Source: an uncultured Candidatus Saccharibacteria bacterium | GTDB lineage: Bacteria; Patescibacteriota; Minisyncoccia; Phycocordibacterales; UBA918 | NCBI GenBank assembly: GCA_964350645.1 | Contig: CAYGJY010000001.1 | Location: 78,316 to 142,315 of the forward strand | DNA: 64,000 nucleotides | Reading direction: 5' to 3' | Shown: one piece after another, positions 1 through 64,000 of the stretch | How positions within the stretch are numbered: the first letter of the stretch is position 1 | Layout of the letters: each line of letters begins with the position of its first letter | Made by a program: the position numbers and the translations under genes | Notes under the pieces: generated by a model | Told to the model about the DNA's origin: nothing | Databases searched by the model: none | What the model saw: only the letters and a program-made list of their open reading frames with translations

Positions 1-3000
1 TATGTCACCTCAGTCAGCGAGCGGGGTATCACGTGGTATTTCAAAGAACCCGCACTTGTCGGTCGCTACATCACAGGAGACTATTGGGTTATGGGGCCAG
101 TTGAAGTGACTCGCATTACACCGGATGCCGGTAATGATATGCATGGATGGATGGTGAATCCGCTTGATGATAAAAAGCAAGCCTTTCATAGCTCTACCCG
201 TAGTACTCAAAAAAATACTTATGATCGAACGCTCATGCCGAGTCTGCCGTACACGGCTAATCCAGGAGATTCATTGATTAAGGCTATTACTAATTCCAAT
301 GACCAACGATTCCGCACCGATTATGCATCGGTACTCACAGTAGTAGATATTGTGCCGCCAAGTGATGCGTTTCGTCCAGCGTACGCAGGTACAAAAAAAG
401 ATACGTACCGTGTGAGCGAATTACGTACCAATTTGTTGCCGAGCGCCGTCCCGTCCTCGATTAATGTACCTTCATGGTCTGAGGTGGAGGGGTACTTTAA
501 CAATGGTCCCTGGATTGATTTCATAACGAGTCACCCGGGTGAGATTGTACACCCGTCATTCCAGATGGGACGATATGGTGGTACTTTACAATTCCAAACT
601 AGCAATGCCATTTTGCGACTGATGATGAATGACCCACTTGCTCAAAAGCTCCCAACCCTACAGTGGGTGGTGCAGTATGCGATTGATCTTGAAGCAATGA
701 TGCTTGAGACTGGTACGGATTTTCCGCCAAACGGCGGCCACGCTGGCGGGAGAAAACTTCCACTTACTCTCGCTGCAGTACTCTTGGACGACCCTGAGAT
801 GACTGCGTTAGTGAAAGACGCTCCAAAAGATCAATTCAATGAAAATGGTAAACATCTTTTTAGTCAAAAAGCCAATAATGGGCAAGGGATAGTGTTGATG
901 GGTGATGCAACTGATAAGGGCAACGAATCACAGTATTGGACTCTAGTTGAGACTGGAAATGGTTTTCGTACCGCAGCTGATCCATATGGATATATTGATG
1001 GGAGTGTACAACCAATTGAAAGTTATCTCTTGGTGTTGAATGTGGCGCCATGGAAAGCGTCAGTGATTGCGTTGCAGCTAATGCCATCACTGAAGCCGGT
1101 CTGGAACGATGAAGATTTTGTGACTGTCACGAAGCGCTATGTGAGCGGTGGACAGTGGACCCAGCCGGACCCGTGTGCGCCAGTCGAGCGAGATGCTCAA
1201 GGAAAGGCAGTGGCTGCAAACAGAGGTGTGACCTATGGGCCAGATGGTCAGGGAGGTTGTATTCTTGATACTGATCCGAGCGACGGAATTGGACGCTTCC
1301 CAAATTTGCACCTAAGTGATCCAGACGCAGCTAGTAAGCGAAAAACCCCGTACGATATACCATTTGCTGATGCTCTCTGGCCAATGTACATAAATGTGAA
1401 TCCAAATGATGTACCAAACACTGAGGCGTTACCAGCCCCAACCGAACCAGCTGCTCCGAGTGCACCGGCCACTAATGGTGCGCTTGGTATCGACCCTATC
1501 CTCCGCGATAAACATATCTTTGATCGTGGCCTCGCTCGGGGTGAGAATAGCGCTACCATTCCACTCTCAGGTACTGCTCCAGCCGGTGCGGTGATTGAAG
1601 CCCGGACTGTCGAAGTCTCTGGTAGTCGCGCCAGCACACCATGGCGTGTGATCGCTACCGCTGGTAATGACGGCCGCTTTGCGGGTACGTACACCCGTGG
1701 TCGTTCGACCGAATACCTCCGCGCCGAAGCGCGCGTACAAGGCACAACCGCTACGGTAGCAACTACCAATACCTTTGGTGTCGGGACGACGATTGCGTTG
1801 CATGGGCAGAGTAATGAAGTGCACTGGATTAAATTTACCGGATTACCAACCGAAGTTGTTATAGATGATGACGCGGTACAGTTTGTGGATATTGCCAGGC
1901 AGTCGGGTGGTCCTGCTGGAGCTGATGCGGTTAAGGTGCGAATGGTGACTAATACAGAACCGCTCGCAACACCAGGAATTAAAGCCTTCGCGAATGCTCT
2001 TATTAGTGGAGTGCCAGGCGAGAAATTTATAGTGAAGTTTGCAACGGTATCTGGTTCAGGTATTCAAGATGAGGTGCAGGATAGAACTGATAGTACTGAA
2101 AGCCCTGTTAGATTTTGGGCTGATGAAGTAGATTTGCATCGTGCGTTTGATCCATATTTTACAGCGGGTCAAACATCGAAGACAGGTTTATTGCTGTGGG
2201 CATATACCAGTGCAAGCAACAACAGTGATATGGAGGCAGATTATGTACCAATGATGCTCGGAATTAAACGCAACGGTACCCCAACTGGCAGTGAGTACGA
2301 TCATACACTAGCCGAGATGTATGACTGGAGTCATACCAAGCTTGGTTTTATTCCGTATGTAGACTCAATCGCGCAAACAACCTCAATACAGAATTTGCCT
2401 GAGAATACAAACTACGCACCGTTTTTGGCAACGCCACACATTGGTTTAAGTCGGTATGGTATTCAACATGGTGAACTCAGAAATGGTGTCTATACCGACT
2501 TAACCCACCCTGGTATTGAACACATGGATGGCACTACACGAGCTGGTCGTACTACCGCTTTTTCCGCGCTGATGATGTTGGGGGCGGTAGATGTGAGTGA
2601 GAATACCTGGGATAAGGTTGTAATTGAGTGGGGTCCAACTGTGAACGGGGTAAAGCGAAGTGATGTAATTCGTATCTCAAAGCCAGAGCACAACTTTACG
2701 ACGTTGCGGCGAGCTAGAGGAGAAACTCGTCTTACTCCTGATGGTACCTGGCGCGATGGCGACGTGTATGGATTTTGGCAAGGAACTGTGCCATTACAAA
2801 AAGCCCAGATTCGTGACCGCGCTGGAAATATTGCTGATAAAGGAGATGTTTGGTTGTTTAAAAATGACGGCTCAGCTTGGACAGCCAATGACCGCGCTAG
2901 TTATGCTCCGCTGACGAGTCGATCGATACGAATTGTTAATCCGGATGACTTCATTGACGTATTTACGTCATCGAATCTTCAGGTCGCTAATTCGTTTCCA

Positions 3001-4674
3001 AAACTGTTGACGGTACCGATGATGGGGATTGCTCAAAGTAATTTGTTGGAAAACAAAGTTGGTCAAAGTAGTAGTGGGCCGGCGCCTTTGCCAACAAATC
3101 CAACTCAACCAACACCAACCCCAACCGAACCCGCTCCTGTAGTCGAACCAGTCACCCCAACCCCAACCCAACCAACACCTGTTACCGCCACCGTCGCCGC
3201 CGGCGATCGCATCCGGGTAACCGAACGTGTCAACGTCCGCGATCCGTACGGCACCAACAGTCCAAGTATTGGTCTTCAAGAAGTGGGTGCCCTGGGTACT
3301 GTCCTCACCATTGCCCCGCAATCAGCTAATGGCTTTACTTGGGTACCGGTTAACTTCGATAGTGGCGCTGATGGCTGGGTAGCTGAGAGCTTTGTGGGTA
3401 AGGTGACGATTGCACCAACACCAGCACCAACCCCAACACCGACCCCAACCACTCCAGTCACTAACCAAGAAGCTGAAAACAACAACCCGAGCGAACCTGC
3501 CCCAACCCTCTCCGACCGTCGCAAAACCGTCACCAACGCCGAGCTACGCGACAAAGTCCGCGAACACCGTCTCGAGCTTGCTCGCCAGGCCACCAAGATC
3601 ACCAAGTTCTTGAATCGTCGTGAGAGTGAATTGAAGCGTGACACTCGCTTCACCTATCCACTTGGACTCTACGACTTCGCTGCCGAAGTAGAACCAGGTA
3701 GTACTGAGACGGTCACTATCACCTTGGATGCACTCTTTGACACTAGCGACTGGGAGTACCGCAAATATAATGGCACTACCGACCGATACACCGACATCTC
3801 AGACCAAGTCACCTACGGCACCACGAACCTCAATGGCACCGACGTGACTACCATCACCTACGAGATTGAAGACAACGGCCCCCTTGATACCGATGATCGC
3901 CTCGGCTTCATTGCTGACCCGGCTGGTCCAGCCTTACCAGAAGGTGAGGAGGTGGTGATTGAAGAAGAAATTACTACTAATAACAGTGGCGGCTCTTCTG
4001 GCGGCGGTGGCGGTTCACGGAGTTCTTCAAGCGGCGGTAGTTCATCAGCAAATTCAAACACTACCAGCGTGAATTCATCTACTGGAGATATCTCTCTCGT
4101 CTCTGCCAACATCTCATTCAATCAGCCAAGTATTAACACCCCAACTGCCGTTAACAATGTGTTGCGTTTCCTCAATACGTTTGAAGGCGAGAACCTTCCA
4201 CTTGATGGTAGCTACGACGTCACCGACAATGCAGCCGTGCAACGCTTCCAACTGAAGTACAAAAAAGAAATCCTCGACATCTGGAATCTGACCGAAGCCA
4301 CCGGCTACGTTGGTATTACGACACGTCTTAAAATGAACTTCCTCATCAAGGGAGCGACCGCCGAGTGTCCGGCTTTCGTGGAATACAACGGTGGACTCTC
4401 AGGCATCATGTTCTCACCTGAGATTGGCAAGACGCAAACGATCCTCAAAGATCTGGGTATGTATCGTGGAGGAATCAATAACACTTGGGATGCTAGCACT
4501 AATCAAGCGCTGATTACCTTCCAAGAAACCTTCCGCGAAGTGATGCTCGACCCGTGGAATATCACAGAAGGTACCGGCTACAAGTACAAGACGACCAACT
4601 TATTCCTCAACTACTTTGCTGGGTGTGATACAGGAGCAGTGGAGTTAGAGGGCGTGGGGCGGTTTGAGATTTAG
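1..4674 (+). CDS. Giant secreted cell-surface protein, 5'-truncated at the window edge; SASA/SGNH-like esterase-like core, SH3b-like domain, Gly/Ser linker, tandem PG_binding_1-like C-terminal domains
   Basis: The frame is open from nt 1, so the listed ATG at 91 is internal. It is paralogous to the downstream 2148-aa ORF over about 550 aa ('ALHGQSN' motif, TLRRARGE..TPDGTWRDGDV). It has an SH3b-like 'AGDRIRV..VNVRDP..GWVAE' region. The C-terminus carries two 'DxxxTxxAVxxFQ' PG-binding-like motifs. About 1527 aa lie within the window. Confidence 0.8.
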   Translation, partial: YVTSVSERGITWYFKEPALVGRYITGDYWVMGPVEVTRITPDAGNDMHGWMVNPLDDKKQAFHSSTRSTQKNTYDRTLMPSLPYTANPGDSLIKAITNSNDQRFRTDYASVLTVVDIVPPSDAFRPAYAGTKKDTYRVSELRTNLLPSAVPSSINVPSWSEVEGYFNNGPWIDFITSHPGEIVHPSFQMGRYGGTLQFQTSNAILRLMMNDPLAQKLPTLQWVVQYAIDLEAMMLETGTDFPPNGGHAGGRKLPLTLAAVLLDDPEMTALVKDAPKDQFNENGKHLFSQKANNGQGIVLMGDATDKGNESQYWTLVETGNGFRTAADPYGYIDGSVQPIESYLLVLNVAPWKASVIALQLMPSLKPVWNDEDFVTVTKRYVSGGQWTQPDPCAPVERDAQGKAVAANRGVTYGPDGQGGCILDTDPSDGIGRFPNLHLSDPDAASKRKTPYDIPFADALWPMYINVNPNDVPNTEALPAPTEPAAPSAPATNGALGIDPILRDKHIFDRGLARGENSATIPLSGTAPAGAVIEARTVEVSGSRASTPWRVIATAGNDGRFAGTYTRGRSTEYLRAEARVQGTTATVATTNTFGVGTTIALHGQSNEVHWIKFTGLPTEVVIDDDAVQFVDIARQSGGPAGADAVKVRMVTNTEPLATPGIKAFANALISGVPGEKFIVKFATVSGSGIQDEVQDRTDSTESPVRFWADEVDLHRAFDPYFTAGQTSKTGLLLWAYTSASNNSDMEADYVPMMLGIKRNGTPTGSEYDHTLAEMYDWSHTKLGFIPYVDSIAQTTSIQNLPENTNYAPFLATPHIGLSRYGIQHGELRNGVYTDLTHPGIEHMDGTTRAGRTTAFSALMMLGAVDVSENTWDKVVIEWGPTVNGVKRSDVIRISKPEHNFTTLRRARGETRLTPDGTWRDGDVYGFWQGTVPLQKAQIRDRAGNIADKGDVWLFKNDGSAWTANDRASYAPLTSRSIRIVNPDDFIDVFTSSNLQVANSFPKLLTVPMMGIAQSNLLENKVGQSSSGPAPLPTNPTQPTPTPTEPAPVVEPVTPTPTQPTPVTATVAAGDRIRVTERVNVRDPYGTNSPSIGLQEVGALGTVLTIAPQSANGFTWVPVNFDSGADGWVAESFVGKVTIAPTPAPTPTPTPTTPVTNQEAENNNPSEPAPTLSDRRKTVTNAELRDKVREHRLELARQATKITKFLNRRESELKRDTRFTYPLGLYDFAAEVEPGSTETVTITLDALFDTSDWEYRKYNGTTDRYTDISDQVTYGTTNLNGTDVTTITYEIEDNGPLDTDDRLGFIADPAGPALPEGEEVVIEEEITTNNSGGSSGGGGGSRSSSSGGSSSANSNTTSVNSSTGDISLVSANISFNQPSINTPTAVNNVLRFLNTFEGENLPLDGSYDVTDNAAVQRFQLKYKKEILDIWNLTEATGYVGITTRLKMNFLIKGATAECPAFVEYNGGLSGIMFSPEIGKTQTILKDLGMYRGGINNTWDASTNQALITFQETFREVMLDPWNITEGTGYKYKTTNLFLNYFAGCDTGAVELEGVGRFEI
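4095..4673 (+). repeat. 579-bp perfect direct repeat, copy 1 (3' end of giant ORF 1)
   Basis: Nucleotide-identical to 10563..11141 by manual alignment. The identical 64-aa antisense ORFs at 4305..4499 and 10773..10967 independently confirm identity. The copies diverge exactly at the last base of the stop codon (TAG vs TAA). Confidence 0.85.
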
Positions 4675-4695
4675 AAAAATAATAATGCATTACTT

Positions 4696-7600
4696 ATGAG
4701 TATCACAAGACATATCTACAAGAAAACAGCGATCACCATTCTCGTGATGAGTTTTGTGTGTTCGGCATTCATTTCTCAACCAGCACAGGCTACCAACCTC
4801 ACCGACCTCCGCGTAGCCCTCGACCAGCTCGAACAAACCTTGCTACAACTCCAGCAGCAATTGCAATTAGCCTCTGTGCCACGAGCTGGGCAGGTGTTGG
4901 GTTCACGTGTCTCTGACACACTTCTCCTTGATGTAGCCTTTTCGCCGAGCGGGATTACTGATCGTTCGAGCTATGGAGCACCAGTGAATCTTAACAGTGG
5001 ATCAGCTCTCGATGTACAAGAAGGCCTGGATGGATACGTCTACAATCTGACAGGCGTCAGTGATTTTCAAATCCCGCGTACAGCAGAGATGCAGCTGTAT
5101 GATCATGAAGAGGTGAGTTATGTTTTTACGGTAAAAAATGATGAACCAACAAAATTTAGAACCGGCGAATTATTCGGTATCCTTCGTTCACAACAGGTCT
5201 TTGTAAAAGATGAAATCACCTACTCACACCAAAGTAGTGACGGTAGTACCTACACCATTCGTTCGTCTGGTGCATCGATTGGAGATCGAGCGTGGCACCA
5301 CGTGGTGATCACAATGAATTCTCTGGAAGAACGAGCGGCTATTTATGTGGATGGAGAAAAAGTGGGTGAAGGGATCGCCAAAGGCAAAACGAAAGGAATG
5401 CAAAGCTGGGGGTTACATTTGGGTAACCCATTTGGTGAAAACTTCAATGGTTTGATCGGTGAATTCCAAATGCACTCCATCGCTCTCTCTGAAAGTGAAA
5501 TTCAAAATCGTGCCGCTGCGTTTGCTGCTAAGGTGGGCAACAGTCCTCAACCAACACCAGACCCAACACCAGACCCAACTCCCGAGCCAGAACCAGTGGC
5601 TGATCCTGTCCCTACGACACCAACCCCTGAACCAGAAACCACTCCGGTTACTACTGAAGCACCAGCGGCTCCCAGCGCCCCAGCTACCAACGGTACACTT
5701 GGCATTGATCCAATTTTGCGTGACAAGCATATCTTCGACCGCGGTCTGGCTCGCGGGCAAAATAGCGCTGACATCCCACTCTCTGGCACGGCACCAGCTG
5801 GATCAGTAGTTGAAGTGCGAACGGTCGAAGTCTCTGGTAGTCGCGCTACCTCACCATGGCGTGTCATTGCGACCGCCGACACCAGTGGCCGTTGGCAAGG
5901 TGCCTATACGCGTGGTCGCTCGAGTGAATACCTCCGCGCTGAAGCCCGGGTGCGCGGCACATCCGGCACAGTTGCGACCGTCAACACCTTTGGGGTGGGG
6001 ACGACCATTGCTTTGCATGGGCAGAGTAGTGACTACCACTGGATTGCGTTTGCTGGTACACCGATGGAAAACGTGATCGATGATAGTGCGATGCAGATAG
6101 TCGAGATTAATCGCGCCTCGGATCCGGCAGATAGCACCACAAGTGTCACAGCAGTTACAAATGCTTGGAAAAATGCGCAGCGTGATTTTGGAAACGATGT
6201 CATTAATCGATCCGGTGTTGTTGCGTTTGCGAATATGCTCATGCAGGGTATTCCAGGTGAAAAATTCTTGGTTAAGTTTGCTGCTGTCTCGGGGACAGGG
6301 ATTCACAGTGAGTTTGAAAACAGTTCTGACTCGCGTCGTAGGTGGCCAGACGAGATGCGTCTCCATAAAGCCTTCGATCCCTATTTTGTTGAGGGTCAGA
6401 AAATGTCCGACACAGGTTTAGTGGCGTGGGTATATTCCTCATCCAACAATCATATTCGATTTGAAACCTCGTATGGACCAATGATTTTTGGTAAATTTCC
6501 TGATGGTCGACCAGTGGTAACCGGCTCGAGTGAATATCCATACGCCCATACGTGGGCAGAATTTTATGACTGGGAACAGAGTCGATTAGGAGTTGGATTT
6601 AATGCTCGCGCTCAAGGAATGAATGCTGCTCGAATGACAGAAAATCCTAATTATAGTCGTCACTTAGCGCCGAATGTTCTAGGACTAAATCGGTTTACAC
6701 AACAAGCCGGGGAATTACGAAGAGGAGTATATATTGATCGTGGTCATCCAGGACAAGAGCATCCAGATGGTACCGTACGAGCAGCTCGTATGGCAGCCTA
6801 TGGTTTGTTGATGCATATGAAGCAAGTGCCAGCCCACGACCTACGACCGTTTGTAGGTGCTGCTATTGAATGGGCTCCAACCTTAAATGGAGTGGCTCGT
6901 CCCGATGCTGTATTGATCACTAATCAAAATCGAGATTACACGACCCTGCGGCGTGCCCGAGGTGAAGCGCGCTTTACACCCGATGGCACCTGGCGAGATG
7001 GTGACGTGACGCACTTCATGATCAATGGGGAGATGGCTCGTAATGTGCGTATTGTTGATGATCAAGGTAACTTGGCGGATAAAGGTAATATCATAATCTT
7101 AAAAAACGATCGATCACATTGGACTACTAGTGATACGCTCACGTTTGGTCTTGAGGTGGCTAGATATGATTGGGAAAACCCCAAAGATCTTGCTGATGAT
7201 GTTCATAAAGATTTGTTGGCAATACCAACAGATTTTCCTCTCATGTGGGTACTTCCAGTGACTGCTCATGATCCAGCGAGTAGCTTTTTCACTAATAAAA
7301 TTGGTCAAGCAAATTCTGTCACTGAATCAGAAGCGGCTGTAGTGACCCCAGGAGTAAACACCAACATAAGTTCACCGACAGTAGACGCTCCTGCTCCCGC
7401 AACTGCAATCGCTACTGCTGGCGATCGGGTGCGAGTCGAACAGAACGTCAACGTGCGTGATCCATTTGGACTGGCTGGTACTCTTATGGGTGTGCAACCA
7501 ATCGGTGCAATGGGGACCGTACTCAACATTGCTCCGCAAACAGCTGATGGGTACACGTGGATCCCGGTTAATTTTGATAGCGGTGTTGATGGCTGGGTAG

Positions 7601-10600
7601 CTGATGCGTTTGTTGAAGTAACCGATGATACTCCTGTCGCGTCACCTGCACCTGCGCCTGCACCAACGGAAACGAACACGCCAACAGATGTACAAACTAG
7701 TTCTACGCCAGTACCGAGTGATGCGATTGTTGTCACAGATAGTGCCTCGCTCAACGCTGCGTTGCGAGCAGCACAAGGCGGAGAGGTGATTGCATTGCAG
7801 CCAAACGCGTCCGGGTATACCTATCGCTCACCATTTCGGCGCGATCTGCAAACCTATGCTGCACCGGTCACTGTCACCAGCGCAGATAAAAATAACCCGG
7901 CGCGTATCAAGCAATTTACCCTCGCACAAGACGGCAACATCGTGCTTGATGGTCTGCATTTTGAAGTGGCGCCTGGTGAGCTTGGTAATCGCGCCGTGTT
8001 ATTACAACTAAGTAGTGTGAAAGATATCGTCGTAAAGAATTCTACCTTTGACGCCGGTGCACCAGGCTTCGCAGAAACTCGGGCTGAGCTTGATGCTACC
8101 GCGGGAGGTATTCAGATCCGGGTAGGTGAGAATGTAACCATTGAAAATAATACTGTTACCCGCGCGTCCTTTGGGATATCGATTTTTGGTTCTGGCGATC
8201 AGCCGTATAACAAAAATATTATTGTGAAGAACAATGATATCAATCGCTTCTTAGGCGATGGTATACGAATCGTTAATTTCGATGGGGTATTGGTAGAGGG
8301 CAATACGATCCACACAGTATTTGGTACACCACAATCAGTAAACCACACCGACGTCATTCAGGTGTTTAGTGCCAGCCTCACGAAGCCGTCGAAGAATCTC
8401 ACCATCAGCAATAACTTCCTTAACCCGGGTGCAGGAGAAGGTTCGCAGCTTATCTTCATGCGAAACGAAGCTGTCGATACTGGTGGAGGCGGAGAGCCAA
8501 TGTATTACCAAAACTTCCGCTTTGAAGACAACGTAATTTATGGTCAGCATATTCACGGTATTACCCTGGGAGAATCTAATGGGGTAGTGATAAAAAACAA
8601 TACCTTGCTGTATAACCAAGCGCCCGGCACCTTCGGGGCACCACGTATTTTTGTAAGTACTAAATCAAAGAATGTGGTAGTAGATAAAAATATCGCCCAC
8701 AGTGTGCAGGCTGAGTGGGGTGGCGACAATCTAACTGTCCAACGGGGTTCATTAAATCAAGCAAACTACTATGGTGATCTCTTCGTGAATGCGCTTGGTG
8801 GCACCGAGCTTACCCTGCCTGATTTACGGGCTCTACCGGGTAGTATTATCATGGAGCGAGGCTATGGTGCTGCCGAAACCCGGAAGACTGGTTTTGATTC
8901 GCTCACCGCATTATTTAAAGCTAGTCCGGCTACGAACGATCGTTACGCCATTCAGTTTGATGGTGGTTTGTCGGCTGATGCCAGTGGTGCACTTGGCACC
9001 ACCGCTACCTATCGTTGGGACTTTGGTGACGGCAGAACGGAGACAGGACGAACGGTGACGCATCGGTACGAAACACACGGTACGTATAACGTAACGCTTC
9101 GAGTGACAAAAAATGGACGCACCGACAGTGTGACACAAAACGTGAAAATTGTTGATCCACTACTCGTGAAGCTTGATTTCTCAGACGAGCTGCAAGACGA
9201 ATCGAGTTATGACAGTAGCATTATCGGTGATACGGGAAACTTATTGTCTGGCTTAGATGACCAAGTCTTCAGAACTAAAACCGGTGAACTACTGGAAATC
9301 TCGCGTGGCAACGGACATATCTTTAATCACCAAGAACTATCCTTTGAGTATTGGGTTAAGCCAGAAATACTCAGCAATTGGTTTATGCGCTTACATACCG
9401 CGTTAACCGGTTCATATGGTTCAAATGGATCAATCAATATGGTGCTTACCGATAGGGCTGGTGCCAACCACTCAATTTCTAGCCCTGCTGGAGTGATTGA
9501 AGCGGGTGAGTGGCAACACATTGTGTTTACGTACTCGACCATCACTAACACGATCAGGCTGTATGTAAACGGTACCAAGGTAGCTGAAAGGCCGGCCGGT
9601 GGTCTCACCAAAGGGCCGCAGTCGTGGGGTCTCGTGCTCGGTAGTAGTTTTGGTAGCTCACAAACAGCGGATATTGGATACTTTGAGCTCCGAAGTGATG
9701 AACTGTCAGCGACTGACGTAGCGCGACGCTACAACGCCTTTGCGACGTTGACTGAAAACGATGCGGTAGCAGTGCCAGTGGAACGACCAGTGGATGTGAC
9801 GCCGGAGTTTACGGAAACACCACCCGTCATTATTAATCCAACCACTCCAGCCCGTCCAACTCCAACGGTCCCAACGGTCCCAAGAAACCCAACTTCACCG
9901 GTGTCTAACGACGCGGCGGAGGATACGGAGGTCGTGGTCTCAGCTCCGCTTACCGACCGCCTCAAAACCGTCATCAACGCCGAGTTGCGTGATAAGGTCC
10001 GCGAGAATCGCTTAGAGTTCGCTCGAGTACAAACTAAGATCACCAAGTTCTTAAATCGCCGCGAGAGTGAACTCAAGCGTGATACACGCTTTAGCTACCC
10101 ACTCGGACTCTACGACTTCGCCGCTGAAGTCGAGCCAGGCAGTACCGAAACTGTCACCATCACTCTGGACGCGCTCTTTGAAACTAGTGACTGGACGTAC
10201 CGCAAATACAACCCCATCACTGACCGCTACACTGACATCTCGGATGAAGTGACCTACGGCACCGTCACCAGCAATGGGGAGACAGTCACCGCTATTACCT
10301 ACGAGATTGAAGATAATGGTCCACTCGATACCGACGACCGCTTAGGCTTCATTGCTGACCCAGCTGGTCCAGCACTACCTAATGGCGAAGAAGTGGTGAT
10401 CGAAGAAACAGAAGAAGTGGATGAAACTGAAGACACGATAGTGACGAGTACCAATGGTGGTCGTTCGTCATCACGTGATGATGAGGATAAAGAGGACGAA
10501 CAAGGTGCAGTCGCGACAACTGAAAGTACACCCCGTACTAATCCAGCAAGTACTACCATTCTTCTCGTCTCTGCCAACATCTCATTCAATCAGCCAAGTA

Positions 10601-11142
10601 TTAACACCCCAACTGCCGTTAACAATGTGTTGCGTTTCCTCAATACGTTTGAAGGCGAGAACCTTCCACTTGATGGTAGCTACGACGTCACCGACAATGC
10701 AGCCGTGCAACGCTTCCAACTGAAGTACAAAAAAGAAATCCTCGACATCTGGAATCTGACCGAAGCCACCGGCTACGTTGGTATTACGACACGTCTTAAA
10801 ATGAACTTCCTCATCAAGGGAGCGACCGCCGAGTGTCCGGCTTTCGTGGAATACAACGGTGGACTCTCAGGCATCATGTTCTCACCTGAGATTGGCAAGA
10901 CGCAAACGATCCTCAAAGATCTGGGTATGTATCGTGGAGGAATCAATAACACTTGGGATGCTAGCACTAATCAAGCGCTGATTACCTTCCAAGAAACCTT
11001 CCGCGAAGTGATGCTCGACCCGTGGAATATCACAGAAGGTACCGGCTACAAGTACAAGACGACCAACTTATTCCTCAACTACTTTGCTGGGTGTGATACA
11101 GGAGCAGTGGAGTTAGAGGGCGTGGGGCGGTTTGAGATTTAA
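4696..11142 (+). CDS. Giant (2148 aa) secreted multidomain surface protein: signal peptide, LamG/ConA-like lectin, SASA/SGNH-like esterase-like core, SH3b-like, parallel beta-helix (PbH1) repeats, PKD domain, second LamG-like, conserved unknown domain, acidic linker, tandem PG-binding-like C-terminus
   Basis: N-terminal signal peptide (MSITRHIYKKTAITILVMSFVCSAFISQPAQA). LamG-like motifs 'WHHVVIT..IYVDGEKV' and 'WQHIVFTY..LYVNGTKV'. 'ALHGQSS' and 'DGDVTHF' esterase-like motifs. Beta-helix repeats 'NNTVTRASFGISIFG..IVKNNDINRF..VEGNTIH'. PKD signature 'YRWDFGDGRTETGRTVTHRYETHGTYNVTLRV'. C-terminus identical to the upstream ORF. Only 21 nt separate it from the upstream ORF, suggesting co-transcription. 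Confidence 0.85.
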   Translation: MSITRHIYKKTAITILVMSFVCSAFISQPAQATNLTDLRVALDQLEQTLLQLQQQLQLASVPRAGQVLGSRVSDTLLLDVAFSPSGITDRSSYGAPVNLNSGSALDVQEGLDGYVYNLTGVSDFQIPRTAEMQLYDHEEVSYVFTVKNDEPTKFRTGELFGILRSQQVFVKDEITYSHQSSDGSTYTIRSSGASIGDRAWHHVVITMNSLEERAAIYVDGEKVGEGIAKGKTKGMQSWGLHLGNPFGENFNGLIGEFQMHSIALSESEIQNRAAAFAAKVGNSPQPTPDPTPDPTPEPEPVADPVPTTPTPEPETTPVTTEAPAAPSAPATNGTLGIDPILRDKHIFDRGLARGQNSADIPLSGTAPAGSVVEVRTVEVSGSRATSPWRVIATADTSGRWQGAYTRGRSSEYLRAEARVRGTSGTVATVNTFGVGTTIALHGQSSDYHWIAFAGTPMENVIDDSAMQIVEINRASDPADSTTSVTAVTNAWKNAQRDFGNDVINRSGVVAFANMLMQGIPGEKFLVKFAAVSGTGIHSEFENSSDSRRRWPDEMRLHKAFDPYFVEGQKMSDTGLVAWVYSSSNNHIRFETSYGPMIFGKFPDGRPVVTGSSEYPYAHTWAEFYDWEQSRLGVGFNARAQGMNAARMTENPNYSRHLAPNVLGLNRFTQQAGELRRGVYIDRGHPGQEHPDGTVRAARMAAYGLLMHMKQVPAHDLRPFVGAAIEWAPTLNGVARPDAVLITNQNRDYTTLRRARGEARFTPDGTWRDGDVTHFMINGEMARNVRIVDDQGNLADKGNIIILKNDRSHWTTSDTLTFGLEVARYDWENPKDLADDVHKDLLAIPTDFPLMWVLPVTAHDPASSFFTNKIGQANSVTESEAAVVTPGVNTNISSPTVDAPAPATAIATAGDRVRVEQNVNVRDPFGLAGTLMGVQPIGAMGTVLNIAPQTADGYTWIPVNFDSGVDGWVADAFVEVTDDTPVASPAPAPAPTETNTPTDVQTSSTPVPSDAIVVTDSASLNAALRAAQGGEVIALQPNASGYTYRSPFRRDLQTYAAPVTVTSADKNNPARIKQFTLAQDGNIVLDGLHFEVAPGELGNRAVLLQLSSVKDIVVKNSTFDAGAPGFAETRAELDATAGGIQIRVGENVTIENNTVTRASFGISIFGSGDQPYNKNIIVKNNDINRFLGDGIRIVNFDGVLVEGNTIHTVFGTPQSVNHTDVIQVFSASLTKPSKNLTISNNFLNPGAGEGSQLIFMRNEAVDTGGGGEPMYYQNFRFEDNVIYGQHIHGITLGESNGVVIKNNTLLYNQAPGTFGAPRIFVSTKSKNVVVDKNIAHSVQAEWGGDNLTVQRGSLNQANYYGDLFVNALGGTELTLPDLRALPGSIIMERGYGAAETRKTGFDSLTALFKASPATNDRYAIQFDGGLSADASGALGTTATYRWDFGDGRTETGRTVTHRYETHGTYNVTLRVTKNGRTDSVTQNVKIVDPLLVKLDFSDELQDESSYDSSIIGDTGNLLSGLDDQVFRTKTGELLEISRGNGHIFNHQELSFEYWVKPEILSNWFMRLHTALTGSYGSNGSINMVLTDRAGANHSISSPAGVIEAGEWQHIVFTYSTITNTIRLYVNGTKVAERPAGGLTKGPQSWGLVLGSSFGSSQTADIGYFELRSDELSATDVARRYNAFATLTENDAVAVPVERPVDVTPEFTETPPVIINPTTPARPTPTVPTVPRNPTSPVSNDAAEDTEVVVSAPLTDRLKTVINAELRDKVRENRLEFARVQTKITKFLNRRESELKRDTRFSYPLGLYDFAAEVEPGSTETVTITLDALFETSDWTYRKYNPITDRYTDISDEVTYGTVTSNGETVTAITYEIEDNGPLDTDDRLGFIADPAGPALPNGEEVVIEETEEVDETEDTIVTSTNGGRSSSRDDEDKEDEQGAVATTESTPRTNPASTTILLVSANISFNQPSINTPTAVNNVLRFLNTFEGENLPLDGSYDVTDNAAVQRFQLKYKKEILDIWNLTEATGYVGITTRLKMNFLIKGATAECPAFVEYNGGLSGIMFSPEIGKTQTILKDLGMYRGGINNTWDASTNQALITFQETFREVMLDPWNITEGTGYKYKTTNLFLNYFAGCDTGAVELEGVGRFEI
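10563..11141 (+). repeat. 579-bp perfect direct repeat, copy 2 (3' end of giant ORF 2)
   Basis: See copy 1; the offset is 6468 bp. Confidence 0.85.
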
Positions 11143-11168
11143 CCAACTAACTGGGCAACGCCACAATC

Positions 11169-11191
11169 AAAACCACCGCAAGGTGGTTTTT
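11169..11191 (+). terminator. Intrinsic terminator after giant ORF 2
   Basis: aaaaccacc-gca-aggtggtttt hairpin followed by a T-run. Confidence 0.6.
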
Positions 11192-11305
11192 GATTTGTGT
11201 GTAATCCACAGAATTGATTTGATACTACGATTGGGCTACTAATATAAGCTATACTATATATAATAAAGCTAAAATATTAGCCAATTACCAATTTAGTGTA
11301 TTGTT

Positions 11306-12016
11306 ATGAGTTACGAACGACTAGCTAGAATCATCAGGGGCTCACTGTATGAGTCGTTGATTGTATTTGCACTCATAACAATCGGTTTTATGTTCCTCGA
11401 AGCAGGTATCAGTCGGGCCCAGTTGTTCGATGAATTTACCGTCACACAATCAATCACAGGTGAAGTTTCTTTCCAAACTAATGAAAATGACGTTGCTATG
11501 AGCACTGCAATTGCTGGTGTGACCGGTGGTCGGGCTACGGGAACAACAGTAGCAGTTGTCACGACCAACAGTGCCACTGGTTATACTATTGATATTGATT
11601 TTTCAGATACCCCAGCAATGAATCGAAATGGTAGTGGTGGAGCTGATTTTATTAGCAATTACACGCCGGCAGGAACGACCTCGCCGACAGTAAGCTTTGC
11701 TATTGGTGGTTCTGGTACAGCTGGTGAATTTGGCTATACCGTTGCAGCATCAACTAGTTATCATGTTGCACCTGAATTTAGAGGTAATGGTACAACTCTT
11801 TGTAACACTGGGGCAGGAGGAGTATTTACTGTAGATCAGTGTTGGCAAGCACCAAGTACTATTGCACGTGAAATTATTAACTCCACTTCCTCAACACCAG
11901 CGAACGGCGCCACAACGACGGTGAAGTTTGTCGTAGCAGTGCCAAGCTCTCCGAATCCGGCCTTACCAACTGGAGACTACGTAGCAACTGTCACGTTGAC
12001 TGCAGCTACCCAATAG
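11306..12016 (+). CDS. Secreted/surface protein of unknown function (N-terminal TM/signal, Thr/Gly/Ala-rich); paralog of 13136..13885
   Basis: N-terminal hydrophobic segment. The C-terminus '..PTGDYVATVTLTAATQ' resembles '..PGDYVATTTLTLLSL' of the paralog. First gene of a four-gene envelope cluster. Confidence 0.65.
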   Translation: MSYERLARIIRGSLYESLIVFALITIGFMFLEAGISRAQLFDEFTVTQSITGEVSFQTNENDVAMSTAIAGVTGGRATGTTVAVVTTNSATGYTIDIDFSDTPAMNRNGSGGADFISNYTPAGTTSPTVSFAIGGSGTAGEFGYTVAASTSYHVAPEFRGNGTTLCNTGAGGVFTVDQCWQAPSTIAREIINSTSSTPANGATTTVKFVVAVPSSPNPALPTGDYVATVTLTAATQ

Positions 12017-12024
12017 CTTAGACT

Positions 12025-13125
12025 TTGGTGGTAATGGCTTCTGTGCAATTTTATTTTATTAAGCAGTCACTTTGCATAAGTGGTGCACTGATTGGGTTAG
12101 TTGCCCTCGGGGCACCTTTTTTGTTTGCTGAGGCTCAGGTAAATGAGATTGCAGTCGAATCGGCTACAGCAACAGACATGTCTGCGAGTTCGCCAGCCAG
12201 AAGTTTTGATCCAGCTGACTTCGGTATTTCGGTCGAGACGCTACCAAACGCTAGTGATGTGATTGGAGATTTTGTAGTTGGACCAGGTAAGTTTGAGACG
12301 GCGTTGCAACCAGGTGAGTCAGTCACTACTGAGATATTAATTTCAAATCGCACAGGTATTGATCGCCGATTTAATATTGAGATTGAGGATGCCGCTGGTT
12401 CAGTTGATGGCTCTGATTCGATTGTGTTGCTTGGAGATGACCGGGGGCCATACTCTATAAAAGATTATATTGATGCACCAACGTTATCTTTTGATTTACG
12501 ACATGGAAAGCGTGCTCGTGTACCCGTTACTATCACAGTGCCGCCAGATGCTGAGCCAGGAGGTCTGTATGGTAGCGTCCTAATCAATACTGTTTCGGTT
12601 CCGATAGAGCAGGAAATTCAGGCTGGACAGGCTGCTGTTCGTTCACCAATTGTACAGCGAATCGGGGTACTGATGTTTGTCACAGTACCAGGTGATTCTA
12701 TCTATGAGGGGGGGCTTAAGGATTTCAGGATTATTCCTGAGAAAAAGTGGTTTAATGATGGGCCGTTCAATTTTTTAATTACATACGAAAATACTGGTTT
12801 GAGTCACTTGAACCCGTATGGTGAAATTCGGATTACTAATACACTTGGGGAAGAGGTTGGCTTCGTTGAATTACAGCCTTGGTTTGCCTTACCGCAGTCG
12901 GTCCGCATTAGGGAAGTAACCTGGAATCGTAGTATGCTGTATGGTAAGTATACGGCAACTATATCTCTTAACCGTGGTTACGAAGACATAGTCGACGAAT
13001 TGGCATACAGTTTTTGGGTTATTCCATGGAAGCCAGTAGCAGGAGGTTTTGCGCTGGTGTTTGTACTGTTATTTTTATTACGTAGTTTCTTTAAGAAATT
13101 TGAATTTAAACGTAAAGATTCATAA
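12025..13125 (+). CDS. Cell-surface protein with N-terminal signal and C-terminal TM anchor plus basic tail (DUF916-like architecture)
   Basis: Signal-like N-terminus. C-terminus 'WKPVAGGFALVFVLLFLLRSFFKKFEFKRKDS'. The architecture resembles the membrane-anchored component of Gram-positive WxL-type surface clusters; this is analogy only. Confidence 0.6.
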   Translation: MVVMASVQFYFIKQSLCISGALIGLVALGAPFLFAEAQVNEIAVESATATDMSASSPARSFDPADFGISVETLPNASDVIGDFVVGPGKFETALQPGESVTTEILISNRTGIDRRFNIEIEDAAGSVDGSDSIVLLGDDRGPYSIKDYIDAPTLSFDLRHGKRARVPVTITVPPDAEPGGLYGSVLINTVSVPIEQEIQAGQAAVRSPIVQRIGVLMFVTVPGDSIYEGGLKDFRIIPEKKWFNDGPFNFLITYENTGLSHLNPYGEIRITNTLGEEVGFVELQPWFALPQSVRIREVTWNRSMLYGKYTATISLNRGYEDIVDELAYSFWVIPWKPVAGGFALVFVLLFLLRSFFKKFEFKRKDS

Positions 13126-13135
13126 CCGCAGACCT

Positions 13136-13885
13136 ATGAAGCGGATGTTCATTAGTACAATTGTTTGTTTGACGATTATAACTGGCTTGCATGGTGCAGA
13201 GGCACAAGTTCGGAGCAGTTCAAATTATCAAATTCAAAGTGACAGCGTTAATTTTGCTGGTGGCCGTTCGACGTCAACTAATTATGTGCAAGAATCAACG
13301 GCTGGGGAGGTAGGTACTGGTGAATCAACCAGTTCCTCGTATGTGTTAAGAGCAGGATATCAGCAGATGCAGGAGGTATTTTTATCCTTAGCCGGTGGAG
13401 CTGATGTAACCATGAGTCCGAATATTCCAGGTATTACTGGGGGTGAATCAAATGGCTCGACAACGGTAACAGCCCTCACTGATAGCCCGTCAGGGTATCA
13501 GCTCACTATTGAAGCGTCAGCGAGCCCAGCGATGGTAAGTGGGGCAAATACAATAGCCGATTATGTTCCAGTGGGAGTTGTGCCAGATCTTCTCTTTACG
13601 ACAGCAGGAGCTGATGCTCATTTTGCGTTTTCTCCTTTTGGTAGTGACGTGGTGACTCGGTTCCAGACTGACGGATTAGATTGTGGAGTATCAGGTTCTG
13701 CATCGACGACTGCTTGTTGGGACGGGCTGTCTACGACAGCAGCCGTGATTGCTTCAAGTATTTCAGCCAATCAGCCAACCGGTTCCGACACTACGATATA
13801 CTATAGAGTAGGGGTTGGTGGTTCAGCGAATCAAGCTCCAGGTGACTATGTGGCCACCACCACCCTGACACTTTTGTCATTATGA
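13136..13885 (+). CDS. Secreted/surface protein, paralog of 11306..12016
   Basis: I chose the ATG at 13136 (MKRMFISTIVCLTIITGLHGAEAQ signal peptide) rather than the track's overlapping upstream start. The C-terminal motif is shared with the paralog. Confidence 0.65.
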   Translation: MKRMFISTIVCLTIITGLHGAEAQVRSSSNYQIQSDSVNFAGGRSTSTNYVQESTAGEVGTGESTSSSYVLRAGYQQMQEVFLSLAGGADVTMSPNIPGITGGESNGSTTVTALTDSPSGYQLTIEASASPAMVSGANTIADYVPVGVVPDLLFTTAGADAHFAFSPFGSDVVTRFQTDGLDCGVSGSASTTACWDGLSTTAAVIASSISANQPTGSDTTIYYRVGVGGSANQAPGDYVATTTLTLLSL

Positions 13886-15489
13886 TTAGAGCGTGCGTAG
13901 GCACAGTATGTAGTTTTATTTGTTTGGCTTTTGTATTGCCAGGGAGTCTTTTTGCGGCAACTGATGATTCGTTTACGGTAACACAAACTATCAATACCCT
14001 TGATCCAGTGCCGCCAACTACTCCTTTGAATTTCACTGTGGTGCCAGTAACGAGTAGTCAAATCAATTTAGATTGGGATCCGTCGTCAGATAATATTGGC
14101 GTTGATGGCTATCAGGTGTTTCGAGATAGTGTTCAGATTGCTACTACTAGTGCTACAGCCTATTTTGATACAGGCCTTACTCCCAGCACAACGTACGCAT
14201 ATAATGTAATTGCGTTTGACGTGGCGCGTAATTTTTCAACTTCAACCGCAGTGTTGTCGACAACGACACTGCCTTTTATAGCAACGACTACGTCACCGAC
14301 GGCTACCAGTACTGGAGGAGTGAGTGGCTATTATCTTCCTGATATTGAACTTATTGATATACGCAGTCAGTCGAGTGAGGATTCGATTGCTCTTGAATTT
14401 ACCACTAATAGATATGCTCGTTTCACTATCAGGTGGGGCCGGACGAATAGCTATGAACTCGGGTATACCGGTACAGATGTATTTCAAAAAGAACACCGGA
14501 CTTTTATTGATTCACTGACACCCGGTACCACGTATCAGATTGAGATCATTTTGCTAGATGAATTTGGTTTGTCACAGTTGCGGTATCAAACCGAAATTAT
14601 CACAAAACCAAGACCGGACGACCAGCCGCCAGCGAACGTAAGTGGGTTGACCGTCTTTGATTTGGATGAAGTGTTACAACTTACTTGGCAAAACCCGCCG
14701 TTAGATGATTTTGCTAAGGTGCGCGTTTTAAGTAATGATTATTTTTATCCGATTCACAGTGCGGATGGCTGGTTAGTATATGACGGTACAGGTGAGACAG
14801 TAATTGATCGACGATCATTAGCTTCAGGAGCCACTCGCTATTACACTGTTTTTGTATATGACACCGTAGGTAATATTTCTTCTGGTGCAATTGTGGCAGT
14901 TACGAGAGATGAAAATGGAGCAGTGACAATCTCTACTTCATTTCCAACTATCACCCTGACACCAATTGATGACATATCGCCAGCGGTGCAAGCTATTTTA
15001 GAGCAGCTACAGTTTGCTGATGTGATTTTCATGCAGGATGGGAGTGAGCAACTAGTAGATCATAATCGCATACAACTTTCAGGTTCGCGCGAGACGTTAG
15101 TCCGTCTGGCGTACGATAAAGTACCAGAACACTTAAAAACTATTATGGTGACGTTGCGTGATCCTGATGATGAGAATGCACTTTTCTCTTTCTTGTTGAG
15201 AATAAACCAAGACAAAAGTTATTATGAGGCTCGAGTAGGGGCTTTAGAAAAAGCTGGTGTGTATGATGTGACTGTGACTGTGATTGATTTTAAGACTAGT
15301 GCACTAGCGAATCTTGAAGGAGAGATTGAGGTAGTTATTTCTGAAGGGGGTATCAGTTCAGGTAGCGGTATTCGGCCGACAACGTGGTTGATGCAGCTGC
15401 TGCCACTGGTTGGATTAAGCTTACTATTATTGCTGATCACATTACTTATTATTAAGCGCCGGTATACTGCTGAGGATAAAGGTCTTTAG
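13882..15489 (+). CDS. Surface protein with fibronectin type III domain(s), C-terminal TM and possible LPxxG-like sorting signal
   Basis: Signal peptide. FN3 hallmark 'PPTTPLNFTVVPVTSSQINLDWDPS..GYQVFRD..TTYAYNVIAFD'. C-terminus 'LLPLVGLSLLLLLITLLIIKRRYTAEDKGL'. Confidence 0.7.
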   Translation: MIRACVGTVCSFICLAFVLPGSLFAATDDSFTVTQTINTLDPVPPTTPLNFTVVPVTSSQINLDWDPSSDNIGVDGYQVFRDSVQIATTSATAYFDTGLTPSTTYAYNVIAFDVARNFSTSTAVLSTTTLPFIATTTSPTATSTGGVSGYYLPDIELIDIRSQSSEDSIALEFTTNRYARFTIRWGRTNSYELGYTGTDVFQKEHRTFIDSLTPGTTYQIEIILLDEFGLSQLRYQTEIITKPRPDDQPPANVSGLTVFDLDEVLQLTWQNPPLDDFAKVRVLSNDYFYPIHSADGWLVYDGTGETVIDRRSLASGATRYYTVFVYDTVGNISSGAIVAVTRDENGAVTISTSFPTITLTPIDDISPAVQAILEQLQFADVIFMQDGSEQLVDHNRIQLSGSRETLVRLAYDKVPEHLKTIMVTLRDPDDENALFSFLLRINQDKSYYEARVGALEKAGVYDVTVTVIDFKTSALANLEGEIEVVISEGGISSGSGIRPTTWLMQLLPLVGLSLLLLLITLLIIKRRYTAEDKGL

Positions 15490-15543
15490 AAAACCCTGGG
15501 GGTGGCGTATAGTTGTACTATATTAATTTAGGCATATATCACA

Positions 15544-16578
15544 ATGACTCGAGTAGCAATTAATGGTTTTGGGAGAATTGGTCGTACGTTTTTCAAAATG
15601 GCCCACGGTAATCCAGATTTTGAAGTGGTGGCTATTAATGATTTGGGTGACATTGAAAACCTCGCCTACCTTTTAAGCTACGATACTGCCTATGGTCGGA
15701 GTGACATGGAGGTGGCGGTTGTCGAAAATGAATTGCTGGTTGACGGTAAAAAAATTGCCTTCGTACAAGAGCGTGACCCAAAGACACTACCTTGGGGAGC
15801 GATGGATATTGATGTTGTGGTTGAAGCCACTGGATTTTTTGCATCGTACGAAAAATCTAAAATGCATCTTGAAGCTGGTGCAAAGCGGGTGGTCATCTCG
15901 GCTCCAGTGAAAGACAGTGCAGCTGCGGCTGGAGTTACAGGAGAGACCATTCTCATGGGTGTTAATGATGACTCACTCGCTACGTGTACTATTAGTTCAA
16001 ATGCCTCGTGTACGACAAACGCTACGAGTCCACTCGTGGCTATCTTGAAGGAGAGTATTGGTATTGATAAAGCTATTTTAAATACTGTCCACGCCTACAC
16101 GGCATCTCAGGCAATTGTTGACGGACCGAGTCAAAAGAATTTCCGCCTCGGTCGGGCTGCAGCACAAAATATCATTCCAACATCAACTGGAGCAGCAGTT
16201 GCAACAACCCAGGCACATACTGAGCTTGAAGGGAAGTTTGATGGTATTGCCATGCGTGTCCCGGTGCCGGTTGGGTCAATTGTTGACATTACGTTTATTG
16301 CTAGTCGACCGACAACAGCTGAAGAAGTAAACGATGCTCTTAAGAAAGCCGCTGAATCAGACCACTGGAAACACTTGTTTGCTGTGACCGATGAGCCAAT
16401 TGTGTCGTCTGACATTATTGGTGCAGAATTTGCTTCAATTGCTGACTTGCAAATGACGCGCGTCGTAGATGGTAACTTGGTGAAAGTCCTCGCTTGGTAT
16501 GACAATGAAACGAGCTATACACACACACTTGTCGAGCACGTACGCTCAGTAGCCAAATTCTTTAACGCCAAAGGCTAA
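15544..16578 (+). CDS. gap: Glyceraldehyde-3-phosphate dehydrogenase
   Basis: MTRVAINGFGRIGR N-terminus; active-site SCTTN. Confidence 0.95.
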   Translation: MTRVAINGFGRIGRTFFKMAHGNPDFEVVAINDLGDIENLAYLLSYDTAYGRSDMEVAVVENELLVDGKKIAFVQERDPKTLPWGAMDIDVVVEATGFFASYEKSKMHLEAGAKRVVISAPVKDSAAAAGVTGETILMGVNDDSLATCTISSNASCTTNATSPLVAILKESIGIDKAILNTVHAYTASQAIVDGPSQKNFRLGRAAAQNIIPTSTGAAVATTQAHTELEGKFDGIAMRVPVPVGSIVDITFIASRPTTAEEVNDALKKAAESDHWKHLFAVTDEPIVSSDIIGAEFASIADLQMTRVVDGNLVKVLAWYDNETSYTHTLVEHVRSVAKFFNAKG

Positions 16579-16583
16579 ATCAT

Positions 16584-17036
16584 ATGAAACCAAAAATTTA
16601 TTTTGCTGCAGACCACTGGGGGTTTGAGCTTATTCCGCAGCTCGTTGAGTTTGTAAATACTCTTGGTTATGAAACCGAACATTGCGGCCCATATGAGTAT
16701 GATGCGACTGACGATTACCCAGATTTTATTCAAAAAGCAGCAGGATTGGTAGCCGCAGACCCAGAGCACAGTCGGGCAATTATTTTTGGTAAGTCTGGTC
16801 AAGGCGAGGCGATGTGTGCCAACCGCTTTCTTGGTGTGCGTGCAGCCGTCTACTACGGTGGTCCAACGGAAATTATTACTCTTTCGCGAGAACATAATAA
16901 CGCTAATGTGCTCTCACTCGGGGCTGGGTTTATTGATAGTGAACGTGCACAAGCAGCAATTGCGCTTTGGCTCGAGACTGAATTTACAGAGGAAGAACGT
17001 CATGCTCGGCGTCTCGCTAAGTTGGACGTTATATAA
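16584..17036 (+). CDS. rpiB: Ribose-5-phosphate isomerase B (RpiB/LacAB family)
   Basis: 150 aa; 'IFGKSGQGEAMCANR' motif typical of RpiB. Confidence 0.85.
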   Translation: MKPKIYFAADHWGFELIPQLVEFVNTLGYETEHCGPYEYDATDDYPDFIQKAAGLVAADPEHSRAIIFGKSGQGEAMCANRFLGVRAAVYYGGPTEIITLSREHNNANVLSLGAGFIDSERAQAAIALWLETEFTEEERHARRLAKLDVI

Positions 17037-17038
17037 GT

Positions 17039-17707
17039 ATGAGCATCACCATTTTGCCATCCCTGCCAGCTCAGTCGTTTGCTGAGATTAACGCGCTCGC
17101 TGAGGTACTTCGTGGTGTCGTATCTGAGTTACAGGTCGATCTTGTTGATGGGCAGTTCGTCCCACTAGTCTCTTGGCCATTCACAGAGCCTGATCCAGTG
17201 CAGGCACTGCTTCAGTTGGGTGAGCTTACCAGTGAGTATGCTTTAGAGATTGATTGTATGGTCAGAGAACCCGAACAATACTTGGAAGCATTCGCAACAA
17301 TTGCACCAAAGCGAGTTATTATCCATCTTGGAAGTACTACTGCCCATGAAGAACTACATCGACATGCCCGTCAGCACAACTATAAACTCGGTTTGGCGTT
17401 TACCAATGATCAGTCACTAACTGAGGTTGAAGCTTTATTGCCGCTGTATGATTATGTGCAGGTAATGGGGATTGCAGCGGTGGGACAACAAGGACAAGCA
17501 TTTGATGAGCGAACGCTCGATACAATAGCCACTCTCAACGCCAAATATCCAGCACTTGAAGTAGCTGTCGATGGGGCAGTTAACGCAACAACGATTCCAT
17601 TGTTGAAAGCGGCCGGGGCAGATCGATTTGCTCCTGGATCAGCGATCGCCAAGCAAACAGACCCTCGATCGGCTTTTCTAGCCCTCAAAGCTATTGCCGA
17701 AGCGTAA
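17039..17707 (+). CDS. rpe: Ribulose-phosphate 3-epimerase-like
   Basis: 222 aa. 'ILPSLPAQSFAEINALAE..VDLVDGQFVP' matches the Rpe N-terminal pattern (SILSADF..DVMDGHFVPN). It sits in a pentose-phosphate cluster. Confidence 0.7.
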   Translation: MSITILPSLPAQSFAEINALAEVLRGVVSELQVDLVDGQFVPLVSWPFTEPDPVQALLQLGELTSEYALEIDCMVREPEQYLEAFATIAPKRVIIHLGSTTAHEELHRHARQHNYKLGLAFTNDQSLTEVEALLPLYDYVQVMGIAAVGQQGQAFDERTLDTIATLNAKYPALEVAVDGAVNATTIPLLKAAGADRFAPGSAIAKQTDPRSAFLALKAIAEA

Positions 17708-17755
17708 TTTATAAACAAAATTGGTTTTTTATTACCAGCGAGTCATCGTATACTG

Positions 17756-18658
17756 TTGTTACGTATGCACTACTTAAGCGCCAAAGACGTCAGTACTTTA
17801 GAGGTTAAAGCGAACGAAATCAGACAAAGCATCATTGAGATGCTGGTTGAAGCTGGTAGTGGGCACACGGCTGGTCCACTTGGTATGGCTGATGTGTTTG
17901 CGTTGCTGTATTTTGAAGTGTTAAAACACGATCCACAAAATCCAGACTGGGCAGAGCGCGATCGATTGGTTTTGTCGGCTGGGCATATCTGTCCAGTCTT
18001 ATATGCTGCGATGGCCCACTCAGGGTACTTCCCAGTTGAAGAATTACTAACACTTCGCAAATTGGGTTCACGCCTACAGGGACATCCACATCGTCAAGCA
18101 CTTCCGGGTATCGAAACTAGTTCTGGGCCACTTGGTAGTGGATTGTCCCAAGCAGTCGGTATGTCACTAGCAGAACGGATCGATAATCCATATTCCTCAA
18201 AATATATTTACTGTATTACTGGTGATGGTGAATGGAACGAAGGACAGATGTGGGAAGCTGCTATGTTGGCTGGTAAAGAAAGATTACATAATTTGATTGT
18301 CATTGTTGATCGTAACGGTATTCAGATCGATGGGTACACCAAAGACGTGATGCCGCTCGAGCCATTCCGGGAAAAACTAGAAGCCTTTAATTTTGATGTA
18401 CAAGAAGTTGATGGTCACAATATTAGAAGTATGAATGATGCAATCGGTAAAGCTCAGTCGGTGTACGGGCAGCCGTCGATTATTTTGGCACACACGATTC
18501 CGGCTAAAGGTGTGGATGTGTTTGAGCGAGATTTTCGCTGGCATGGTAACCCTCCGGGTAAAGGTCCAGAGGATCGAGTACCCAAGAGTGAACAAGCAAA
18601 AGTAGCTTTAGAAAAGTTGCGCAGTTTAAGTGGATCAATTGATCCTTCAGATTCATAG
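17756..18658 (+). CDS. tkt: Transketolase, N-terminal (TPP-binding) subunit
   Basis: 'AGSGHTAGPLGMADVFALLY' TPP motif; 300 aa split form. Confidence 0.9.
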   Translation: MLRMHYLSAKDVSTLEVKANEIRQSIIEMLVEAGSGHTAGPLGMADVFALLYFEVLKHDPQNPDWAERDRLVLSAGHICPVLYAAMAHSGYFPVEELLTLRKLGSRLQGHPHRQALPGIETSSGPLGSGLSQAVGMSLAERIDNPYSSKYIYCITGDGEWNEGQMWEAAMLAGKERLHNLIVIVDRNGIQIDGYTKDVMPLEPFREKLEAFNFDVQEVDGHNIRSMNDAIGKAQSVYGQPSIILAHTIPAKGVDVFERDFRWHGNPPGKGPEDRVPKSEQAKVALEKLRSLSGSIDPSDS

Positions 18659-18661
18659 ACT

Positions 18662-19648
18662 ATGAAATTAGCACAACATTTACAACCAGATATATTTTCT
18701 ACTACTGTTCCAAAGGAGGCTAATCGCGTTGGGTACGGCGAAGGCTTACTTGCAGCTGGCGAAACTAACGATAAGATCGTGGCACTCTGTGCTGACCTAA
18801 CTGAGTCGACCAAAACTCACCTTTTTGCTAATCAATTTCCAGAACGGTTTGTGCAGATTGGTATTGGTGAACAAAATATGGCGTCAGTCGCTGCAGGTAT
18901 GGCAGCAATGGGCAAGGTTCCTTTTATTGCTTCGTACGCCATGTTTTCTCCGGGTCGGAGCTGGGAACAGGTACGCACAACGATTGCGTATAATGATTCT
19001 AACGTGAAGATTGTTGGAGCTCATGCCGGTGTGTCGGTTGGGCCTGACGGCGCTACCCATCAAGCAATCGAAGATATGGCTATTATGCGCGTCATTCCAA
19101 ATATGATCGTGATCGCGCCCTGTGATGTGCATGAAGCTAGACGAGCAGTTGTCTGGGCAGCTGAGCATCAGGGGCCGGTGTATATTCGTGTTGCGCGTGA
19201 AGCGACACCGGTTATGACAACCGAGGACTCACCGTTCTCTTTTGGTCAGGCAGAGGTGTATCTCGAACCTGAAGATGCGGACACTAAGCGAGTTGCTATC
19301 ATTGGTTGCGGGCCATTGTTGTATGAAGCGATGTTAGCGGGTAAACAACTCAATGAGTCTGGTGTGGGGACAACAGTAGTAAATATGCCCACCGTCAAAC
19401 CGCTCGATACCACTATACTGGCTGAGCTAGCGGCTACATATGAACTGGTTGTAACAGTAGAAGAGCACCAACGAATCGGTGGACTTGGTAGTGCGGTGGC
19501 TGAATATTATGCTGATACTACGCCAAAGAAAATGCTTCGCGTGGGCGTTGACGATTCCTTTGGGGAGTCTGGTACTATCACGGAGTTGTACGAACGCTTT
19601 GGATTAGATGCCGCGAGTATCGTGCGTAAGATCCATGAAGTTTTATAG
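18662..19648 (+). CDS. tkt: Transketolase, C-terminal (pyrimidine-binding) subunit
   Basis: 328 aa directly following the N-terminal subunit; Pyr-binding and C-terminal domains. Confidence 0.9.
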   Translation: MKLAQHLQPDIFSTTVPKEANRVGYGEGLLAAGETNDKIVALCADLTESTKTHLFANQFPERFVQIGIGEQNMASVAAGMAAMGKVPFIASYAMFSPGRSWEQVRTTIAYNDSNVKIVGAHAGVSVGPDGATHQAIEDMAIMRVIPNMIVIAPCDVHEARRAVVWAAEHQGPVYIRVAREATPVMTTEDSPFSFGQAEVYLEPEDADTKRVAIIGCGPLLYEAMLAGKQLNESGVGTTVVNMPTVKPLDTTILAELAATYELVVTVEEHQRIGGLGSAVAEYYADTTPKKMLRVGVDDSFGESGTITELYERFGLDAASIVRKIHEVL

Positions 19649-20264
19649 CAATCAACAATCTGGTTTTACGCTACTTGAACTTTTGGTGGTAATAGCGATC
19701 ATTGGTATTTTAGCGTCTGGAGTAGCGGCGATAACAGGACCGGGTCGTGATAAAGCAACCAACACTTCTATTATTAAGCAAATGAAAGAATACCAACGGG
19801 TGCTCGACTTGCATTTGGCTAGTCCTTTCAATCGGGCTCCAAATAATTGGCTTGGATTAGCGAGTAATAATAATTTTTGCCGAGTGGCCTGTTTTGGAGA
19901 TGGTTTAGTGAATGGTGGGCCAGATTGTTTGGGTAATATTTCTCAGGGTGGTTCTCATCAAGTGACCTATTCTGATGAGGTTGAGGCTGTACTTCGTGAA
20001 GCGATGTCATCGTTACCACGTCATGAATTTGAGCCATATTCGGGACCAGCTTATAGTGCCTGTGTGTCACCTCTGGGATCTGGTTTCCAAAATAATAGTG
20101 ACGCAGGCAATATTGATCCAAGCGAACCTGGATATTTACAGCGACATTATAGCTTGTGGTATTTGTTGAAAGGTACTGGTCAGGATTGCGTATGGGGAGT
20201 TGTTGTTGAGTCAGACTTTGGTAACGCCGGTGTCGCAACATTGTGTAGATATAATGCACGGTAG
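19635..20264 (+). CDS. Type IV pilin-like protein (prepilin-type N-terminal cleavage/methylation domain)
   Basis: 'MKFYSNQQSG|FTLLELLVVIAIIGILA' class III signal. The ATG at 19635 overlaps the tkt stop by 14 nt. The track's upstream start (19608) lies inside tkt. Confidence 0.85.
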   Translation: MKFYSNQQSGFTLLELLVVIAIIGILASGVAAITGPGRDKATNTSIIKQMKEYQRVLDLHLASPFNRAPNNWLGLASNNNFCRVACFGDGLVNGGPDCLGNISQGGSHQVTYSDEVEAVLREAMSSLPRHEFEPYSGPAYSACVSPLGSGFQNNSDAGNIDPSEPGYLQRHYSLWYLLKGTGQDCVWGVVVESDFGNAGVATLCRYNAR

Positions 20265-20269
20265 AAACT

Positions 20270-20301
20270 AAAAAGCCGCTGCCCTAGGGCAGCGGCTTTT
20301 T
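20270..20301. terminator. Bidirectional intrinsic terminator between the pilin (+) and the PfkB kinase (-)
   Basis: aaaaagccgctgccc-ta-gggcagcggcttttt, a perfect palindrome flanked by A- and T-runs. Confidence 0.8.
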
Positions 20302-20317
20302 AGTTTCGTAAGCTGAT

Positions 20318-21322
20318 TTACACTTGCTTAGCTTTGTAGTCTTCTGGAGCGTTCGCTAGAAATTCTTTAAGTTGGTCCATAGTCAGGAGTCCTTTTTGGG
20401 CTCCGATATGCTGTACCACTGACATTGAATTAATTGGTCCCCATGATAAAGCTTCTGCTGGAGTCATGCCAAGCGCGATTGCAGCCGTGAAGGTAGATGA
20501 GAAAGAATCACCAGCTCCAGTGCGGTCAACTGGTGGAGCTGGATCTGGGTACATTGGCATGTGCCAGCCTTGATCGTCTTCGTCGACAACATAGGCGCCG
20601 TTCGGTCCGTCAGTGATCACTGGCATTTTTGGTCCAAGCTGTTTGAAGGCGCGGATCAGTGTTGGGACATCCTGCTCGTCACTACCGAGAATTTCCTGGG
20701 CCTCTTCTTTGTTGCAGAAAAATATTTCGGTCACTTCATAAATTTCCTTAAGTTTTTCGGGACCAAGTTTGATTTGGAAGGTGCCAGGTTGGAAGACTAG
20801 TTTTGTTTCTGGATTAGCCTTGATGTATTTAGCAAGTTCAAAGTGAAAATCTACTCCGTGCTCGCCAATCGATGAGAAATAAATAAATCGAGGAGCAACC
20901 GCAAAATCTGGGATAATGTAGGGGTACTTTTCGTGATTAATCAGGATGGTCCGTTCTGGTCCGTAGCGCAGTACGAAGTGATAATTTGTCCCTTTGTCTT
21001 CGTGGACCTTTACATAATCAGTGTGTACACCTTCTTGGCGTAGAGCGTTAAGACAATCTTTACCACGGCTATCATTGCCGACATTGGTGACTAGGGCAGT
21101 GTTAAGTCCGAGGCGGTGAGCTGAGACTGCAGCGTTTGGTGAATTACCAACTGCGTCAACTACGACGACATCGTTATAGGGTAGTTTACTTCCAAAAGGC
21201 ATGTGTAGGGTTTTTCGTCCCGTATCCATGTCTTCGGAGACATCGGCTTGGTCAATATTTAATTCAATAAAGGCATCTACTACTATGTCGCCAAAGGCGA
21301 CGAAATCATATTGTTCTGACAT
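20318..21322 (-). CDS. PfkB-family carbohydrate kinase (ribokinase-like)
   Basis: 'DTGAGDSFSSTFTAAIALG' PfkB signature; N-terminal 'DFVAFGDIVVD'. Confidence 0.85.
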   Translation of the reverse strand: MSEQYDFVAFGDIVVDAFIELNIDQADVSEDMDTGRKTLHMPFGSKLPYNDVVVVDAVGNSPNAAVSAHRLGLNTALVTNVGNDSRGKDCLNALRQEGVHTDYVKVHEDKGTNYHFVLRYGPERTILINHEKYPYIIPDFAVAPRFIYFSSIGEHGVDFHFELAKYIKANPETKLVFQPGTFQIKLGPEKLKEIYEVTEIFFCNKEEAQEILGSDEQDVPTLIRAFKQLGPKMPVITDGPNGAYVVDEDDQGWHMPMYPDPAPPVDRTGAGDSFSSTFTAAIALGMTPAEALSWGPINSMSVVQHIGAQKGLLTMDQLKEFLANAPEDYKAKQV

Positions 21323-21420
21323 GATTAGAGTATACCGTACTCTTTATTTTAAAATCAGAACATATGTACATTGAGATTTTAGATATATGTGGTATCGTAA
21401 CGCCCATAATTTAAAATAAT

Positions 21421-22059
21421 ATGACAGTAACTTTAGACGTCGCCAAACGAGACAGTGGCGCAAAATCAGACCCAGATACACTACCAGCCGTAGTGTACGG
21501 ACCAAAACAAGAATCCATCGCTATCGCTATTAATGCCCGTTTACTACAAAAGGCAGTTAGCGAGGCTGGAGAATCAACTATCATCACCCTGACGGGCCTT
21601 GGTGAAGAGATTGAGGTATTGATTCACGATGTGTCTTTTAATCCTGAACGAGGAGGGATTGAGCACGTTGATTTCTATGCGATTGAACGCGGTAAAGAAC
21701 TAACTACTAATGTAGCCCTTGAATTTATTGGTGAAGCACCAGCAGAAAAAACTGGCGCAACCGTTAATAAGGTGTTGCATGATGTTGAAGTCACCTGTAA
21801 GCCAAGTGCACTTCCGTCACATATTGATGTAGATATTAGTGTGCTGGTAGATGATCATTCACAAATTCGGATCGAAGACTTGAAGATCCCTGAAGGTGTC
21901 ACAGTGACTAATGATCCAGAAGATGTGGTGGTAAGTATCTCTGCGGCACGAGAAGAAGAGCCAGACGAGACGACAGAAGCAGTTGATATGGATGCAATCG
22001 AAGTTGAGGCTAAAGGTAAGGCGGAAGAAGAGCAGGCAGCTGAACCAGAAAAAGAGTAG
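21421..22059 (+). CDS. rplY: 50S ribosomal protein L25/general stress protein Ctc
   Basis: 'LPAVVYGP' L25 motif; acidic C-terminal tail. Confidence 0.85.
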   Translation: MTVTLDVAKRDSGAKSDPDTLPAVVYGPKQESIAIAINARLLQKAVSEAGESTIITLTGLGEEIEVLIHDVSFNPERGGIEHVDFYAIERGKELTTNVALEFIGEAPAEKTGATVNKVLHDVEVTCKPSALPSHIDVDISVLVDDHSQIRIEDLKIPEGVTVTNDPEDVVVSISAAREEEPDETTEAVDMDAIEVEAKGKAEEEQAAEPEKE

Positions 22060-22066
22060 CCACTAT

Positions 22067-22099
22067 AAAAAAGCCAGGGTATACCACTGGCTTTTTTAG
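22067..22099 (+). terminator. Intrinsic terminator after rplY
   Basis: aaaaaagccagggtataccactggctttttt. Confidence 0.7.
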
Positions 22100-22130
22100 T
22101 ATCCAAAAGAAATCCTGACACTCCCGGCAA

Positions 22131-23522
22131 ATGAAGGTATACTATAGCCCTGTGCGATATATTCTTGCAGTTTTGTGTGTCGTATTAGTTGGTTCGGCGG
22201 TTATGCCGTTTGTTTCTTCGGGCCAAGAAAGTGATGCAGAGCGCCGCAAACGAATTGAGACCGAACTCCAAGCTATTGAGCGTCAAATCCTCCAGCAGGA
22301 AGTATTGGTTGAAGATAAACAGCTCGAGCGCCAATCACTCGAACGTGACTTAGATATTATTGATGCCGAAGTAAAAAAAGCCCAGTTGGGTATTCAGGCC
22401 CGGGCGGTAGCGATCAATCAACTGACAGACCAGATCGGTGATAAAGAGATTGTGCTTGACATTTTAACTGACCGTCTCTCGACCCAACGCACGTCACTAG
22501 CTGAGTTGATCCGGCAGACGCAGTCAGTTGATGATTTTTCTTTGGTAGAAGTATTACTCAGTAATCAGAATTTCTCTGATTTCTTTGTTGATTTTGAAAG
22601 CTTTCGGGCTGTTAATGAATCACTTAAAAATTCTTTAGTCGCGCTTGAAGAAATCAAATCTGATACAGAGTTGCAAAAAAATTCTCTAGAAGAAAAAAAG
22701 TTGACTGAAGCAGAAATGAAGCGGATACAAGAGTTGCAAAAGCAAGAAATCGAAAGGAAAGAACGTGAGAAAGAACAGATCCTCACAGTCACCAAGGGCG
22801 AGGAAGAGCAGTATCAGGAACTCCTTGACTCGCAACGAAAGACAGCAGCGCAATTGCGTAATGCGTTGTTTGAGCTTCTTGGTGGTGGGGGAGGTATTCC
22901 GTTCCCTGAGGCTGTCCGATTATCACAATATGCTTCTGGTGTGACTGGCGTAGATGCCTCCTTGATTTTGGCGATTCTTGAACAAGAAACTAATCTCGGT
23001 TCAAACTTAGGCAGCTGCTTGTTCACTGATAACCGAAGCAGCCGACCAGTTATGCATCCAGATCGAGATGAGCCAGTCTTTTTAGCAATTGCAAATACTC
23101 TGGGTTTTGATCCCTATAGCAGAACGGTCTCGTGTCCAATTATCCAAAATGGCAGTCGTGTGGGGTGGGGTGGAGCGATGGGTCCATCACAGTTCATTCC
23201 TTCAACGTGGGCAATTTATGGCGGAATTGTGAACCGCGGTAATGGTTGGGAGTATGATCAATCTGCTGATGCAATCAGGCAAATTAACGGTAACCCTGGG
23301 CCGTCAAGTCCGTTTAATAATCAGGATGCTTTTATTGCGACGGCATTACTACTCCGAGATAACGGAGCTAATGGCACATACGCTGGTGATCGATTAGCTG
23401 CACTCCGCTATTATGCTGGTTGGGGTGGGGCCACTAACCCGGCAAACTTTTTCTATGGCGACAGTGTGATGAATCGTAAGTCCCGACTTGCCAACGAAAT
23501 CGTTATCTTGGGCGGCGGGTAG
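22131..23522 (+). CDS. Membrane-anchored coiled-coil protein with C-terminal MltB/SLT_2-like lytic transglycosylase-like domain
   Basis: N-terminal TM segment, about 250 aa of coiled coil (E/K/Q-rich heptads), then 'GAMGPSQFIPSTW', which matches the MltB-family 'GAMGPxQFMPSTW' motif. Confidence 0.65.
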   Translation: MKVYYSPVRYILAVLCVVLVGSAVMPFVSSGQESDAERRKRIETELQAIERQILQQEVLVEDKQLERQSLERDLDIIDAEVKKAQLGIQARAVAINQLTDQIGDKEIVLDILTDRLSTQRTSLAELIRQTQSVDDFSLVEVLLSNQNFSDFFVDFESFRAVNESLKNSLVALEEIKSDTELQKNSLEEKKLTEAEMKRIQELQKQEIERKEREKEQILTVTKGEEEQYQELLDSQRKTAAQLRNALFELLGGGGGIPFPEAVRLSQYASGVTGVDASLILAILEQETNLGSNLGSCLFTDNRSSRPVMHPDRDEPVFLAIANTLGFDPYSRTVSCPIIQNGSRVGWGGAMGPSQFIPSTWAIYGGIVNRGNGWEYDQSADAIRQINGNPGPSSPFNNQDAFIATALLLRDNGANGTYAGDRLAALRYYAGWGGATNPANFFYGDSVMNRKSRLANEIVILGGG

Positions 23523-23608
23523 CCTATTGAACTAATTGTACTTTCTGGTATAGTTCTCCGCACTTATTGATAAGATCGCGTATAACAGTCGTGATCGCCA
23601 AATATTTT

Positions 23609-23872
23609 ATGAAAACAGATATTCACCCAAATAATCATCGTCTTGTTATTTTCCAAGACAATACTAATGGAGAGCGGTTTTTGGTTGCTTCGACAATTAA
23701 GACTGATAAGACAGACAAGTGGACTGACGGTACTGAATACCCGATTGCGTTTGTTGATGTATCAAGTGCTTCACACCCGTTTTATACTGGACAAGAGAAG
23801 GTAATGGATGCGGCTGGACGAGTTGAGAAGTTTAAGGCTCGACAAAAGAAAGCTGGTACAAAAAAGGCGTAG
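23609..23872 (+). CDS. rpmE: 50S ribosomal protein L31 (type B, no Cys ligands)
   Basis: 'MKTDIHPNNH..HPFYTGQEKVMDAAGRVEKFKAR'. The start was placed at the internal ATG (M15 of the track ORF). Confidence 0.85.
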   Translation: MKTDIHPNNHRLVIFQDNTNGERFLVASTIKTDKTDKWTDGTEYPIAFVDVSSASHPFYTGQEKVMDAAGRVEKFKARQKKAGTKKA

Positions 23873-23876
23873 CGAC

Positions 23877-23911
23877 AAAAGCCGCTCTTTTGTGAAAAAG
23901 AGCGGCTTTTT
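23877..23911 (+). terminator. Intrinsic terminator after rpmE
   Basis: aaaagccgctctttt-gtga-aaaagagcggctttt plus T. Confidence 0.8.
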
Positions 23912-23968
23912 GTGTGGCAGGGCAGCTATCTTCAGCTATTCAAAAAAAGGTATACTAAAGCAAATTAT

Positions 23969-24958
23969 ATGGATCATTCACCAGAAAAATTACAGTCATT
24001 TCGTGAAAATCAAAAAACGCAGTTTTTGATGACGCAATATGACGCAGTATCAGAAAAAATTGCTGAAGCCACAGCTTTGGCTGAGAATGATCCCGCTATG
24101 GCCGACTTAGCAGCAGAAGAATTAACTGAACTCCAGCAGCAACTTGATACCCAATTCACTGAGATGGACACCATTATTGAATCCTCTAAAGAAGAGGAGG
24201 AGCGGCCATACGGTGTTGTACTCGAAGTACGGGCTGGTGCCGGTGGTGACGAAGCATCGTTGTTTGCCTATCAATTGGCTGAGATGTATCAACGTTACGC
24301 AGAAACTAAAGGGTGGCAAGTGCGTAAAGAGTCTGAGTCGCAGTCATCACAAGGTGGGTATAAAGAGGCGAGCTTTGAGATTTTGGGTGGTCGCGTGTAC
24401 GATGCGCTTCGCTATGAGACCGGTGTTCATCGAGTCCAGCGTGTTCCGGTGACTGAGAAGGCTGGTCGTATCCATACATCGACTGCGTCAGTGGCTGTGT
24501 TACCGCTTCGTAAGAAGCCAAAAGTGGAAATTAATCAGGGGGACATTGATATGGAGTTTTCGCGCTCAGGAGGGGCTGGAGGACAGAACGTCAACAAGGT
24601 TGAGACTGCAGTGCGGCTGGTACATCGTCCAACAGGGATTGATGTACGGTGTGAGTCTGGTCGTTCACAACAGAAGAATCGCGAGCAAGCGATGACTATG
24701 TTGCTGGCAAAGCTCGAAATGATGCACGAAGAGGAGGAAGCTAAAAAACACGCCGAAACCCGAAAAAATCAGATTGGGACCGGCGATCGATCAGAAAAAA
24801 TCCGAACGTATAATTTCCCGCAAAATCGCATCACCGATCACCGTATTAAAGAGTCATGGCATACGATAGAGCAAACCCTTGGAGGGGCTCTTGATCCAAT
24901 TGTTGAGGCATTGCAGGCGGTTGCAGCCGGTGATGGAGAAGAATCTATTGCAGAATAA
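23969..24958 (+). CDS. prfA: Peptide chain release factor 1
   Basis: GGQ motif '[18 protein letters not shown]'; 'PVT' tripeptide. Start placed at 'MDHSPEK', preceded by a TATACT -10 element. Confidence 0.9.
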
Positions 24959-25009
24959 TCTTGCCTGTGGTAGCATCATCCCACTTTGCGCAGTAGCGCT
25001 TTTTTAAAT

Positions 25010-25783
25010 ATGGAATTACAAACACAAAACAAAACACTCATCGAACGTCTCTTCACAGCCGGGTCGCATTTTGGTTTCTCAAAAAGCCGACGCCACCCAA
25101 CAGTAAAGCCGTATCTATTTGGTAACAAACAAGGTACTGACATCTTCGATCTAGAAAAAACTGCTACCTTAGTTGAAGAGGCTAAGGCAGCTCTGATGGC
25201 TGCCGGGAAAGAAGGGAAAACAGTATTATTCGTTGCTACTAAAGATGAAATTTCTAAAATTGTTACTAAAGGAGCAGAAAAGGCAGAGATGCCCTATGTC
25301 ACTAACCGTTGGATTGGGGGTATGCTCACAAACTTTAGTGAGATTAAGAAGCGTCTCGCACGTCTAGATTCATTAACAAAAGAAGGTGAGTCAGGTGAAC
25401 TAGAACGAAAATACACTAAAAAAGAGCGAGTTGTTATTGGACGTGAACTTGCAAAGCTAACGCACAACTTTGGTGGCATCAGAACTATTGAGCGTCCACC
25501 TCAAATGATGGTAATTGTTGATCCTCGACATGATTCAATTGCTGTAACAGAAGCACAAGAGTTGAATATTCCAGTTGTTGGTATTATGAGCTCTGATTCG
25601 GATTTGTCACAAGTGACTTATCCAGTTGTGGTTAATGATTCACTACAATCAAGCGTTACTTTGGTTCTCGGAGAATTGGTAGATGCGCTTATCGCTGGTA
25701 AAGCTGAGTATGTGCCAAAGGCACCAGCAGCCAATCGTGTTCGTCGACCAGATGGAGCTCGTACTCCAGCTCCACGCCGCTAA
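25010..25783 (+). CDS. rpsB: 30S ribosomal protein S2
   Basis: 'AGSHFGFSKSRRHP..YLFGNKQGTDIFDL'; start at the ATG 25010 (the track start is a TTG). Confidence 0.9.
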   Translation: MELQTQNKTLIERLFTAGSHFGFSKSRRHPTVKPYLFGNKQGTDIFDLEKTATLVEEAKAALMAAGKEGKTVLFVATKDEISKIVTKGAEKAEMPYVTNRWIGGMLTNFSEIKKRLARLDSLTKEGESGELERKYTKKERVVIGRELAKLTHNFGGIRTIERPPQMMVIVDPRHDSIAVTEAQELNIPVVGIMSSDSDLSQVTYPVVVNDSLQSSVTLVLGELVDALIAGKAEYVPKAPAANRVRRPDGARTPAPRR

Positions 25784-25831
25784 GCAGATATGTAACGGTG
25801 TAGTGCCGTTTATTAGTTCTAATAAAAATCT

Positions 25832-26416
25832 ATGGAAATTTCATCAGCTGATATTAAACAATTACGAGACCAGACTGGTATTTCGGTCATGCAGTGTAAA
25901 AAAGCTTTGGAAGAAGCTGGCGGTGATATGGAAAAGGCGCTTATCATCTTGAAAAAGAAGCGCAGTGAAGCGGCTGACAAAAAATCAGATCGTGAACTTG
26001 GCGCTGGTGTAATCGGTGCGTATATCCATAATACTAACGAAGTAGCGGCACTCGTTAATCTTTCATGTGAGACAGATTTTGTTGCCAAGAATGAGGAATT
26101 TGTAGCCTTAGCGCGTGATATAGCAATGCATGTTGCCGCACAAAATCCAAAGTACATTTCACGCAGTGAAGTGTCTGACGAGGCAATTACTAAAGCAAAA
26201 GAAGTATTTGCTGGGGAGATCAAGGATAAGCCGGCTGAAATGCAAGAGAAAATCCTCGAAGGTAAGCTGAGTTCGTATTTTAAAGAACAAATTCTTGCTG
26301 AACAAGATTTCATTAAAAATCCTGAAACGACAATTGGTGAGATGATTACTGGAGCGGTACAGAAGTTTGGTGAAAATATTTCAATTGTTACCATCAGTCG
26401 TTTGTCTATTAAATAA
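25832..26416 (+). CDS. tsf: Elongation factor Ts (short form)
   Basis: 'IKQLRDQTGISVMQCKKALEEAGGDMEKA' UBA-like N-terminus; 194 aa. Confidence 0.9.
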   Translation: MEISSADIKQLRDQTGISVMQCKKALEEAGGDMEKALIILKKKRSEAADKKSDRELGAGVIGAYIHNTNEVAALVNLSCETDFVAKNEEFVALARDIAMHVAAQNPKYISRSEVSDEAITKAKEVFAGEIKDKPAEMQEKILEGKLSSYFKEQILAEQDFIKNPETTIGEMITGAVQKFGENISIVTISRLSIK

Positions 26417-26418
26417 CT

Positions 26419-26832
26419 ATGCTAAGTGGGTTGCTGGTCAGTGTAACCTCGGGATTAGTGCTTTGTGTACTAACTATACTATTTCGAGTCGAAGAGGCTC
26501 GGGGGAGCCGGCTGTTATTGAGTGGGTTGCGCACGCAATTGGATCGGCTAGTTCTAACTGTCGAATTACTCTGCATGCGTGTCACACACTTTGTTAATGC
26601 TCGGGTAATTCGGGTGACATTCCACTATATTGTACACTCGGTCTTAGGTTACTTGATCGCTCTTTTACATCGTGTGCAAGGTCGTCTGGCTCGTCTGCAA
26701 GTAAAAAATCGCTATTTGGTGAAGGCAGTGAAGAAGACTCATAGTGTTGAGTCACATTTAGAAAAGTTAGCGTCTTTTAAAGAAGAGACTGCTCTGTCGG
26801 AGAAAGAGAAACGAAAACGTCGAGAACACTAG
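26419..26832 (+). CDS. Hypothetical small membrane protein
   Basis: 137-aa ORF starting 3 nt after tsf. It has an N-terminal hydrophobic segment and a K/R/E-rich tail. There is no family match, and the DNA is palindrome-rich, so an ncRNA alternative is not excluded. Confidence 0.35.
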   Translation: MLSGLLVSVTSGLVLCVLTILFRVEEARGSRLLLSGLRTQLDRLVLTVELLCMRVTHFVNARVIRVTFHYIVHSVLGYLIALLHRVQGRLARLQVKNRYLVKAVKKTHSVESHLEKLASFKEETALSEKEKRKRREH

Positions 26833-26876
26833 AAACCAAAAGCCCTGAGTAAGTAATACCCAGGGCTTTTGGTTTC
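26832..26876 (+). terminator. Intrinsic terminator (16-bp stem)
   Basis: gaaaccaaaagccctg ..13-nt loop.. cagggcttttggtttc. Confidence 0.8.
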
Positions 26877-26880
26877 TCGT

Positions 26881-26919
26881 GAGCCACCTGTCAGACTTGA
26901 ACTGACGACCTGCGGTTTA
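26881..26919 (-). repeat. Exact 39-bp duplicate of the 3' portion (anticodon-loop position 36 to 3' end plus 1 nt) of the adjacent tRNA-Thr; not an intact tRNA
   Basis: Identical to 26992..27030. It lacks the 5' half (no GCCACCT acceptor strand). A 24-nt palindromic hairpin (cgtcaacgtcagttgacg) follows it. Confidence 0.8.
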
Positions 26920-26992
26920 TCGTCAACGTCAGTTGACGCCTCACAAAACCTAAAACAATCCGTAGATTGTTATGAGTAGATATGTATATCTG

Positions 26993-27065
26993 AGCCACCT
27001 GTCAGACTTGAACTGACGACCTGCGGTTTACAAAACCGATGCTCTACCAACTGAGCTAAGGTGGC
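26993..27065 (-). tRNA. tRNA-Thr (anticodon UGU)
   Basis: The reverse complement folds manually as a cloverleaf. Acceptor GCCACCT/AGGTGGC; D-arm GCTC-AGTTGGTA-GAGC; anticodon loop TTTGTAA; T-arm GTCAG-TTCAAGT-CTGAC; discriminator T. CCA is not encoded. Confidence 0.85.
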
Positions 27066-27212
27066 GATCCTGTTTAGGAAAGTCGCAGCATTATGAACAA
27101 AAATGGCCAAAAAAGCAACTTATTTTAAAGGAGAACCACTGAGGGGTAGCAATAGATCTCAGGCAGCCTGTGAGGCTATGAAAATCTGTTTCCAAAGGGT
27201 ATACTCACGTTT

Positions 27213-28769
27213 ATGAATATGGAGGATTCGCACCTGCTCCCGTATGCGAGACGGGCTGACTTTCAGGTCGGAAGAGCCACAGATTTGACTGGAAAAGAAC
27301 GGCGGTTTTATCGTGCCCTTGAGATTTTGCCTGGCCTGGCGTCTTGGAGTACGTTGATTGGTGTGGTGTTATTGTCTATTTACGCACCGTTTGTGGCGGC
27401 GTATTTTATTATTGCTTTTGCGCTGTATTGGGTTTTAAAGACAGCGTTTCTATCGTACCACTTACGTTATAATTGGAAGCGGTTGCGTCACCACATGAGT
27501 CTTGACTGGCGGACACTCATTGACCGGTTTGCGTATGACCATTTTTATCACGTGGTTATTTTGCCATTTTACGAAGAATCAGAGTCAGTGATTGACGCGA
27601 CGCTTGCTTCATTTGCAGCCGCAAACTACGATAAAAAGAGCATTATAATTGTTTTGGCAGCTGAAGAACGTGCCGGAGAGCCGGCGCAACAAGTAGCTCG
27701 AGCAATGAAAGAAAAATACGGCTCTCTCTTTAGTACGTTTCTGGTTACGACGCACCCTAAGGACGTTCCTGGTGAAATGGCAGGGAAAGGATCAAATGCT
27801 TCATACGCGGCAGAGCAGGTGCGTACAAAAGTGCTTGATCCACACGGTATTCGATATAACCATACAATTGTTTCGATCTTTGATATTGATACGGTGATTT
27901 ACCCAGATTACTTCAATTGTCTCATCTGGCACTTTATGACGACTGAAAATCCACTGAAGAGTTCATTCCAACCGGTGCCGATTTTCAACAACAATATGTG
28001 GGATGCGCCAGCGATTTCCCGTGTGGTCGGTATGAGCAGTACTTTTTGGGAAATGGTGCAACAAGAACGTCCAGAACGAATGGCGACGTTTTCTTCTCAT
28101 GCCGTGAGTTTTAAAGCACTGCACGAAGTTGGTTATTGGCAACCGAACATGGTAAGTGAGGACTCACGGATTTACTGGAATCTAATGATTGCTAACAATG
28201 GTAAATTTGATGTGGTGCCGCTCTCGTACCCGGTATCGATGGATGCCAACGTCGGTAAAAATATTTGGCGGACGATTGTACAGATTTATAAACAACATCG
28301 CCGCTGGACGTATGGTGTCGAAAACTTTGTGTACCTGATGTATCACTTTAAGCAGAACAAAGCTATTCCACTTCGCCAGCGCATCGTCGTCGGTCTACAG
28401 CAAGCAGAAGGGTACTGGAGTTTAGTAACTAACCCAATCATGCTGTTTATTCTCGGTTGGGCTCCGATCTTTTTGGGTAGTCAGGAGTTTCATCAAACGG
28501 TGTTATCATATAATTTACCAATCATGGTTCGAGATTTGTTGATTCTGGCTATGTTTGGTTTGGTAGTTTCATCTATTATTTCTTTAACCCTTATCCCCGA
28601 ACGTCCACAAGAGAAGAGTCGATTGCGTTACATCGTTATGGCTGTTCAGTGGATTTTGGTACCGGCTACCATGATTATATTTAGTGCGATTCCAGGATTA
28701 GATGCACAGACTCGTCTTATGCTCGGGCGCTATATGGGCTTTTGGGTAACGCCAAAAATACGATCATAA
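27213..28769 (+). CDS. Processive family-2 glycosyltransferase (cellulose-synthase-like membrane beta-glycan synthase)
   Basis: Multiple TM segments flank a cytoplasmic GT2 core with 'FDIDTV' (DxD), 'SEDSRIY' and 'QHRRW' (QxxRW) motifs. Confidence 0.8.
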   Translation: MNMEDSHLLPYARRADFQVGRATDLTGKERRFYRALEILPGLASWSTLIGVVLLSIYAPFVAAYFIIAFALYWVLKTAFLSYHLRYNWKRLRHHMSLDWRTLIDRFAYDHFYHVVILPFYEESESVIDATLASFAAANYDKKSIIIVLAAEERAGEPAQQVARAMKEKYGSLFSTFLVTTHPKDVPGEMAGKGSNASYAAEQVRTKVLDPHGIRYNHTIVSIFDIDTVIYPDYFNCLIWHFMTTENPLKSSFQPVPIFNNNMWDAPAISRVVGMSSTFWEMVQQERPERMATFSSHAVSFKALHEVGYWQPNMVSEDSRIYWNLMIANNGKFDVVPLSYPVSMDANVGKNIWRTIVQIYKQHRRWTYGVENFVYLMYHFKQNKAIPLRQRIVVGLQQAEGYWSLVTNPIMLFILGWAPIFLGSQEFHQTVLSYNLPIMVRDLLILAMFGLVVSSIISLTLIPERPQEKSRLRYIVMAVQWILVPATMIIFSAIPGLDAQTRLMLGRYMGFWVTPKIRS

Positions 28770-28775
28770 CCACCT

Positions 28776-29936
28776 ATGACACCAACACCAGAAGTCAAAC
28801 CACTACCATACCAGCGCCGCCGATTATTATTTGGAACGCTGGTGTCATTGTTTGCGTTGTCGCTTCCAGTATTTATGTTTTATGCCATTGGCTATCGGTT
28901 CGATTTTTCAGACGAGACCACCAGTAGTATTGTTGGTACTGGCGGTATGTATGTAACAGCGGAATTGACTGATGCTGAAATTTTTATTAATGACGAACCA
29001 GTCAATGATATGCGTATTTTTCGGAGCGCTTCGTATATTCAAAATCTAAGTGATGGCGTACACAAAGTGGTGGTGCAGCGTGAGGGGGTACATACGTGGG
29101 TTAAGCAACTGTCAGTCTTCCCCCATATCGTAACTGAAGCGCAATCGTTCAATATGCCAGTACGGCCGCAGGTACGTTTGGTTACACCATATCTTACGAT
29201 AGCAAATGAGTCAGTTCTTTTTGTAGCAACAACGAGTGAAACTGTATTACCATTTGCTTCGACTACCAACGTATTTTATAAAGCGACTTCGACGGCAACA
29301 TCTACATATAGAATAAATCCAGAGTATGAATTCGTTGAAGCTCTATTTGCATCAACAACTGCGACTAGTAGCGGTATTGTCGGGCGAGTGATCACTGAAG
29401 TGGAGCAAGCTTTTCAGTTTAGCAGCACTGTTAGTACATCGTCGATCGAAACTGCAACTGATACAGTAGCAATACGTGATGTCACGTTATATCGTCAGGG
29501 TGCTGAGGTGCGGGCTCGTTATGGCGGTAATCTTAAAGACATCCCATATTATTATTGCGTTGATTACGTGTCTGCCACTTCAACAAAAGAACGCTATGGC
29601 GAGCATGTGTATGATGCGATTGATTCAATTGTAACAGGGACATCAACCGAAGGTATTTTATTGCAGAATGGTCGGACGTTGATTTGTCGCACTGAGATTA
29701 AACTTGACGACAAACGACAGTCTGTCTATGATTTTGATTTTTTCCCAAATAACGCTGATTTAGTTTTACTTCTCCTTGAAGACGGTTTATACGTGGGTGA
29801 GATTGATGATCGTTCGTGGCAAAATACACAGCTTTTGTATCCGGGTACACAGCTACAATTTATAGTCGATGGTGGTCAGATTTATATACGAGACGGTACA
29901 TCGTACATCGAAGTCTTAACAGTGCTGCCAGAATAA
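28776..29936 (+). CDS. Single-pass membrane protein with PEGA-like extracytoplasmic domain, downstream partner of the GT2 synthase
   Basis: N-terminal TM (LLFGTLVSLFALSLPVFMFYAIG). 'AEIFINDEPV..GVHKVVVQREGVHTWVKQLSVFP' is a PEGA-like beta-sandwich pattern. Confidence 0.6.
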   Translation: MTPTPEVKPLPYQRRRLLFGTLVSLFALSLPVFMFYAIGYRFDFSDETTSSIVGTGGMYVTAELTDAEIFINDEPVNDMRIFRSASYIQNLSDGVHKVVVQREGVHTWVKQLSVFPHIVTEAQSFNMPVRPQVRLVTPYLTIANESVLFVATTSETVLPFASTTNVFYKATSTATSTYRINPEYEFVEALFASTTATSSGIVGRVITEVEQAFQFSSTVSTSSIETATDTVAIRDVTLYRQGAEVRARYGGNLKDIPYYYCVDYVSATSTKERYGEHVYDAIDSIVTGTSTEGILLQNGRTLICRTEIKLDDKRQSVYDFDFFPNNADLVLLLLEDGLYVGEIDDRSWQNTQLLYPGTQLQFIVDGGQIYIRDGTSYIEVLTVLPE

Positions 29937-29971
29937 GCACGGCTCAGACTTTTGTAGTAGTATATTTATTC

Positions 29972-30700
29972 ATGGATGATTCAAGTACTAAGGGACACAA
30001 ACACCCACTTTCGCAGATGATTGCAGAAATCAATAGTATTTTTGCAGAAATCGGATTTGTCTTTGCTGAAGGCCCCGAAGCTGAAACAGAACATTATAAT
30101 TTTGATCAGCTCAACTTTCCCCCAGAACACCCAGCGCGTGACATGCAGGATACGTTTTTCTTCAAACGTGGTGATACGACTGAGCCGATGGTACTGCGTA
30201 CACATACCAGTCCAGTTCAGAGTCGTTACATGGAAAACCATGAGCCACCAATCCGGGTCATCGTGCCAGGTAAGGTCTTCCGCAACGAAGCGACTGATGC
30301 GACTCATGAAGCCCAGTTCCACCAGCTCGAAGGTCTGTATGTTGATGAGGGTGTACACCTGGGACATCTTAAGGGCACGCTCGAATATTTCTTTTCAAAG
30401 TTTTTCAGTGGGGAAACTGAAGTACGGTTTCGACCGAGCTTCTTTCCGTTTGTTGAACCAGGAGTTGAAGTTGATATGATGCTCAAAAATAGCGACAGCA
30501 AGCTAGCTAACAAATGGATCGAAATCATGGGAGCTGGGATGGTGCATCCAAATGTGCTCGAAGCTGCGGGAATTGATCATACTAAGTACTCGGGCTTTGC
30601 GTTTGGGATGGGAATTGATCGACTAGCGGTGATGAAATATGGTATTAGTGATATTCGAGATATGTATTCAGGTGACTTACGCTTCGTTAACCAATTTTAA
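29972..30700 (+). CDS. pheS: Phenylalanine--tRNA ligase alpha subunit (short form)
   Basis: 'FDQLNFPPEHPARDMQDTFF' and 'FRPSFFPFVEPGVEVD' class II motifs. Start at the internal ATG 29972 to avoid overlap with the upstream gene. Confidence 0.85.
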   Translation: MDDSSTKGHKHPLSQMIAEINSIFAEIGFVFAEGPEAETEHYNFDQLNFPPEHPARDMQDTFFFKRGDTTEPMVLRTHTSPVQSRYMENHEPPIRVIVPGKVFRNEATDATHEAQFHQLEGLYVDEGVHLGHLKGTLEYFFSKFFSGETEVRFRPSFFPFVEPGVEVDMMLKNSDSKLANKWIEIMGAGMVHPNVLEAAGIDHTKYSGFAFGMGIDRLAVMKYGISDIRDMYSGDLRFVNQF

Positions 30701-30702
30701 AT

Positions 30703-32640
30703 ATGAAAGTTTCACACAATTGGCTAAAAGAGTATTTAGGTGATACTGCGCCAGCGCCACAAGCGATGGCCGATTTATTGACATTTCATGCATTTGAAAT
30801 TGACGAGATTGTCGAGAAGGACGATGACACAGTCATCGATATCGATATTTTGCCGAATCGATCATCTGACTGTTTGTGTCATCGTGGCATAGCACGCGAA
30901 GTTGCTTCAATCATGAAGACACCGCTGGCACACGATCCGTTGTCGGTCGCACCACAGTTACCGGGGTTTACTAATATTGAGGTTGAAATAGAAAGTGCTG
31001 AAATCTGCCCCCGTTTCACAGCTACTCTTCTCACTGGAATTGAAGTGAAAGAATCGCCAGCGTGGCTTCAAGCACGTTTACAAGTAATTGGACAACGGCC
31101 AATCAATAATATCGTCGACGCTACAAACTATGTGATGTTTGCTCTTGGTCAACCACTGCACGCCTATGATGCCGATCTGTTTCCGCAAGTTGATGGTATA
31201 TGGAAGTTTGGTGTACGTACAGCCACTTCAGGTGAGACAGTCAGTCTCTTGGCAGAAGGTGGCAAAGATGAAGATCGAGTAATTGAACTTAGCGGCGGTG
31301 AAGTGTTGGTGGTTGATAGTTCGTCCAATACACCGATTGGACTAGCCGGAGTAAAAGGGGGTCGTTTTGCAGGGGTACATGCTGGTACGACTAAAGTAAT
31401 CATCGAAGCCGCTCACTGGAATCCACTTATAACTCGCAAAACTGCCCGCGGTCTTGGCATTGTTATTGACGCAAGTAAGCGTTTTGAAAATGAACCCTCA
31501 CGCGAATTGCCGCCCTACGCGCAAGCTGAAATTATCAAGCTCATCATAGTCATAGCCGGGGGCGTGTGTGAAGGGTATGTTGATACATTTTTGGAAGAAA
31601 AATCGAACCCAGCAGTAGCTGTTTCAGTAGACAAAGCTAATGCGCTGCTTGGATTGTCACTGAACCAAGTAGAGATGGTAGAACTCCTCACCAGCGCGGG
31701 TTGTCAGTGTACTGGTGTAGAGGGAACGATCACTGCTGTTGGACCTTTTGAACGAACTGACTTATTGATTGAAGAAGATTTCATTGAGGAGATTGGGCGA
31801 CTTTACGGGTACGACAAAGTGGCTTCAGTGGTGCCAGCAACTGTGCCACTGCAAGAGTTAAACGTTCGCCACTACTACAGTGAGAAGATCCGGACCGCAC
31901 TAATTAGGCAAGGCTTCTCGGAAGTAATTACATCGTCGTTTCGTAAAAAAGATGAGGTTGCGCTTTACAATGCACTTGCAAGCGACAAAGGGTGCATGCG
32001 GTCGTCATTGGTGAAAAATATTTCTGAGGCCCTCGAACGCAATGTAGGTTTTGCAGATTTGCTTGGGGCTACAGATACACGGATTTTTGAGATTGGGACT
32101 GTGTTTAAAAAAGGTGGGGAGTATGGCGTGACTGAGCATATGTCGTTGTGTGTGGGCGTACGTACGAAAGGGAAGGCGTACAGCAAGACTGATGATGTCG
32201 TTCTCGAAGCAGTTATTGCTGAGTTGACCAATGATCTCGATGCTAGTCTTAGTTTTGATATTTTTGATGGAGTGGCAGAGCTTAATCTGACTGAATTAAT
32301 CGCAGTTTTACCGGTGCCGGCAGCGTACGATCCCATTTTGGTCGCAACTGAGATTCAGTATCAGCCATATTCGACCTACCCACACGTCAGTCGTGATATT
32401 GCCCTCTGGGTAAGCGACGAGACTGCAGTGGAGAGCGTGATCGAGGTCATTGATCAGTCAGCTGGGGAGTTGCATGTGCTCACGACGCAATTTGATGAAT
32501 TTAGTAAAGACGGCCGAACGTCGTACGCTTTTCGTCTTGTGTTTCAGTCACACGAAAAAACGCTCACCGATGAAATGGTAAACGCTGACATGGAAGCGGT
32601 GTATGAAGCCGTGAAGAACGAAGGTTGGGAGGTCCGGTAA
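30703..32640 (+). CDS. pheT: Phenylalanine--tRNA ligase beta subunit (short, 645 aa)
   Basis: 'MKVSHNWLKEYL' N-terminus; B3/B4 and B5 regions; C-terminal FDX-ACB-like region. Confidence 0.85.
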   Translation: MKVSHNWLKEYLGDTAPAPQAMADLLTFHAFEIDEIVEKDDDTVIDIDILPNRSSDCLCHRGIAREVASIMKTPLAHDPLSVAPQLPGFTNIEVEIESAEICPRFTATLLTGIEVKESPAWLQARLQVIGQRPINNIVDATNYVMFALGQPLHAYDADLFPQVDGIWKFGVRTATSGETVSLLAEGGKDEDRVIELSGGEVLVVDSSSNTPIGLAGVKGGRFAGVHAGTTKVIIEAAHWNPLITRKTARGLGIVIDASKRFENEPSRELPPYAQAEIIKLIIVIAGGVCEGYVDTFLEEKSNPAVAVSVDKANALLGLSLNQVEMVELLTSAGCQCTGVEGTITAVGPFERTDLLIEEDFIEEIGRLYGYDKVASVVPATVPLQELNVRHYYSEKIRTALIRQGFSEVITSSFRKKDEVALYNALASDKGCMRSSLVKNISEALERNVGFADLLGATDTRIFEIGTVFKKGGEYGVTEHMSLCVGVRTKGKAYSKTDDVVLEAVIAELTNDLDASLSFDIFDGVAELNLTELIAVLPVPAAYDPILVATEIQYQPYSTYPHVSRDIALWVSDETAVESVIEVIDQSAGELHVLTTQFDEFSKDGRTSYAFRLVFQSHEKTLTDEMVNADMEAVYEAVKNEGWEVR

Positions 32641-32675
32641 GTTTGAGAAGGGGCAGTGCATGAGTCTGTCCCCGC

Positions 32676-32834
32676 TCACTCTTTTTCAACCGCTCCTTCC
32701 GTGTCGGTTTTTTTCTCCCAGCGGAGGAAGTCCCCTTTGGGGTTGAAAACTGCTACCTCGCCAGGGCGAGGAGCGCGATGCCCGAAGTGGCCGACTTCTT
32801 GTTGATAGATGGGAAGATGCCTTTCTGGTTTCAT
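32676..32834 (-). CDS. Small hypothetical protein (about 52 aa) with canonical AAGGAG Shine-Dalgarno; missed by the >=60-aa ORF track
   Basis: Manual translation of the minus strand gives MKPERHLPIYQQEVGHFGHRAPRPGEVAVFNPKGDFLRWEKKTDTEGAVEKE. A gaaAGGAGccagtaATG ribosome-binding site precedes it. Local GC (about 58%) is above the genome background. Coordinates are approximate (+/-2). Confidence 0.4.
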   Translation of the reverse strand: MKPERHLPIYQQEVGHFGHRAPRPGEVAVFNPKGDFLRWEKKTDTEGAVEKE

Positions 32835-32989
32835 TACTGGCTCCTTTCTGCGACCAGAGTACTCTCTGGATAAATGGTTGGCAAGTGATGCTGATAATCA
32901 CTTGGTCGTTCTTCAAGAGCAATATTTGAATATAAAAAACTCAGGAGGCGGTGCACTAATATTCTTATATTAGCGCACCACTCCAAAAG

Positions 32990-33259
32990 TTATTCCCCCC
33001 GTTTCCTTTTCCTGGCACGACCGTTTTTGGTTGTGCCCGGATTTACTGGCACAAACTCAAAGATCTTAGATATTGGTGACCCACGCCGTCGCATATAGCG
33101 CCTCGCAAAACGCTGGCTAGGATGCAGGATACCAGTCACTCCGCGAATCGTTACTTCTGTAAAGGCTTTAGGCCTGAGGGATTTTAATCCCTTGGTGCGG
33201 AAGTAGAGAGGTGGCTGAGACCCCTTGATTGCGATGACGAACATCAGTGATTTTGTCAT
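32990..33259 (-). CDS. Small basic (Arg/Lys-rich) hypothetical protein, about 90 aa
   Basis: The internal ATG (MTKSLMFVIAIKG..) is preceded by a strong AAGGAGGA Shine-Dalgarno; the track's TTG start is 17 codons upstream. The C-terminus 'NGRARKRKRGE' suggests nucleic-acid binding. No family was recognised. Confidence 0.5.
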   Translation of the reverse strand: MTKSLMFVIAIKGSQPPLYFRTKGLKSLRPKAFTEVTIRGVTGILHPSQRFARRYMRRRGSPISKIFEFVPVNPGTTKNGRARKRKRGE

Positions 33260-33354
33260 TGAACTCCTCCTTTTCACACGAAATCTAGCAATAATTTGTG
33301 AAACTAGCAAGTCAAAATATCTGTTATAATAACCGCATTATTTCTTAACAGTAG

Positions 33355-35433
<2,079 letters not shown>

Positions 35434-35576
35434 AGAAATAAGAAGCAGCACGGCTGTGGCTATATTTCTCTTGTGCAAATCAGTGAAATTTTCTGAACCT
35501 GTGATAGGTCTGAAAATGAACATGATCTTACTTAGCCAGCCATACTTACTTTGTAAGGGCAAAATAAAATAACACA

Positions 35577-35610
35577 AACGGCCGGTCCCTCTGGGGCCGG
35601 CCGTTTGTTA
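35577..35610. terminator. Bidirectional terminator between gyrB (+) and 35626..36750 (-)
   Basis: aacggccggtccc-tct-ggggccggccgttt flanked by A-rich and T-rich runs. Confidence 0.75.
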
Positions 35611-35625
35611 TATGGAGAGTGATTA

Positions 35626-36750
35626 TTATTCAACAACACTGACAGCCCAGGTAAAGCTGTTGTTGGTGCTGTTTACGTCGCTACCACCGCGGACGGTGAC
35701 ACCGATCAGGTTGATACCGTTCTCACCAACATTGTCATAGCCAAGGGTGAAGAGGACGCGCTCTTGTGGCTTCAGTGGAGTTTGCGCAGGGGCATCGTAT
35801 TCAGTACCAGAGGTAAGCATTGCTTTAAAGTCCCACGCAGTTGAAGTTTTGGTACCGATGTTGCGCACTTCGAACTGGAAGGCACCACGAGCGTCATTGT
35901 CGACATTTGCACGTGGAATAAAGTTTCCGTTACTGGCGAGGTGACCGACGGCGACGAGACGCACTGCGAGATCAGTTCGGCCATTTGGGTCAGATACGGG
36001 TGTTTCCATCACTACTGTTTCAATCACAGTTGGTGCTGGCGGCAGTGGCGTACTGACTTCTGGTTCTGGTTCAGGATCAACTTCGGTCGATTCACCGGCT
36101 ACTTCTGGTTTAGGAGTATCTTCCGATTCGTCCTCGCCTTCAGTTGATTCGTCGATTGCAACAGTATCGCCATCAGGAATACTGGGGTTGATAACAGTTA
36201 TAGAATTACTGGAGATAGTCACTGGCTCGGCTTCTCCCTGGCGGAAGTAAGCGATAGCGTACTCGACGTCGCTCATTCGCTCGCGTTCTGAATCAATCAT
36301 AACTTCTAGCGATGTCATCTTGTTGCCAAGGGTGACTGAGTCGTTACAAGGTACGAGAGTTGGACTGCCAGTGTTTTCAGTGATAGTCACGGCAACACCA
36401 TCAGTACACGTGTACATAAAGGTATATGCACCAGAGCCAGGGATACTGGTCCAGTTAATCATGAAGGAGTCACCTGACATGACTGAGCTATTGTCAGTTG
36501 AGACGGTTAGCTCAGGAGTACCGTTGGCGTTGTAGACACCGTCAGCGATTGATGCCAGCGAGGTGAAAGCCTGAGGCATGAGACTAACGATTTGCACCGC
36601 GAGCCAGACACCGAGAATGATCACGGCCATAAATCCGAAGATAGCAAGCGTTTTCATTAGTCGGTCTTTTTGTGAATCGTGTACCTGGTTCATAAAAAAG
36701 TTGAAAATAATAATCTTCACCACGGTGATGTCTCCCGTTGCAACAAACAC
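35626..36750 (-). CDS. Membrane-anchored secreted protein of unknown function (N-terminal TM, acidic E/P-rich linker)
   Basis: 374-aa ORF with TM 'LAIFGFMAVIILGVWLAVQIV' and linker 'EGEDESEDTPKPEVAGESTEVDPEPEPEV'. The true start is probably an internal Met (MNQVHD.. at about 36693 or MKTLAIF at about 36657). Confidence 0.65.
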   Translation of the reverse strand: MFVATGDITVVKIIIFNFFMNQVHDSQKDRLMKTLAIFGFMAVIILGVWLAVQIVSLMPQAFTSLASIADGVYNANGTPELTVSTDNSSVMSGDSFMINWTSIPGSGAYTFMYTCTDGVAVTITENTGSPTLVPCNDSVTLGNKMTSLEVMIDSERERMSDVEYAIAYFRQGEAEPVTISSNSITVINPSIPDGDTVAIDESTEGEDESEDTPKPEVAGESTEVDPEPEPEVSTPLPPAPTVIETVVMETPVSDPNGRTDLAVRLVAVGHLASNGNFIPRANVDNDARGAFQFEVRNIGTKTSTAWDFKAMLTSGTEYDAPAQTPLKPQERVLFTLGYDNVGENGINLIGVTVRGGSDVNSTNNSFTWAVSVVE

Positions 36751-36871
36751 CTACCCGTGTGATCGAAGTAGGGGAATGAGCGACATACATTGGAGAACAA
36801 GCCACTGGGGCAAATAACTCCATGATCATATCACACTATAAGCTAATGTCAAGTAATTATAGGCGTATTGT

Positions 36872-36899
36872 TTGACAAATAGATTATTGTATGTATAAT
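36872..36899 (+). promoter_or_regulatory. Sigma70-like promoter for the sortase gene (TTGACA-16nt-TATAAT)
   Basis: Perfect consensus hexamers about 43 nt upstream of ATG 36943. Confidence 0.55.
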
Positions 36900-36942
36900 A
36901 TTTCGAATCTATGTTAGTCTAATTCGGCTAACCAGACACTGT

Positions 36943-37698
36943 ATGTATTCACTTGAACGATTATTTGATCGAATGTGGGCCCGCAAGCTACCGTTTTTCG
37001 GAGTTTTTTTTGTGGTGGTTTTATTGACCTACACCGTGCTGTTTATTATTGATTTTATCCCAGAACCAATTTCTGATACCGATGAAGTGAATTCTGACGG
37101 TGTTGTAGCGGTTGTTGAAACGAACGGTGAACCGTTTAGTATTGAAGCGGCTGATATTCCGGCGGTTGAGCCGCTTACTGTTGGGACGACATCTGAAACT
37201 GAAACGACCATTGCGGTCGTGCCAGCTACCGGTGACAGCCAACCTCTCCCGCCAGCAGAAGTGTTGCCAACTAAGATTATTATTGAAAAATTAGCCAAAG
37301 AAGTGACGGTATTAAACCCCCAAGAACGTGACATCCCGTCACTTGATGCCGCGCTTTTAAGTGGTGTGGTGCGTCACCCTGACTCAGCCGACTTCAGTGA
37401 ACCAGGAAATATCTTTATTTTAGGCCATTCCAGCTACTTGCCAAACGTGTTTAATAAGAATTTCCAGGCGTTTAATGGCATCCAAGAGCTCGATTGGGGG
37501 GATAAGATTCAGCTGCAGTCAGCCGGAAAGGAATACACCTACTTTGTCGAAGAGGTGTATAAAGCTGCTGCTGCAGATGTAATTGTCCCGATGACTCCGG
37601 GGAAATCTCGCCTAACTTTGGCGACCTGCAATAGTTTTGGTTCAAAAGATGATCGCTTTATCGTTGAGGCCAAGCTCGTGTCTGAACGGATACTGTAA
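36943..37698 (+). CDS. srt: Sortase (transpeptidase) with N-terminal TM
   Basis: 'NIFILGHSSY' (His), 'LTLATCNSFGS' (TLxTC Cys) and a downstream Arg in 'DRFIVEAK'; N-terminal hydrophobic anchor. Confidence 0.8.
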   Translation: MYSLERLFDRMWARKLPFFGVFFVVVLLTYTVLFIIDFIPEPISDTDEVNSDGVVAVVETNGEPFSIEAADIPAVEPLTVGTTSETETTIAVVPATGDSQPLPPAEVLPTKIIIEKLAKEVTVLNPQERDIPSLDAALLSGVVRHPDSADFSEPGNIFILGHSSYLPNVFNKNFQAFNGIQELDWGDKIQLQSAGKEYTYFVEEVYKAAAADVIVPMTPGKSRLTLATCNSFGSKDDRFIVEAKLVSERIL

Positions 37699-38215
37699 TG
37701 AACCGTAGCTAGTTTCGGTTGTACCTTTCTAAGCCCGCTCCTTAGGCTCAGAAACCAGTAACCCAAACTAAACAGAGATTAGGCAAGACTATTGACTTTT
37801 GTCAACTTTTCTGCTATGATTGTGGTCAATTCTGTTCTTGTGGCACACTGTACCTGGTTGCAGTAGATGTGCTCAGATCTCCTTATTTTACAACTCGATA
37901 GCCAGCTTAGTGCTCGGAAATCATCCGTGGATGATCCGAGGTTTCTTAGTACCAAGCTCGCTGCCGTGATGTTGCTCAGTGGAGTAACAGGCAGATGGAC
38001 GAACTGATCTTTGTCATTAAAGAACAGGTTATTGGAAACGGAAAAGACGGGGGCCAGTGTGCAGGGAAACTTGCCTTCTTGGCACACTGGCCCCCGTCTA
38101 CCTCCTCAACGGGTACCCGAAAGGGAATCCCGTGAGGGATCGGCTACGACTTTTGTTGTATTTGACTTCCACCCCGGCCGGCGCTTCGCGCCGGCCAAAC
38201 CGAAAGGACTAAGGC

Positions 38216-39031
38216 ATGAAACTGCACCTCGCGGCCCTCGCGGCCGCTTTCACCCTCGCCACCGCCGGCTTGCCGGCGTTGGCGCAGACCGCCGTCGGCA
38301 CGGTTATCACCGCGCCGGCTCCCGCTCCGACAGAGCCCGACGAAATGGGCTACGTCGGGAAGGACGTAGCCGCCAGGGTCGACCTGGTGGTCGAGCTCCT
38401 GGATCTCGGAGCTTTCTGCGACCCCACCGTGAAGGCGACGGAGGTCCAGTACACCATCGGCGGACGCACCTTCAAGGTTGCGTTCACCGGCGGGAAGCTC
38501 GTCGCCGGAAGCAAGGAGGTCGACTATATCTGTCCGCTCTCCTTTGCCCCGGCCGACTGGGCCGCGGCGGACTGGGCCGAAGCCCACTTCACTGACCGCC
38601 TGCACGACCGGGTCTTCTTCACCGAAGGGGATCTGAAGACGTGCATGCTGCCGGGCATCGCCGACGGTCTGCGTCAGACGGGTCCGGAATTCTTCGACGG
38701 TTTCTCGGTCCACAACCACGACGGCGATGCGATCGTGAAGGCCTTCATCGACGGCCGGGCCAATCTCATGACCTGGCGGTGCGAAAGCACCGACGGGAAA
38801 CGCCGCTACCTCATGATCGAGGCGAAGTTTTGCCCCACCGGTTGCGGGGGGGCGGACTTCATCTGGCTCCACGCCAGCAAGAGCGAGCGGCGGGCTGCCA
38901 AGCCCGCCGCCGCACTGAAAGAAGAGAAGGACGTGTGCCCAGCATCGGGCCCATGCCCGTCACCGGGTGACCCGGTGACGCCGCCGGCGGCGAATGATCG
39001 CCTCAAGTTCAGCTGCTGCAAGGGCGGTTGA
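38216..39031 (+). CDS. Secreted Cys-rich protein of unknown function, encoded in the high-GC island
   Basis: Signal peptide MKLHLAALAAAFTLATAGLPALA; 12 Cys including the C-terminal 'KFSCCKGG'; RBS aaAGGActaaggcATG. Confidence 0.7.
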   Translation: MKLHLAALAAAFTLATAGLPALAQTAVGTVITAPAPAPTEPDEMGYVGKDVAARVDLVVELLDLGAFCDPTVKATEVQYTIGGRTFKVAFTGGKLVAGSKEVDYICPLSFAPADWAAADWAEAHFTDRLHDRVFFTEGDLKTCMLPGIADGLRQTGPEFFDGFSVHNHDGDAIVKAFIDGRANLMTWRCESTDGKRRYLMIEAKFCPTGCGGADFIWLHASKSERRAAKPAAALKEEKDVCPASGPCPSPGDPVTPPAANDRLKFSCCKGG

Positions 39032-39127
39032 ACGGAGCTCTGCGGGCCGGAACATTCACCGGCCCGCAGCAGACTATTTGTTAAATCCTTGCATCAACCA
39101 CAACCAACAGCCAAGGGGTAAAAAACC

Positions 39128-39817
39128 ATGCTGAAGACTCTGATCGCGGCCTTCTTGGCCGTCACACTCGGTTCAATGGTGCATGCCGGAGAGCCAAAAT
39201 TCGCGCCCGCCGATCTGGTGATCTCGACGGAAGGCCTCGAGCCGGTCGCTGGCACGCCGTGCGACACGATCAACGATGAGTGCCTTTCGCTGCAGATCAT
39301 CACCGCCGTCGAAACACCCGAGCTTCTCGCGGAGCTTCGGAAGAACGACGGCCAGACCCCGCGCGGGTCGGTCGTGCTCGACGCCCTCAACAAAGGCGAG
39401 GCGGCCATTCCGAAGCCGATCGATGGGTACTGGTGCGTGTGGTTCTACAAGGAGGCTCTGAATACCTATGAGCTGCCGTGGGATCTCATTCACACCACTT
39501 CCTTCATGACGACTTCGTCCGGCATCGTTCGCGACGCAGAGTTTATGAAGGGCGACTGCCCGACGATCACCAACGCCGTGGGCTACGGTGACCCGGACTT
39601 CAAGATCTGGGCACCAGCCGGTCCCGTTGGGACTGCGCTGAACATTCCGAAGGCGATGCGGGACAAGCTGCTCGTCGCCTTCTGGTGCAGCGAGGACGGC
39701 ACGATCATCTTCCCGAATCGGATCACATCCGATGAGGGTCTGCGGATCGACATTCCGCTGATCGAAAAAGGCTGGGAGCATGCAATGTATGGCGTGCTCC
39801 GGGCCAAGGAGAAGTGA
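39128..39817 (+). CDS. Secreted protein of unknown function, encoded in the high-GC island
   Basis: Signal peptide MLKTLIAAFLAVTLGSMVHA; 6 Cys; RBS caAGGGGtaaaaaaccATG. Confidence 0.7.
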   Translation: MLKTLIAAFLAVTLGSMVHAGEPKFAPADLVISTEGLEPVAGTPCDTINDECLSLQIITAVETPELLAELRKNDGQTPRGSVVLDALNKGEAAIPKPIDGYWCVWFYKEALNTYELPWDLIHTTSFMTTSSGIVRDAEFMKGDCPTITNAVGYGDPDFKIWAPAGPVGTALNIPKAMRDKLLVAFWCSEDGTIIFPNRITSDEGLRIDIPLIEKGWEHAMYGVLRAKEK

Positions 39818-39840
39818 GACCTGTTCTTCTCTGACTCAGG

Positions 39841-39877
39841 CGAAACTGGCCGCAGTGATGCACCCAGTTTCGCCCTT
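39841..39877 (+). terminator. Intrinsic terminator-like hairpin at the right edge of the high-GC island
   Basis: ggcgaaactgg ..14-nt loop.. ccagtttcgcc followed by cttct. Confidence 0.55.
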
Positions 39878-39943
39878 CTAATATTCTTGCGTACTGGTGT
39901 AGGTAAGAATATCTGAGGTATTATAAAAACTAGATTTTCAATT

Positions 39944-42900
39944 ATGTTTACTCAAAAAACAATCGCAGTCTTTATTATCGCTTTTTCACTAGCGGTAGTT
40001 TTTAGTGCACCATTTACTAATGATCAGACTGGATCAATCGTTGACGCAGTAGCTGGCGCATTTGGCCCTGGAGGCGGCGACGGTGGTGATGGTGCCGGCG
40101 GTGCAGACGGTGGTGGAGCTGGTGGCGATGGTCCTGGAGGTGGTAATGGTGGTAATGGTCCTGGTGGATCTGAAGGCGGTTGTTGCGGCGGCGACATTGG
40201 CGGTGGTCGTAATGATGAACCTGGTCGTGACGATCCTGGTGTAGTACCAGCTCCTTCATGTGTCCTTAAGGTGAACAATAAAAATCAACTGACTATCACT
40301 CAAGGTGACACAGTCACGTATACGTTGACCTCAAAAAATGCTGTTTCAGCAAATTTGACAGGTAAGGGAGCGATCAATATCAATGGTCAACCATTGGTAA
40401 CTAAGATCACTACTGCAGGACAGGGACGTCAGATTAGTGCTCGGGTATTTAACGCGAGTGGTCAGTCTGCCATTTGTTCAGTAACCCTTAATGTCAACGA
40501 AAAGCCTGCACCAGATCCTGCTCCAGTATGTACAGCAAAATTTATTCCCACTTCTGTGCAGGTAAATACTCCCGCAACCCTGCAGATCAATGGTTCAAAC
40601 CTAGCTTCTGCTTCTGTAAACAACGGTGTTGGCGCAGTAACTGTTGCTCCAAATAATGCGGGTAGCAAGTCAGTCACCCAAACAACCGTTGGAAAGAAAA
40701 CCTACACCGTAACCGTAACTAACAACCAAGGTCTTACTGGATCTTGTACAGCAGATCTGACGACTACTCCAGTACCGGTAGTTGTTCCTAACCAAACTTG
40801 TACCCTTTCACCAGCAACTCAGGAAGTAACTGTGGGTGAAACGGCAAAGCTTACTTGGAGATCTACTAACGCTGACTCAGTCACGGTCAAGCGAAACGGT
40901 GGTTCAATTTCAACTTCTAAAAATGAAACTAATTTTGCTCAGACACTCGGGGTTGGAACCTTTAATTACGAACTGACAGCAGTAAAAGCGGGTAAGACAG
41001 ATGTAAAATGTAACGCAACGATTGTGGTTAAGCCAGCTGTTGTTGGAGGACTCTCATGTGCAGCTAACCTAACAACATTTACGGCAGCACCAAGTAATCT
41101 GCCAGCTGGTGGTGGTAATACTACGTTGGTGTGGGCAGCGACTGGAGTTGATTCAATCGAAATTGATAACGGCGTTTTGGCGAACACCACAACTCTAAGC
41201 GGTAATGACACAGTGTCAGTAGCTCAAACAATTACCTACAAACTTAAGCTGATCAAAGCAGGTACAACTCCAGTTGAGTGTCCTTTGACGGTCACGGTTG
41301 CTCCAGCGATTACACCGCTAACGTGTGCTGCTAATGTTACCTTCACGGGTAATGGTTCAGCTGGAACGGTGAACTTGCCATCAAGCGGTGGCGATGTTGC
41401 TCTAGCGTGGACAGTAACTGGCGCTGACTCAATCGAGATCAACAACGGTGTTCTAGCAAATACAGCGACACTTATTGGAGACAATACTCAGACTGGAATT
41501 ACGGCTGACAAGACCTTTACGCTTAAGGCATTCAAGGCAGGAACAACCCCAATTGAATGTCCACTGCTTGTTGATGTAGCAACTGGCGGCGGCGGATCAT
41601 CTGATCCAGTCTGTCAGTTTGATGTTACTCCGACGAACTTCACCAATGGAACTGGTGGATCAGTATCACTCAATTGGAGCTCAACCAACGCTGATTCAGT
41701 TACTCTCGACGGTGTCGAGGTTGCCCTAAACGATACAATTACTAAAAACGTTACCACCCTTGGAAATACAACCTTTACGATTGTAGCTACGAAGGGAAGT
41801 AAGACTGATACCTGTACTAAGACTGTGACGGTATCGAATCCAGGCACGAGTAACCTTTCATGTGACAGCTTTACCTCTAATCGAGATGAGGTTGGAACCG
41901 GAAATAACTATACTCTTTCATGGAATACAACTGGAGCGACACTCGTCACAATCAATCAGGGTGTTGGCATCGTAGCGGCGGATGATTCAGTTGAACTTAC
42001 TGCTCCAAATGATGAACAAACAATTGACTATACTTTGACGGCTACTGATGGTACTAACTCAGTGACTTGCCCATTGTCTATTCGAGTTGATGGTGGCGGA
42101 GGTGGTGGGGGTGGTGGTTCATCAAGCCCACGCTGTACGTTTACTGCATCTGACCGTTCAATCCGTTCTGGACAAGAAATTGAATTAACGTGGACAACCC
42201 GTAGCGGACGAGACCTCAGTATTTTTGAAGGTTCAGTGCGCAACGGTGAGAAACTTCTCGAAACCGATGATGATGACACGGTTGATGAGGGCTCACTTAA
42301 GGTTCGGCCGACAGAAGATACTACCTATACACTTTTGGTAGAGCGAGGTTCACGAGATCGAGAATGTGATGTAGAAATTAAGGTTGAAGACAATGTCGTG
42401 GTTACCTCAGTTCGAAACCAAGGTCAGGTTGCTGGTATTTCGCTTACATCTGTACCGTACACAGGATTTGAAGCTGGCCCGATGCTTACTCTTCTCTTCT
42501 ACGCGATCCTTGCTGTCTGGGCTTTGTTCATCGCTTACTTACTTGTGATTAAAGAAGATCGAGTATTGGGTATCTCACTCGCTGGTGCGTTCCCAAAGAA
42601 AAAGATTTTGACTGATGATGTCAGTACTATAGCTACTGATGTTCACACTGAAACGTCAGAAGCAGCAGCGTATGTAGCGTCAATGACAGCACAAACAACT
42701 GCGACAGTACCACTCGCTACGGCTGCTCCAGTAACATCGGCTCCAGCTATCCCAACTAATCTACCAATCGCGAGCCCGATCATTGGGTATGCTAATACTC
42801 CAGTTGATGACACTCTAGAAGCAATTGATGCTGAAGACGAAGCGAGTCAAGAAATGAAAGAGCTAGAAGATCGAGCACACGCGAACAAGGTTTTGCTCTC

Positions 42901-43453
42901 AAGTGACGCAATGCGACATTTCCTGACTATGTGTCCAAAAGAAATCAATCGCCTAACGTTTCTAGATCAAGTGATTGCCGAAGCTAAGGTCTCGTACCCA
43001 TCTGAAGATGGTTGGGTGGTCCTTAACCTCGAGCGAATGCATGAATTGTGTGATAAACGAATGGCGTACATGAATACTGGCACTGAGTCAGTAATGGTGG
43101 CTGAAGACAAGAAAGTCATGTCAGCAACTGATACCGTGACCGTACCTGAAGGTTCTGGTTCGCTTGCTGAAGCGATTGTGACGGGTAATATTGCAGCGGC
43201 GTACCAACTACTTGGTAATCGTCCAATGATTTCACTGGCCGATGCAGCCGCTGATCTCGATGCGCTCTACCGAACCAGAAAAGGTGAAGACGTGAGTATT
43301 TCAAACATGCTCGCAACTGAATCAGCTGACTTGTCGGTTGCACAGATTGAAGCAGCGATTGCCGCTCTGACTTCAGCGATTGATGGTACATACACGGACG
43401 AAGCTGCAGCTGTGAAGATGGCGATTATGAAGGCTGTTAAGGCAACTGCTTAA
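39944..43453 (+). CDS. Type-I membrane protein: signal peptide, Gly-rich linker, Ig-like repeats bracketed by cysteines (7 recognisable; about 9 is a rough count), single TM, cytoplasmic domain of about 300 aa
   Basis: The repeats are about 95-100 aa, each starting and ending with Cys and carrying a conserved Trp ('..LTWRSTNADSVTV..', '..LVWAATGVDSIEI..', '..LAWTVTGADSIEI..', '..LNWSSTNADSVTL..'). 'GGGGGGGGSS' spacer. TM 'GPMLTLLFYAILAVWALFIAYLLV' followed by 'KEDR' and a 300-aa soluble tail. Confidence 0.8.
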   Translation: MFTQKTIAVFIIAFSLAVVFSAPFTNDQTGSIVDAVAGAFGPGGGDGGDGAGGADGGGAGGDGPGGGNGGNGPGGSEGGCCGGDIGGGRNDEPGRDDPGVVPAPSCVLKVNNKNQLTITQGDTVTYTLTSKNAVSANLTGKGAININGQPLVTKITTAGQGRQISARVFNASGQSAICSVTLNVNEKPAPDPAPVCTAKFIPTSVQVNTPATLQINGSNLASASVNNGVGAVTVAPNNAGSKSVTQTTVGKKTYTVTVTNNQGLTGSCTADLTTTPVPVVVPNQTCTLSPATQEVTVGETAKLTWRSTNADSVTVKRNGGSISTSKNETNFAQTLGVGTFNYELTAVKAGKTDVKCNATIVVKPAVVGGLSCAANLTTFTAAPSNLPAGGGNTTLVWAATGVDSIEIDNGVLANTTTLSGNDTVSVAQTITYKLKLIKAGTTPVECPLTVTVAPAITPLTCAANVTFTGNGSAGTVNLPSSGGDVALAWTVTGADSIEINNGVLANTATLIGDNTQTGITADKTFTLKAFKAGTTPIECPLLVDVATGGGGSSDPVCQFDVTPTNFTNGTGGSVSLNWSSTNADSVTLDGVEVALNDTITKNVTTLGNTTFTIVATKGSKTDTCTKTVTVSNPGTSNLSCDSFTSNRDEVGTGNNYTLSWNTTGATLVTINQGVGIVAADDSVELTAPNDEQTIDYTLTATDGTNSVTCPLSIRVDGGGGGGGGGSSSPRCTFTASDRSIRSGQEIELTWTTRSGRDLSIFEGSVRNGEKLLETDDDDTVDEGSLKVRPTEDTTYTLLVERGSRDRECDVEIKVEDNVVVTSVRNQGQVAGISLTSVPYTGFEAGPMLTLLFYAILAVWALFIAYLLVIKEDRVLGISLAGAFPKKKILTDDVSTIATDVHTETSEAAAYVASMTAQTTATVPLATAAPVTSAPAIPTNLPIASPIIGYANTPVDDTLEAIDAEDEASQEMKELEDRAHANKVLLSSDAMRHFLTMCPKEINRLTFLDQVIAEAKVSYPSEDGWVVLNLERMHELCDKRMAYMNTGTESVMVAEDKKVMSATDTVTVPEGSGSLAEAIVTGNIAAAYQLLGNRPMISLADAAADLDALYRTRKGEDVSISNMLATESADLSVAQIEAAIAALTSAIDGTYTDEAAAVKMAIMKAVKATA

Positions 43454-43479
43454 GCAATTCCTCAACAAGCTGTTTAAAG

Positions 43480-43516
43480 CACGAAAAAGCCGCCCGTACG
43501 GGCGGCTTTTTCGTGC
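43480..43516. terminator. Bidirectional terminator between the Ig-repeat gene (+) and thrS (-)
   Basis: cacgaaaaagccgccc-gtac-gggcggctttttcgtg, a perfect 16-bp palindrome. Confidence 0.8.
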
Positions 43517-43525
43517 GTCTTACCT

Positions 43526-45295
43526 TTATAATTTCTTAGTCTCAATTTCTTCTAGCAGACGCTTCATAAGGTCATCAAGCGATAGCTCTTCCGAGCTTCC
43601 GTCACGATCTTCAAGCGTGACTCCACCGCGCTCGACTTCTTTATCGCCAATGACGAGGAAGTAGGGGAGTTTGGCTTTTTTAGCGTTGCGAATTTTTTTA
43701 CCCATGCTTTCGTTACTGTCATCGAATTCGACGCGTAACCCAGCCGATTTTAATTTGGTATATATCTCACCCGCAAACACATTATGAGCTTCTGCTACAG
43801 GTACCACAGCAATCTGTATCGGGGCCAGCCAGAGTGGGAGATTTCCGGCCAAGTGTTCAATCAAGACTGCTGAAAAACGCTCTAATGAACCAGCGATGGC
43901 TGCATGAATCATTACGATGCGTTCTTTCTCACCGTTTTCATTGGTACAATCGAGTGTAAAACGATCGGGTAAGAGTCGGTCAAGTTGAATAGTAGCCACT
44001 TGGTGAGTGCGCCCAATCGAGTCTGTCGCCATGAAGTCAATTTTAGGAGCATAAAAAGCTGCTTCACCAATCCCAATGAAATACTCTGTATTACGACCTT
44101 CGGCAATTTCCTTCATGAGTCCTTCGGTCTTTTCCCAGACAGCGCTGTCACCTAGGTACTTGTCTTTCTTTTCTGGATCATGGAATGAGAGTCGGACTGA
44201 CAGCTCAAACCCAAATGGTCCGTAGAAGTCATCAACAATGTCCCAAATTGCTTCGAGCTCATCTTTGAGCTGTGATTCACGACAGAAAACGTGAGCATCA
44301 TCTTGGGTGATCGAGAGTACTCGGGTCAGTCCAGATAGCTCACCAGACTGTTCAGCCCGGTAGACCATGGTTGTTTCAGCGTAGCGTTGCGGAAGGTCTC
44401 GGTATGAACGGGGGACTGAGTCGAATATCTGGGTATGGTGCGGACAGTTCATTGGTTTCAAGACATACTCTTCATGATCGTCACCTTCTTTGGCACGGAC
44501 TTTGAAAAGGTCCTCACTATACTTTTGCCAGTGACCGCTAGTTTCGTACAGCGCTTTCTTGGCGATGTGAGGGATCGTGACACATTCATAGCCTTTTTCG
44601 CGACGTAAGCCGGTCACAAACTCATCAAGTAGTCGGCGCATAGTGGTGCCCTTTGCACTCCAGAGAGGTAGTCCAGGTCCAACAAGTTCTGAGAAGGTAA
44701 ACAGACCTAGTTCCTTGCCTAGCTTGCGATGGTCTCGCTTCTTGGCTTCTTCAAGCTGGGTTTCGTAGGCAGCGAGTTCTTCAGCAGAATCAAACGCCAG
44801 ACCATAGATGCGAGTGAGCATAGGATTCTCTTCGCTGCCGCGCCAGTAGGCGCCAGCAACTTTGTCGAGTTTAAAGCTGTCAGCAGCAATTTCTTCGGCT
44901 GGATTCTCTGAATGTCCACCGCGACAGAGGTCGGTGAATTCAGCTTTAGTGCCAGCTCCTGCTGTGTAGAGGGTGATAGTTTCACCTTTGGCTGCAATCT
45001 CATCGATGAGTTCAAGTTTAAATTCGTTGTTCGCAAATACAGCGCGGGCTTCGTCAGTAGAAACTTCCTTATGATCGAAGCTCGTCCAGGCGCTAAGCAT
45101 TTTTCGCATCTGTTTTTGGATTGACTTTAGGTCATCATCACCGGGCGCTTCGCCGGCTGAGAAGTCAATATCGTAGTAAAACCCGTTGTCGATGGCAGGG
45201 CCGAGGGTAAGCATAGCGTGTGGGTACTCCACTAAAACTGCAGCTGCCAAGAGATGAGCCAGGGTGTGTCGTTTGTGTTCTAGGTTTGTGTTCAT
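43526..45295 (-). CDS. thrS: Threonine--tRNA ligase
   Basis: 'HRKLGKELGLF', 'MNCPHHTQIF', class II motifs and an anticodon-binding C-terminus; 589 aa. It begins at the second (editing-associated) domain and lacks a TGS domain. Confidence 0.9.
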   Translation of the reverse strand: MNTNLEHKRHTLAHLLAAAVLVEYPHAMLTLGPAIDNGFYYDIDFSAGEAPGDDDLKSIQKQMRKMLSAWTSFDHKEVSTDEARAVFANNEFKLELIDEIAAKGETITLYTAGAGTKAEFTDLCRGGHSENPAEEIAADSFKLDKVAGAYWRGSEENPMLTRIYGLAFDSAEELAAYETQLEEAKKRDHRKLGKELGLFTFSELVGPGLPLWSAKGTTMRRLLDEFVTGLRREKGYECVTIPHIAKKALYETSGHWQKYSEDLFKVRAKEGDDHEEYVLKPMNCPHHTQIFDSVPRSYRDLPQRYAETTMVYRAEQSGELSGLTRVLSITQDDAHVFCRESQLKDELEAIWDIVDDFYGPFGFELSVRLSFHDPEKKDKYLGDSAVWEKTEGLMKEIAEGRNTEYFIGIGEAAFYAPKIDFMATDSIGRTHQVATIQLDRLLPDRFTLDCTNENGEKERIVMIHAAIAGSLERFSAVLIEHLAGNLPLWLAPIQIAVVPVAEAHNVFAGEIYTKLKSAGLRVEFDDSNESMGKKIRNAKKAKLPYFLVIGDKEVERGGVTLEDRDGSSEELSLDDLMKRLLEEIETKKL

Positions 45296-45497
45296 AAGTA
45301 GGGTGTTTGTTGGATCTTAAAATCATAAGCCCTGAGATTCAACGGCTTCGCGCTGCCGCGCTGCAGATGTTTCACTATAGTGCTTAAAATTTTAAGATCG
45401 AGAGACTTCCAGTGTGTGCCGAAGCATCTGCAGCCGGCTTCTGTAGGCGAAGCCGCTGAGGCAGGCACTGGAAGTCTTGAGAGGTTACATAATAAAA
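45296..45497 (-). promoter_or_regulatory. Structured 5' leader of thrS (nested long-range stems, two PstI-palindrome segments, cttaaaattttaag palindrome)
   Basis: The reverse complement shows a gacttccagtg...cactggaagtc outer stem enclosing a GC-rich inner stem. The alternative pairing ctgcagatg / catctgcag follows. No canonical T-box 'AATTAGGGTGGTACCGCG' was found. Confidence 0.35.
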
Positions 45498-45540
45498 CGT
45501 CCGAGCAAAAATTCAATGTCTTTGAATTTTTGCTCGGACG
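45498..45540 (-). terminator. Intrinsic terminator of dnaE (minus strand)
   Basis: cgtccgagcaaaaattcaa-tgtctt-tgaatttttgctcggacg, with an A-run on the plus strand (a U-run on the transcript). Confidence 0.7.
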
Positions 45541-45664
45541 ATCTAATCGCGGTTCCACCGAGCTTCTGAGTTAGTATACCGACTCAGCACTTCATTATCA
45601 GATTAGGCTTGTGCGCATTGCTGCCTTCGGTTGGTAGCCGAAGCAATCTCTGAGTACAAATATC

Positions 45665-48600
45665 CTACGCCGATACAGAAGCAGTGTCAATTGCAGTTTC
45701 TTCAGGGGCGAGATTTTTTAGGCGATCAATCAAGATGCTAGGCTCATCATTACGAATACTGAGTTTGCCTTTAACGGCCACACAGGTACCGGGTACCAGC
45801 AGGTCTTTATTCGCTTGGAAGACTTCAGGGAAGGCGACCATTTCAATTGAATCAGTCTGGGTGGCAAGCTGTACAAAAGCCATGCGGTCGCCTTTTTTAG
45901 TGAGAAGTTCCCGGACAGTCTCGATCATGCCAGCAGTAATGAGTTCACCCTTCATTTTGACAATTGAAATTTGTTGGCCATCTTCGACGGCGCGCTTGAT
46001 CTCGGTGACAGCCGTGCGTTTGTTGAGTTCATCTTTGTATTGGTCGAGTGGATGACCAGACACATAGACTCCAAGGAGTTCTTTTTCCCAGAGTAATTTT
46101 TGTTCTTTACCAGCCGCGGTTGCGGCTTCGAGCACAAGGTCATTAATGCTTGATTCAACACCACCAAAGAGGGAGTCTTGGTTGGCTTCTTTCCCGGCCA
46201 CGTGTTCCTTGTTGAAATACAGCATCATTTCAAGATTATGCATTAAGACACCACGCTCTTCAAAACGATCAAAGGCACCGGTCATAATGAGAGCCTCGAG
46301 GGATTTTTTGTTGAGATTTTTGTCATGAATGCGAGTGAGGAAATCGTTGAGGGACGTGAAATTACCATCAGCTTTACGGTTACTAATAATTGCTTCAGCA
46401 ATGCCAGCGCCGAAGTTTTTGATCGTCGTAAGTCCGAAGCGGATTTGGTTTTTATTGGGGACCACTGAAAATTCAGCGAAGGATTCATTGATGTCAGGTG
46501 GTAGTACTTCAATACCCATGCGCTCACATTCATTAATGATCTCGGAGATTTTTTCAGTGTCGCCTGAGTCAGCAGTGAGAACAGCTGCCATGTACTCAGG
46601 TGGAAAATTAGCTTTCATATAGGCCGTCTGGTAGGCAACACGACCATAGCTCGCCGCATGCGCTTTGTTGAATCCATAGGCCGCAAAAGGCTCAATCAGA
46701 CTCCAGAGTTTGTCAGAGATGGTCGGTGATAGTTTGCCGTAATCACGGAAACCATCGAGCAATTTTTGCTTTTCAGCTTCCATCACTTCAGGAATTTTTT
46801 TACCCATCGCCTTGCGCAGTTTGTCGGCATCGAGCCAGGAGTAACCGGCCAGTTCAATTGACGTCATCATCACGTCGTCTTGGTAGGTAATAACACCGTA
46901 TGAACGGTCAAGAATTTTTTCAAGTCGAGGGTCGAGGTAGGTAATAAGATTGGTATTGTGTTTGCGCTCGATGTATTGTGGGATCGATTCCATTGGTCCT
47001 GGTCGATACAAGGCCACCATCGCGTTGATATCGTGGATTGAAGTGGGTTGCAGTTGCTTTAAAAATGACGTCATGCCGGAGCCGTTGAGTTGGAAGAGAC
47101 CCATGGTCTCACCGCGAGCCAACATGTCGAAAGTCTTCTGATCATCGAGAGGGATATTTTCGATATCAATATCAACGTCATGGATTACTTTTACGCGCTT
47201 CACCGCGTCAGCCAAGATCGCTAAGTTTTTGATTCCCAAGAAATCAAACTTCAGTAACCCAACACCGTCTTCTCCGACAGAATGCATTTCGTATTGAGTG
47301 ATGTATTTGCCAGTTTTGGAGTCAACCTGGATGGGGACGAATTGGTCGAGTGGCTCGGGTGCGATGACGACACCAGCTGCGTGCACACCAACGTGACGTA
47401 CACGACCTTCGATCTTTTTGGCGAGGTCGATTACTTCACGGGATTCGCTGTCTTGTTTGTAGAGTTTTTGGAGGTCGGGTTCAATGTCGAGTGCTCGATC
47501 GATAGTCATAGCAAAGCCTTGGCTGCCCATAGGGATAAGTTTGGCAATCCGGTCACCAGTAGCATAGGAATGGCCAAGAGCACGAGCGACGTCACGTACG
47601 GCCGCTCGCGCCATCATTGTTCCGAAGGTACCGATTTGGGCTACTTTATCTTCACCGTATTTTTCTTTAGCGTATTCGATGATTTCATCGCGGCGATTAT
47701 CAGCGAAGTCCATATCGATGTCAGGCGCTGAGGGCCGCTCAGGATTTAGGAAGCGTTCGAAGGGGAGTTTGTATTCGAGTGGGTCTACGTTGGTAATACC
47801 GAGGACATAGGTGGTATACGAGCCAGCGACCGAGCCCCGAATAGTGGTGAGAATACCTCGATCGCGGGCTTCACGCAGCAAATCACCCACTACCAAAAAG
47901 TACTTGGCATAGCCTTTGTCCTTAATTACCTTGAGTTCATAGTCGAGACGTTGTTTGACCGTGGCATCATGAATATCATGTCCGCGCCACGTGACTCCAG
48001 CGTAGGCTGTATCTCGTAATTCATCGTCTGGTTCTTTACCACTCTCAATAATAAAATTAGGGAATTTCCAGGCTTCCATCCCGAGAGTGATTTCGACGTT
48101 GCATTGGTCAGCAATTTTTATGGTATTGCTGAGTGCTTCGGGTGTGTCAGCAAAACGTTCTTTCATTTGTACTTGCGTCGTAAAAGAAAAATCTTCACTG
48201 CGTTCTTCATTGATATCAACAATGCCACCGCTTTGGATTTTAAGCATGGCCTCGCGAGCAACGGCGTCATCTTTTTCTAAGTAGTAGATATCTTGTGCTG
48301 CGACCAAAGGGACAGTACTTTTGTGTGCCAAATTTCTGATCTTGGTCTGCAGACTGCTGTGATCGAGAATTTCTGGATGGTGGGTAATTTCTAAATAGCA
48401 GTCATCTTTGAATTGTTCCTGGTACCAAGCGAGGCTAGCGCCGGCTTTTTCGAGGTCACCATTCTTCAAGTGTTGACTGGTCTCCGCCGCAAACGATGGC
48501 AAGATACAAATTAAACCTTCTTTGAGTTCAGCCAAGAGTTCGTGATCGAGGCGCGGACGGTAGTAAAAGCCTTCGATGTTGGCGCGGGTGACGAGCTTAA

Positions 48601-48925
48601 TCAGGTTTTGGTAGCCTTGGAAATTTTTAGCCAGGAGCACTAAGCGAGCACGCGGCTTGTCGATCGGATCTTTGTCGAAGCGAGTGCGCGGTGCCATAAA
48701 GGCGTCAAGGCCGATAATAGGTTTGATACCTTCTTTTTGACACGCCTGATAGAAATCAATTGCACCATAGAGGGCACCAGCGTCAGTGATAGCCAGCGCA
48801 TCTTGGCCATCGGCTTTCGCGGCGGCCGCGAGCTCCTTTGGAGTGGGAACAGCGTTTAAAAGGGAGTACATCGAGTGGACGTGCAGATGGACGAAGTCAG
48901 CCTGAAGTGTAGACATGACCTGCAT
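45665..48925 (-). CDS. dnaE: DNA polymerase III alpha subunit
   Basis: PHP domain 'VHLHVHSMYSLL'; 1086 aa; polIIIa core. Confidence 0.95.
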   Translation of the reverse strand: MQVMSTLQADFVHLHVHSMYSLLNAVPTPKELAAAAKADGQDALAITDAGALYGAIDFYQACQKEGIKPIIGLDAFMAPRTRFDKDPIDKPRARLVLLAKNFQGYQNLIKLVTRANIEGFYYRPRLDHELLAELKEGLICILPSFAAETSQHLKNGDLEKAGASLAWYQEQFKDDCYLEITHHPEILDHSSLQTKIRNLAHKSTVPLVAAQDIYYLEKDDAVAREAMLKIQSGGIVDINEERSEDFSFTTQVQMKERFADTPEALSNTIKIADQCNVEITLGMEAWKFPNFIIESGKEPDDELRDTAYAGVTWRGHDIHDATVKQRLDYELKVIKDKGYAKYFLVVGDLLREARDRGILTTIRGSVAGSYTTYVLGITNVDPLEYKLPFERFLNPERPSAPDIDMDFADNRRDEIIEYAKEKYGEDKVAQIGTFGTMMARAAVRDVARALGHSYATGDRIAKLIPMGSQGFAMTIDRALDIEPDLQKLYKQDSESREVIDLAKKIEGRVRHVGVHAAGVVIAPEPLDQFVPIQVDSKTGKYITQYEMHSVGEDGVGLLKFDFLGIKNLAILADAVKRVKVIHDVDIDIENIPLDDQKTFDMLARGETMGLFQLNGSGMTSFLKQLQPTSIHDINAMVALYRPGPMESIPQYIERKHNTNLITYLDPRLEKILDRSYGVITYQDDVMMTSIELAGYSWLDADKLRKAMGKKIPEVMEAEKQKLLDGFRDYGKLSPTISDKLWSLIEPFAAYGFNKAHAASYGRVAYQTAYMKANFPPEYMAAVLTADSGDTEKISEIINECERMGIEVLPPDINESFAEFSVVPNKNQIRFGLTTIKNFGAGIAEAIISNRKADGNFTSLNDFLTRIHDKNLNKKSLEALIMTGAFDRFEERGVLMHNLEMMLYFNKEHVAGKEANQDSLFGGVESSINDLVLEAATAAGKEQKLLWEKELLGVYVSGHPLDQYKDELNKRTAVTEIKRAVEDGQQISIVKMKGELITAGMIETVRELLTKKGDRMAFVQLATQTDSIEMVAFPEVFQANKDLLVPGTCVAVKGKLSIRNDEPSILIDRLKNLAPEETAIDTASVSA

Positions 48926-49036
48926 TATACCAAACTTATAGTGGGTGACTTCATTGACACCTTTTTCACTAAAGCTCCGGCTATCGCCTACGACGTCGTT
49001 CGAAAGGCATCAGCGTAGTCGAGGTACAATACTGAG

Positions 49037-49636
49037 ATGCAAAAATGGTTGATTGGAATCGATGAGGCCGGGCGTGGCCCCCTAGCGGGGCCTGTATCTG
49101 TGGGGGTGCTTAAGATACCGCCGGATTTTGACTGGGAGCTGATCCCGGGGGTGAATGATAGTAAGCAGCTGAGTGAAGCGAAGCGCGAGGAGCTTTTTGT
49201 CCGAGCCAAAGAACTGCAAAAAGCAGGAAAACTTAACTTTATGGTCGGAATGGTGGGTGCGAAGACAATTGACCGGATCGGGATTTCAGTGGCAATCAAG
49301 CAAGCGATGGATCGGGGATTGAAACGTATTGATGCAGTGTCTACTGAGTGTGCAGTTAAGCTCGATGGTTCACTCAAGGCGCTAGCTGAATTTGTTGATC
49401 AAGAGACGATTATAAAAGGGGATAGTAAGGAGCAGGTGATCGGGTTAGCGTCAATTTGTGCCAAAGTGACCCGTGATCGCTACATGAGGCGGATTGCTAC
49501 GCAATCCGCCTTCGCCCCCTACAATTTTCATATTCATAAAGGCTACGGCACCAAAGCCCACCGCGAAGCCATCGCCGAACACGGCCTATCCCCAGAACAT
49601 CGCGCCAGCTATTGTAAAAATATAAAAGTGTTGTAG
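49037..49636 (+). CDS. rnhB: Ribonuclease HII
   Basis: 'IGIDEAGRGPLAGPVSVGV' catalytic motif. Confidence 0.9.
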   Translation: MQKWLIGIDEAGRGPLAGPVSVGVLKIPPDFDWELIPGVNDSKQLSEAKREELFVRAKELQKAGKLNFMVGMVGAKTIDRIGISVAIKQAMDRGLKRIDAVSTECAVKLDGSLKALAEFVDQETIIKGDSKEQVIGLASICAKVTRDRYMRRIATQSAFAPYNFHIHKGYGTKAHREAIAEHGLSPEHRASYCKNIKVL

Positions 49637-49713
49637 AATACCTCGATCGGATCTAATGGTAGGTTCGTAACGACCCGAACACGGGCGTTTTTAGTTCTTG
49701 AGGGAGAGTTAGT

Positions 49714-49980
49714 TTGGACTTTTTAACAACAAACGCTGAGCTCATTGCTCAGTTGCGTAAAGTCGCCCAAGATAAACCAGATATGCCTCTTGAGGGAGGT
49801 GCAAAGCACTATGCCTTTGAAGACGGATTTCTGTGCGGTTACGACTATACCGAATTGATACTTGGTGTCGAAGAAGCGCTCGATCTCATAGATATTGATG
49901 AGGGGCATGGAATCACAGTGGCTGATTACCTGAAACTGGTTGATCAGCTCCCGAAAACCCAGGTGGCTTTGGCCGCCTAA
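49714..49980 (+). CDS. Hypothetical acidic protein (88 aa)
   Basis: ORF in a conserved gene context (rnhB then this ORF then the yceD-like gene and rpmF); no family recognised. Confidence 0.45.
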   Translation: MDFLTTNAELIAQLRKVAQDKPDMPLEGGAKHYAFEDGFLCGYDYTELILGVEEALDLIDIDEGHGITVADYLKLVDQLPKTQVALAA

Positions 49981-50078
49981 CGGATGGGGCCTTACGGCCC
50001 GCCGCAAAAAAGACTGCGAACAAACCGCGGCATTCGTAAAGACCCCTTTCGCAGCGCGACTGTGGGTCTTCAACTTAG

Positions 50079-50399
50079 TTGCGTTTTATGCAGATGAGGA
50101 GTAGGTTTGATTACAAGCTGGTATTAGTGCCAGTTGTATGTGACAAAAGAATCGAGGTAAAAAAAGTGGACGAAAGAGAAATCGTAAAAGCAAAGGGTGG
50201 TGCGTGTGTGGACTGTCCCCTAACAGGTAAGGAACTTGTTGTTGACTTCCCATCACGTCGTCCAACCTTACAGTCTGCACTGGAGAATGCACGGGTCAGA
50301 GTTCGTTGCCCGCGTCACCAAGGTGGAACAATACTGATAAAGGTAAAGGTGATCCTCAAGGATTACAAGGACTGTCCCCACTACAAGAAGCCAAGCTAA
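50079..50399 (+). CDS. Zinc-ribbon protein, possibly a DUF177/YceD-like protein upstream of rpmF
   Basis: TTG start; 'CVDCP', 'RCPRHQ' and 'DCPHY' Cys/His clusters. Its position immediately upstream of rpmF mirrors the yceD-rpmF operon. Confidence 0.4.
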
Positions 50400-50493
50400 A
50401 AAGAATAAGTTCATTGGCACGAGCAGTGCCGACATGGGGCCCAATCAGCTTTATTGCGTTGGGCCCTGTCTGCGTCTGGTGGTTGGGTGGTAG

Positions 50494-50537
50494 AAACCGG
50501 GGCGGAAATGGCCTTAGCCATTTCCGCCCCGGTTTCT
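50494..50537 (+). terminator. 20-bp perfect hairpin (attenuator/terminator-like) between the yceD-like gene and rpmF
   Basis: gaaaccggggcggaaatggc-ctta-gccatttccgccccggtttc followed by tcttgcgtttt. Confidence 0.6.
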
Positions 50538-50575
50538 CTTGCGTTTTGGCTAGGTTTTGGTATAGTTCTCCGACT

Positions 50576-50923
50576 ATGGTAATTCGAATGCGACATACGC
50601 GGGCTCATACAAAGAACCGCCGCTCACACCACGCTCTTACAGCGCCAACGTTGGCGACTTGTAAGAATTGTGGAGCTAGCCACCGCCCACACCACATGTG
50701 CTTAGATTGTGGCTTTTATAATGGTCGTCAAGTAATCGACCTCGCTGCTAAGAAAGACGCTCGTGAAGCAAGAATGAACGCAAAGCGCGAAATGATTAAA
50801 GGCCAGCAAGAAGCAATCGCTCCGACTGAAGCTGATGCGGTAGCAGAAAAAGCGCCAGTAGCAACTGAAGAAAAAGCAGCTGATGAGAGTGAAGCAGTGA
50901 CAAGCAAAGAGGATAAAAAATAA
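50576..50923 (+). CDS. rpmF: 50S ribosomal protein L32 with long K/E/A-rich C-terminal extension
   Basis: '[49 protein letters not shown]'. The start was taken as the internal ATG (M91 of the track ORF); the second ATG at +12 is an alternative. Confidence 0.85.
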
Positions 50924-51024
50924 GCATTAAGACCGCTCTGGCGGTTTTTTTGTGGATTGTATCCTTTTGCAAATACGCAGTACCTTGCTACTATTGTAGG
51001 TAGATAGGTTAGTACATTATTTTT

Positions 51025-51921
51025 ATGGCAAACAGGCATCTTAGTCGATCGATCGTTCTTCAGTCACTCTTTGAGTGGGATTTAAATGATATAGCTAAAA
51101 AAGACGTTCCTGAGGTGCTGGAACGCAACGTCACAGAGTTTGCACCAAATAAAACTGACATGCCCTTCATGGCGAAACTCCTTGATGGTATTTTGCAAAA
51201 ACAAACTGAACTCGATTTAGTCATCGAAAAAGCTGCTCCCGAGTGGCCGATTGACCGGATCTCCCCGGTTGACCGCAACATCTTGCGGCTCGGACTCTAC
51301 GAGCTCTTATTTGCCGATCGGGGTGAGGTACCAGCAAAAGTGGCTATTAATGAAGCAATTGAGTTAGCGAAGCAATTTGGTGGTGAAAATAGTAGTCGGT
51401 TTGTAAACGGCGTTCTTGGTGCGGTGTACAAGGAGATTGGCGAGCCAGGGAAGAATGAAGTGAGTAAGCGGAAAAAGAAAGAAGTGCCGTTTGAAGAGAT
51501 GCCGGTTCTCCGTCTTGCAGGGTCAGTAGTCTATGCTGAACATGAGGGAGATATTTACTTGGCGTTGGTGCATGACATTTTTGGCCACTGGACCCTGGCG
51601 AAAGGTAAGATTGAAGAGGGTGAAGATTTGAAGGCTGGGGCAACTCGGGAGATTAAAGAAGAAATTGGCCTGGATATTGAGATTGAGAACGAACTCGGCC
51701 AAAATGAATATGTGGCGAGTAAACCTGATATCGGTAAGCACCGTAAACAAGTAACGTACTTCCTCGGCAAATCTGAGTATAAAGAACTCACCTTGGAGAA
51801 AAAAGGTGGACTTGATGATGCTCAGTGGTTTCGAGTAGCCGATATCCTTGATTTGAACTTTTATGAGGATATACTACCAATAGTCACCAAAGCAGTGACC
51901 ATTCTTGTTTCGAAGAAATGA
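51025..51921 (+). CDS. nusB: NusB (transcription antitermination) N-terminal domain fused to a C-terminal NUDIX hydrolase domain
   Basis: NusB: 'SRSIVLQSLFEWD..DRNILRLGLYELLF..AINEAIELAKQFGGENSSRFVNGVLG'. NUDIX box 'GKIEEGEDLKAGATREIKEEIGL' fits Gx5Ex7REuxEExGu exactly. Confidence 0.8.
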   Translation: MANRHLSRSIVLQSLFEWDLNDIAKKDVPEVLERNVTEFAPNKTDMPFMAKLLDGILQKQTELDLVIEKAAPEWPIDRISPVDRNILRLGLYELLFADRGEVPAKVAINEAIELAKQFGGENSSRFVNGVLGAVYKEIGEPGKNEVSKRKKKEVPFEEMPVLRLAGSVVYAEHEGDIYLALVHDIFGHWTLAKGKIEEGEDLKAGATREIKEEIGLDIEIENELGQNEYVASKPDIGKHRKQVTYFLGKSEYKELTLEKKGGLDDAQWFRVADILDLNFYEDILPIVTKAVTILVSKK

Positions 51922-52048
51922 GCCGTCATATGGACGGCGTTCGATGAGACTCACCGTACGTGGTACGGCACGTCCCATCGCACTTGTTGGCAATTAGCTA
52001 ACACCCATCTATTCGACAACTTTAGTTTACTAAGTAAGACCTTACTAC

Positions 52049-52759
52049 ATGGCAGAAGATGCAACTATTGAAAAAAGTCTTAATGACTTATGCAAAATTT
52101 TAGACGTCACGTTTACCGACCGAAATTTTTTGTTAGTGGCGATGACGCACCGCTCGTACCTCAACGAACACCGTGAAGCAACTTGGGAACACAACGAGCG
52201 CTTAGAATTTTTGGGCGATGCAGTTTTAGAACTCGTCGTAACAGACTTTTTGTATAAAAAATACCCAGAAAAACCCGAGGGCGAACTGACGTCAGTTCGG
52301 GCAGCGCTAGTGAACACCAACTCACTCTCCGAAGCATCGCAAAAACTTGGCCTTAATGACTTCTTACTGATGTCAAAAGGGGAGGCGAAAGATACTGGAC
52401 GTGCCCGGTTGTATATTTTAGCCAATGCCTTCGAAGCAGTGATCGGAGCTCTTTACATGGACTTAGGATATGAAGTGGCTCGTGATTTCATTGGTAATCA
52501 ACTTTTTGCAAAAACTGACCGGATCGTTGAGAAGCGATTATGGCAAGACGGGAAGAGTCGGTTTCAGGAATTGGCACAAGAGCACAACTCAGTGACACCG
52601 ACCTACAAGTTGCTTGGCCAAGAAGGTCCTGATCATGATCGGGTGTTCACTATCGGTGTTTTCTTAGGGAAAGAACAAGTAGCTGAGGGAGCTGGACGCA
52701 GTAAGCAGGAAGCCGAACAGGCAGCAGCTGAGGCAGCCATTGAGCAGAAAGGCTGGTAA
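52049..52759 (+). CDS. rnc: Ribonuclease III
   Basis: 'ERLEFLGDAVLELVVTDFLY' signature and a C-terminal dsRBD. Confidence 0.95.
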   Translation: MAEDATIEKSLNDLCKILDVTFTDRNFLLVAMTHRSYLNEHREATWEHNERLEFLGDAVLELVVTDFLYKKYPEKPEGELTSVRAALVNTNSLSEASQKLGLNDFLLMSKGEAKDTGRARLYILANAFEAVIGALYMDLGYEVARDFIGNQLFAKTDRIVEKRLWQDGKSRFQELAQEHNSVTPTYKLLGQEGPDHDRVFTIGVFLGKEQVAEGAGRSKQEAEQAAAEAAIEQKGW

Positions 52760-52774
52760 AGTACAGGAGGTTAC

Positions 52775-52831
52775 GCACAAAGGGCGCAAAACCAAAGGTT
52801 TTGCGCCCTTTGTGCGTGCTAAAATTACTAA
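52775..52831 (+). repeat. Duplicated hairpin (20-bp stem) plus extended -10 (TGcTAAAAT) unit, copy 1, immediately upstream of pilin gene 52832
   Basis: cgcacaaagggcgcaaaacc-aaa-ggttttgcgccctttgtgcg then tgctaaaattactaaATG. About 26 nt are shared exactly with copy 2. Confidence 0.7.
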
Positions 52832-53359
52832 ATGAAATCACTGCGATCGTCTAAGTTGGGCTTCACTCTTATTGAAGTAATAGTAGTGGTAGGGATTATT
52901 GGCCTCCTGACTTCCATAGTCCTGTTTTCTGTCAGTCAAGCTCGTGCAGAAGTGAGGGATAAAAAAAGAATTATTGATATTGAACAATATCAGCTAGCAT
53001 TTCGACTGTATAGTGAACAATATGGGAGTTTGCCTGTTTGTGGTAGTGGCGCATATCTTCGGGGGGCAGGAATTGTCGATGCTGGATCAACATGTACTGA
53101 TTTAGCCACTATGCAGACATTTTTCGACGAAGTGTTTGGGGAACTTCCTACTGATCCTTTAGATGACGCTTCTGGTCCTTCAGATTATGTATATTTTTAT
53201 GACAGTGATCACAGCGCTTGTGGTAGCGGTCAAGCAATTATTGCCATTAGACAAATGGAAGATACTCCTCCAGCTAATGATGCAACTGCTTGTGGCGGAC
53301 TTGGCAGTGACGGTGAAATGAATACAGCTACAAACCCCTATGTTATCTTTTTGCCATAG
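52832..53359 (+). CDS. Type IV pilin-like protein (prepilin N-terminal methylation domain)
   Basis: 'MKSLRSSKLG|FTLIEVIVVVGIIGLLTSIVL'. Confidence 0.85.
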   Translation: MKSLRSSKLGFTLIEVIVVVGIIGLLTSIVLFSVSQARAEVRDKKRIIDIEQYQLAFRLYSEQYGSLPVCGSGAYLRGAGIVDAGSTCTDLATMQTFFDEVFGELPTDPLDDASGPSDYVYFYDSDHSACGSGQAIIAIRQMEDTPPANDATACGGLGSDGEMNTATNPYVIFLP

Positions 53360-53370
53360 TTAAGATTACT

Positions 53371-53426
53371 CACAAAGGCTGCAAAATCTTCGATTTTGCA
53401 GCCTTTGTGCGTGCTAAAATTACTGA
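53371..53426 (+). repeat. Duplicated hairpin plus extended -10 unit, copy 2, upstream of pilin gene 53427
   Basis: cacaaaggctgcaaaatc-ttcg-attttgcagcctttgtg then cgtgctaaaattactgaGTG. Confidence 0.7.
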
Positions 53427-54050
53427 GTGAAAATACTATTAAATCGTACTCGAGGGTTCACATTGATGGAAGTGATGGTGGTGATAGCCATTATTGGTAT
53501 TCTTACGTCAGTGATATTGTTTTCGATTAGTGACGCGCGAGCGAGTGCCCGTGATAAACAACGCTTGGTTGATTTAAAAAATCTAGAACTCGCCCTCGCG
53601 CTCTACTATGAGATTAATAATGAATATCCTCCACAAGGTTGCGGAGCAACTGGTGGATGGACAGGTCCAGGCGTGATTGATGCTGAATACCAACAGCCCG
53701 CTAATTTAACTGATGGGTGTGATGAATACATTGAAGGTTTAGCTCCTGTGTATATACCGGCATTACCAATTGACCCTAAATTTGAAGATGATGCGAGTAA
53801 TCCGGGTTGGGGGTATCTGTATAGAACCAACGGTGCAAGGTCTGCGTATAAGGTGATGGCACATCTGTCTGTTGAAAAAGCTCAAATAACATCTAATGAT
53901 GATGAGTATGCTCGGCGGTCAAATGCTTGTTTTAATCCATCAGGAGCTGATCCTTTGTACGGTTTAGACCCTTTTCAGCCGGGCGTGTATGCTGTGTATG
54001 GCGGTTCCGATGGAACTAATGATGTAACAACTGACTCAGCTTGTTGGTAA
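53427..54050 (+). CDS. Type IV pilin-like protein (prepilin N-terminal methylation domain), GTG start
   Basis: 'MKILLNRTRG|FTLMEVMVVIAIIGILTSVIL'. Confidence 0.85.
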   Translation: MKILLNRTRGFTLMEVMVVIAIIGILTSVILFSISDARASARDKQRLVDLKNLELALALYYEINNEYPPQGCGATGGWTGPGVIDAEYQQPANLTDGCDEYIEGLAPVYIPALPIDPKFEDDASNPGWGYLYRTNGARSAYKVMAHLSVEKAQITSNDDEYARRSNACFNPSGADPLYGLDPFQPGVYAVYGGSDGTNDVTTDSACW

Positions 54051-54056
54051 TATTTT

Positions 54057-56336
54057 ATGCATCTCAAACACCTCGCCATCTCTGGTTTCAAATCATTTGC
54101 TAAAAAAAGCGAACTTGAGTTCTCTGCGCCGATTACGTCAATCGTCGGTCCGAACGGTTCGGGTAAAAGCAATGTTGCCGAAGCATTTCGGTTTGTCCTT
54201 GGTGAGCAGTCAGTGAAGTCAATGCGTGGTAAGAAAGGAGAAGATTTAATTTGGGGTGGATCGGACAGTGTCTCACGGAGCAACCGCGCTTCGGTCACCG
54301 TCACGTTAAATAATGAAAAACGCGTGTTCCCGATGGATTTCGACGAGATTGAATTAGAGCGACTCGTACATCGCGATGGTCAAAATGAATACTCGATTAA
54401 TGGTTCAAAGGTTCGACTTAAAGACGTGCAGGAGCTCTTAGTAGCAGCCAATATTGGTCCAACTGGGCATCATATTATTTCCCAAGGTGAAGCTGACCGG
54501 ATTTTGTCTGCGAGCGCTAAGGAACGACGCGAGATGATTGAAGATGCCCTTGGACTGAAGGTCTACCAATTCAAAAAACAAGAAGCCGAAAAGAAGCTCC
54601 GAAAAACCAGAGAAAACGTCGAGCGAGTTGAGTCGCTGCGTCGTGAAGTAGCACCCCATTTAAAGTTTTTGGAACGTCAGGTAAAGAAGATTGAAAAGTC
54701 ACTTGAACTTCAGGAAACTCTTAAAACCTTTTATAAGGAATACCTCAGACGTGAAGATGTATTCATTGCCCACAACCATGATCGTCTAGAGGCTGAGCGA
54801 CATGAGCCAGTTGCTAAGCTCGAAGTTTTGGCGAAAGAGCTGGCCGCTGCAAAAGAAACCTTAGCTACTGCAGAACAAGACGAGAAACGCGACGATTTGA
54901 TTGCGGTTGAGCGTACCTTGTCTGAGGCCCGTGAAGGTCGACAGACACTATTGCGCAAGAGTGGTCAGTTGGAAGGGCAGATTGAGTTTCTTGAGCGACG
55001 CATTAAGGCTGAGCGTGCCAAAGCTGAGAAAAAAACAGGTCTACCAATTGCTTATGAGGACGTGGCAGCAGTGATCGAGAAAGTAGCGGTCGAGGTGGAG
55101 CGTGCAACTAAAAAGGATGACATCCCGTTGCTTCAGCGAGCGCTATCAGACATCGTGCACACACTGAAGTCTTTTTTGCGTAAAGCTGAGGAGAACGACA
55201 CGGTTGATACACGTGCTGAGGAGGCTGAGTTATCTGAACTCCAGATTGAAAAAAGCGAGGTTGATACGAAGCTTACTGTCGCGACTGAGACTGAAAGTCG
55301 GCTGCAGGGAGAATACGAGACAGTGAAAGCGGACATTGAAGCTGATGCTAGCCAGAGTCGTGAGGCTGAACGTGAGGTGTTCAGGATTGTGAGCGAACAA
55401 CGTGAGACAGAAATCGTTCTGACACGAATTGATAATGAGTTACAGGTGCTTGAGCGTGAACGAAATGAATTTAAGCGTGAGCTTCAAGAAGCAGTGTCCT
55501 TGATTGGCCGAGCCGCAGCCGAATACTTCTCACACGAAATTGTGGAAGAAGGAAAGATTCTACAGGCAAAAAATTTTGTCGCTGAGGATCGCTCCAAGCA
55601 GCGTGAGCGCCGCCGAGAACTTGAGAAGATGAAGATTCGTCTTGAAGAGCTAGGTTCAGGGACTGATGGTGATATTGCCGCAGAATATAAAAACGTCAAA
55701 GAACGCGACGAGTTTTTAGTGAAAGAAATTGCTGACCTTACTGCATCAATTGCCAAACTGGACACCTTGATTGTGGAGTTGAATGAGCAGCTTAACGAAC
55801 GCTTTGTAGAAGGAATCGAGAAAATTGATGCAGAGTTTAGTCGTTTCTTTACGCTGATGTTTGGTGGTGGTACAGCCAAATTAGTGCGCATGAAACCAAA
55901 GAAAAAAGTAAAGAAAGAAATGGAGGATGACTTGGGTGAAATGACCGAGATCGATGAAGAGGTAGAGGACGAGGAAGCGCAAGAAGGGATTGAACTTGAT
56001 GTGAAGCTACCCAACAAGCGCGTGAAAGGTCTCGACATGCTTTCTGGTGGTGAGCGAGCACTTACCTCAATCGCGCTGATTTTTGCGATGAGCCAGGTAA
56101 ATCCGCCACTGTTTATTATTCTTGATGAGACCGACGCCGCGCTTGATGAAGCGAATAGTCGTCGCTATGGCGACATGATCGAGGCATTGGCTGAACGTTC
56201 ACAATTGATCTTGATAACACATAACCGCGAGACCATGAGTCGGGCGGGGATTCTCTATGGTGTCACCATGAGTGGCGACGGAGTATCAAAGCTTCTTTCA
56301 GTCAAGCTCGACGAGGCGGTCGCGGTCGCTAAATAG
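54057..56336 (+). CDS. smc: SMC-like chromosome segregation ATPase, short (759 aa), apparently hinge-less
   Basis: N-terminal 'LAISGFKSFAKKSELEFSAPITSIVGPNGSGKSNVAEAFRFVLGEQS' Walker A. C-terminal 'LSGGERALTSIALIFAM..FIILDETDAALDEAN' signature and Walker B. Continuous coiled coil between them, with no recognisable hinge. Confidence 0.8.
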   Translation: MHLKHLAISGFKSFAKKSELEFSAPITSIVGPNGSGKSNVAEAFRFVLGEQSVKSMRGKKGEDLIWGGSDSVSRSNRASVTVTLNNEKRVFPMDFDEIELERLVHRDGQNEYSINGSKVRLKDVQELLVAANIGPTGHHIISQGEADRILSASAKERREMIEDALGLKVYQFKKQEAEKKLRKTRENVERVESLRREVAPHLKFLERQVKKIEKSLELQETLKTFYKEYLRREDVFIAHNHDRLEAERHEPVAKLEVLAKELAAAKETLATAEQDEKRDDLIAVERTLSEAREGRQTLLRKSGQLEGQIEFLERRIKAERAKAEKKTGLPIAYEDVAAVIEKVAVEVERATKKDDIPLLQRALSDIVHTLKSFLRKAEENDTVDTRAEEAELSELQIEKSEVDTKLTVATETESRLQGEYETVKADIEADASQSREAEREVFRIVSEQRETEIVLTRIDNELQVLERERNEFKRELQEAVSLIGRAAAEYFSHEIVEEGKILQAKNFVAEDRSKQRERRRELEKMKIRLEELGSGTDGDIAAEYKNVKERDEFLVKEIADLTASIAKLDTLIVELNEQLNERFVEGIEKIDAEFSRFFTLMFGGGTAKLVRMKPKKKVKKEMEDDLGEMTEIDEEVEDEEAQEGIELDVKLPNKRVKGLDMLSGGERALTSIALIFAMSQVNPPLFIILDETDAALDEANSRRYGDMIEALAERSQLILITHNRETMSRAGILYGVTMSGDGVSKLLSVKLDEAVAVAK

Positions 56337-56404
56337 CAAAAGTCCCGTACATACCAGACCCTGCATAACGCGTACTCACACGTCGGGCCCGTTTGACACG
56401 GGAC

Positions 56405-56785
56405 TCAATTTTTTGACTGCTCTAAGTCATTCAAAGCTTCTACACATTGATTGTACACGTCAATACCACCTTGGCGTCTTCCTTTCCTGAGGAAAAACAA
56501 ATCCTCGTGACCGTCTTTGTCTTTCCTGGACATAACCCAGGTCACCATAGCAAATCGGCCGAGAAAATTTTTCATCTTTTCAAAATCAAAATCCTGGGGT
56601 AAATCCTCAATGAAAGCGTACTCGTTGACAAACTTAACTCCATCATAAATGTGTCCATCTGGTTGCCGGATAAGGCTGTGGAAAAGATCTTTACGCTCTT
56701 CACCAGCTCCGATATGGACGAGCATCATACTCATGGATGCCTCCTCTGGCTGGTTACGTTCAAAGAACAGTACCAAAAAATCCAA
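56405..56785 (-). CDS. Hypothetical protein
   Basis: 126-aa ORF on the strand opposite its neighbours; the start is possibly the internal 'MSMMLVHIG'. No family recognised. Confidence 0.4.
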   Translation of the reverse strand: MDFLVLFFERNQPEEASMSMMLVHIGAGEERKDLFHSLIRQPDGHIYDGVKFVNEYAFIEDLPQDFDFEKMKNFLGRFAMVTWVMSRKDKDGHEDLFFLRKGRRQGGIDVYNQCVEALNDLEQSKN

Positions 56786-56842
56786 AAAAGTAAACTGTTT
56801 GGAACTCAGTAATCAGCAGTTCTTATCAGCTACAATTAGGTT

Positions 56843-58111
56843 ATGAAAGAAGGAGTACCTACACCACGTACAGAACGTTTGGATGATCCAGCTAAGCGCA
56901 GATTTTTGCGTGGGGCGCTTGGTGTGCTTATCGCAACTGGAGGAGCTACGGTTGTCTTGCGACCAGAGAAATTAGCTGACGGGGAGCAGACCCATGGACC
57001 AATAGAGTCACCAGAGCCCTTACCGCGACCAGAAGTGCCTAAGTTTGAGGAGTATGTGCGCGCGTTTGAAATGCAGTGGGGTATGTCTCCGAACGAAATT
57101 ATATTTATTGACCAGCACGGACAGCCGCTAGACGATCCGTTTCCGCTTGAACAAACATTTATTGATGTAACAGCCGACCAAGAGGAAATATTGGTTCAGG
57201 CTATTGGTAGTGATGGCAAGTTGACCGGAAGGTGGTTGGAGTTAATGCGGGCAGAGATAAGTAGTATGTATGATGTGCCGGCAGAATTGGTCGGACAGCT
57301 CAATGTTCGCAGTGATTTTGCTGCCGCTGAAGATCAGTTTCCGGGACTAACCTTTAATTCGATTGCTGGTATTGCACAGCATCATGCCGCGCAACCAGCA
57401 GCTGAAGGCGAGTCACAGAGTCGCATGGAGTGCTTACTGGAGGTATTTCCGCAGCACCTTGATATACCCGATCCGTTTATTAAGCAGCTCTTGTGTGATC
57501 ATATTGTCGGTCTGGTCGCCAAAGAATCGAAGTTTAATGACGAGTTGGGTAAGAATAGTGCTTCAGCGCAGCAAGCACTGCAGCTGACAGATTCAGTCCG
57601 CATTGAGCATCTGTTTAAAAAAGATCCAAATGCAAGTGCTGCCGAAAATGCCCAGAATAAACAAGCAGTTGCCGATGCACGACTCTCGTTTCCACAACAA
57701 GTAGAGATAGCAGCCAAACATTTTTCTAATATTTATAAACGTCTACATGTGTGGCTCAAAAAAGGGAAGGAAGTAGATTCAACTGCTACGTTTGATCGAG
57801 AGTATGTGTTTAATGACCTTCGGGGTGCGTTTAGTTCTGATGAAGACTGGCAGCGATACATGCTTTTTCCACTAATGTTGAATGCGTATAACGGCGGTTC
57901 GCTCTTGGTAGCCGATGCCTGCGCGGCCTTTGTTGATTCGTACGAGGGAGACTTTGCCAAGGCTGCAGAACGCTATGAGGGATATGATATGTATTTTGCG
58001 ATTACGCGGTTTGCTGCGAATAGTGACAAAGGTAGATTGAAAAAGTATGGACCAGATTCACAAAGCTACACCGCTAATGTTATGGCGGCGACGAATGTAC
58101 TGTCAGCCTGA
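56843..58111 (+). CDS. Secreted lytic transglycosylase-like (SLT-domain) protein with RR-containing signal
   Basis: 'KRRFLRGALGVLIATGGA' twin-arginine-like N-terminus. 'VAKESKFND' (ESxFN) and 'AYNGG' resemble SLT family motifs. Confidence 0.5.
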   Translation: MKEGVPTPRTERLDDPAKRRFLRGALGVLIATGGATVVLRPEKLADGEQTHGPIESPEPLPRPEVPKFEEYVRAFEMQWGMSPNEIIFIDQHGQPLDDPFPLEQTFIDVTADQEEILVQAIGSDGKLTGRWLELMRAEISSMYDVPAELVGQLNVRSDFAAAEDQFPGLTFNSIAGIAQHHAAQPAAEGESQSRMECLLEVFPQHLDIPDPFIKQLLCDHIVGLVAKESKFNDELGKNSASAQQALQLTDSVRIEHLFKKDPNASAAENAQNKQAVADARLSFPQQVEIAAKHFSNIYKRLHVWLKKGKEVDSTATFDREYVFNDLRGAFSSDEDWQRYMLFPLMLNAYNGGSLLVADACAAFVDSYEGDFAKAAERYEGYDMYFAITRFAANSDKGRLKKYGPDSQSYTANVMAATNVLSA

Positions 58112-58160
58112 TACGTGTGTACGGTATACTGTTTGTTAATATGATTTCTAGAGACAGAGT

Positions 58161-59798
58161 ATGGTTGAAAAATTTTTAGGTACTAAGGTCGCACAAGCAC
58201 CAGTCGATGGAGCAAGAGGTGGCGAACAGTACGCTCGTTTTGAAGCTGTCTTTGGAACAGATGAAATGCAGTATTTAGAGTTGCGTGATATTCAGCGCAA
58301 GCTTATTCCAGCAATGCGTAGGCAGCGTGTAGATCGAGTAGTTTTGGCAGTGTATAACGGAGAATCTGAAGAGTTACTGGCCGAGCTTGCAGTTGTAGAT
58401 GATGGCCGCAGTACAACGGTTACCACTGAAGGGGGAGAGGATCTGACATTTTTTTCTAGTAAACCAATGGGCGGAAGGCGACCATCTTTTCGTCAAACCA
58501 CCAAGAAGCCGATTGCCAAATGGCTTCAAGAGACGATGCACTTACGTACTGATGATGTAACTTTCTGTCCGTTCGACCCGTCGGTTGAAGTAGATGAGAT
58601 CGATGACGATGAATCAGATCAGGAGCCTGAAGGTGTAGAACAGGGGCCAGAAAAAAAAGTAAAGAAACCAAAGCGAACACGCCGGCCAATCAGAAGAAAG
58701 AAGACTGATAAGGAAAGAAAAGAGAGAGCCAGTAATAAGGCAGCGGAACAAATAGAAGAGATATTAAATACTTTGAATACTTTATATACAAGTTTAGATG
58801 TCAGAAAAATTAGAGCGCGGGGATTGGATACGAGCCCACTGCAGCAGTTGGGAGTATTTCTGGCTCAAAATCCTGGAATGTTTAACACTGTTGTTGAGCA
58901 ATTACGCAGTGGTAATTATGATCCATTATATAAAGTCATTAGTTTACTTAGAGATCCTTTGATTGTTAAAGGAATTGAGGATGCGATTTCAGAAGCTAAG
59001 CCAAAAGCTGGATACGGAAGCAGGGTGGTCCTACCTCGAGTGGTAAAAACCATGTTGAGCCAATTAAAACGTCTGGCAGCTGAATTACATCCAAACGTTA
59101 GTGTCGATGATCCTGATAGAAATGTTCGTGGGCAGTTTTATGACTACGAAACCAGTAGATCTTTGGAGGCATATCAGAAATTACTTTTCGTAGATCTTGC
59201 TCCAGAAGATATGCTGGCTTACATTAAGGCTGCCAAGAATGAGCGGTGGCTTGACGTTGGTGCAGGAGAAACGTACCGTCAGCCAGATTCGTTCATGAAT
59301 ACCGTAAGAAGTGAGAATCCGACAATTGAGATGAGAGCTGCTGACCCGATGTATGCTGGGGAGGTTGGGCCAGTCGATAAGGCATATGGGCGTGATGAAC
59401 TTGATGAAGAATGGGCAACTAGAAACCATCTAGACCCATATACTGCTCAGAGATTAGCATATGAGGACGCGAGTTTCGATAGAGTTTTTTCATGCTGGGC
59501 ACTCGACAAAACAAGGCTTGATAATGGAGGAGAGCTTCAGGCCTTACTGCAGATTGCACGAATTCTCAAACCCGGTGGTGAAGCGAGATTATTCCCAGTA
59601 AGACCAGAAACAGTAAAACAATACGGTCACGTTTTAATGGTCTATTTTACCATCGAAAATAGGGTAGACAGTATAAATCAGGATACTGGGGAGCTCTTTG
59701 GGTATGGTTTATATCTAAGAAGAAACAACGTCAGCAAATCGTCGGAACGACAACTGACAGATGAGGTGAATCGTTGGCTCAGAGAAAATCCTAAATAA
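58161..59798 (+). CDS. Two-domain protein: unknown N-terminal domain, Lys-rich linker, C-terminal class I SAM-dependent methyltransferase fold
   Basis: 'WLDVGAGETY' (motif I), 'FDRVFSCWAL' (motif II), 'LKPGGEARLF' (motif III); linker 'KKVKKPKRTRRPIRRKKTDKERKER'. Confidence 0.6.
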   Translation: MVEKFLGTKVAQAPVDGARGGEQYARFEAVFGTDEMQYLELRDIQRKLIPAMRRQRVDRVVLAVYNGESEELLAELAVVDDGRSTTVTTEGGEDLTFFSSKPMGGRRPSFRQTTKKPIAKWLQETMHLRTDDVTFCPFDPSVEVDEIDDDESDQEPEGVEQGPEKKVKKPKRTRRPIRRKKTDKERKERASNKAAEQIEEILNTLNTLYTSLDVRKIRARGLDTSPLQQLGVFLAQNPGMFNTVVEQLRSGNYDPLYKVISLLRDPLIVKGIEDAISEAKPKAGYGSRVVLPRVVKTMLSQLKRLAAELHPNVSVDDPDRNVRGQFYDYETSRSLEAYQKLLFVDLAPEDMLAYIKAAKNERWLDVGAGETYRQPDSFMNTVRSENPTIEMRAADPMYAGEVGPVDKAYGRDELDEEWATRNHLDPYTAQRLAYEDASFDRVFSCWALDKTRLDNGGELQALLQIARILKPGGEARLFPVRPETVKQYGHVLMVYFTIENRVDSINQDTGELFGYGLYLRRNNVSKSSERQLTDEVNRWLRENPK

Positions 59799-61728
59799 GG
59801 GCAAAGTCAATTTGGCGTTCTTCTAAATCAGCACGGACGAGCTTTACTCGAATCACATCACCGAGAGCAAACGCTTTACCTTTCTTTTCACCCTTTACTT
59901 GGTACTTACTGGCGTCGTGGTTGTAGTAGTCACCCTTGATCGAAGCGAGCTTGATCATTCCTTCAGACATTGATTCCTTTTCAGCTACATAAATACCCCA
60001 GTCAGCGACACCGGTGATAATACCGTCAAATTCTTGGCCGACTTTGTCGAGCATATATTCAACTTGTTTGTATTTGATACTATCGCGCTCAGCTTTGACC
60101 GCTTCCATTTCTCGTTCTGAGGATTGTATGGAAAGCTTTTCGTATTTCATCATTTCTTTAGCGCCGATCGTTGAGCCATCAAGGTGGCGTCGCAGCATGC
60201 GGTGGGCCATGAGGTCGGGGTAGCGACGGATCGGTGACGTAAAGTGGGTATAGAACTTGAAGGCGAGACCAAAGTGTCCGATGTTTTTGGTTGAGTAGAC
60301 GGCCTTGGCCATACTGCGGATGGTAGCGGTTTTTATTAGGTTGGCTTCTGGTTTTCCTTCGATCGATTCGAGGAGTTTGTTGATATCGGTAGCACTGACT
60401 ACGCCCTTATGGGTTTTAAATTCATATCCAAGCGCGTTAAGGAAGATCGAGAGCTCCTCGATCTTGTCAGGGTTAGGAACATCGTGAATCCGGTAGATGA
60501 ACGCTGTATCTTTGCTCTGGTCTTCGCAGAGCTTGTGTACGTAGGTGGCTACGCGTTGGTTAGCGAGGAGCATGAAGTCTTCGATCATCATCATGGTTTC
60601 GGTACGAATTTTGGTGTAGGCACGAAGTGGTGTACCGTTTTCGTCGAGCTCAAAGCGAACTTCAGGTTGTTCAAAAGCGATTGCGCCTGCTGCATAACGC
60701 TTCTTTCGTAGGATACGTCCGAGATCCATCATGGTTGTGAGTTCAGCGAGATTGTCCCCAGAACCAGTATCAAGCACTTCCTGGGCCTCTTCATAGCTGA
60801 AGCGTTTGTCAGAGTGAATAACAGTTTGTCCATACCACTCATTTACGATCTCAGCCTGGGGACTCATTTCGAACACGGCTGAAAAGGCCAGACGGTCGGT
60901 GTTAGGACGAAGCGAACAGAGGTCGTTACTGAGTACCTCGGGAAGCATAGGAATAACGCGGTCAACGAGGTAGATGCTTGTGCCACGGTCACGAGCTTCC
61001 ATGTCAATATGGCCACCTTCAGTGACGTAGTGTGAGACGTCGGCGATATGAATACCAATTGAGTAGTTGCCATTGTCTAGTTTTTCAAACGAAAGAGCAT
61101 CGTCAAAATCTTTGGCATCAACTGGGTCGATAGTCATGGTGGTAATGCCACGCATGTCGCGCCGTTTTGGGTCAGCAATGGCATCTTTGAAAATCTGTTC
61201 TTGGTTTTTGTAGAGTTCTTGTGCTGCTTCTGCGATCTGCGGAACAAATTCTTCTGAGAAACCACCACTTCTAATAATCGCCTGCATTTCAGTTTCGTGG
61301 TCGCCGGCTTTGCCGAGTGTTTCGGTAATAGCCCCAACCGGATCGACGTGTGGGGAAGACCATGAGGTAATCTTGGCAACCACTTTCATTTTAAGGTCAG
61401 CGGCAGTGGCTTCAGGGAGAATTGGTTTAATGTGAATTCGGTAGTTATCGGGTGAAAGATAGTACTGAGCTTTACCTGCGACTTCTTTTTCTTTGACGGT
61501 TCCGATGAACTCGGTGTTGGCTGGCTCGATTACTTGAAGGACTTTACCCTCACGACGCTCGCCTTTTTTTTCTGAGGCAAGCGAGATTTCGACGACGTCG
61601 CCATTGAGAGCGAAGCCAAGGTGATCATTAGGAATAACAATATCTTCAAGGAAGTCTTCAAGGGCAACAAAGCCAGTGCCTTTGCCGCGCACGGCGATGA
61701 CGCCTTGGTAGGTTTTTTCTGTAGTCAT
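59791..61728 (-). CDS. rnr: Ribonuclease R (RNB family 3'-5' exoribonuclease)
   Basis: Cold-shock N-terminus; RNB motifs 'IDPVDAKDFDDALS' and 'IHIADVSHYV'; C-terminal S1 domain. Confidence 0.9.
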   Translation of the reverse strand: MTTEKTYQGVIAVRGKGTGFVALEDFLEDIVIPNDHLGFALNGDVVEISLASEKKGERREGKVLQVIEPANTEFIGTVKEKEVAGKAQYYLSPDNYRIHIKPILPEATAADLKMKVVAKITSWSSPHVDPVGAITETLGKAGDHETEMQAIIRSGGFSEEFVPQIAEAAQELYKNQEQIFKDAIADPKRRDMRGITTMTIDPVDAKDFDDALSFEKLDNGNYSIGIHIADVSHYVTEGGHIDMEARDRGTSIYLVDRVIPMLPEVLSNDLCSLRPNTDRLAFSAVFEMSPQAEIVNEWYGQTVIHSDKRFSYEEAQEVLDTGSGDNLAELTTMMDLGRILRKKRYAAGAIAFEQPEVRFELDENGTPLRAYTKIRTETMMMIEDFMLLANQRVATYVHKLCEDQSKDTAFIYRIHDVPNPDKIEELSIFLNALGYEFKTHKGVVSATDINKLLESIEGKPEANLIKTATIRSMAKAVYSTKNIGHFGLAFKFYTHFTSPIRRYPDLMAHRMLRRHLDGSTIGAKEMMKYEKLSIQSSEREMEAVKAERDSIKYKQVEYMLDKVGQEFDGIITGVADWGIYVAEKESMSEGMIKLASIKGDYYNHDASKYQVKGEKKGKAFALGDVIRVKLVRADLEERQIDFALI

Positions 61729-62073
61729 AAAGTGCGCTTACTGTACCTTTTTCAGACTTTATTGACAACAGATACTTTTTATTACTATTCCTAAGAACCA
61801 GCTTCAGGATGTCTTGGCAAATAATGGTCGGATACTATACTAAGTATATTGCTCGGGTGAGCAGTGGGCGAGGTGTCGCCGCGGCGGAATATTGTCTCAA
61901 TTTTTCTGAGATGCCGCGGCGACATTCGTCAAGTTCTTTCTAAAGTTTAGTTTCATTCGTTTGTCCATTTTTGGACGTGTACTCGTTTTGTGTAGTATTG
62001 TTGCCCGCCATGTTTGGTGGGCTTTGCGTTTTATATTGCCAAACTGACCTATTTATAGTATTGTTGCGCGCGT

Positions 62074-62553
62074 ATGTTAATGATGAGATTACAACGAGTC
62101 GGCCGCAAAAACGATCCTAGTTATCGAGTTGTGGTCGTCGATAAGCGGACTGGTCCGAAAAGCAACAAGAACATCGACATTCTTGGGTCGTATAACCCGA
62201 AAATGAATCATGTCCAAATTGATGCTGATCGTGCCAAGGACTGGCTATCAAAGGGTGTGCAGCCTTCAGATACCGTGCACAATATTCTCGTCGGTCAAAA
62301 AGTGATAGAGGGCAAAAAAATTAACGCTCTCCCTAAGAAGTCACCGATTGTAGACGAAGAAGCTGTGAAGAAAGCTGAAGAGGAAGCAGCCGCTAAAGCA
62401 GAGGCAGAAAAAGCCGCTGCCGAAGCACCAGCTGAAGAAGCGTCTACAGACGAAGCTCCAGTAGAAAAAGCAGCGACTGAAGAAGCTCCTGCTGAAGAAG
62501 TTAAAGAAGCAGCCGCTCCAGCAGAGGAAACTCCAGCTGAAGAAGTTAAATAA
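62074..62553 (+). CDS. rpsP: 30S ribosomal protein S16 with A/E/K-rich C-terminal extension
   Basis: 'RLQRVGRKNDPSYRVVVVDKRTGPKSNKNIDILGSYNP'. Confidence 0.9.
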   Translation: MLMMRLQRVGRKNDPSYRVVVVDKRTGPKSNKNIDILGSYNPKMNHVQIDADRAKDWLSKGVQPSDTVHNILVGQKVIEGKKINALPKKSPIVDEEAVKKAEEEAAAKAEAEKAAAEAPAEEASTDEAPVEKAATEEAPAEEVKEAAAPAEETPAEEVK

Positions 62554-62586
62554 ATTAACGAGCGAAGCGACTATAATTTATCAAAC

Positions 62587-62618
62587 AAAAAAGTCGGACA
62601 ATTAGTCCGACTTTTTTG
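62587..62618 (+). terminator. Intrinsic terminator after rpsP
   Basis: aaaaaagtcggac-aatta-gtccgacttttttg. Confidence 0.8.
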
Positions 62619-62715
62619 TTGACCACCTTACCATTCTCTCGTACTATTATTGGTAGTTCGTTCCAACCATATACTGGTACCGGACGCTTAACAGATAGAT
62701 ACAATAAAACATACT

Positions 62716-63093
62716 ATGGATACGCATGAAGATCAGCAATTTCTAGAAACGGTCGTAAAATCATTAGTAGAATTCCCAGACAGCGTTAAGATCAATCGCA
62801 CCGTTGACGAGATGGGTGTGCTCTTAACACTCGACGTTCACGCTGAGGACATGGGTAAAATTATTGGCCGCAGCGGTAATACAGCAAAGGCAATCCGCAC
62901 CCTACTTCGCGTCGTTGGTATGAAGCACGACGCTCGGGTGAACCTTAAGATCAATGAACCAGAAGGAGGTAAGGGTATGGGAGGTGTTATGTCTGCTGGA
63001 GCTGATAGCTCTGATGACAGCGCAATGGACGCTCCAGGTGAAGCCGCTGAGCCTAAGAGTCTCGACCAGGCCATCGACGACCTCAAAATATAA
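62716..63093 (+). CDS. KH-domain RNA-binding protein (YlqC/UPF0109-like) with C-terminal extension
   Basis: 'IIGRSGNTAKAIRTLLRVVG' KH GXXG loop; conserved position after rpsP. Confidence 0.8.
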   Translation: MDTHEDQQFLETVVKSLVEFPDSVKINRTVDEMGVLLTLDVHAEDMGKIIGRSGNTAKAIRTLLRVVGMKHDARVNLKINEPEGGKGMGGVMSAGADSSDDSAMDAPGEAAEPKSLDQAIDDLKI

Positions 63094-63238
63094 ATTGACG
63101 AATAGCATCGTCGTTACAAGAAAAACAGCGCTCGCTGGACTACCATGTCCCGCTCGCGCTGTTTTTCTTTAGACTCCTTGCACTTCATTCAATTTCTAGC
63201 TTGAGGAAACCTGAAGATCTAGTTTGAAAATAAAGCAG

Positions 63239-63272
63239 AAAAAGCGTGGCGCCTATCGGCGCCACGCTTTTT
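63239..63272 (+). terminator. Intrinsic terminator
   Basis: aaaaagcgtggcgcc-tatc-ggcgccacgcttttt. Confidence 0.8.
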
Positions 63273-63291
63273 CTATGCTAGGATTTTAAGA

Positions 63292-63723
63292 ATGAAAAAA
63301 GGAATTGATTATACAGGAATAACCGTTTCGTATTACTGTCATGATGGTAAAGGGAATTACGTGATGCATTTGCGTGGGGAAAAATGCAGAGATGAAAATG
63401 GCCGCTGGGATTGCGGTGGGGGCAGCGTAAAATTTGGAGAAAAATTAGATGATGCGGTGCGACGTGAAATTAAAGAAGAATTTGGTGCTGATATAATCTC
63501 ACAAAAGCAGATTGGTGTTGACGAGGTATTTCGTGAGCATAATGGCGTCAAAACACATTGGATTGCTTTCCGCTTTGTAGTTGAAGTTGATCCGAAGACG
63601 GTATATAACGCAGAACCGGAAAAGCATGATGATTTGCAGTGGTTTAGACTCGATAATTTACCGTCGCCACTTCATTCGCAATTTGAAAAGGAGCTTGAGA
63701 AATCTAAAAAATACTTACTATGA
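63292..63723 (+). CDS. NUDIX hydrolase
   Basis: NUDIX box '[24 protein letters not shown]'. Confidence 0.85.
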
Positions 63724-64000
63724 ATTTCCACGTCATCACCCTATTTCCAGAAGTCTGCCAAGCGTACACGGACGCGAGTGTTTTGGGGCGGGCGCAAAAG
63801 ACTGAGAAAGGCATGGGGGCGAAAGTCCGCGGTAAAAAAATGACGGTCAGTTATTACAATCCGCGCGACTTCTCAAAAAACAAACACAAAAAAGTTGATG
63901 ATCGTCCGTATGGTGGTGGACCGGGAATGGTGATGGCCGTAGAGCCAGTGGTCAAAGCCTGGGAGAAAGCAGTGGGGCGAAAAAAGGACCAAAAAAAGAT
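63720..64000 (+). CDS. trmD: tRNA (guanine37-N1)-methyltransferase, 3'-truncated by the window edge
   Basis: Open frame to the window end: '[33 protein letters not shown]'. ATGA overlap with the NUDIX stop. Not in the ORF track because no stop falls in the window. Confidence 0.8.

Follow-up and report, generated by a model that had tools for sequence, protein, structure and literature searches.

Tandem giant surface proteins with predicted CE20/SASA-like esterase cores in an uncultured Candidatus Saccharibacteria bacterium: putative polysaccharide-modifying machines

Tandem genes, domains and strain variability

The window, i.e. the whole analysed stretch of 64,000 nucleotides, starts with two open reading frames located on the + strand and separated by 21 nt. 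The genes and their features, all on the + strand, are as follows.

1–4674, +: ORF1, the 3' 1557 codons of a gene encoding 2549 aa; stop codon TAG; 5' end outside the window
1–1452, +: ORF1 aa 1–484, uncharacterised domain family, modelled as a beta-sandwich plus a helical domain (AF2 pLDDT 90.3)
1471–3090, +: ORF1 core copy B, predicted CE20/SASA-like three-domain module, 49% identical to the ORF2 core
1810–1812, 2050–2064 and 2497–2511, +: Ser604, SGSGI and DLTHP motifs of ORF1 core copy B
3178–3420, +: ORF1 SH3b-like segment (Pfam SH3_3, 26.1 bits, E 9.6e-6, profile positions 3–53 of 54)
3646–3936, +: ORF1 choice-of-anchor U domain (NCBIfam NF041766, 44.4 bits, cut-off 32)
4095–4673, +: 579-nt repeat, copy 1, encoding two PG_binding_1-like repeats at the ORF1 C-terminus
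4696–11142, +: ORF2, complete, 2148 aa, with a signal-peptide-like N-terminal sequence; stop codon TAA
4873–5565, +: ORF2 N-terminal LamG/ConA-like lectin domain (Pfam Laminin_G_3 in two stretches; Laminin_G_2, aa 174–244)
5668–7335, +: ORF2 core, aa 325–880, predicted N-terminal beta-sandwich, SGNH domain and C-terminal beta-rich domain
6025–6027, 6289–6303 and 6736–6750, +: Ser444, SGTGI and DRGHP motifs of the ORF2 core
7393–7650, +: ORF2 SH3b-like segment, paralogous to that of ORF1 (Pfam SH3_3, 18.4 bits, E 0.0024)
8017–8697, +: ORF2 right-handed parallel beta-helix (Pfam Beta_helix, E 9.2e-17, and NosD; NCBIfam para_beta_helix repeat)
8929–9147, +: ORF2 PKD domain (Pfam PKD_4, E 1.3e-16; PDB collagenase PKD domains, E 1e-10)
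9316–9723, +: ORF2 second LamG/ConA-like domain (Pfam Laminin_G_3, 105 bits in total, best stretch aa 1541–1676)
10087–10377, +: ORF2 choice-of-anchor U domain (NCBIfam NF041766, 43.7 bits, cut-off 32)
10563–11141, +: 579-nt repeat, copy 2, encoding two PG_binding_1-like repeats at the ORF2 C-terminus
11169–11200, +: terminator-like hairpin with a T-run, after ORF2

ORF1 is cut by the start of the window, since in-frame stops are absent back to base 1. The last 1557 aa of the public protein P0002 (2549 aa) are 100% identical to the ORF1 residues in the window; according to this protein, the N-terminus encoded upstream contains a signal peptide, a LamG domain and a further copy of the core. The public protein P0153 is identical to ORF2. 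The initial annotation described tandem paralogous secreted giants of more than 1500 aa and 2148 aa. The ORF calls, BLASTP and the signal-peptide-like N-termini agree with this arrangement and with the length of ORF2; the first figure holds for the 1557 codons in the window, but the full protein has 2549 aa and two core copies. The core module (about 550 aa) is thus present in three copies, two in full-length ORF1 and one in ORF2. The copy upstream of the window had been missed.

A terminator-like hairpin follows ORF2 and none was found between the two genes; therefore co-transcription of ORF1 and ORF2 is suggested. Both genes are chromosomal and surrounded by housekeeping genes. The locus is strain-variable: a 98%-identical sister strain lacks ORF1. 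BLASTP comparison of ORF1 and ORF2 yielded 49% identity over 694 aa covering the core and the SH3b-like segment, and 82% identity over the last 418 aa. The 3' ends of the genes are an exact repeat of 579 nt (100% identity), outside which the DNA identity of ORF1 and ORF2 is 73–78%. The initial annotation had missed this repeat. The locus probably evolves by module shuffling and gene conversion.

None of the homologues of the 484-aa ORF1 domain, which number more than 261, matched a Pfam family over this domain. Comparison of its model with PDB folds produced no significant match; the weak ones were alpha/alpha-toroid lyases and glycoside hydrolases. The same domain is fused to the core in other proteins (P0008, P0014 and P0124). 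It had been overlooked, as had the ORF2 beta-helix, PKD, two LamG and choice-of-anchor U domains. The two C-terminal PG_binding_1-like repeats proposed earlier gained support when the C-terminus was scanned alone (two stretches, 28.1 bits in total, cut-off 23). With full proteins the scores were 22.1 and 21.5 bits against the same cut-off, and the ORF2 repeats scanned one by one scored 14.6 and 19.9 bits. The SH3b-like segments, also proposed earlier, are borderline: both match SH3_3, but below the cut-off of 27 bits.

Both proteins are predicted to be Sec-secreted, multi-domain and located at the cell surface. A sortase and WxL-like surface proteins are encoded nearby and indicate a Gram-positive-type wall. 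Attachment to the wall would probably be provided by the common C-terminal module consisting of choice-of-anchor U and two PG_binding_1-like repeats.

The core family, its predicted fold and conserved residues

No sequence match to the core was found in Pfam, NCBIfam, PHROG or PDB. It is a member of a real, previously unannotated protein family comprising 343 representative clusters at E ≤ 1e-3, of which 165 remain at the stricter E ≤ 1e-30. The AlphaFold (AF2) model of the ORF2 core (pLDDT 88.8, pTM 0.91) was compared with PDB using Foldseek, and all eight best matches were CE20/SASA-type acetylesterases. The top match was XacXaeA (7kmm, E 6.9e-12, probability 1.0); the others included mammalian sialic acid esterase SIAE (8f9r/q/o/p, E 6e-10 to 4e-9, probability 1.0) and the CE20 structures 9ega and 9h4u (probability 1.0). 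The alignments spanned about 520–700 columns, with TM-scores to CE20 structures of only 0.32–0.47 and identity of 9–14%. Beyond the top eight, E worsens to about 1e-4 and the matches are unrelated and mostly low-TM. These predictions support a CE20/SASA-like fold with an SGNH domain between two beta-sandwiches.

The SASA/SGNH esterase assignment, which the initial annotation based on one short motif, hence stands at the level of fold. In terms of sequence profiles the core is not a SASA member, because Pfam profile search found no match to SASA (PF03629) or GDSL in either protein even at E ≤ 10. The core showed no sequence-profile link to any CE family, nor to SASA or GDSL, and hhalign of the core against E. 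coli NanS gave a null result.

Eight positions (D24, G111, Q119, S120, D357, H360, G368 and T426) are invariant in 54 family sequences with identity of about 25%, and G209 is conserved in at least 90% of the same alignment. In an alignment of 85 sequences the conservation is 99% for S and H, 94% for D and 98% for G209. S, G, D and H are kept in all three local copies. In the AF2 model, Ser120 is located at the junction of strand 108–118 and helix 120–127, G209 follows strand 200–206, and D357/H360 precede helix 366–383; this placement, as modelled, is that of SGNH blocks I, II and V. About 237 residues separate the Ser from block V, which reads D-x-x-H-P in the family, DRGHP in ORF2 (D681/H684) and DLTHP in ORF1. 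The Asn/QGE motif of block III is not conserved across the family.

Both cores carry the IALHGQS motif (ORF1 aa 598–604 in the window frame, ORF2 aa 438–444), and the Ser of GQS, earlier proposed as the nucleophile, is the residue with the above conservation. The motifs DGDVYG (ORF1 aa 919–924) and DGDVTH (ORF2 aa 768–773) were found as described. However, DGDVTH was rejected as the DxxH-like acid/base motif, because 92% of family members, as well as ORF1, have Gly in place of this His; the invariant D-x-x-H-P is the candidate instead.

Proposed function and alternatives

The esterase-like fold, combined with sugar-binding and wall-anchoring domains, makes these proteins putative polysaccharide-modifying surface machines. 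As a mechanism we propose that Ser444 of ORF2, in the invariant G-Q-S, would serve as the nucleophile and be activated by the invariant His684 of D-x-x-H-P, with Asp681 orienting His684. Gln443, likewise invariant, and Gly533, the block II Gly within SGT, would form the oxyanion hole. The core would strip O-acyl, probably O-acetyl, groups off a polysaccharide. Acting jointly with the lectin-like LamG, PKD, the ORF2 parallel beta-helix and the uncharacterised toroid-like domain of ORF1, the cores may recognise a surface glycan, remove its acetyl groups and possibly also cut it; this glycan could belong to a partner or host cell or to the organism that makes the proteins. We consider it reasonably probable that these are strain-variable, wall-anchored multi-enzyme proteins de-esterifying glycans.

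The cores could instead be non-catalytic binding modules (pseudo-esterase lectins) in pure adhesins attaching the cell to a partner surface. The abundance of adhesin-type domains (LamG, PKD, SH3b-like, beta-helix), strain variability, which is typical of adhesins, and the poor conservation of the block III motif agree with this. Yet a family with identity of about 25% has kept Ser, His, Asp, Gln and the block II Gly with few or no exceptions, and so have all three local copies. Catalysis, rather than binding alone, is expected to leave such a pattern, and we regard pure adhesins as improbable.

The genomic context of relatives bears on the substrate. In the 15 loci studied, the named organisms are Rhodobacterales/Paracoccaceae, while three loci are labelled only Pseudomonadota or Alphaproteobacteria. 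The neighbour genes include Wzy_C (11), Wzx-type flippases (6), pyruvyl transferase (4), Bac_transf (3), beta-helix (2) and glycosyltransferases. The Rhodobacterales relatives are situated in Wzx/Wzy surface-polysaccharide loci. By analogy with these relatives, which are about 28% identical and belong to a different phylum, the context points to surface polysaccharides rather than peptidoglycan. Fusion partners of the core in the family are F5/8 type C, CHB_HEX_C, fn3, Big_5, a T9SS sorting tail and beta-helix.

SGNH folds also cover lipases and O-acetyltransferases. Location of relatives inside Wzx/Wzy biosynthesis loci, beside polymerases, flippases and modification enzymes, would also suit an extracytoplasmic O-acyltransferase, similar to the SGNH domains of OatA, PatB and OafA, that decorates surface polysaccharide instead of stripping it; some SGNH-fold proteins are indeed transferases. 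However, an AT3 or MBOAT acetyl-donor partner is neither fused to ORF1 or ORF2 nor seen among the 25 of 50 neighbour families listed, the top matches by fold are esterases of the hydrolytic CE20/SASA type, whose oxyanion Gln and Gly are conserved here, and the core is combined with degradative-type domains in giant proteins. A transferase is hence rather unlikely.

The initial annotation named O-acetylated peptidoglycan or polysaccharide of the host envelope as possible targets. An O-acetyl esterase of peptidoglycan or a wall-lytic accessory, directed by PG_binding and SH3b to host or self murein, would agree with the PG_binding_1-like repeats and the SH3b-like segments directly following each core. 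But the repeats lie 1100–1300 residues from the ORF2 core and adjoin the choice-of-anchor domain, so that an anchor role fits; moreover, relatives accompany Wzx/Wzy polysaccharide genes and not murein genes, and the fold matches are glycan and sialate esterases. We consider a murein target unlikely as well. A GDSL-type lipase or phospholipase attacking membrane lipids of the partner is very improbable: many lipases belong to the SGNH superfamily and BFVD matches include phage proteins annotated as GDSL-like lipase/acylhydrolase, but the flanking beta-sandwiches and best matches are specific to carbohydrate esterases, and both the partner domains and the gene neighbourhoods of relatives have to do with carbohydrates.

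Comparison with known systems

According to the literature, CE20 enzymes have a central SGNH domain between N- and C-terminal beta-sandwiches, the block I sequence GQSNM, and an oxyanion hole formed by the block I Gln and the block II Gly. The core resembles CE20 (XacXaeA/XAC1771, Fl8CE20_II, PpCE20_II), its best structural matches, in the three-part architecture and in G-Q-S, the Gln of which could form an oxyanion hole together with the block II Gly. It differs in the low identity noted above with no detectable sequence-profile relationship, in block I (family consensus GQSE) and in block V, where CE20 has D-x-H and a water-mediated triad and the core has the classical D-x-x-H-P. No X448 ancillary insertion was detected in the core, three copies of which are built into the proteins of 2148 and 2549 aa, unlike in CE20.

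SASA proteins (PF03629; mammalian SIAE, E. coli NanS) share with the core the SGNH fold and the GQS nucleophile motif, and SIAE structures are the second-best fold matches (E 6e-10); in contrast, PF03629 was not matched at any threshold tried and the hhalign comparison with NanS was null. SIAE relies on a Ser-His dyad, whereas in the core family the third residue before the His is an invariant Asp.

Ape, PatB and the C-terminal domain of OatA are SGNH enzymes with Ser-His-Asp that work outside the cytoplasm, on the acetyl groups of envelope glycans. They were absent from the fold matches and lack the flanking beta-sandwiches of the core, whose relatives are found in Wzx/Wzy polysaccharide loci rather than with murein genes.

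Phage receptor-binding proteins may bear acetyl-esterase domains, as in Vi-phage tail fibres and GDSL/SGNH tailspikes. The core resembles phage proteins at the level of fold, among them a tail fibre of Salmonella phage Vi06, a protein of Rhodobacter phage RcapNL and others annotated as GDSL or SGNH. Sequence relatives of the core are absent from IMG/VR and GenBank phages, and ORF1 and ORF2, in contrast to the phage proteins, are chromosomal. Vi phages have an acetyl esterase domain targeting the capsule, and the concept in common would be an esterase on a long surface appendage engaging the polysaccharide of another cell.

Architecture and probable wall anchoring of the tandem proteins

Two open reading frames on the same strand, separated by 21 nt, encode the giant proteins; a terminator-like hairpin is found only 3' of the second one.

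1-4674, + strand: ORF1, the 3'-terminal 1557 codons of a gene encoding 2549 aa
4696-11142, + strand: ORF2, encoding 2148 aa

ORF1 has no in-frame stop codon back to base 1 and thus is cut by the window start, which leaves 1557 codons. The complete gene is given by P0002, a public protein of 2549 aa that is 100% identical to ORF1 across its 1557 window residues. ORF2 is identical to the public protein P0153. The term core is used below for the esterase-like module of about 550 aa shared by these proteins.

Domain order in the two proteins
P0002 (complete ORF1), N-terminal part: signal peptide, LamG, core copy A (aa ~310-895), SH3b-like segment
P0002, middle: 484-aa domain (opens the window), core copy B (aa 1477-2022)
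P0002, C-terminal part: second SH3b-like segment, choice-of-anchor U, two PG_binding_1-like repeats
ORF2: signal peptide, LamG, core, SH3b-like segment, parallel beta-helix, PKD, LamG, choice-of-anchor U, PG_binding_1-like repeats

In BLASTP comparison, ORF1 and ORF2 are 49% identical over 694 aa covering the core and SH3b, and 82% identical over the C-terminal 418 aa. The tandem paralogy proposed in the initial annotation is borne out far beyond chance, and the motifs it reported are present in both ORFs where it placed them. The core described there is indeed shared by both proteins, but it occurs in three copies rather than two. The domains listed there are likewise present, amid far more domain content than the list contained.

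The choice-of-anchor U domain (NCBIfam NF041766) scores 44.4 and 43.7 bits in the two proteins against a cut-off of 32. The proposed PG_binding_1 repeats are borderline: the isolated C-terminal 317 aa match PF01471 in two stretches with 28.1 bits (cut-off 23), but the whole proteins score 22.1 and 21.5 bits, below that cut-off. Taken singly, the repeats reach 14.6 and 19.9 bits and cover profile positions 3-41 of 57. The SH3_3 segment (PF08239, cut-off 27) yields 26.1 bits in ORF1 (E 9.6e-6, nearly the full profile) and 18.4 bits in ORF2. Comparison of the SH3b-like and PG-binding segments with PDB sequences gave nothing informative.

The domain that opens the window (ORF1 aa 1-484, window 1-1452) belongs to an independent and widespread uncharacterised family with more than 261 homologues, mostly stand-alone hypothetical proteins of about 500 aa with conserved Cys residues. 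Three members of the core family, P0008, P0014 and P0124, likewise carry this domain fused to the core. Its AlphaFold2 model (pLDDT 90.3) has no significant fold match in PDB; the weak matches are alpha/alpha-toroid polysaccharide lyases and glycoside hydrolases.

Several other genes of the window encode surface proteins. A sortase gene lies at 36943-37698 (Pfam Sortase, E 1.5e-18), and large ORFs near it that lack Pfam matches might be its substrates. Four consecutive secreted or membrane-anchored proteins, conserved in a sister strain, are encoded at 11306-15489: two WxL-like proteins of about 240 aa sharing a C-terminal GDYVATxTLT, and one protein with a weak WxLIP_PGBD match and one fn3 protein, both with a transmembrane segment at the C-terminus. 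This region may be a cell-surface complex locus. Together, the sortase and the four WxL-like or fn3 secreted proteins suggest a Gram-positive-type wall. Further, the transketolase is split into N- and C-terminal genes and SMC has only 759 aa (window 17756-19648 and 54057-56336), while PheT has only 645 aa. The split transketolase and the small sizes of SMC and PheT are consistent with a reduced genome and are no proof of CPR affiliation; the short SMC, the split transketolase, a type IV pilin and the sortase agree with a reduced genome of Gram-positive type.

Predicted fold, candidate catalytic residues and sequence family of the core

The core matched no Pfam, NCBIfam or PHROG model and no PDB sequence (local copies and 54 relatives). 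The initial annotation had linked it to the SASA family through a short motif. The SASA profile (PF03629) gave no match in the whole proteins at E <= 1, in the isolated cores at E <= 10 or in 54 family members at E <= 0.01, so that none of these reached the Pfam gathering score; the same three sets gave no Pfam or NCBIfam match to GDSL or to any CE family. PHROGs yielded three single-member matches only, none of them on the window's own core. Single-sequence and family-profile searches against PDB sequences retrieved no esterase. Alignment of the family profile with Escherichia coli NanS by hhalign was null, and a search of PDB with NanS provided no CE20 sequence usable as a bridge.

Word-indexed homologue search returned only 1-2 matches for the core family, and an exhaustive search of representatives was required. 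With HMMER, 1.84 billion cluster representatives yielded 343 relatives at E <= 1e-3, including 165 at E <= 1e-30; the core is thus a genuine protein family that lacks annotation. In metagenomes, all relatives retrieved were distant, at about 28% identity. In longer members the fusion partners include F5/8 type C, CHB_HEX_C, fn3, Big_5 and T9SS tails. At least 36 of 155 family members (among proteins P0005-P0155; genomic loci L002-L016) begin with the short conserved motif M-x(0-6)-[ILVM]-G-[ILVFM]-[GSAN]-[ILVFM], ahead of a linker rich in Pro and Ala. Most of them have about 750 aa, and they lack a classical signal peptide; the two Limimaricola members are the only ones with known taxonomy. 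The motif could serve in export or attachment as a signal not recognised so far.

The structure of the ORF2 core (aa 325-880; core position 1 is ORF2 aa 325) was predicted by AlphaFold2 with the family alignment (pLDDT 88.8, pTM 0.91). In the model, an alpha/beta domain (108-395) lies between an N-terminal beta-sandwich (strands 21-103) and a C-terminal beta-rich domain (398-530). The eight best PDB matches in Foldseek are exclusively CE20/SASA-type esterases, all with probability 1.0 and covering the whole module. XacXaeA/XAC1771 (7kmm) ranks first (E 6.9e-12, 535 alignment columns); four chains of mammalian sialic acid esterase (SIAE) from rabbit, guinea pig and dog (8f9r/q/o/p) follow with E from 6e-10 to 4e-9, and the bacterial CE20 enzymes 9ega and 9h4u are also among the eight. 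Beyond them, at E about 1e-4, the matches are unrelated and mostly of low TM. Hence the SGNH/SASA-like fold expected from the initial annotation is supported by the prediction, with SIAE and CE20 enzymes as best matches. A lipase and an O-acyltransferase are two other readings of the core, both of which fit the evidence less well than an esterase of this kind.

In the alignment of 54 members (about 25% identity), D24, G111, Q119, S120, D357, H360, G368 and T426 are invariant, and G209 and T210 are conserved at 90% or more. In an alignment of 85 members the Ser is retained in 99%, the His in 99%, the Asp in 94% and G209 in 98%. SGNH blocks I (S120), II (G209) and V (D357/H360) are 94-100% conserved, in canonical order and secondary-structure context. 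The G-Q-S of block I is invariant in the 54 sequences and present in 99% of the 85; the Asn that would follow it is not kept (Ser in ORF2, Glu in the consensus). In the model, Ser120 lies at the strand-to-helix junction of block I (strand 108-118, helix 120-127); G209 comes after the next core strand, in the manner of block II; and D357-x-x-H360-P precedes the long C-terminal helix, as in block V. In the region of block III, only G250 and W254 are conserved around strand 251-255, and N260/N261 of ORF2 are absent from the family consensus.

This placement of Ser120, G209 and D357/H360 supports the Ser of GQS as the predicted nucleophile, as the initial annotation had it, whereas DGDVTH is not the acid/base motif. 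The His of DGDVTH (core position 449) is Gly in ORF1 and in 92% of the family, and the motif was rejected as block V. For annotators, the catalytic assignment in ORF2 is accordingly corrected to the predicted residues listed below.

Predicted catalytic candidates
ORF2: Ser444, Asp681, His684
ORF1 copy B (window-frame numbering): Ser604, Asp833, His836
ORF1 copy A (P0002 numbering): Ser430, Asp669, His672

A core that is a pseudo-enzyme, in proteins serving as adhesins, agrees less well with the evidence than a catalytic Ser-His-Asp module.

Strain variability and genomic context of relatives

The last 193 codons of both genes form an exact direct repeat of 579 nt (4095-4673 and 10563-11141). 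Outside it the DNA of ORF1 and ORF2 is 73-78% identical. The two copies are 100% identical, compared with 94.7% identity between this segment and its copy in the sister strain, which indicates recent gene conversion or duplication. Such a repeat is also a potential substrate for recombination or misassembly. An assembly artefact is a less likely source of it: the repeat breaks off a single base short of the stop codons, which differ (TAG and TAA), and it lies on a contig of 464 kb.

From window position 5661 onward, the DNA of the sister strain (Logan ERR3534996) is 98% identical. In the part that corresponds to window 1-5660 (locus L017, 1-10960), ORF1 is absent, and an unrelated Gly-rich protein (Gly_rich_2) of at least 3195 aa is encoded instead. 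The first ~324 aa of ORF2 (signal peptide, first LamG and linker) have 33-90% amino acid identity to the sister strain, and the remainder 97-100%. Elsewhere in the window, an island of about 1.8 kb (~38050-39850) has 55-70% GC in a genome of about 46% GC; its ORFs, on both strands, have no Pfam matches, and it may represent foreign DNA or else coding sequence of an unusual kind. It is followed by an ORF of 1169 aa (39944-43453) that has no Pfam match and contains a Gly-rich 27-nt repeat (40112-40164).

In species-representative genomes, the core family was detected at 15 loci. All named ones belong to Rhodobacterales/Paracoccaceae (Litoreibacter and relatives), and three are labelled only Pseudomonadota or Alphaproteobacteria. 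Two Rhodobacteraceae plasmids also carry family members, annotated as hypothetical proteins. From these loci, 77 ORFs neighbouring family members were searched with Pfam.

Pfam families among the neighbours of core-family members (number of members)
Wzy_C: 11
Wzx-type flippases: 6
Polysaccharide pyruvyl transferase: 4
Bac_transf: 3
CapD-like (Polysacc_synt_2): 3
Hexapeptide acetyltransferases: 3
Beta_helix proteins: 2

GT2 and GT28 glycosyltransferases also occur among the neighbours. Judged by this predicted gene content, the loci are Wzx/Wzy surface-polysaccharide loci. A peptidoglycan-specific esterase fits the evidence less well than an esterase acting on surface polysaccharide. At one Paracoccaceae locus (L004), a right-handed beta-helix gene (8840-10417) lies immediately downstream of the family member, which mirrors the fusion of core and beta-helix in ORF2.

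Proposed function and relation to known esterases

Most likely, ORF1 and ORF2 encode secreted, wall-anchored modular proteins with a repeated SGNH esterase that uses a Ser-His-Asp triad and belongs to a new family related to CE20/SASA. The esterase module would act on an esterified, probably O-acetylated, surface polysaccharide, aided by the lectin-like domains and by possible depolymerase domains. The interpretation given in the initial annotation is therefore upheld in part. The sequence family is probably new and its three-copy giant-protein setting is unusual; the fold is known and the chemistry probably so.

Should the activity be confirmed, the core would constitute a new carbohydrate-esterase family, related in structure to CE20/SASA, that existing profile libraries miss. 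The family counts hundreds of members, and those examined lie in surface-polysaccharide loci of marine Rhodobacterales. Here, two strain-variable and probably wall-anchored giant proteins combine three esterase modules with lectin domains, a beta-helix and a further uncharacterised domain. These two proteins are concrete candidates for engaging the envelope of another cell, a step for which few answers exist in epibiotic ultrasmall bacteria, should this genome come from one. A bolder and rather improbable extension is that they are strain-variable, wall-anchored "glycan-stripping" machines of an ultrasmall epibiont. Several esterase modules of the new family and possible depolymerases (the beta-helix and the new toroid-like domain), on a stalk of 2000-2500 residues, would deacetylate and open the host surface polysaccharide as a cellular analogue of phage tailspikes, and cassette exchange would set the host range.

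In Vi phages an acetyl-esterase tail protein targets the capsule. Among viral predicted structures, the core model resembles an Alteromonas phage PKD/chitinase protein, a Rhodobacter phage RcapNL protein, the Salmonella Vi06 tail fibre and phage proteins annotated as SGNH. No sequence relatives of the core were found in IMG/VR viral contigs or GenBank phages, and a phage or GTA origin was rejected on these grounds.

CE20 enzymes are described as an SGNH domain with beta-sandwiches on both sides. Their block I is GQSNM; its Gln, used in place of the block III Asn, forms the oxyanion hole with the block II Gly, and block V is either D-x-H, with a water-mediated triad, or is replaced by a Ser-His dyad. 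The core family differs in the invariant D-x-x-H-P spacing of block V. It also differs in having no significant sequence similarity: the profile of 54 members retrieved no CE20 or SASA chain from PDB even at E <= 10, and identity in the structural alignments is 9-14%. As modelled, the core nevertheless shares the beta-sandwich/SGNH/beta-sandwich layout of CE20, and within SASA it resembles the solved SIAE structures (Foldseek E 6e-10 to 4e-9).

Follow-up and report, generated by a model that had tools for sequence, protein, structure and literature searches.

In Campylobacter fetus, members of the sapA family carry a conserved anchor-coding segment of a few hundred base pairs, which adjoins variable bodies and acts as a recombination substrate. 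Located 5′ in these genes, the segment is used to invert promoters or cassettes, which gives rise to antigenic variation. The babA, babB and babC genes of Helicobacter pylori encode paralogous outer-membrane adhesins, and intragenomic gene conversion among them gives chimeric genes (PMC4552749). In the homologous 3′ regions of these genes, the copies resemble each other so closely that conversion is difficult to detect (PMC4552749). Recombination also takes place between the two S-layer genes of Lactobacillus acidophilus, slpA and slpB (PMC3666127). The latter have opposite orientations, one of them is silent, and a chromosomal inversion swaps the genes at a single promoter.

Here, we describe two tandem genes, g1 and g2, that end in the same sequence in a window of 64 kb (the whole stretch of DNA analysed) from a bacterium of the Paceibacteria (CPR/Patescibacteria). 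Genomes of this radiation are small and repeat-poor, and most are known from metagenomes. A literature search found no paper on gene conversion in surface proteins of Patescibacteria. In contrast to C. fetus sapA, the common module of g1 and g2 lies at the 3′ end, and no promoter or cassette inversion is seen. The bab genes are alike in being surface-protein paralogues whose bodies vary, whose end segments are highly homologous and which undergo non-reciprocal intragenomic recombination (PMC4552749). However, the bab loci lie scattered and not in tandem, their conversion alters expression, with phase variation via 5′ CT repeats, and their anchor is the beta-barrel membrane anchor of a Gram-negative bacterium, whereas that of g1 and g2 is a predicted PG-binding module. 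Unlike slpA and slpB, g1 and g2 are in direct orientation, both intact and probably co-transcribed; the slp anchor is a teichoic-acid-binding domain of the SLAP type, while that of g1 and g2 is of the PG_binding_1 type.

Two giant genes with identical 3′ ends

The coordinates of the locus are given in Table 1. As a correction to a reading made from the sequence alone (hereafter, the sequence-only reading), g1 lies only partly within the window: the part present corresponds to residues 993-2549 of the protein P0017 (2549 aa, 100% identical), and the first 992 aa fall outside. This part comprises a body module common to g2, a weak SH3-like segment, a choice-of-anchor-U region and, after a Gly/Ser linker, the C-terminal anchor module. 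The g1 body (window 1-3510) gave no Pfam matches except a weak one to SH3_3 (21.9 bits, cut-off 27), and nothing meaningful among PDB sequences, where the single weak match had E=0.69. g2 is composed of a signal peptide, a Laminin_G_3 domain, the body module common to g1, a beta-helix, a PKD domain, a second Laminin_G_3 domain, a choice-of-anchor-U region, an acidic linker and the anchor module. Its orthologue P0018 has 95.3% aa identity. A suspected resemblance of the gene bodies to GQSN/SASA esterases was supported by no tool and was discarded. With a short spacer between them that holds no terminator-like site, the two genes are probably co-transcribed. The only long inverted repeats in the window are terminator-like palindromes, which lie away from the g1/g2 repeats.

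Table 1. Features of the g1/g2 locus, in window coordinates.
Feature	Position	Strand	Description
g1	1..4674	+	last 1557 codons of the gene for a giant secreted protein of 2549 aa; frame already open at base 1; stop TAG
g1 choice-of-anchor-U region	3511..3966	+	old paralogous homology to 9952-10407
g1 Gly/Ser-rich linker	3967..4094	+	~40% identical to the g2 linker (sequence comparison)
Repeat copy 1	4095..4673	+	579 nt, exact identity; encodes the double PG_binding_1 module (192 aa, codons 4096-4671) at the g1 C-terminus, and TA of the stop
g1-g2 spacer	4675..4695	+	21 nt; no terminator-like site (+ strand terminator scan)
g2	4696..11142	+	2148 aa; identical to NCBI protein P0162; stop TAA
g2 choice-of-anchor-U region	9952..10407	+	holds mosaic patch 10233-10344
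g2 acidic linker	10408..10562	+	Asp/Glu-rich; left tract edge in g2
Repeat copy 2	10563..11141	+	579 nt, exact identity; g2 3′ end; probable conversion recipient; 31 differences from L057
Intrinsic-terminator-like hairpin	11169..11190	+	9 pairs then a T run, 27 nt past the g2 stop

Direct sequence comparison of the two repeat copies, both taken from one deposited assembly, gives 579 identical bases out of 579. The copies are 6468 nt apart from start to start, with 5889 nt of unique spacer, and each consists of the final 192 codons and the first two stop-codon bases of its gene, on the same strand. To the left, identity breaks at the base preceding the repeat (4094/10562); to the right, it ends before the last stop-codon base (G at 4674 in the TAG of g1, A at 11142 in the TAA of g2). 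Both the perfect direct repeat at the 3′ ends and its limit at the stop codon had been proposed in the sequence-only reading and are borne out, as is its figure of ~85% protein identity for the regions upstream (3500-3960 vs 9950-10390). No further copy of the module is found in the window besides these two, both in g1/g2 on one strand.

The upstream homology, which covers the choice-of-anchor-U regions of both genes, has a measured identity of 86.8% at the protein and 78% at the nucleotide level, and its longest exact run is 17 nt. At 78% identity, the chance of 579 successive matches is ~6e-62. Synonymous divergence steps sharply at the module boundary: within the module, 0 of 129 synonymous sites differ between g1 and g2 (dS <0.023, 95% bound), whereas the adjoining homologous 160 codons have pS 0.65 and dS ~1.5, and synonymous sites farther upstream are saturated. 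Such a step between tract and flank is characteristic of gene conversion. Choice-of-anchor U (NF041766) scores 44.4 bits in g1 (residues 1186-1282) and 43.7 bits in g2 (residues 1798-1894), above the NCBIfam cut-off of 32, and is followed in both proteins by the linker and the anchor module. Since the two linkers can barely be aligned, the left edge of the tract is sharp; a residual GGRSSS motif in both is left from the old duplication.

The C-terminal module

The module is a 192-aa unit of two PG_binding_1 three-helix bundles. Taken alone, it matches PF01471 with 30.3 bits (cut-off 23), and the same family was matched by all 27 aligned homologues tested; the whole giant proteins score slightly under this cut-off, with 22.2 and 21.5 bits. 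An AF2 model of the module (alignment A2, pLDDT 84.4) has two bundles with three helices each. Nearly all of the best Foldseek matches of this model are PG_binding_1-containing proteins, led by CtpB, the SleB N-domain (TM 0.71 on target), a C. difficile PG-binding protein and 1lbu, with probabilities of 0.90-1.0 but E values of ~0.2-0.6. The Pfam and Foldseek matches confirm the label of a PG-binding module, which had been assigned from the sequence alone.

In sequence (above threshold) and in the predicted three-helix-bundle fold, the module resembles known PF01471 proteins such as SleB, CtpB, Zn DD-peptidase and phage endolysins. In those proteins the domain usually stands beside a cell-wall hydrolase, whereas here two domains are fused at the C-terminus of large, non-enzymatic-looking secreted Paceibacteria proteins. 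By inference, the module would hold the protein non-covalently on the peptidoglycan of its own cell.

The module recurs in many secreted proteins of Paceibacteria (CPR), of 125-2385 aa. It forms a fixed ~190-aa unit in which two Cys are invariant and a terminal beta-hairpin is present; among the 56 ORFs examined, 55 carry it at their extreme C-terminus. An exhaustive profile search with the module yielded 119 cluster representatives at E<=1e-30. It also recovered P0018 and P0017, which are 97-100% identical in the module and had been missed by a word-index search that returned nothing above 85% identity. Scans of GTDB genomes and JGI metagenomes gave 56 loci, which were used to define the module family; the best has 76% aa identity, and none is syntenic to the window. 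The pairs of 100% identical modules among these loci came from one organism that had been re-assembled. Elsewhere, module paralogues of the same genome have 50% and 46.5% aa identity (two MAGs) and 37% in a pair of tandem genes (L054); identity is hence not inherent in the family.

Comparison with a related strain

The close relative available for comparison is one strain, represented on the g2 side only by a contig from another sample (L057, run ERR3534996, an independent Logan assembly), which is syntenic with window 4893-20293 at 97.2% nucleotide identity. Divergence from the window amounts to 0.77% in the g2 body, 0.3% in the first kb downstream and 1.6% over the downstream 9.15 kb. In the g2 module, 31 of 579 sites differ (5.35%), with 7.7% in the first 391 nt; given the background, the probability of at least 31 mismatches is 3e-10. 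At all 31 sites, g1 and g2 of the window agree and L057 stands apart. Within the tract, the g2 module is closer to its paralogue than to its orthologue, and outside the tract it is not, which is the signature of conversion for the g2 half of the pair. The excess divergence of the module and the uniform site pattern therefore indicate that the overwriting of the module postdates the strain split. Furthermore, L057 g2 already has a homologous module (94.6% identical) at the same position, after the same linker, and thus the event replaced an existing module and did not add one. In L057, g1 does not adjoin g2, no second module copy is found within 10 kb, and the searched protein collection holds no g1-like protein from the sample of L057 or from any other.

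In the patch 10233-10344 of g2, L057 matches g1 of the window, and not g2, at 13 sites. The patch marks a second, separate exchange. Between the strains, the first 1.5 kb at the 5′ end of g2 likewise has a mosaic pattern, and the exchanged C-terminal segments have an unusually high GC3.

Probable gene conversion and alternative explanations

Taken together, these observations make it very probable that the identity of the two modules reflects a recent intrachromosomal gene conversion between old tandem paralogues, as the sequence-only reading had suggested; the contrast in L057 between the module (31/579) and the g2 body (0.77%) supports that suggestion. In the proposed course of events, g1 and g2 would be old tandem paralogues that encode giant secreted surface proteins of a Paceibacteria bacterium, each ending in the lineage-typical double PG_binding_1 module of ~190 aa. 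The module would form a homology island, with non-alignable low-complexity linkers on its left and the stop codon and unrelated DNA on its right. Non-reciprocal homologous recombination, presumably of the RecA type, would have replaced one module by the other over the full length of the island and so removed every difference; the 64-kb window revealed neither recA nor another recombination gene. A tract that ends at the module ends is expected for a homology island and would also fit a cassette-type exchange. Further patches within g1/g2 show that exchanges of this kind recur.

Transfer from g1 to g2, in the window lineage and after the split from the L057 strain, would be the most parsimonious direction. 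The three-taxon site patterns are unrooted, and g2 could instead have converted g1 in the window, with a separate replacement of the L057 g2 module by another paralogue; the patch in which L057 equals window g1 suggests that the L057 lineage may have exchanged with a g1-like gene. We consider this course unlikely. It is less favoured because the same module would have to be replaced twice, in independent events, where transfer from g1 to g2 needs a single one, and the missing second module within 10 kb in L057 and the missing g1-like protein in the searched collection both argue against it.

An artefact of assembly or polishing, in which the modules truly differ or only one exists and the identical 579 nt were made or copied, is quite improbable. 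Exact repeats that exceed the read length are a well-known source of assembly errors, and assemblies do break in precisely this module: two contigs of one metagenome (L051, L052) both begin inside it and are identical for 127 nt before running into unrelated flanks. Nevertheless, the window sequence has no Ns, and both copies run in frame from distinct unique linkers into distinct unique 3′ flanks. By reasoning, a repeat graph with two entries and two exits, one of which returns via g2, permits a single linear traversal. In the independent assembly of the related strain, g2 likewise ends in the module, so that the g2 copy of the window is no invention. Were the true g2 module similar to that of L057, with its 31 mismatches, short reads would map uniquely and the copies would not collapse; polishing could hide at most a few differences between near-identical copies, for which a recent conversion would still be required. 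Moreover, g1 and g2 are located on an NCBI contig of 464,680 bp.

It is very improbable that the repeats are a maintained recombination device, kept to switch or amplify g2 in phase or antigenic variation in the manner of S-layer anchor segments. Giant surface-exposed proteins of an episymbiont are plausible targets of variation, direct repeats bracket the entire g2 body, and the mosaic 5′ region of g2 and the high GC3 of the exchanged segments would agree with such a role. However, silent cassettes, an invertase, an integrase, inverted repeats and a movable promoter were looked for and none was found, both genes are intact in one transcriptional direction, and module paralogues that lie elsewhere in tandem or within one genome have not been homogenised. 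The sole relative lacks g1 and not g2, which is not the product expected of such a switch. No recombinase was detected when the main ORFs of >=120 aa, up to 62.5 kb, were scanned with Pfam. Cassette-type variation of the sap, slp or pil kind was set aside, with two module copies that both lie in genes and no recombinase; so was a diversity-generating retroelement, as the repeats are identical and both coding and no RT domain occurs in the scanned ORFs, and so was a mobile element, for which no transposase, RT or recombinase was found in the same ORFs.

Least probable of all is a recent non-homologous acquisition, in which one gene gained a fresh module by illegitimate recombination or domain shuffling: the tract does end exactly at the module boundaries, next to unalignable left linkers, but two precise in-frame junctions would be required, the L057 g2 orthologue already has a homologous module at the same position and linker, and the choice-of-anchor-U region and residual GGRSSS motif common to both genes stem from the old duplication.

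Discussion

The gene conversion proposed here is a well-known phenomenon, ordinary in bacteria; the host and the anchor family are new, and no new mechanism is involved. It would represent a clean, dated case of intragenomic conversion in a CPR/Patescibacteria genome, placed after a strain split at ~1% divergence.

Through the 579-nt direct repeats, g2 could pop out (6468 nt) by RecA-type recombination or be amplified. The deletion of the second gene envisaged in the sequence-only reading is sound as a prediction of this kind, but the sole relative lacks g1, not g2. The double PG_binding_1 tail might also serve as a 'homology handle' for the exchange, deletion and amplification of the giant bodies of host-interaction proteins, with the 579-nt repeats kept by recurrent, possibly GC-biased conversion. 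We regard this role as improbable; if it were true, genome-reduced episymbionts would vary their surface by recombination, and g2 would be popped out or amplified within the population.

As a practical warning, such modules break short-read assemblies, as in L051 and L052. The recurrent C-terminal cell-wall anchor, predicted to consist of two PG_binding_1 domains and found in 119 clusters at E<=1e-30, should aid the annotation of CPR surface proteomes. For the biology of these bacteria, the conversion between g1 and g2 would mean that homologous recombination actively reshapes giant surface proteins that are thought to mediate attachment to the host.

An identical module at the ends of two divergent genes

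The adjacent genes g1 and g2 encode giant secreted surface proteins. Window positions 4095–4673 and 10563–11141 agree at 579 of 579 positions, both in a repeat search and by direct string comparison, confirming the perfect direct repeat that a sequence-only reading had placed at the two 3′ ends. Identity breaks at 4094/10562 on the left and, as that reading also had it, at the third stop-codon base on the right (TAG at 4672–4674, TAA at 11140–11142). No third copy of the encoded module is found elsewhere in the 64-kb window.

The first reading needs one correction: g1 is truncated by the window start, since its reading frame is open from base 1. Its full-length protein, P0017, has 2549 aa with a signal peptide, and residues 993–2549 are 100% identical to the window part. 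The NCBI contig that encodes P0017 is 464,680 bp long; P0162, an NCBI protein identical to that of window g2, is on a contig likewise of 464,680 bp. The two genes are probably co-transcribed, because no terminator-like site is observed between them and one lies directly after g2 (11169–11190).

Features of the g1–g2 region and divergence from contig L057 of a closely related strain
Feature	Window coordinates	Divergence from L057	Remarks
g1	ends 4674		5′ part outside window; same strand as g2 (plus); repeat copy at 3′ end
g2	4696–11142		2148 aa; same strand as g1 (plus); repeat copy at 3′ end
g2 body	6174–10073	0.77%	
Module in g2	10563–11141	5.35%	31 sites
Module, first 391 nt		7.7%	
Module, last 188 nt			differs at 1 site
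First kb downstream of g2		0.3%	
Downstream 9.15 kb overall		1.6%	

The genes g1 and g2 are old mosaic paralogues. A large unassigned module of their bodies shows 53% protein identity with saturated synonymous sites. The choice-of-anchor-U region (3511–3966 versus 9952–10407) has 86.8% protein identity, close to the 85% first estimated, and 78% DNA identity, with pS 0.65, dS ~1.5, dN 0.14, and a longest exact run of 17 nt. Alignment of the linkers, which are of low complexity (Gly/Ser-rich in g1, acidic in g2), reaches only ~40%. The last 192 codons, by comparison, have 0 differences over 129 synonymous and 447 non-synonymous sites. This bounds module dS at <0.023 (95%), at most ~1.5% of the neighbouring-region divergence; even with a dS of 0.1, a complete lack of synonymous changes would have a probability of 2e-6. 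Synonymous identity cannot be put down to purifying selection on the protein, and the match is far beyond both chance and constraint.

The two genes share a ~650-aa module (window 1471–3400 in g1, 5680–7700 in g2; 49–53% aa identity) that occurs twice in full-length g1 (P0017 294–981 and 1464–2124). It matches no Pfam family or PDB sequence, and a weak SH3_3-like segment follows it. In both genes, GC3 is 0.59–0.61 across the choice-of-anchor-U region and the anchor module (3511–4671, 9952–11139), compared with 0.44 in the remainder of g1/g2 and 0.41 ± 0.06 in 30 other genes. Of 123 sliding 576-nt windows taken from these other genes and from the g1/g2 bodies, not one reaches 0.589. The high GC3 could reflect GC-biased gene conversion in a recurrently exchanged part, or a different origin.

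The module is a predicted cell-wall anchor

Scanned alone, the 192-aa module matches PG_binding_1 at 30.3 bits (Pfam cut-off 23), and each of 27 aligned homologues also hits this family. AlphaFold2, with a 15-sequence alignment, predicts two three-helix bundles and a terminal β-hairpin (pLDDT 84.4). The best Foldseek matches in the PDB nearly all contain PG_binding_1 (CtpB, the SleB N-domain, a C. difficile PG-binding protein, Zn DD-peptidase 1lbu, and endolysins); the first six have probabilities of 0.90–1.0, yet E-values of only ~0.2–0.6. A profile search of PDB sequences agrees with this assignment, and the original PG-binding label is thus supported by Pfam score, homologues, and fold.

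The module contains two invariant cysteines and follows the choice-of-anchor-U domain in both g1 and g2. It ends ≤25 residues before the stop in 55 of 56 ORFs examined, in proteins of 125 to 2385 aa, and is C-terminal in nearly all of 119 cluster representatives found at E ≤ 1e-30 by exhaustive profile search. We infer from these sequence and model data that it would serve as a non-covalent cell-wall anchor of secreted surface proteins. All 27 GTDB loci with the module belong to Patescibacteria, mostly Paceibacteria, or to unclassified or mislabelled MAGs; the module is a lineage-typical unit.

Replacement of the g2 module after strain divergence

Exhaustive profile search identified P0018, a 95.3%-identical g2 orthologue. 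A word-index protein search with the 192-aa module had missed both P0017 (100% identical) and P0018 (97%), so that negatives from indexed searches are not to be taken as absence. P0018 is encoded on L057 (27.8 kb, Logan assembly of run ERR3534996), which is syntenic with window 4893–20293 at 97.2% DNA identity. The syntenic stretch takes in nine complete genes after g2 and the greater part of a tenth, cut at the contig end.

Within this alignment the module is far more diverged than the g2 body (Table), an excess over background with P = 3e-10. In a three-way comparison, window g1 and window g2 agree against L057 g2 at 31 of 31 differing module sites. The choice-of-anchor-U region mainly shows the expected orthologous pattern, with window g2 and L057 g2 agreeing against g1 (87 sites). 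This site pattern and the uneven divergence indicate that the g2 module was replaced in one lineage after the strains separated, by a sequence identical to the g1 module, in line with the recent conversion or homogenisation first proposed.

We propose that the g1 module overwrote that of g2 once, in the window lineage; this single event would account for the excess divergence as well as for the identity. With the opposite direction, g2 to g1 in the window, a further replacement is required in L057. The module is an island of homology: the left linkers are unalignable, and the right flanks are a 21-nt spacer plus g2 start in one case and a terminator in the other. Heteroduplex formation or repair synthesis would reach the edges of homology and not pass them, so that a whole-island tract would be expected.

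An assembly artefact, the other origin raised initially, is unlikely on several grounds. Both copies are joined in frame to different unique sequences on both sides, the repeat graph has, by our reasoning, one linear solution, and an independent assembly shows a module at the g2 end. Moreover, a true g2 module resembling that of L057, with 31 mismatches, would escape collapse by short-read polishing. At most, an artefact could have masked a few differences between already near-identical copies.

Two further mosaics are observed in g2. At 10233–10344, L057 g2 agrees with window g1 and not window g2 at 13 clustered sites, which implies that either the other strain recombined with a g1-like gene or the window strain had a third donor. 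Over its first 1.5 kb, signal peptide included, g2 is 7–40% diverged from the orthologue (window 4674–6173 versus L057 9589–11475), and over the following 4 kb under 1%; in protein sequence, each allele shares different residues with the g1 N-terminus (P0017). This pattern marks a second recombination mosaic, with the synteny breakpoint inside g2. Together, the patch and the mosaic suggest that exchange is recurrent.

Module copies in relatives

Copy number was compared in one close relative: L057 has g2 with the module and no adjacent g1. Upstream of g2 it carries a different, glycine-rich giant gene of at least 3231 aa without the module, after which come a terminator-like hairpin and a 412-nt gap. 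The only close relative found thus does not share the g1–g2 tandem, and the protein collection searched contains no g1 orthologue. The L057 arrangement does not stem from recombination of the two 579-nt repeats with each other, by which g2 and not g1 would be lost.

Module paralogues within one genome share 50% and 46.5% aa identity in two MAGs, and 37% in tandem genes of another contig (L054). Homogenisation is thus an event and not the rule, since such paralogues are normally diverged. Two contigs from metagenome Ga0136601 (L051, L052) start inside the module, with 127 identical nt and few differences before the stop, and continue into unrelated genes (a putative ArgRS-like gene, by translation, in one and a membrane protein in the other). 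They are a possible second instance of homogenisation and illustrate the breakage of short-read assemblies at the module.

Genomic context

The window is ordinary chromosome, with genes for ribosomal proteins, PheST, GyrB, DnaE, RNase R, GAPDH, a split transketolase, pilins, and a sortase. Among the main ORFs (≥120 aa) up to 62.5 kb, Pfam scans found neither mobile-element nor reverse-transcriptase genes.

Directly downstream of g2, 11306–15489 encodes four secreted or membrane proteins conserved in L057: one has a C-terminal membrane anchor and matches WxLIP_PGBD weakly, another has fn3, and two small proteins carry similar terminal GDYVAT.TLT tails. By analogy, this may be a surface-complex operon like the WxL clusters of Firmicutes. 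The sortase gene (36943–37698) lies beside several unassigned secreted proteins; a motif search of ten ORFs, three of them adjoining it, found no C-terminal LPXTG-type signal. A 73% direct repeat (52768–52902, 53363–53497) spans the 5′ ends of two neighbouring genes for type IV pilin-like proteins with the N_methyl motif, which are tandem pilin paralogues.

A 40-nt exact direct repeat is present at 26880–26919 and 26991–27030. Of these, the second forms the 3′ half of tRNA-Thr(UGU) (26992–27065, minus strand), and the first is an orphan copy 71 nt away; the pair looks like an att-type scar of a since-lost integrated element, or a tRNA fragment duplication. Perfect palindromes between convergent genes, of 44 nt (20264–20307) and 38 nt (43479–43516), are probably bidirectional terminators.

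Relation to known systems

The genes g1 and g2 behave like classic cases of concerted evolution among paralogous genes for bacterial surface proteins. Homologous end segments of the H. pylori bab genes undergo intragenomic conversion (PMC4552749), and L. acidophilus slpA and slpB have a common C-terminal wall-binding region of two repeats (PMC3666127). Unlike cassette systems, g1/g2 have no silent copies, inversion, or recombinase. In the literature we found no account of gene conversion affecting surface proteins of Patescibacteria. The case presented here is a well-supported example of a known phenomenon, of use for annotation and assembly practice.

Follow-up and report, generated by a model that had tools for sequence, protein, structure and literature searches.

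A GC-rich island with two genes for apparently secreted proteins lies in a GC-poorer genome of the Patescibacteria, between a sortase gene and a gene for a large surface protein. Its foreign appearance raises the question whether the genes are a recent import from a high-GC donor, as a first, sequence-only reading of this DNA had suggested, or whether their unusual composition belongs to the site in which they are found. Here, the island is described within a 64,000-nucleotide stretch of the genome (the window) and compared with the corresponding site in related genomes.

The island and its borders

The island occupies positions 38045-39875 (1831 bp) and contains 62.7% GC, compared with 46.4% in the rest of the window. 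Relative to 586 segments of equal length taken elsewhere (mean 0.465, sd 0.021, maximum 0.517) this corresponds to z=7.9, and the shift in GC at each border is sharp, taking place within about 50 bp. The sequence-only reading had placed a high-GC island at 38041-39880, with about 65% GC against about 45%; such an island is real, and the values measured for this interval are 62.5% and 46.4%.

A jump in composition of this strength could also be produced by assembly, if a CPR contig had incorporated a high-GC fragment of another organism. The segment is indeed present in run ERR3534985 as a separate contig (Logan contig L001, 1919 bp, 100% identical to positions 37990-39908 of the window), which ends 55 and 33 bp outside the island, as a k=31 graph that branches there would make it end, and many family members are likewise known from contigs of only 1-3 kb. 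Against this stands a 16.5-kb contig obtained from the other run, ERR3534981, with another assembler (Logan contig L002), which is 100% identical to positions 29944-43508, both junctions included. The window's own genome is represented in two runs only, and the sequence is identical in both. Since both junctions are reproduced exactly in two independent Logan assemblies, the island is not a chimera; the earlier argument that its internal position makes a simple contig-end chimera unlikely is borne out by the same two contigs. Moreover, the same architecture recurs in more than ten other genomes from unrelated projects and assemblers, and the island exactly fills one intergenic gap, with its own leader and probable terminator hairpin. 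We therefore regard an assembly artefact as extremely improbable.

No integrase, tRNA target or direct repeats were found at the borders of the island in the list of open reading frames, the tRNA scan and the repeat scan, respectively, and the only tRNA of the window is tRNA-Thr at 26992 (ARAGORN, and Rfam at gathering thresholds). Searches of the borders with Rfam revealed no known RNA or riboswitch, a permissive scan of 37690-38230 returning generic hairpin matches only. The island is surrounded by an inverted repeat with 14 of 17 positions matching (38013-38029 and 39819-39835, p about 0.005-0.007). Terminal inverted repeats of a MITE-like element were considered and rejected: a similar repeat is present in one relative (L038) and absent from four others (L040, L049, L052 and L046), and there is no shared sequence.

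Cassette genes and their products

The list of open reading frames contains nothing further inside the island besides the two cassette genes, referred to as family 1 and family 2 (Table 1). They are the only ones among 49 genes of the window with GC3 above 0.56 (0.83 and 0.79, median 0.42). Codon bias caused by high expression was ruled out as the source of these values, the ribosomal-protein and EF-Ts genes of the window having GC3 of 0.29-0.36. Shine-Dalgarno-like motifs precede both genes, AAAGGA/TAAGG the first and AAGGGG the second, so that the GC3-rich codon usage and AGGA-type ribosome binding sites noted earlier are both present. Two minus-strand frames of 242 and 202 aa, picked by the Logan gene caller in L002, were discarded; because their highest GC falls at codon position 1, they are antisense shadows.

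Inspection by eye suggests signal peptide-like N-termini in both products (MKLHLAALAAAFTLATAGLPALA before QT in protein 1 and MLKTLIAAFLAVTLGSMVHA before GE in protein 2), which agrees with the signal peptides claimed in the sequence-only reading as far as such inspection reaches. Protein 1 consists of the signal peptide, an N-terminal beta domain (residues ~40-105), an alpha/beta domain (~112-221), a Pro-rich linker and a C-terminal FSCCKGG, which contains the SCCKGG reported before. Its cysteines number 10 (residues 68, 106, 143, 189, 206, 210, 241, 247, 267 and 268) and not 12 as counted in that reading; protein 2 has 5. Neither protein matches a family in Pfam, NCBIfam, PHROGs or PADLOC or a sequence in PDB, in accordance with the initial impression of no recognizable family, and profile and structure matching for a known family or fold gave nothing significant. 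A C-terminal LPXTG-type motif followed by a hydrophobic helix and a basic tail is present in neither of them. As they carry no sorting motif, the cassette proteins are not sortase substrates.

Flanks and non-coding elements

The sortase that had been recognized beside the island is encoded upstream of it (Table 1). In the spacer that follows, a sigma-70-like promoter match is located at 37792-37820 (TTGACT-17-TATGAT, extended TG, 10 of 12 matches), and a hairpin at ~37900-37962 contains GTGCTCGGAAA; the motif GTGYTCGGAAA is found in the equivalent spacer of several relatives as well (L003, L040/41 and L044/45). The leader at the left edge of the island is strongly structured. Its first hairpin (38045-38099) has a perfect 18-bp stem (inverted repeat I2, 100% complementary), three more hairpins follow, and the predicted fold of the leader RNA has -97.8 kcal/mol (z=-7.0). 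The leader sequence is unique within the window and yields only generic hairpin noise in Rfam.

Table 1. Coordinates of the slot, its contents and its flanks in the window
Feature	Position	Strand	Evidence and remarks
Sortase, 251 aa, left flank of slot	36943..37698	+	Pfam PF04203, E=1.5e-18; weak NCBIfam class D/E sortase matches
Host-type spacer, 44% GC	37699..38044	+	GC 0.44
Non-coding leader, 61% GC, left island edge	38045..38215	+	AAAGGA Shine-Dalgarno motif just before ATG
Cassette gene 1 (family 1), 271 aa	38216..39031	+	Open reading frame; GC by codon position 0.64/0.51/0.83
GC-rich intergenic hairpin, CTGCGGGCCG-gaacattcac-CGGCCCGCAG	39040..39069	+	Read from sequence; no T-run after it
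Cassette gene 2 (family 2), 229 aa	39128..39817	+	GC 0.60; by codon position 0.58/0.44/0.79
Hairpin at right island edge, arms 39839-39854 and 39859-39874	39839..39874	+	Inverted repeat I5, 88% complementary; followed by CTTCTAATATTCTT
Host palindrome, ATATTCTTGCGTAC-n4-GTAGGTAAGAATAT	39881..39912	.	Inverted repeat I25; ~30 bp upstream of surface-protein gene
Surface protein, 1169 aa, right flank of slot	39944..43453	+	Open reading frame; Gly-rich N-terminal GGxxGGCCGG motif, repeated domains

The hairpin between the two genes was not called by the intrinsic terminator scan. The one at the right edge of the island probably marks the end of transcription, and directly behind it, at 39875/39876, GC drops from 0.59 to 0.28. 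The palindrome that comes next belongs to the host sequence and forms the right anchor of the slot. Exact matches to its pattern ATTCTNNCGTAC-N(1-10)-GTAGGTNNGAAT are found at this position in 12 distinct relatives, one of them with an empty slot (L029), and the palindrome is probably an operator or promoter element.

The surface protein encoded on the right flank contains the LPXTG-like sequence VPYTGFEAGP at residues 837-846 (from nucleotide 42452), followed by a TM helix, a basic stretch and a tail of ~300 aa; VPYTG(H)FEAGP, the TM helix and the K/R residues are kept in 17 relatives. Pfam and NCBIfam contain no family for this protein, and no pilin or Ig-fold family was detected in it by Pfam. 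By these features it is the probable substrate of the neighboring sortase.

The slot in related genomes

The gene order gyrB - p374(-) - sortase - slot - palindrome - surface protein - ThrRS - DnaE holds in at least 34 loci, and the slot is thus a fixed chromosomal site between conserved genes. It is empty (150-350 bp) in 7 of 34 relatives and filled in the others. Altogether at least seven orphan protein families, besides empty slots, were encountered at this site, some slots holding one or three genes of other families than those of the window; L004 7369-8391 and L009 5149-5532 are examples of such other families. A further 20 slot proteins have no Pfam family, and in slot-protein sequences one recognizes signal peptides, lipoboxes or N-terminal TM anchors.

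Diverged homologues of both cassette genes occupy the same slot in the same order in L038, L039/L012/L047-49, L040/41, L043-45, L052, L046 and L011, and the two-gene layout as such is seen in L038, L039, L043-45, L047-53 and L046. The closest relative of protein 1 is P0011 of L040 (48% identity, E=1.5e-50), where the layout is sortase - P0011 - family 2 - surface protein; the sortases of these two genomes are 45% identical. In a leave-one-out search with the family-1 profile HMM, protein 1 was the top non-member match among 4913 open reading frames (E=0.0098). Protein 2 was likewise the top non-member match of the family-2 profile in the same set (E=1.2e-4, the next unrelated frame having 0.8), and BLASTP aligned it with the 229-aa protein of L038 (25% identity over 161 aa, E=1e-4), equal in length and with the cysteines aligned. 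We assign protein 2 to family 2 tentatively, an assignment at E ~1e-4 that leans on synteny. The cargo, whose presence or absence in sibling genomes the sequence-only reading had wanted checked, is thus not private to this genome, homologues being present in the same slot of several relatives. The sequence-only reading was to be abandoned if the same genes were found at genomic GC in all relatives; half of this applies, several relatives carrying related genes, with elevated and not with genomic GC.

Composition and translation signals of slot genes

The unusual composition is shared by the slot genes of the relatives. All 16 genes of families 1 and 2, from 10 genomes, exceed their flanks in GC3, by 0.25 on average, the window allele having the strongest contrast among the loci (+0.42). 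More generally, each of 31 small slot genes with signal peptides, from at least seven families, lies above its own background GC, by 0.04-0.20. The GC-rich structured leader was seen in the window allele and not in other loci. Residence in the slot is not by itself enough to raise GC, since the genes of about 400 aa designated FamC, also located there, have the GC of their background. In the two genomes of lowest GC, cassette GC3 is lower too (0.45 in L011 and 0.54 in L026; Pearson r=0.66). Polarised substitutions in family 1 are roughly balanced (14:16 and 35:34), which is a weak test.

Translation signals set the slot genes apart as well. Shine-Dalgarno 5-mers precede 29 of 34 slot genes (12/16 and 17/18), compared with 2 of 45 host genes and none of 30 flanking genes. 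In two high-GC relatives, L028 and L032, Shine-Dalgarno motifs are found at the slot genes and are missing from the resident genes, although the latter are GC-rich. High GC does not, therefore, bring the motifs with it, and the same resident genes rule out that the motifs compensate for GC-rich mRNA. The foreign look first ascribed to the island is therefore borne out both by composition and by translation signals.

Exchange of slot alleles

Slot alleles are swapped laterally between lineages and strains of the relatives, as judged from sequence comparison. Two groups of strains, L047/48 and L049/39/12, have flanks 99.4-99.9% identical and different family-2 alleles, with breakpoints of the swap at 6785 and 7793 in L047. 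Between L052 and L043/44, the sortase is 88.5% identical, the surface protein 93% and family 1 75%, and family 2 only 24%; in family 2, L052 matches L038 at 82%, the sortases of this pair being 71% and the surface proteins 52% identical. In both comparisons (L047/48 with L049/39/12, and L052 with L043/44), alleles have thus been replaced between close relatives, in species related to that of the window. The allele classes of family 2 are only about 24% identical to each other. The genome with the closest family-1 relative of the window (L040) has the most distant sortase among those compared and no detectable similarity in family 2. As the histories of cassette and flanks disagree, descent of the cassette is not simply vertical. 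Lateral transfer, which the sequence-only reading had proposed, does operate at the locus, as seen from such mismatches of alleles and flanks in related species.

Search for a donor

For both proteins, word-indexed searches of 5.8 billion proteins returned self-matches only, and the donor lineage that a database search had been expected to name was not found among them. When 1.84 billion representatives were searched exhaustively with a profile, 18 members of family 1 were obtained, and every family-1 context that could be recovered has synteny of the Patescibacteria type. An alignment of 19 members proved too varied to derive a search pattern from, and a first metagenome scan with the close family-1 subfamily found nothing. 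Comparison by tblastn with phage and plasmid collections (for protein 2, with plasmids only) produced no match, nor did IMG/VR; together with the lack of any meaningful PHROG match this led us to reject phage or plasmid origin. The high-GC relatives L028 and L032 were dismissed as donors, too, since they lack families 1 and 2 and their resident genes are not led by Shine-Dalgarno motifs. Our literature search found no paper on ERR3534981 or ERR3534985, on Shine-Dalgarno usage in Patescibacteria or on the sortase loci of this clade.

Origin of the island

We propose that the island is probably this genome's allele of a hypervariable, laterally exchanged, serotype-like surface cassette, which comes from a compositionally distinct pool. 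The slot is conserved across a Paceibacteria/Kaiserbacteria-like group of Patescibacteria, between the gene for a sortase and that for its probable VPYTG-bearing substrate, just upstream of a palindromic control element, and is filled here by two orphan families of secreted, Cys-containing proteins. Deeply diverged alleles pass between lineages and strains in the manner of a serotype locus, presumably by recombination within the conserved flanks. Small secreted-protein genes of the slot, whatever their family, are GC-rich at all codon positions and have canonical Shine-Dalgarno leaders, in host genomes that are GC-poorer and nearly free of such leaders, and the circulating pool of cassettes would not equilibrate with any one resident genome. 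Because the signature is common to these small genes of whatever family, the anomaly is best seen as a property of the circulating pool and not as the scar of a single recent import.

That single import, in which both genes would have come recently, and to this genome alone, from a high-GC donor outside the CPR such as an actinobacterial or proteobacterial host, is nevertheless what the island looks like when taken alone: GC of 62.7% against 46.4%, GC3 of ~0.8, sharp borders, GC-rich non-coding parts and canonical Shine-Dalgarno motifs inside a Shine-Dalgarno-poor genome. The GC3 contrast, the largest among the loci, and the structured GC-rich leader would fit a more recent, GC-richer source, the inverted repeat around the island and the empty slots of relatives could be read in the same sense, and GC-rich slot genes with Shine-Dalgarno leaders and lipoboxes resemble those of ordinary GC-rich bacteria. 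However, the searches of the two protein sets of 5.8 billion and 1.84 billion revealed no homologue of either protein beyond contexts of the Patescibacteria type, though a donor may still exist, and those of phage, plasmid and viral collections were likewise negative. At least eight other genomes carry a homologous two-gene cassette in this slot, identity between the window and L040 is about the same for protein 1 (48%) as for the sortase (45%), and the GC excess is common to slot genes of relatives, not special to this genome; the borders offer no integrase, tRNA or direct repeats, and their inverted repeats do not recur. The host-derived origin favored by the sequence-only reading thus appears decidedly unlikely.

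The universality of the GC excess across deep divergence could instead point to an ancient, vertically inherited cassette without an outside pool, its GC being kept in place by a locus-specific force, either GC-biased gene conversion (gBGC) at a hot spot of recombination or else selection for the structure or expression of the mRNA. In its favor, recombination at the locus is demonstrably frequent, the leader folds strongly, the genomes of lowest GC also have lower cassette GC3, and the family-1 substitutions, weak as this test is, are near balance. The conflict between cassette and flank histories, the FamC genes at background GC and the independence of the Shine-Dalgarno trait from GC in L028 and L032 all speak against such a cassette, and to our knowledge the effects of gBGC in bacteria are far smaller than +0.25 in GC3; we consider this explanation unlikely. 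Polymorphic toxin loci are common in organisms living in contact with other cells, and a variable two-gene unit with deeply diverged alleles, lateral exchange, atypical composition and two Cys-containing proteins, both predicted to be exported, could represent a secreted toxin or bacteriocin exchanged as a module with its cognate immunity or partner protein. Yet family 2 has been replaced (24%) where family 1 was kept (75%), whereas the members of a cognate pair should stay coupled; there are slots with one or three genes of other families, and no toxin, immunity, defence or phage family and no fold was matched, so a module of this kind is very unlikely.

Comparison with known systems

The proposed surface cassette has its nearest parallels in the O-antigen (rfb) and capsule loci of Enterobacteria and pneumococci. 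There, too, a variable segment with many deeply diverged alleles at one site lies between conserved genes, alleles are replaced in whole or in part by recombination, also within species, and composition is persistently atypical, usually taken as a sign of transfer between species; in Salmonella, segments of 28-45% GC in a genome of 51-52% were said to be something that "needs explanation" (PMC3715488). The slot differs from these loci in that its cargo consists of one to three small secreted proteins and not of enzymes of polysaccharide synthesis, its GC deviates upward and not downward, its genes are Shine-Dalgarno-led in Shine-Dalgarno-poor hosts, these hosts are Patescibacteria, and any serological or host-range role is putative.

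The sortase-dependent pilus and adhesin clusters of Gram-positive bacteria, with a sortase, LPXTG substrates and accessory subunits, likewise combine a sortase gene with that of a large, repetitive protein, in which an LPXTG-like motif (here VPYTG) precedes a TM helix and basic residues, and with small exported proteins encoded between the two. In the slot, however, the small proteins lack a sorting motif, ~300 aa remain behind the TM helix of the substrate, and no pilin or Ig-fold family is recognized by Pfam. Like classical genomic islands, the cassette is sharply bounded, deviates in GC and codon usage, carries accessory genes and is missing from some relatives. It differs from them in having no integrase, tRNA target, direct repeats or identifiable donor, and in that homologous genes keep to this site throughout a deep clade and show no drift toward the composition of the host. 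In Gracilibacteria (BD1-5), extreme local variation at a putative surface-protein locus broke the assembly, and the locus was read as being under diversifying pressure, possibly linked to host association (PMC6851277). There, nucleotides vary in a repeat (PTD) within a single gene, whereas in the slot whole genes are replaced and carry the GC and Shine-Dalgarno signature.

Implications

How environmental Patescibacteria recognize and attach to their hosts is poorly understood, and no member of this clade has been cultivated. The slot, hypervariable, swapped between genomes, encoding secreted products and wedged between a sortase and a VPYTG surface protein, is a concrete candidate for a determinant of host interaction or specificity. 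We infer, entirely from sequence, that the cassette proteins function in surface or host contact; they would be located on the surface or secreted and work together with the sortase-anchored protein, and the slot would be under diversifying selection. Metagenomes allow slot alleles to be typed and compared with the hosts that occur alongside them.

For annotation, the results call for caution, as anomalies of GC and ribosome binding sites do not mark recent host-to-symbiont transfer at this site and gene callers choose antisense shadow frames in the island, as in L002. It is unusual for a signature in both composition and translation signals to persist between genomes so deeply diverged. It is possible, as a tentative extension of our proposal, that the clade keeps a dedicated landing site fed by the circulating pool with its own GC-rich, Shine-Dalgarno-led "dialect", which either some unrecognized process specific to the locus maintains or a source not yet sampled, such as the hosts of the epibionts, keeps supplying, and that the allele in the slot sets which host cell can be attached to, which would make it a serotype-like determinant of host range.

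Composition and genes of the island

The GC-rich island described in the sequence-only reading is real. GC content reaches 62.7% over window positions 38045-39875 (1831 bp) compared with 46.4% in the rest of the 64-kb window (z=7.9; 586 equally long segments taken from elsewhere have mean 0.465, sd 0.021 and maximum 0.517). GC3 exceeds 0.56 in only 2 of the 49 window genes, both of them island genes; the median is 0.42, and genes of ribosomal proteins and EF-Ts range from 0.29 to 0.36. Since high GC extends to the island's non-coding DNA (61% in the 171-bp leader; 44% and 28% in the adjoining host-type spacers), the anomaly is a property of the DNA segment and goes beyond codon choice. The next-highest GC of the window (0.52-0.54) belongs to a region of two adjacent very large ORFs.

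Products of the two island genes, proteins 1 and 2, carry Sec-type signal peptides by inspection, as had been proposed. Protein 1 ends with FSCCKGG, in line with the earlier description, and contains 10 cysteines instead of the 12 counted there; protein 2 contains five. Neither has a sorting motif, and the statement that they belong to no recognisable family was borne out in Pfam, NCBIfam, PHROGs, PADLOC and PDB sequence profiles. The two long minus-strand ORFs of the island were dismissed as antisense shadows (GC peaks at codon position 1). Both are called as genes in Logan contig ERR3534981_35854, while in contig ERR3534985_82776 the island genes are called on the correct strand; antisense calls are thus an annotation hazard in GC-rich islands.

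Features of the window and of related loci
Feature	Location	Strand	Details
Gene 1	38216-39031	+	271 aa ORF; GC by codon position 0.64/0.51/0.83
Gene 2	39128-39817	+	229 aa ORF; GC by codon position 0.58/0.44/0.79
Shadow ORF	38144-38872; L002 8201-8929	-	242 aa
Shadow ORF	39173-39781; L002 9230-9838	-	202 aa
GTGYTCGGAAA hairpin	~37900-37962; L003 10812, L040 1592, L044 723		spacer after sortase gene
Palindrome ATATTCTTGCGTAC-n4-GTAGGTAAGAATAT	39881-39912		~30 bp upstream of surface-protein gene; right edge of slot
GGxxGGCCGG	~40160-40200		aa ~75-85 of 1169-aa protein; N-terminal, Gly-rich, adjacent cysteines
VPYTGFEAGP, TM helix, basic residues	42452-42560		aa 837-870 of 1169-aa protein
FamC genes	L007 7313-8542, L011 12068-13258, L028 10657-11880, L032 10729-11949		~400 aa, in slot
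Very large ORFs	91-4674, 4696-11142		1527 and 2148 aa, window start; second with signal-peptide-like N-terminus
Three small ORFs	19608-20264, 52832-53359, 53466-54050		type IV pilin-like N-termini: GFTLLELLVVIAIIGILA, GFTLIEVIVVVGIIGLL, MEVMVVIAIIGILT

A variable slot in related genomes

A search with the sortase next to the island (PF04203, E=1.5e-18) retrieved 34 related loci. All come from Patescibacteria and are labelled variously as Kaiserbacteria, Paceibacteria, Nomurabacteria or Saccharibacteria. Identity to the window's genes is 76-87% for gyrB and 44-57% for the sortase. Gene order is conserved: gyrB, a minus-strand gene p374(-), sortase, a variable slot and a large surface protein (1169 aa in the window). 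Seven relatives have an empty slot (150-350 bp); in the others the slot spans 0.7-4.5 kb and contains small plus-strand genes, one to three per locus, that encode signal peptides or lipoboxes and fall into at least seven families with no detectable relationship between them. Another slot family, FamC, occurs in four relatives (45-56% identity between genomes); it has an N-terminal TM helix and no Pfam family.

The L012 and L011 slot proteins are collinear with protein 1 and have in common with it GGKLxxGSKxxxxxCPL, (E)FTDxxLH, CGG..W.HxxK, a proline-rich linker and a C-terminal CxxC. Profile search added P0003-P0006 to this family 1, for which profile searching of all 1.84 billion representatives yielded only 18 members; among them, P0011 is 48% identical to protein 1 over 164 aa (E=1.5e-50) and P0013 50% over 127 aa (E=4e-39). 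In L040, the sortase gene (GC 0.43) is followed by P0011 (0.61, GC3 0.75), a family-2 gene (216 aa, GC 0.61, GC3 0.76) and the surface-protein gene (0.46). L038 has the order sortase, P0005, 229-aa gene, surface protein; the 229-aa product equals protein 2 in length, its cysteines align, and identity is 25% over 161 aa (E=1e-4). When HMMs built without the window's proteins were run on 4913 ORFs, protein 1 was the best non-member match of family 1 (E=0.0098; next 0.66) and protein 2 that of family 2 (E=1.2e-4; next 0.8). Because of these matches and the identical gene order and position, we take both homologies as real, that of protein 2 being weaker. Further instances are L039/L012, L043-45, L046 (sponge metagenome) and L047-L053.

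Lateral exchange at the slot

Slot genes and flanks have different histories. L052 and L043/44 share 88.5% identity in the sortase, 93% in the surface protein and 75% in family 1, but only 24% in the family-2 proteins, whose genes show no nucleotide similarity; compared with L038, L052 is 82% identical in family 2, 71% in the sortase and 52% in the surface protein. Within one species, L047/48 and L049/39/12 have flanks of 99.4-99.9% identity; their alignment breaks at L047 position 6785 (3' end of family 1) and restarts at 7793 (surface-protein gene), one set carrying an L043-type family-2 allele and the other an L038-type. Between L047 and L050/51, family 1 differs by 10-12% of nucleotides and surface-protein genes are 99% identical. 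L040 is the closest family-1 relative of the window, yet among the sortases compared its own is the most distant (45%), and no family-2 similarity to the window was detected, which argues for separate, mosaic histories of the two island genes.

Composition and translation signals of slot genes

All 31 small slot genes with a signal peptide or lipobox exceed the GC of their own genome, by 0.04-0.20. GC3 of family-1 and family-2 genes is above that of flanks in 16 of 16 cases (10 genomes), with mean excess +0.25 (0.13-0.42, the window's being largest); cassette GC3 lies at 0.69-0.83 except in the two genomes of lowest GC, where it is below this range. Shine-Dalgarno 5-mers (AAGGA, AGGAG, GGAGG) precede 12/16 family-1 and family-2 genes and 17/18 genes of other slot families; they precede 2/45 host genes in the window and none of 30 flanking genes in L011, L026, L034, L038, L040, L046, L047 and L052. 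In L028 and L032, resident genes with GC3 of about 0.8 lack the motifs and slot genes have them, so the trait is no by-product of GC but a second, independent signature. The combined signature belongs to the slot pool as a whole; only FamC genes, in contrast to all other slot genes, have background GC and no Shine-Dalgarno motif. Resident genes of the lineage, those of the high-GC relatives included, are almost wholly devoid of the motifs, and we found no paper describing their near-absence in Patescibacteria.

Polarised GC-to-AT and AT-to-GC substitutions, a weak test, gave no sign of rapid cassette decay towards host composition: family 1 is near balance (14:16 and 35:34) and family 2 has a modest GC-to-AT excess (29:17, 19:9, 39:28).

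Conserved elements flanking the slot

The VPYTGFEAGP element, TM helix and basic residues of the 1169-aa protein are kept in 17 relatives, and this conservation makes it a probable substrate of the adjacent sortase. Beyond the TM helix the protein continues for about 300 residues, an unusual arrangement for a sortase substrate; the equivalent region of L040 is divided into ORFs of 481 and 257 aa. The palindrome is exact in 12 relatives (L005, L006, L014, L015, L018, L029, L034, L035, L038, L040, L043/45) and persists in an empty-slot genome and where sortase identity is no more than 45-60%; its probable role is that of an operator or promoter element used by a regulator. The hairpin, present in several relatives irrespective of the cassette family behind it, could be a sortase terminator or a leader element of slot genes. 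GGxxGGCCGG is common to surface-protein N-termini in L005, L013, L038, L040 and L046, and family-1 proteins end with CC or CxxC; a hypothetical disulfide or metal link between these cysteines is conceivable.

Origin of the cassette

The earlier argument against a simple chimera holds. A 16.5-kb Logan contig (L002/L037, run ERR3534981) is 100% identical to window positions 29944-43508, both junctions included, another of 1919 bp (L001, run ERR3534985) is likewise identical over 37990-39908, and the architecture recurs in more than 10 other genomes from unrelated projects, which together rules out an assembly artefact. In L001 the island stands alone on a contig that extends only 55 bp and 33 bp past the GC borders; these ends roughly match what k=31 graph branching would give in the presence of a second strain whose slot is empty or holds a different cassette.

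Acquisition from a high-GC host, actinobacterial or proteobacterial, had been suggested. The foreign look and the lateral transfer at the locus agree with this proposal, but recent import from such a host is unsupported, and protein searches named no high-GC donor. Searching 5.8 billion proteins by word index gave no match to protein 1 or 2 other than the proteins themselves; by tblastn, protein 1 had no match in phage and plasmid collections and protein 2 none in plasmids, and a scan of IMG/VR lacked the protein-1 subfamily. All recovered contexts of both families have Patescibacteria-type synteny, none in a uniformly high-GC genome. Both families are missing from the high-GC relatives L028 and L032, which do not stand out as donors. 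A further 20 slot proteins had no Pfam match either, which argues against well-sampled phyla as the source. Three of four features defining a classical donor-derived island are also missed: there is no donor, there are no mobility genes, and relatives carry the cargo.

We consider it reasonably likely that the island is a surface cassette whose alleles are swapped laterally, as at a serotype locus, and which comes from a pool with a GC content and a translation signal of its own. Like O-antigen and capsule loci, the slot occupies a fixed site between conserved flanks, its alleles are deeply diverged and are replaced within species, and its GC is persistently atypical, for which the Salmonella serotype locus is the comparison case (PMC3715488). 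A hypervariable surface gene described in a Gracilibacteria genome (PMC6851277) differs, as its variation concerns repeats inside a single gene. The slot departs from O-antigen and capsule loci in its protein cargo, the upward shift of GC and the distinct Shine-Dalgarno signature.
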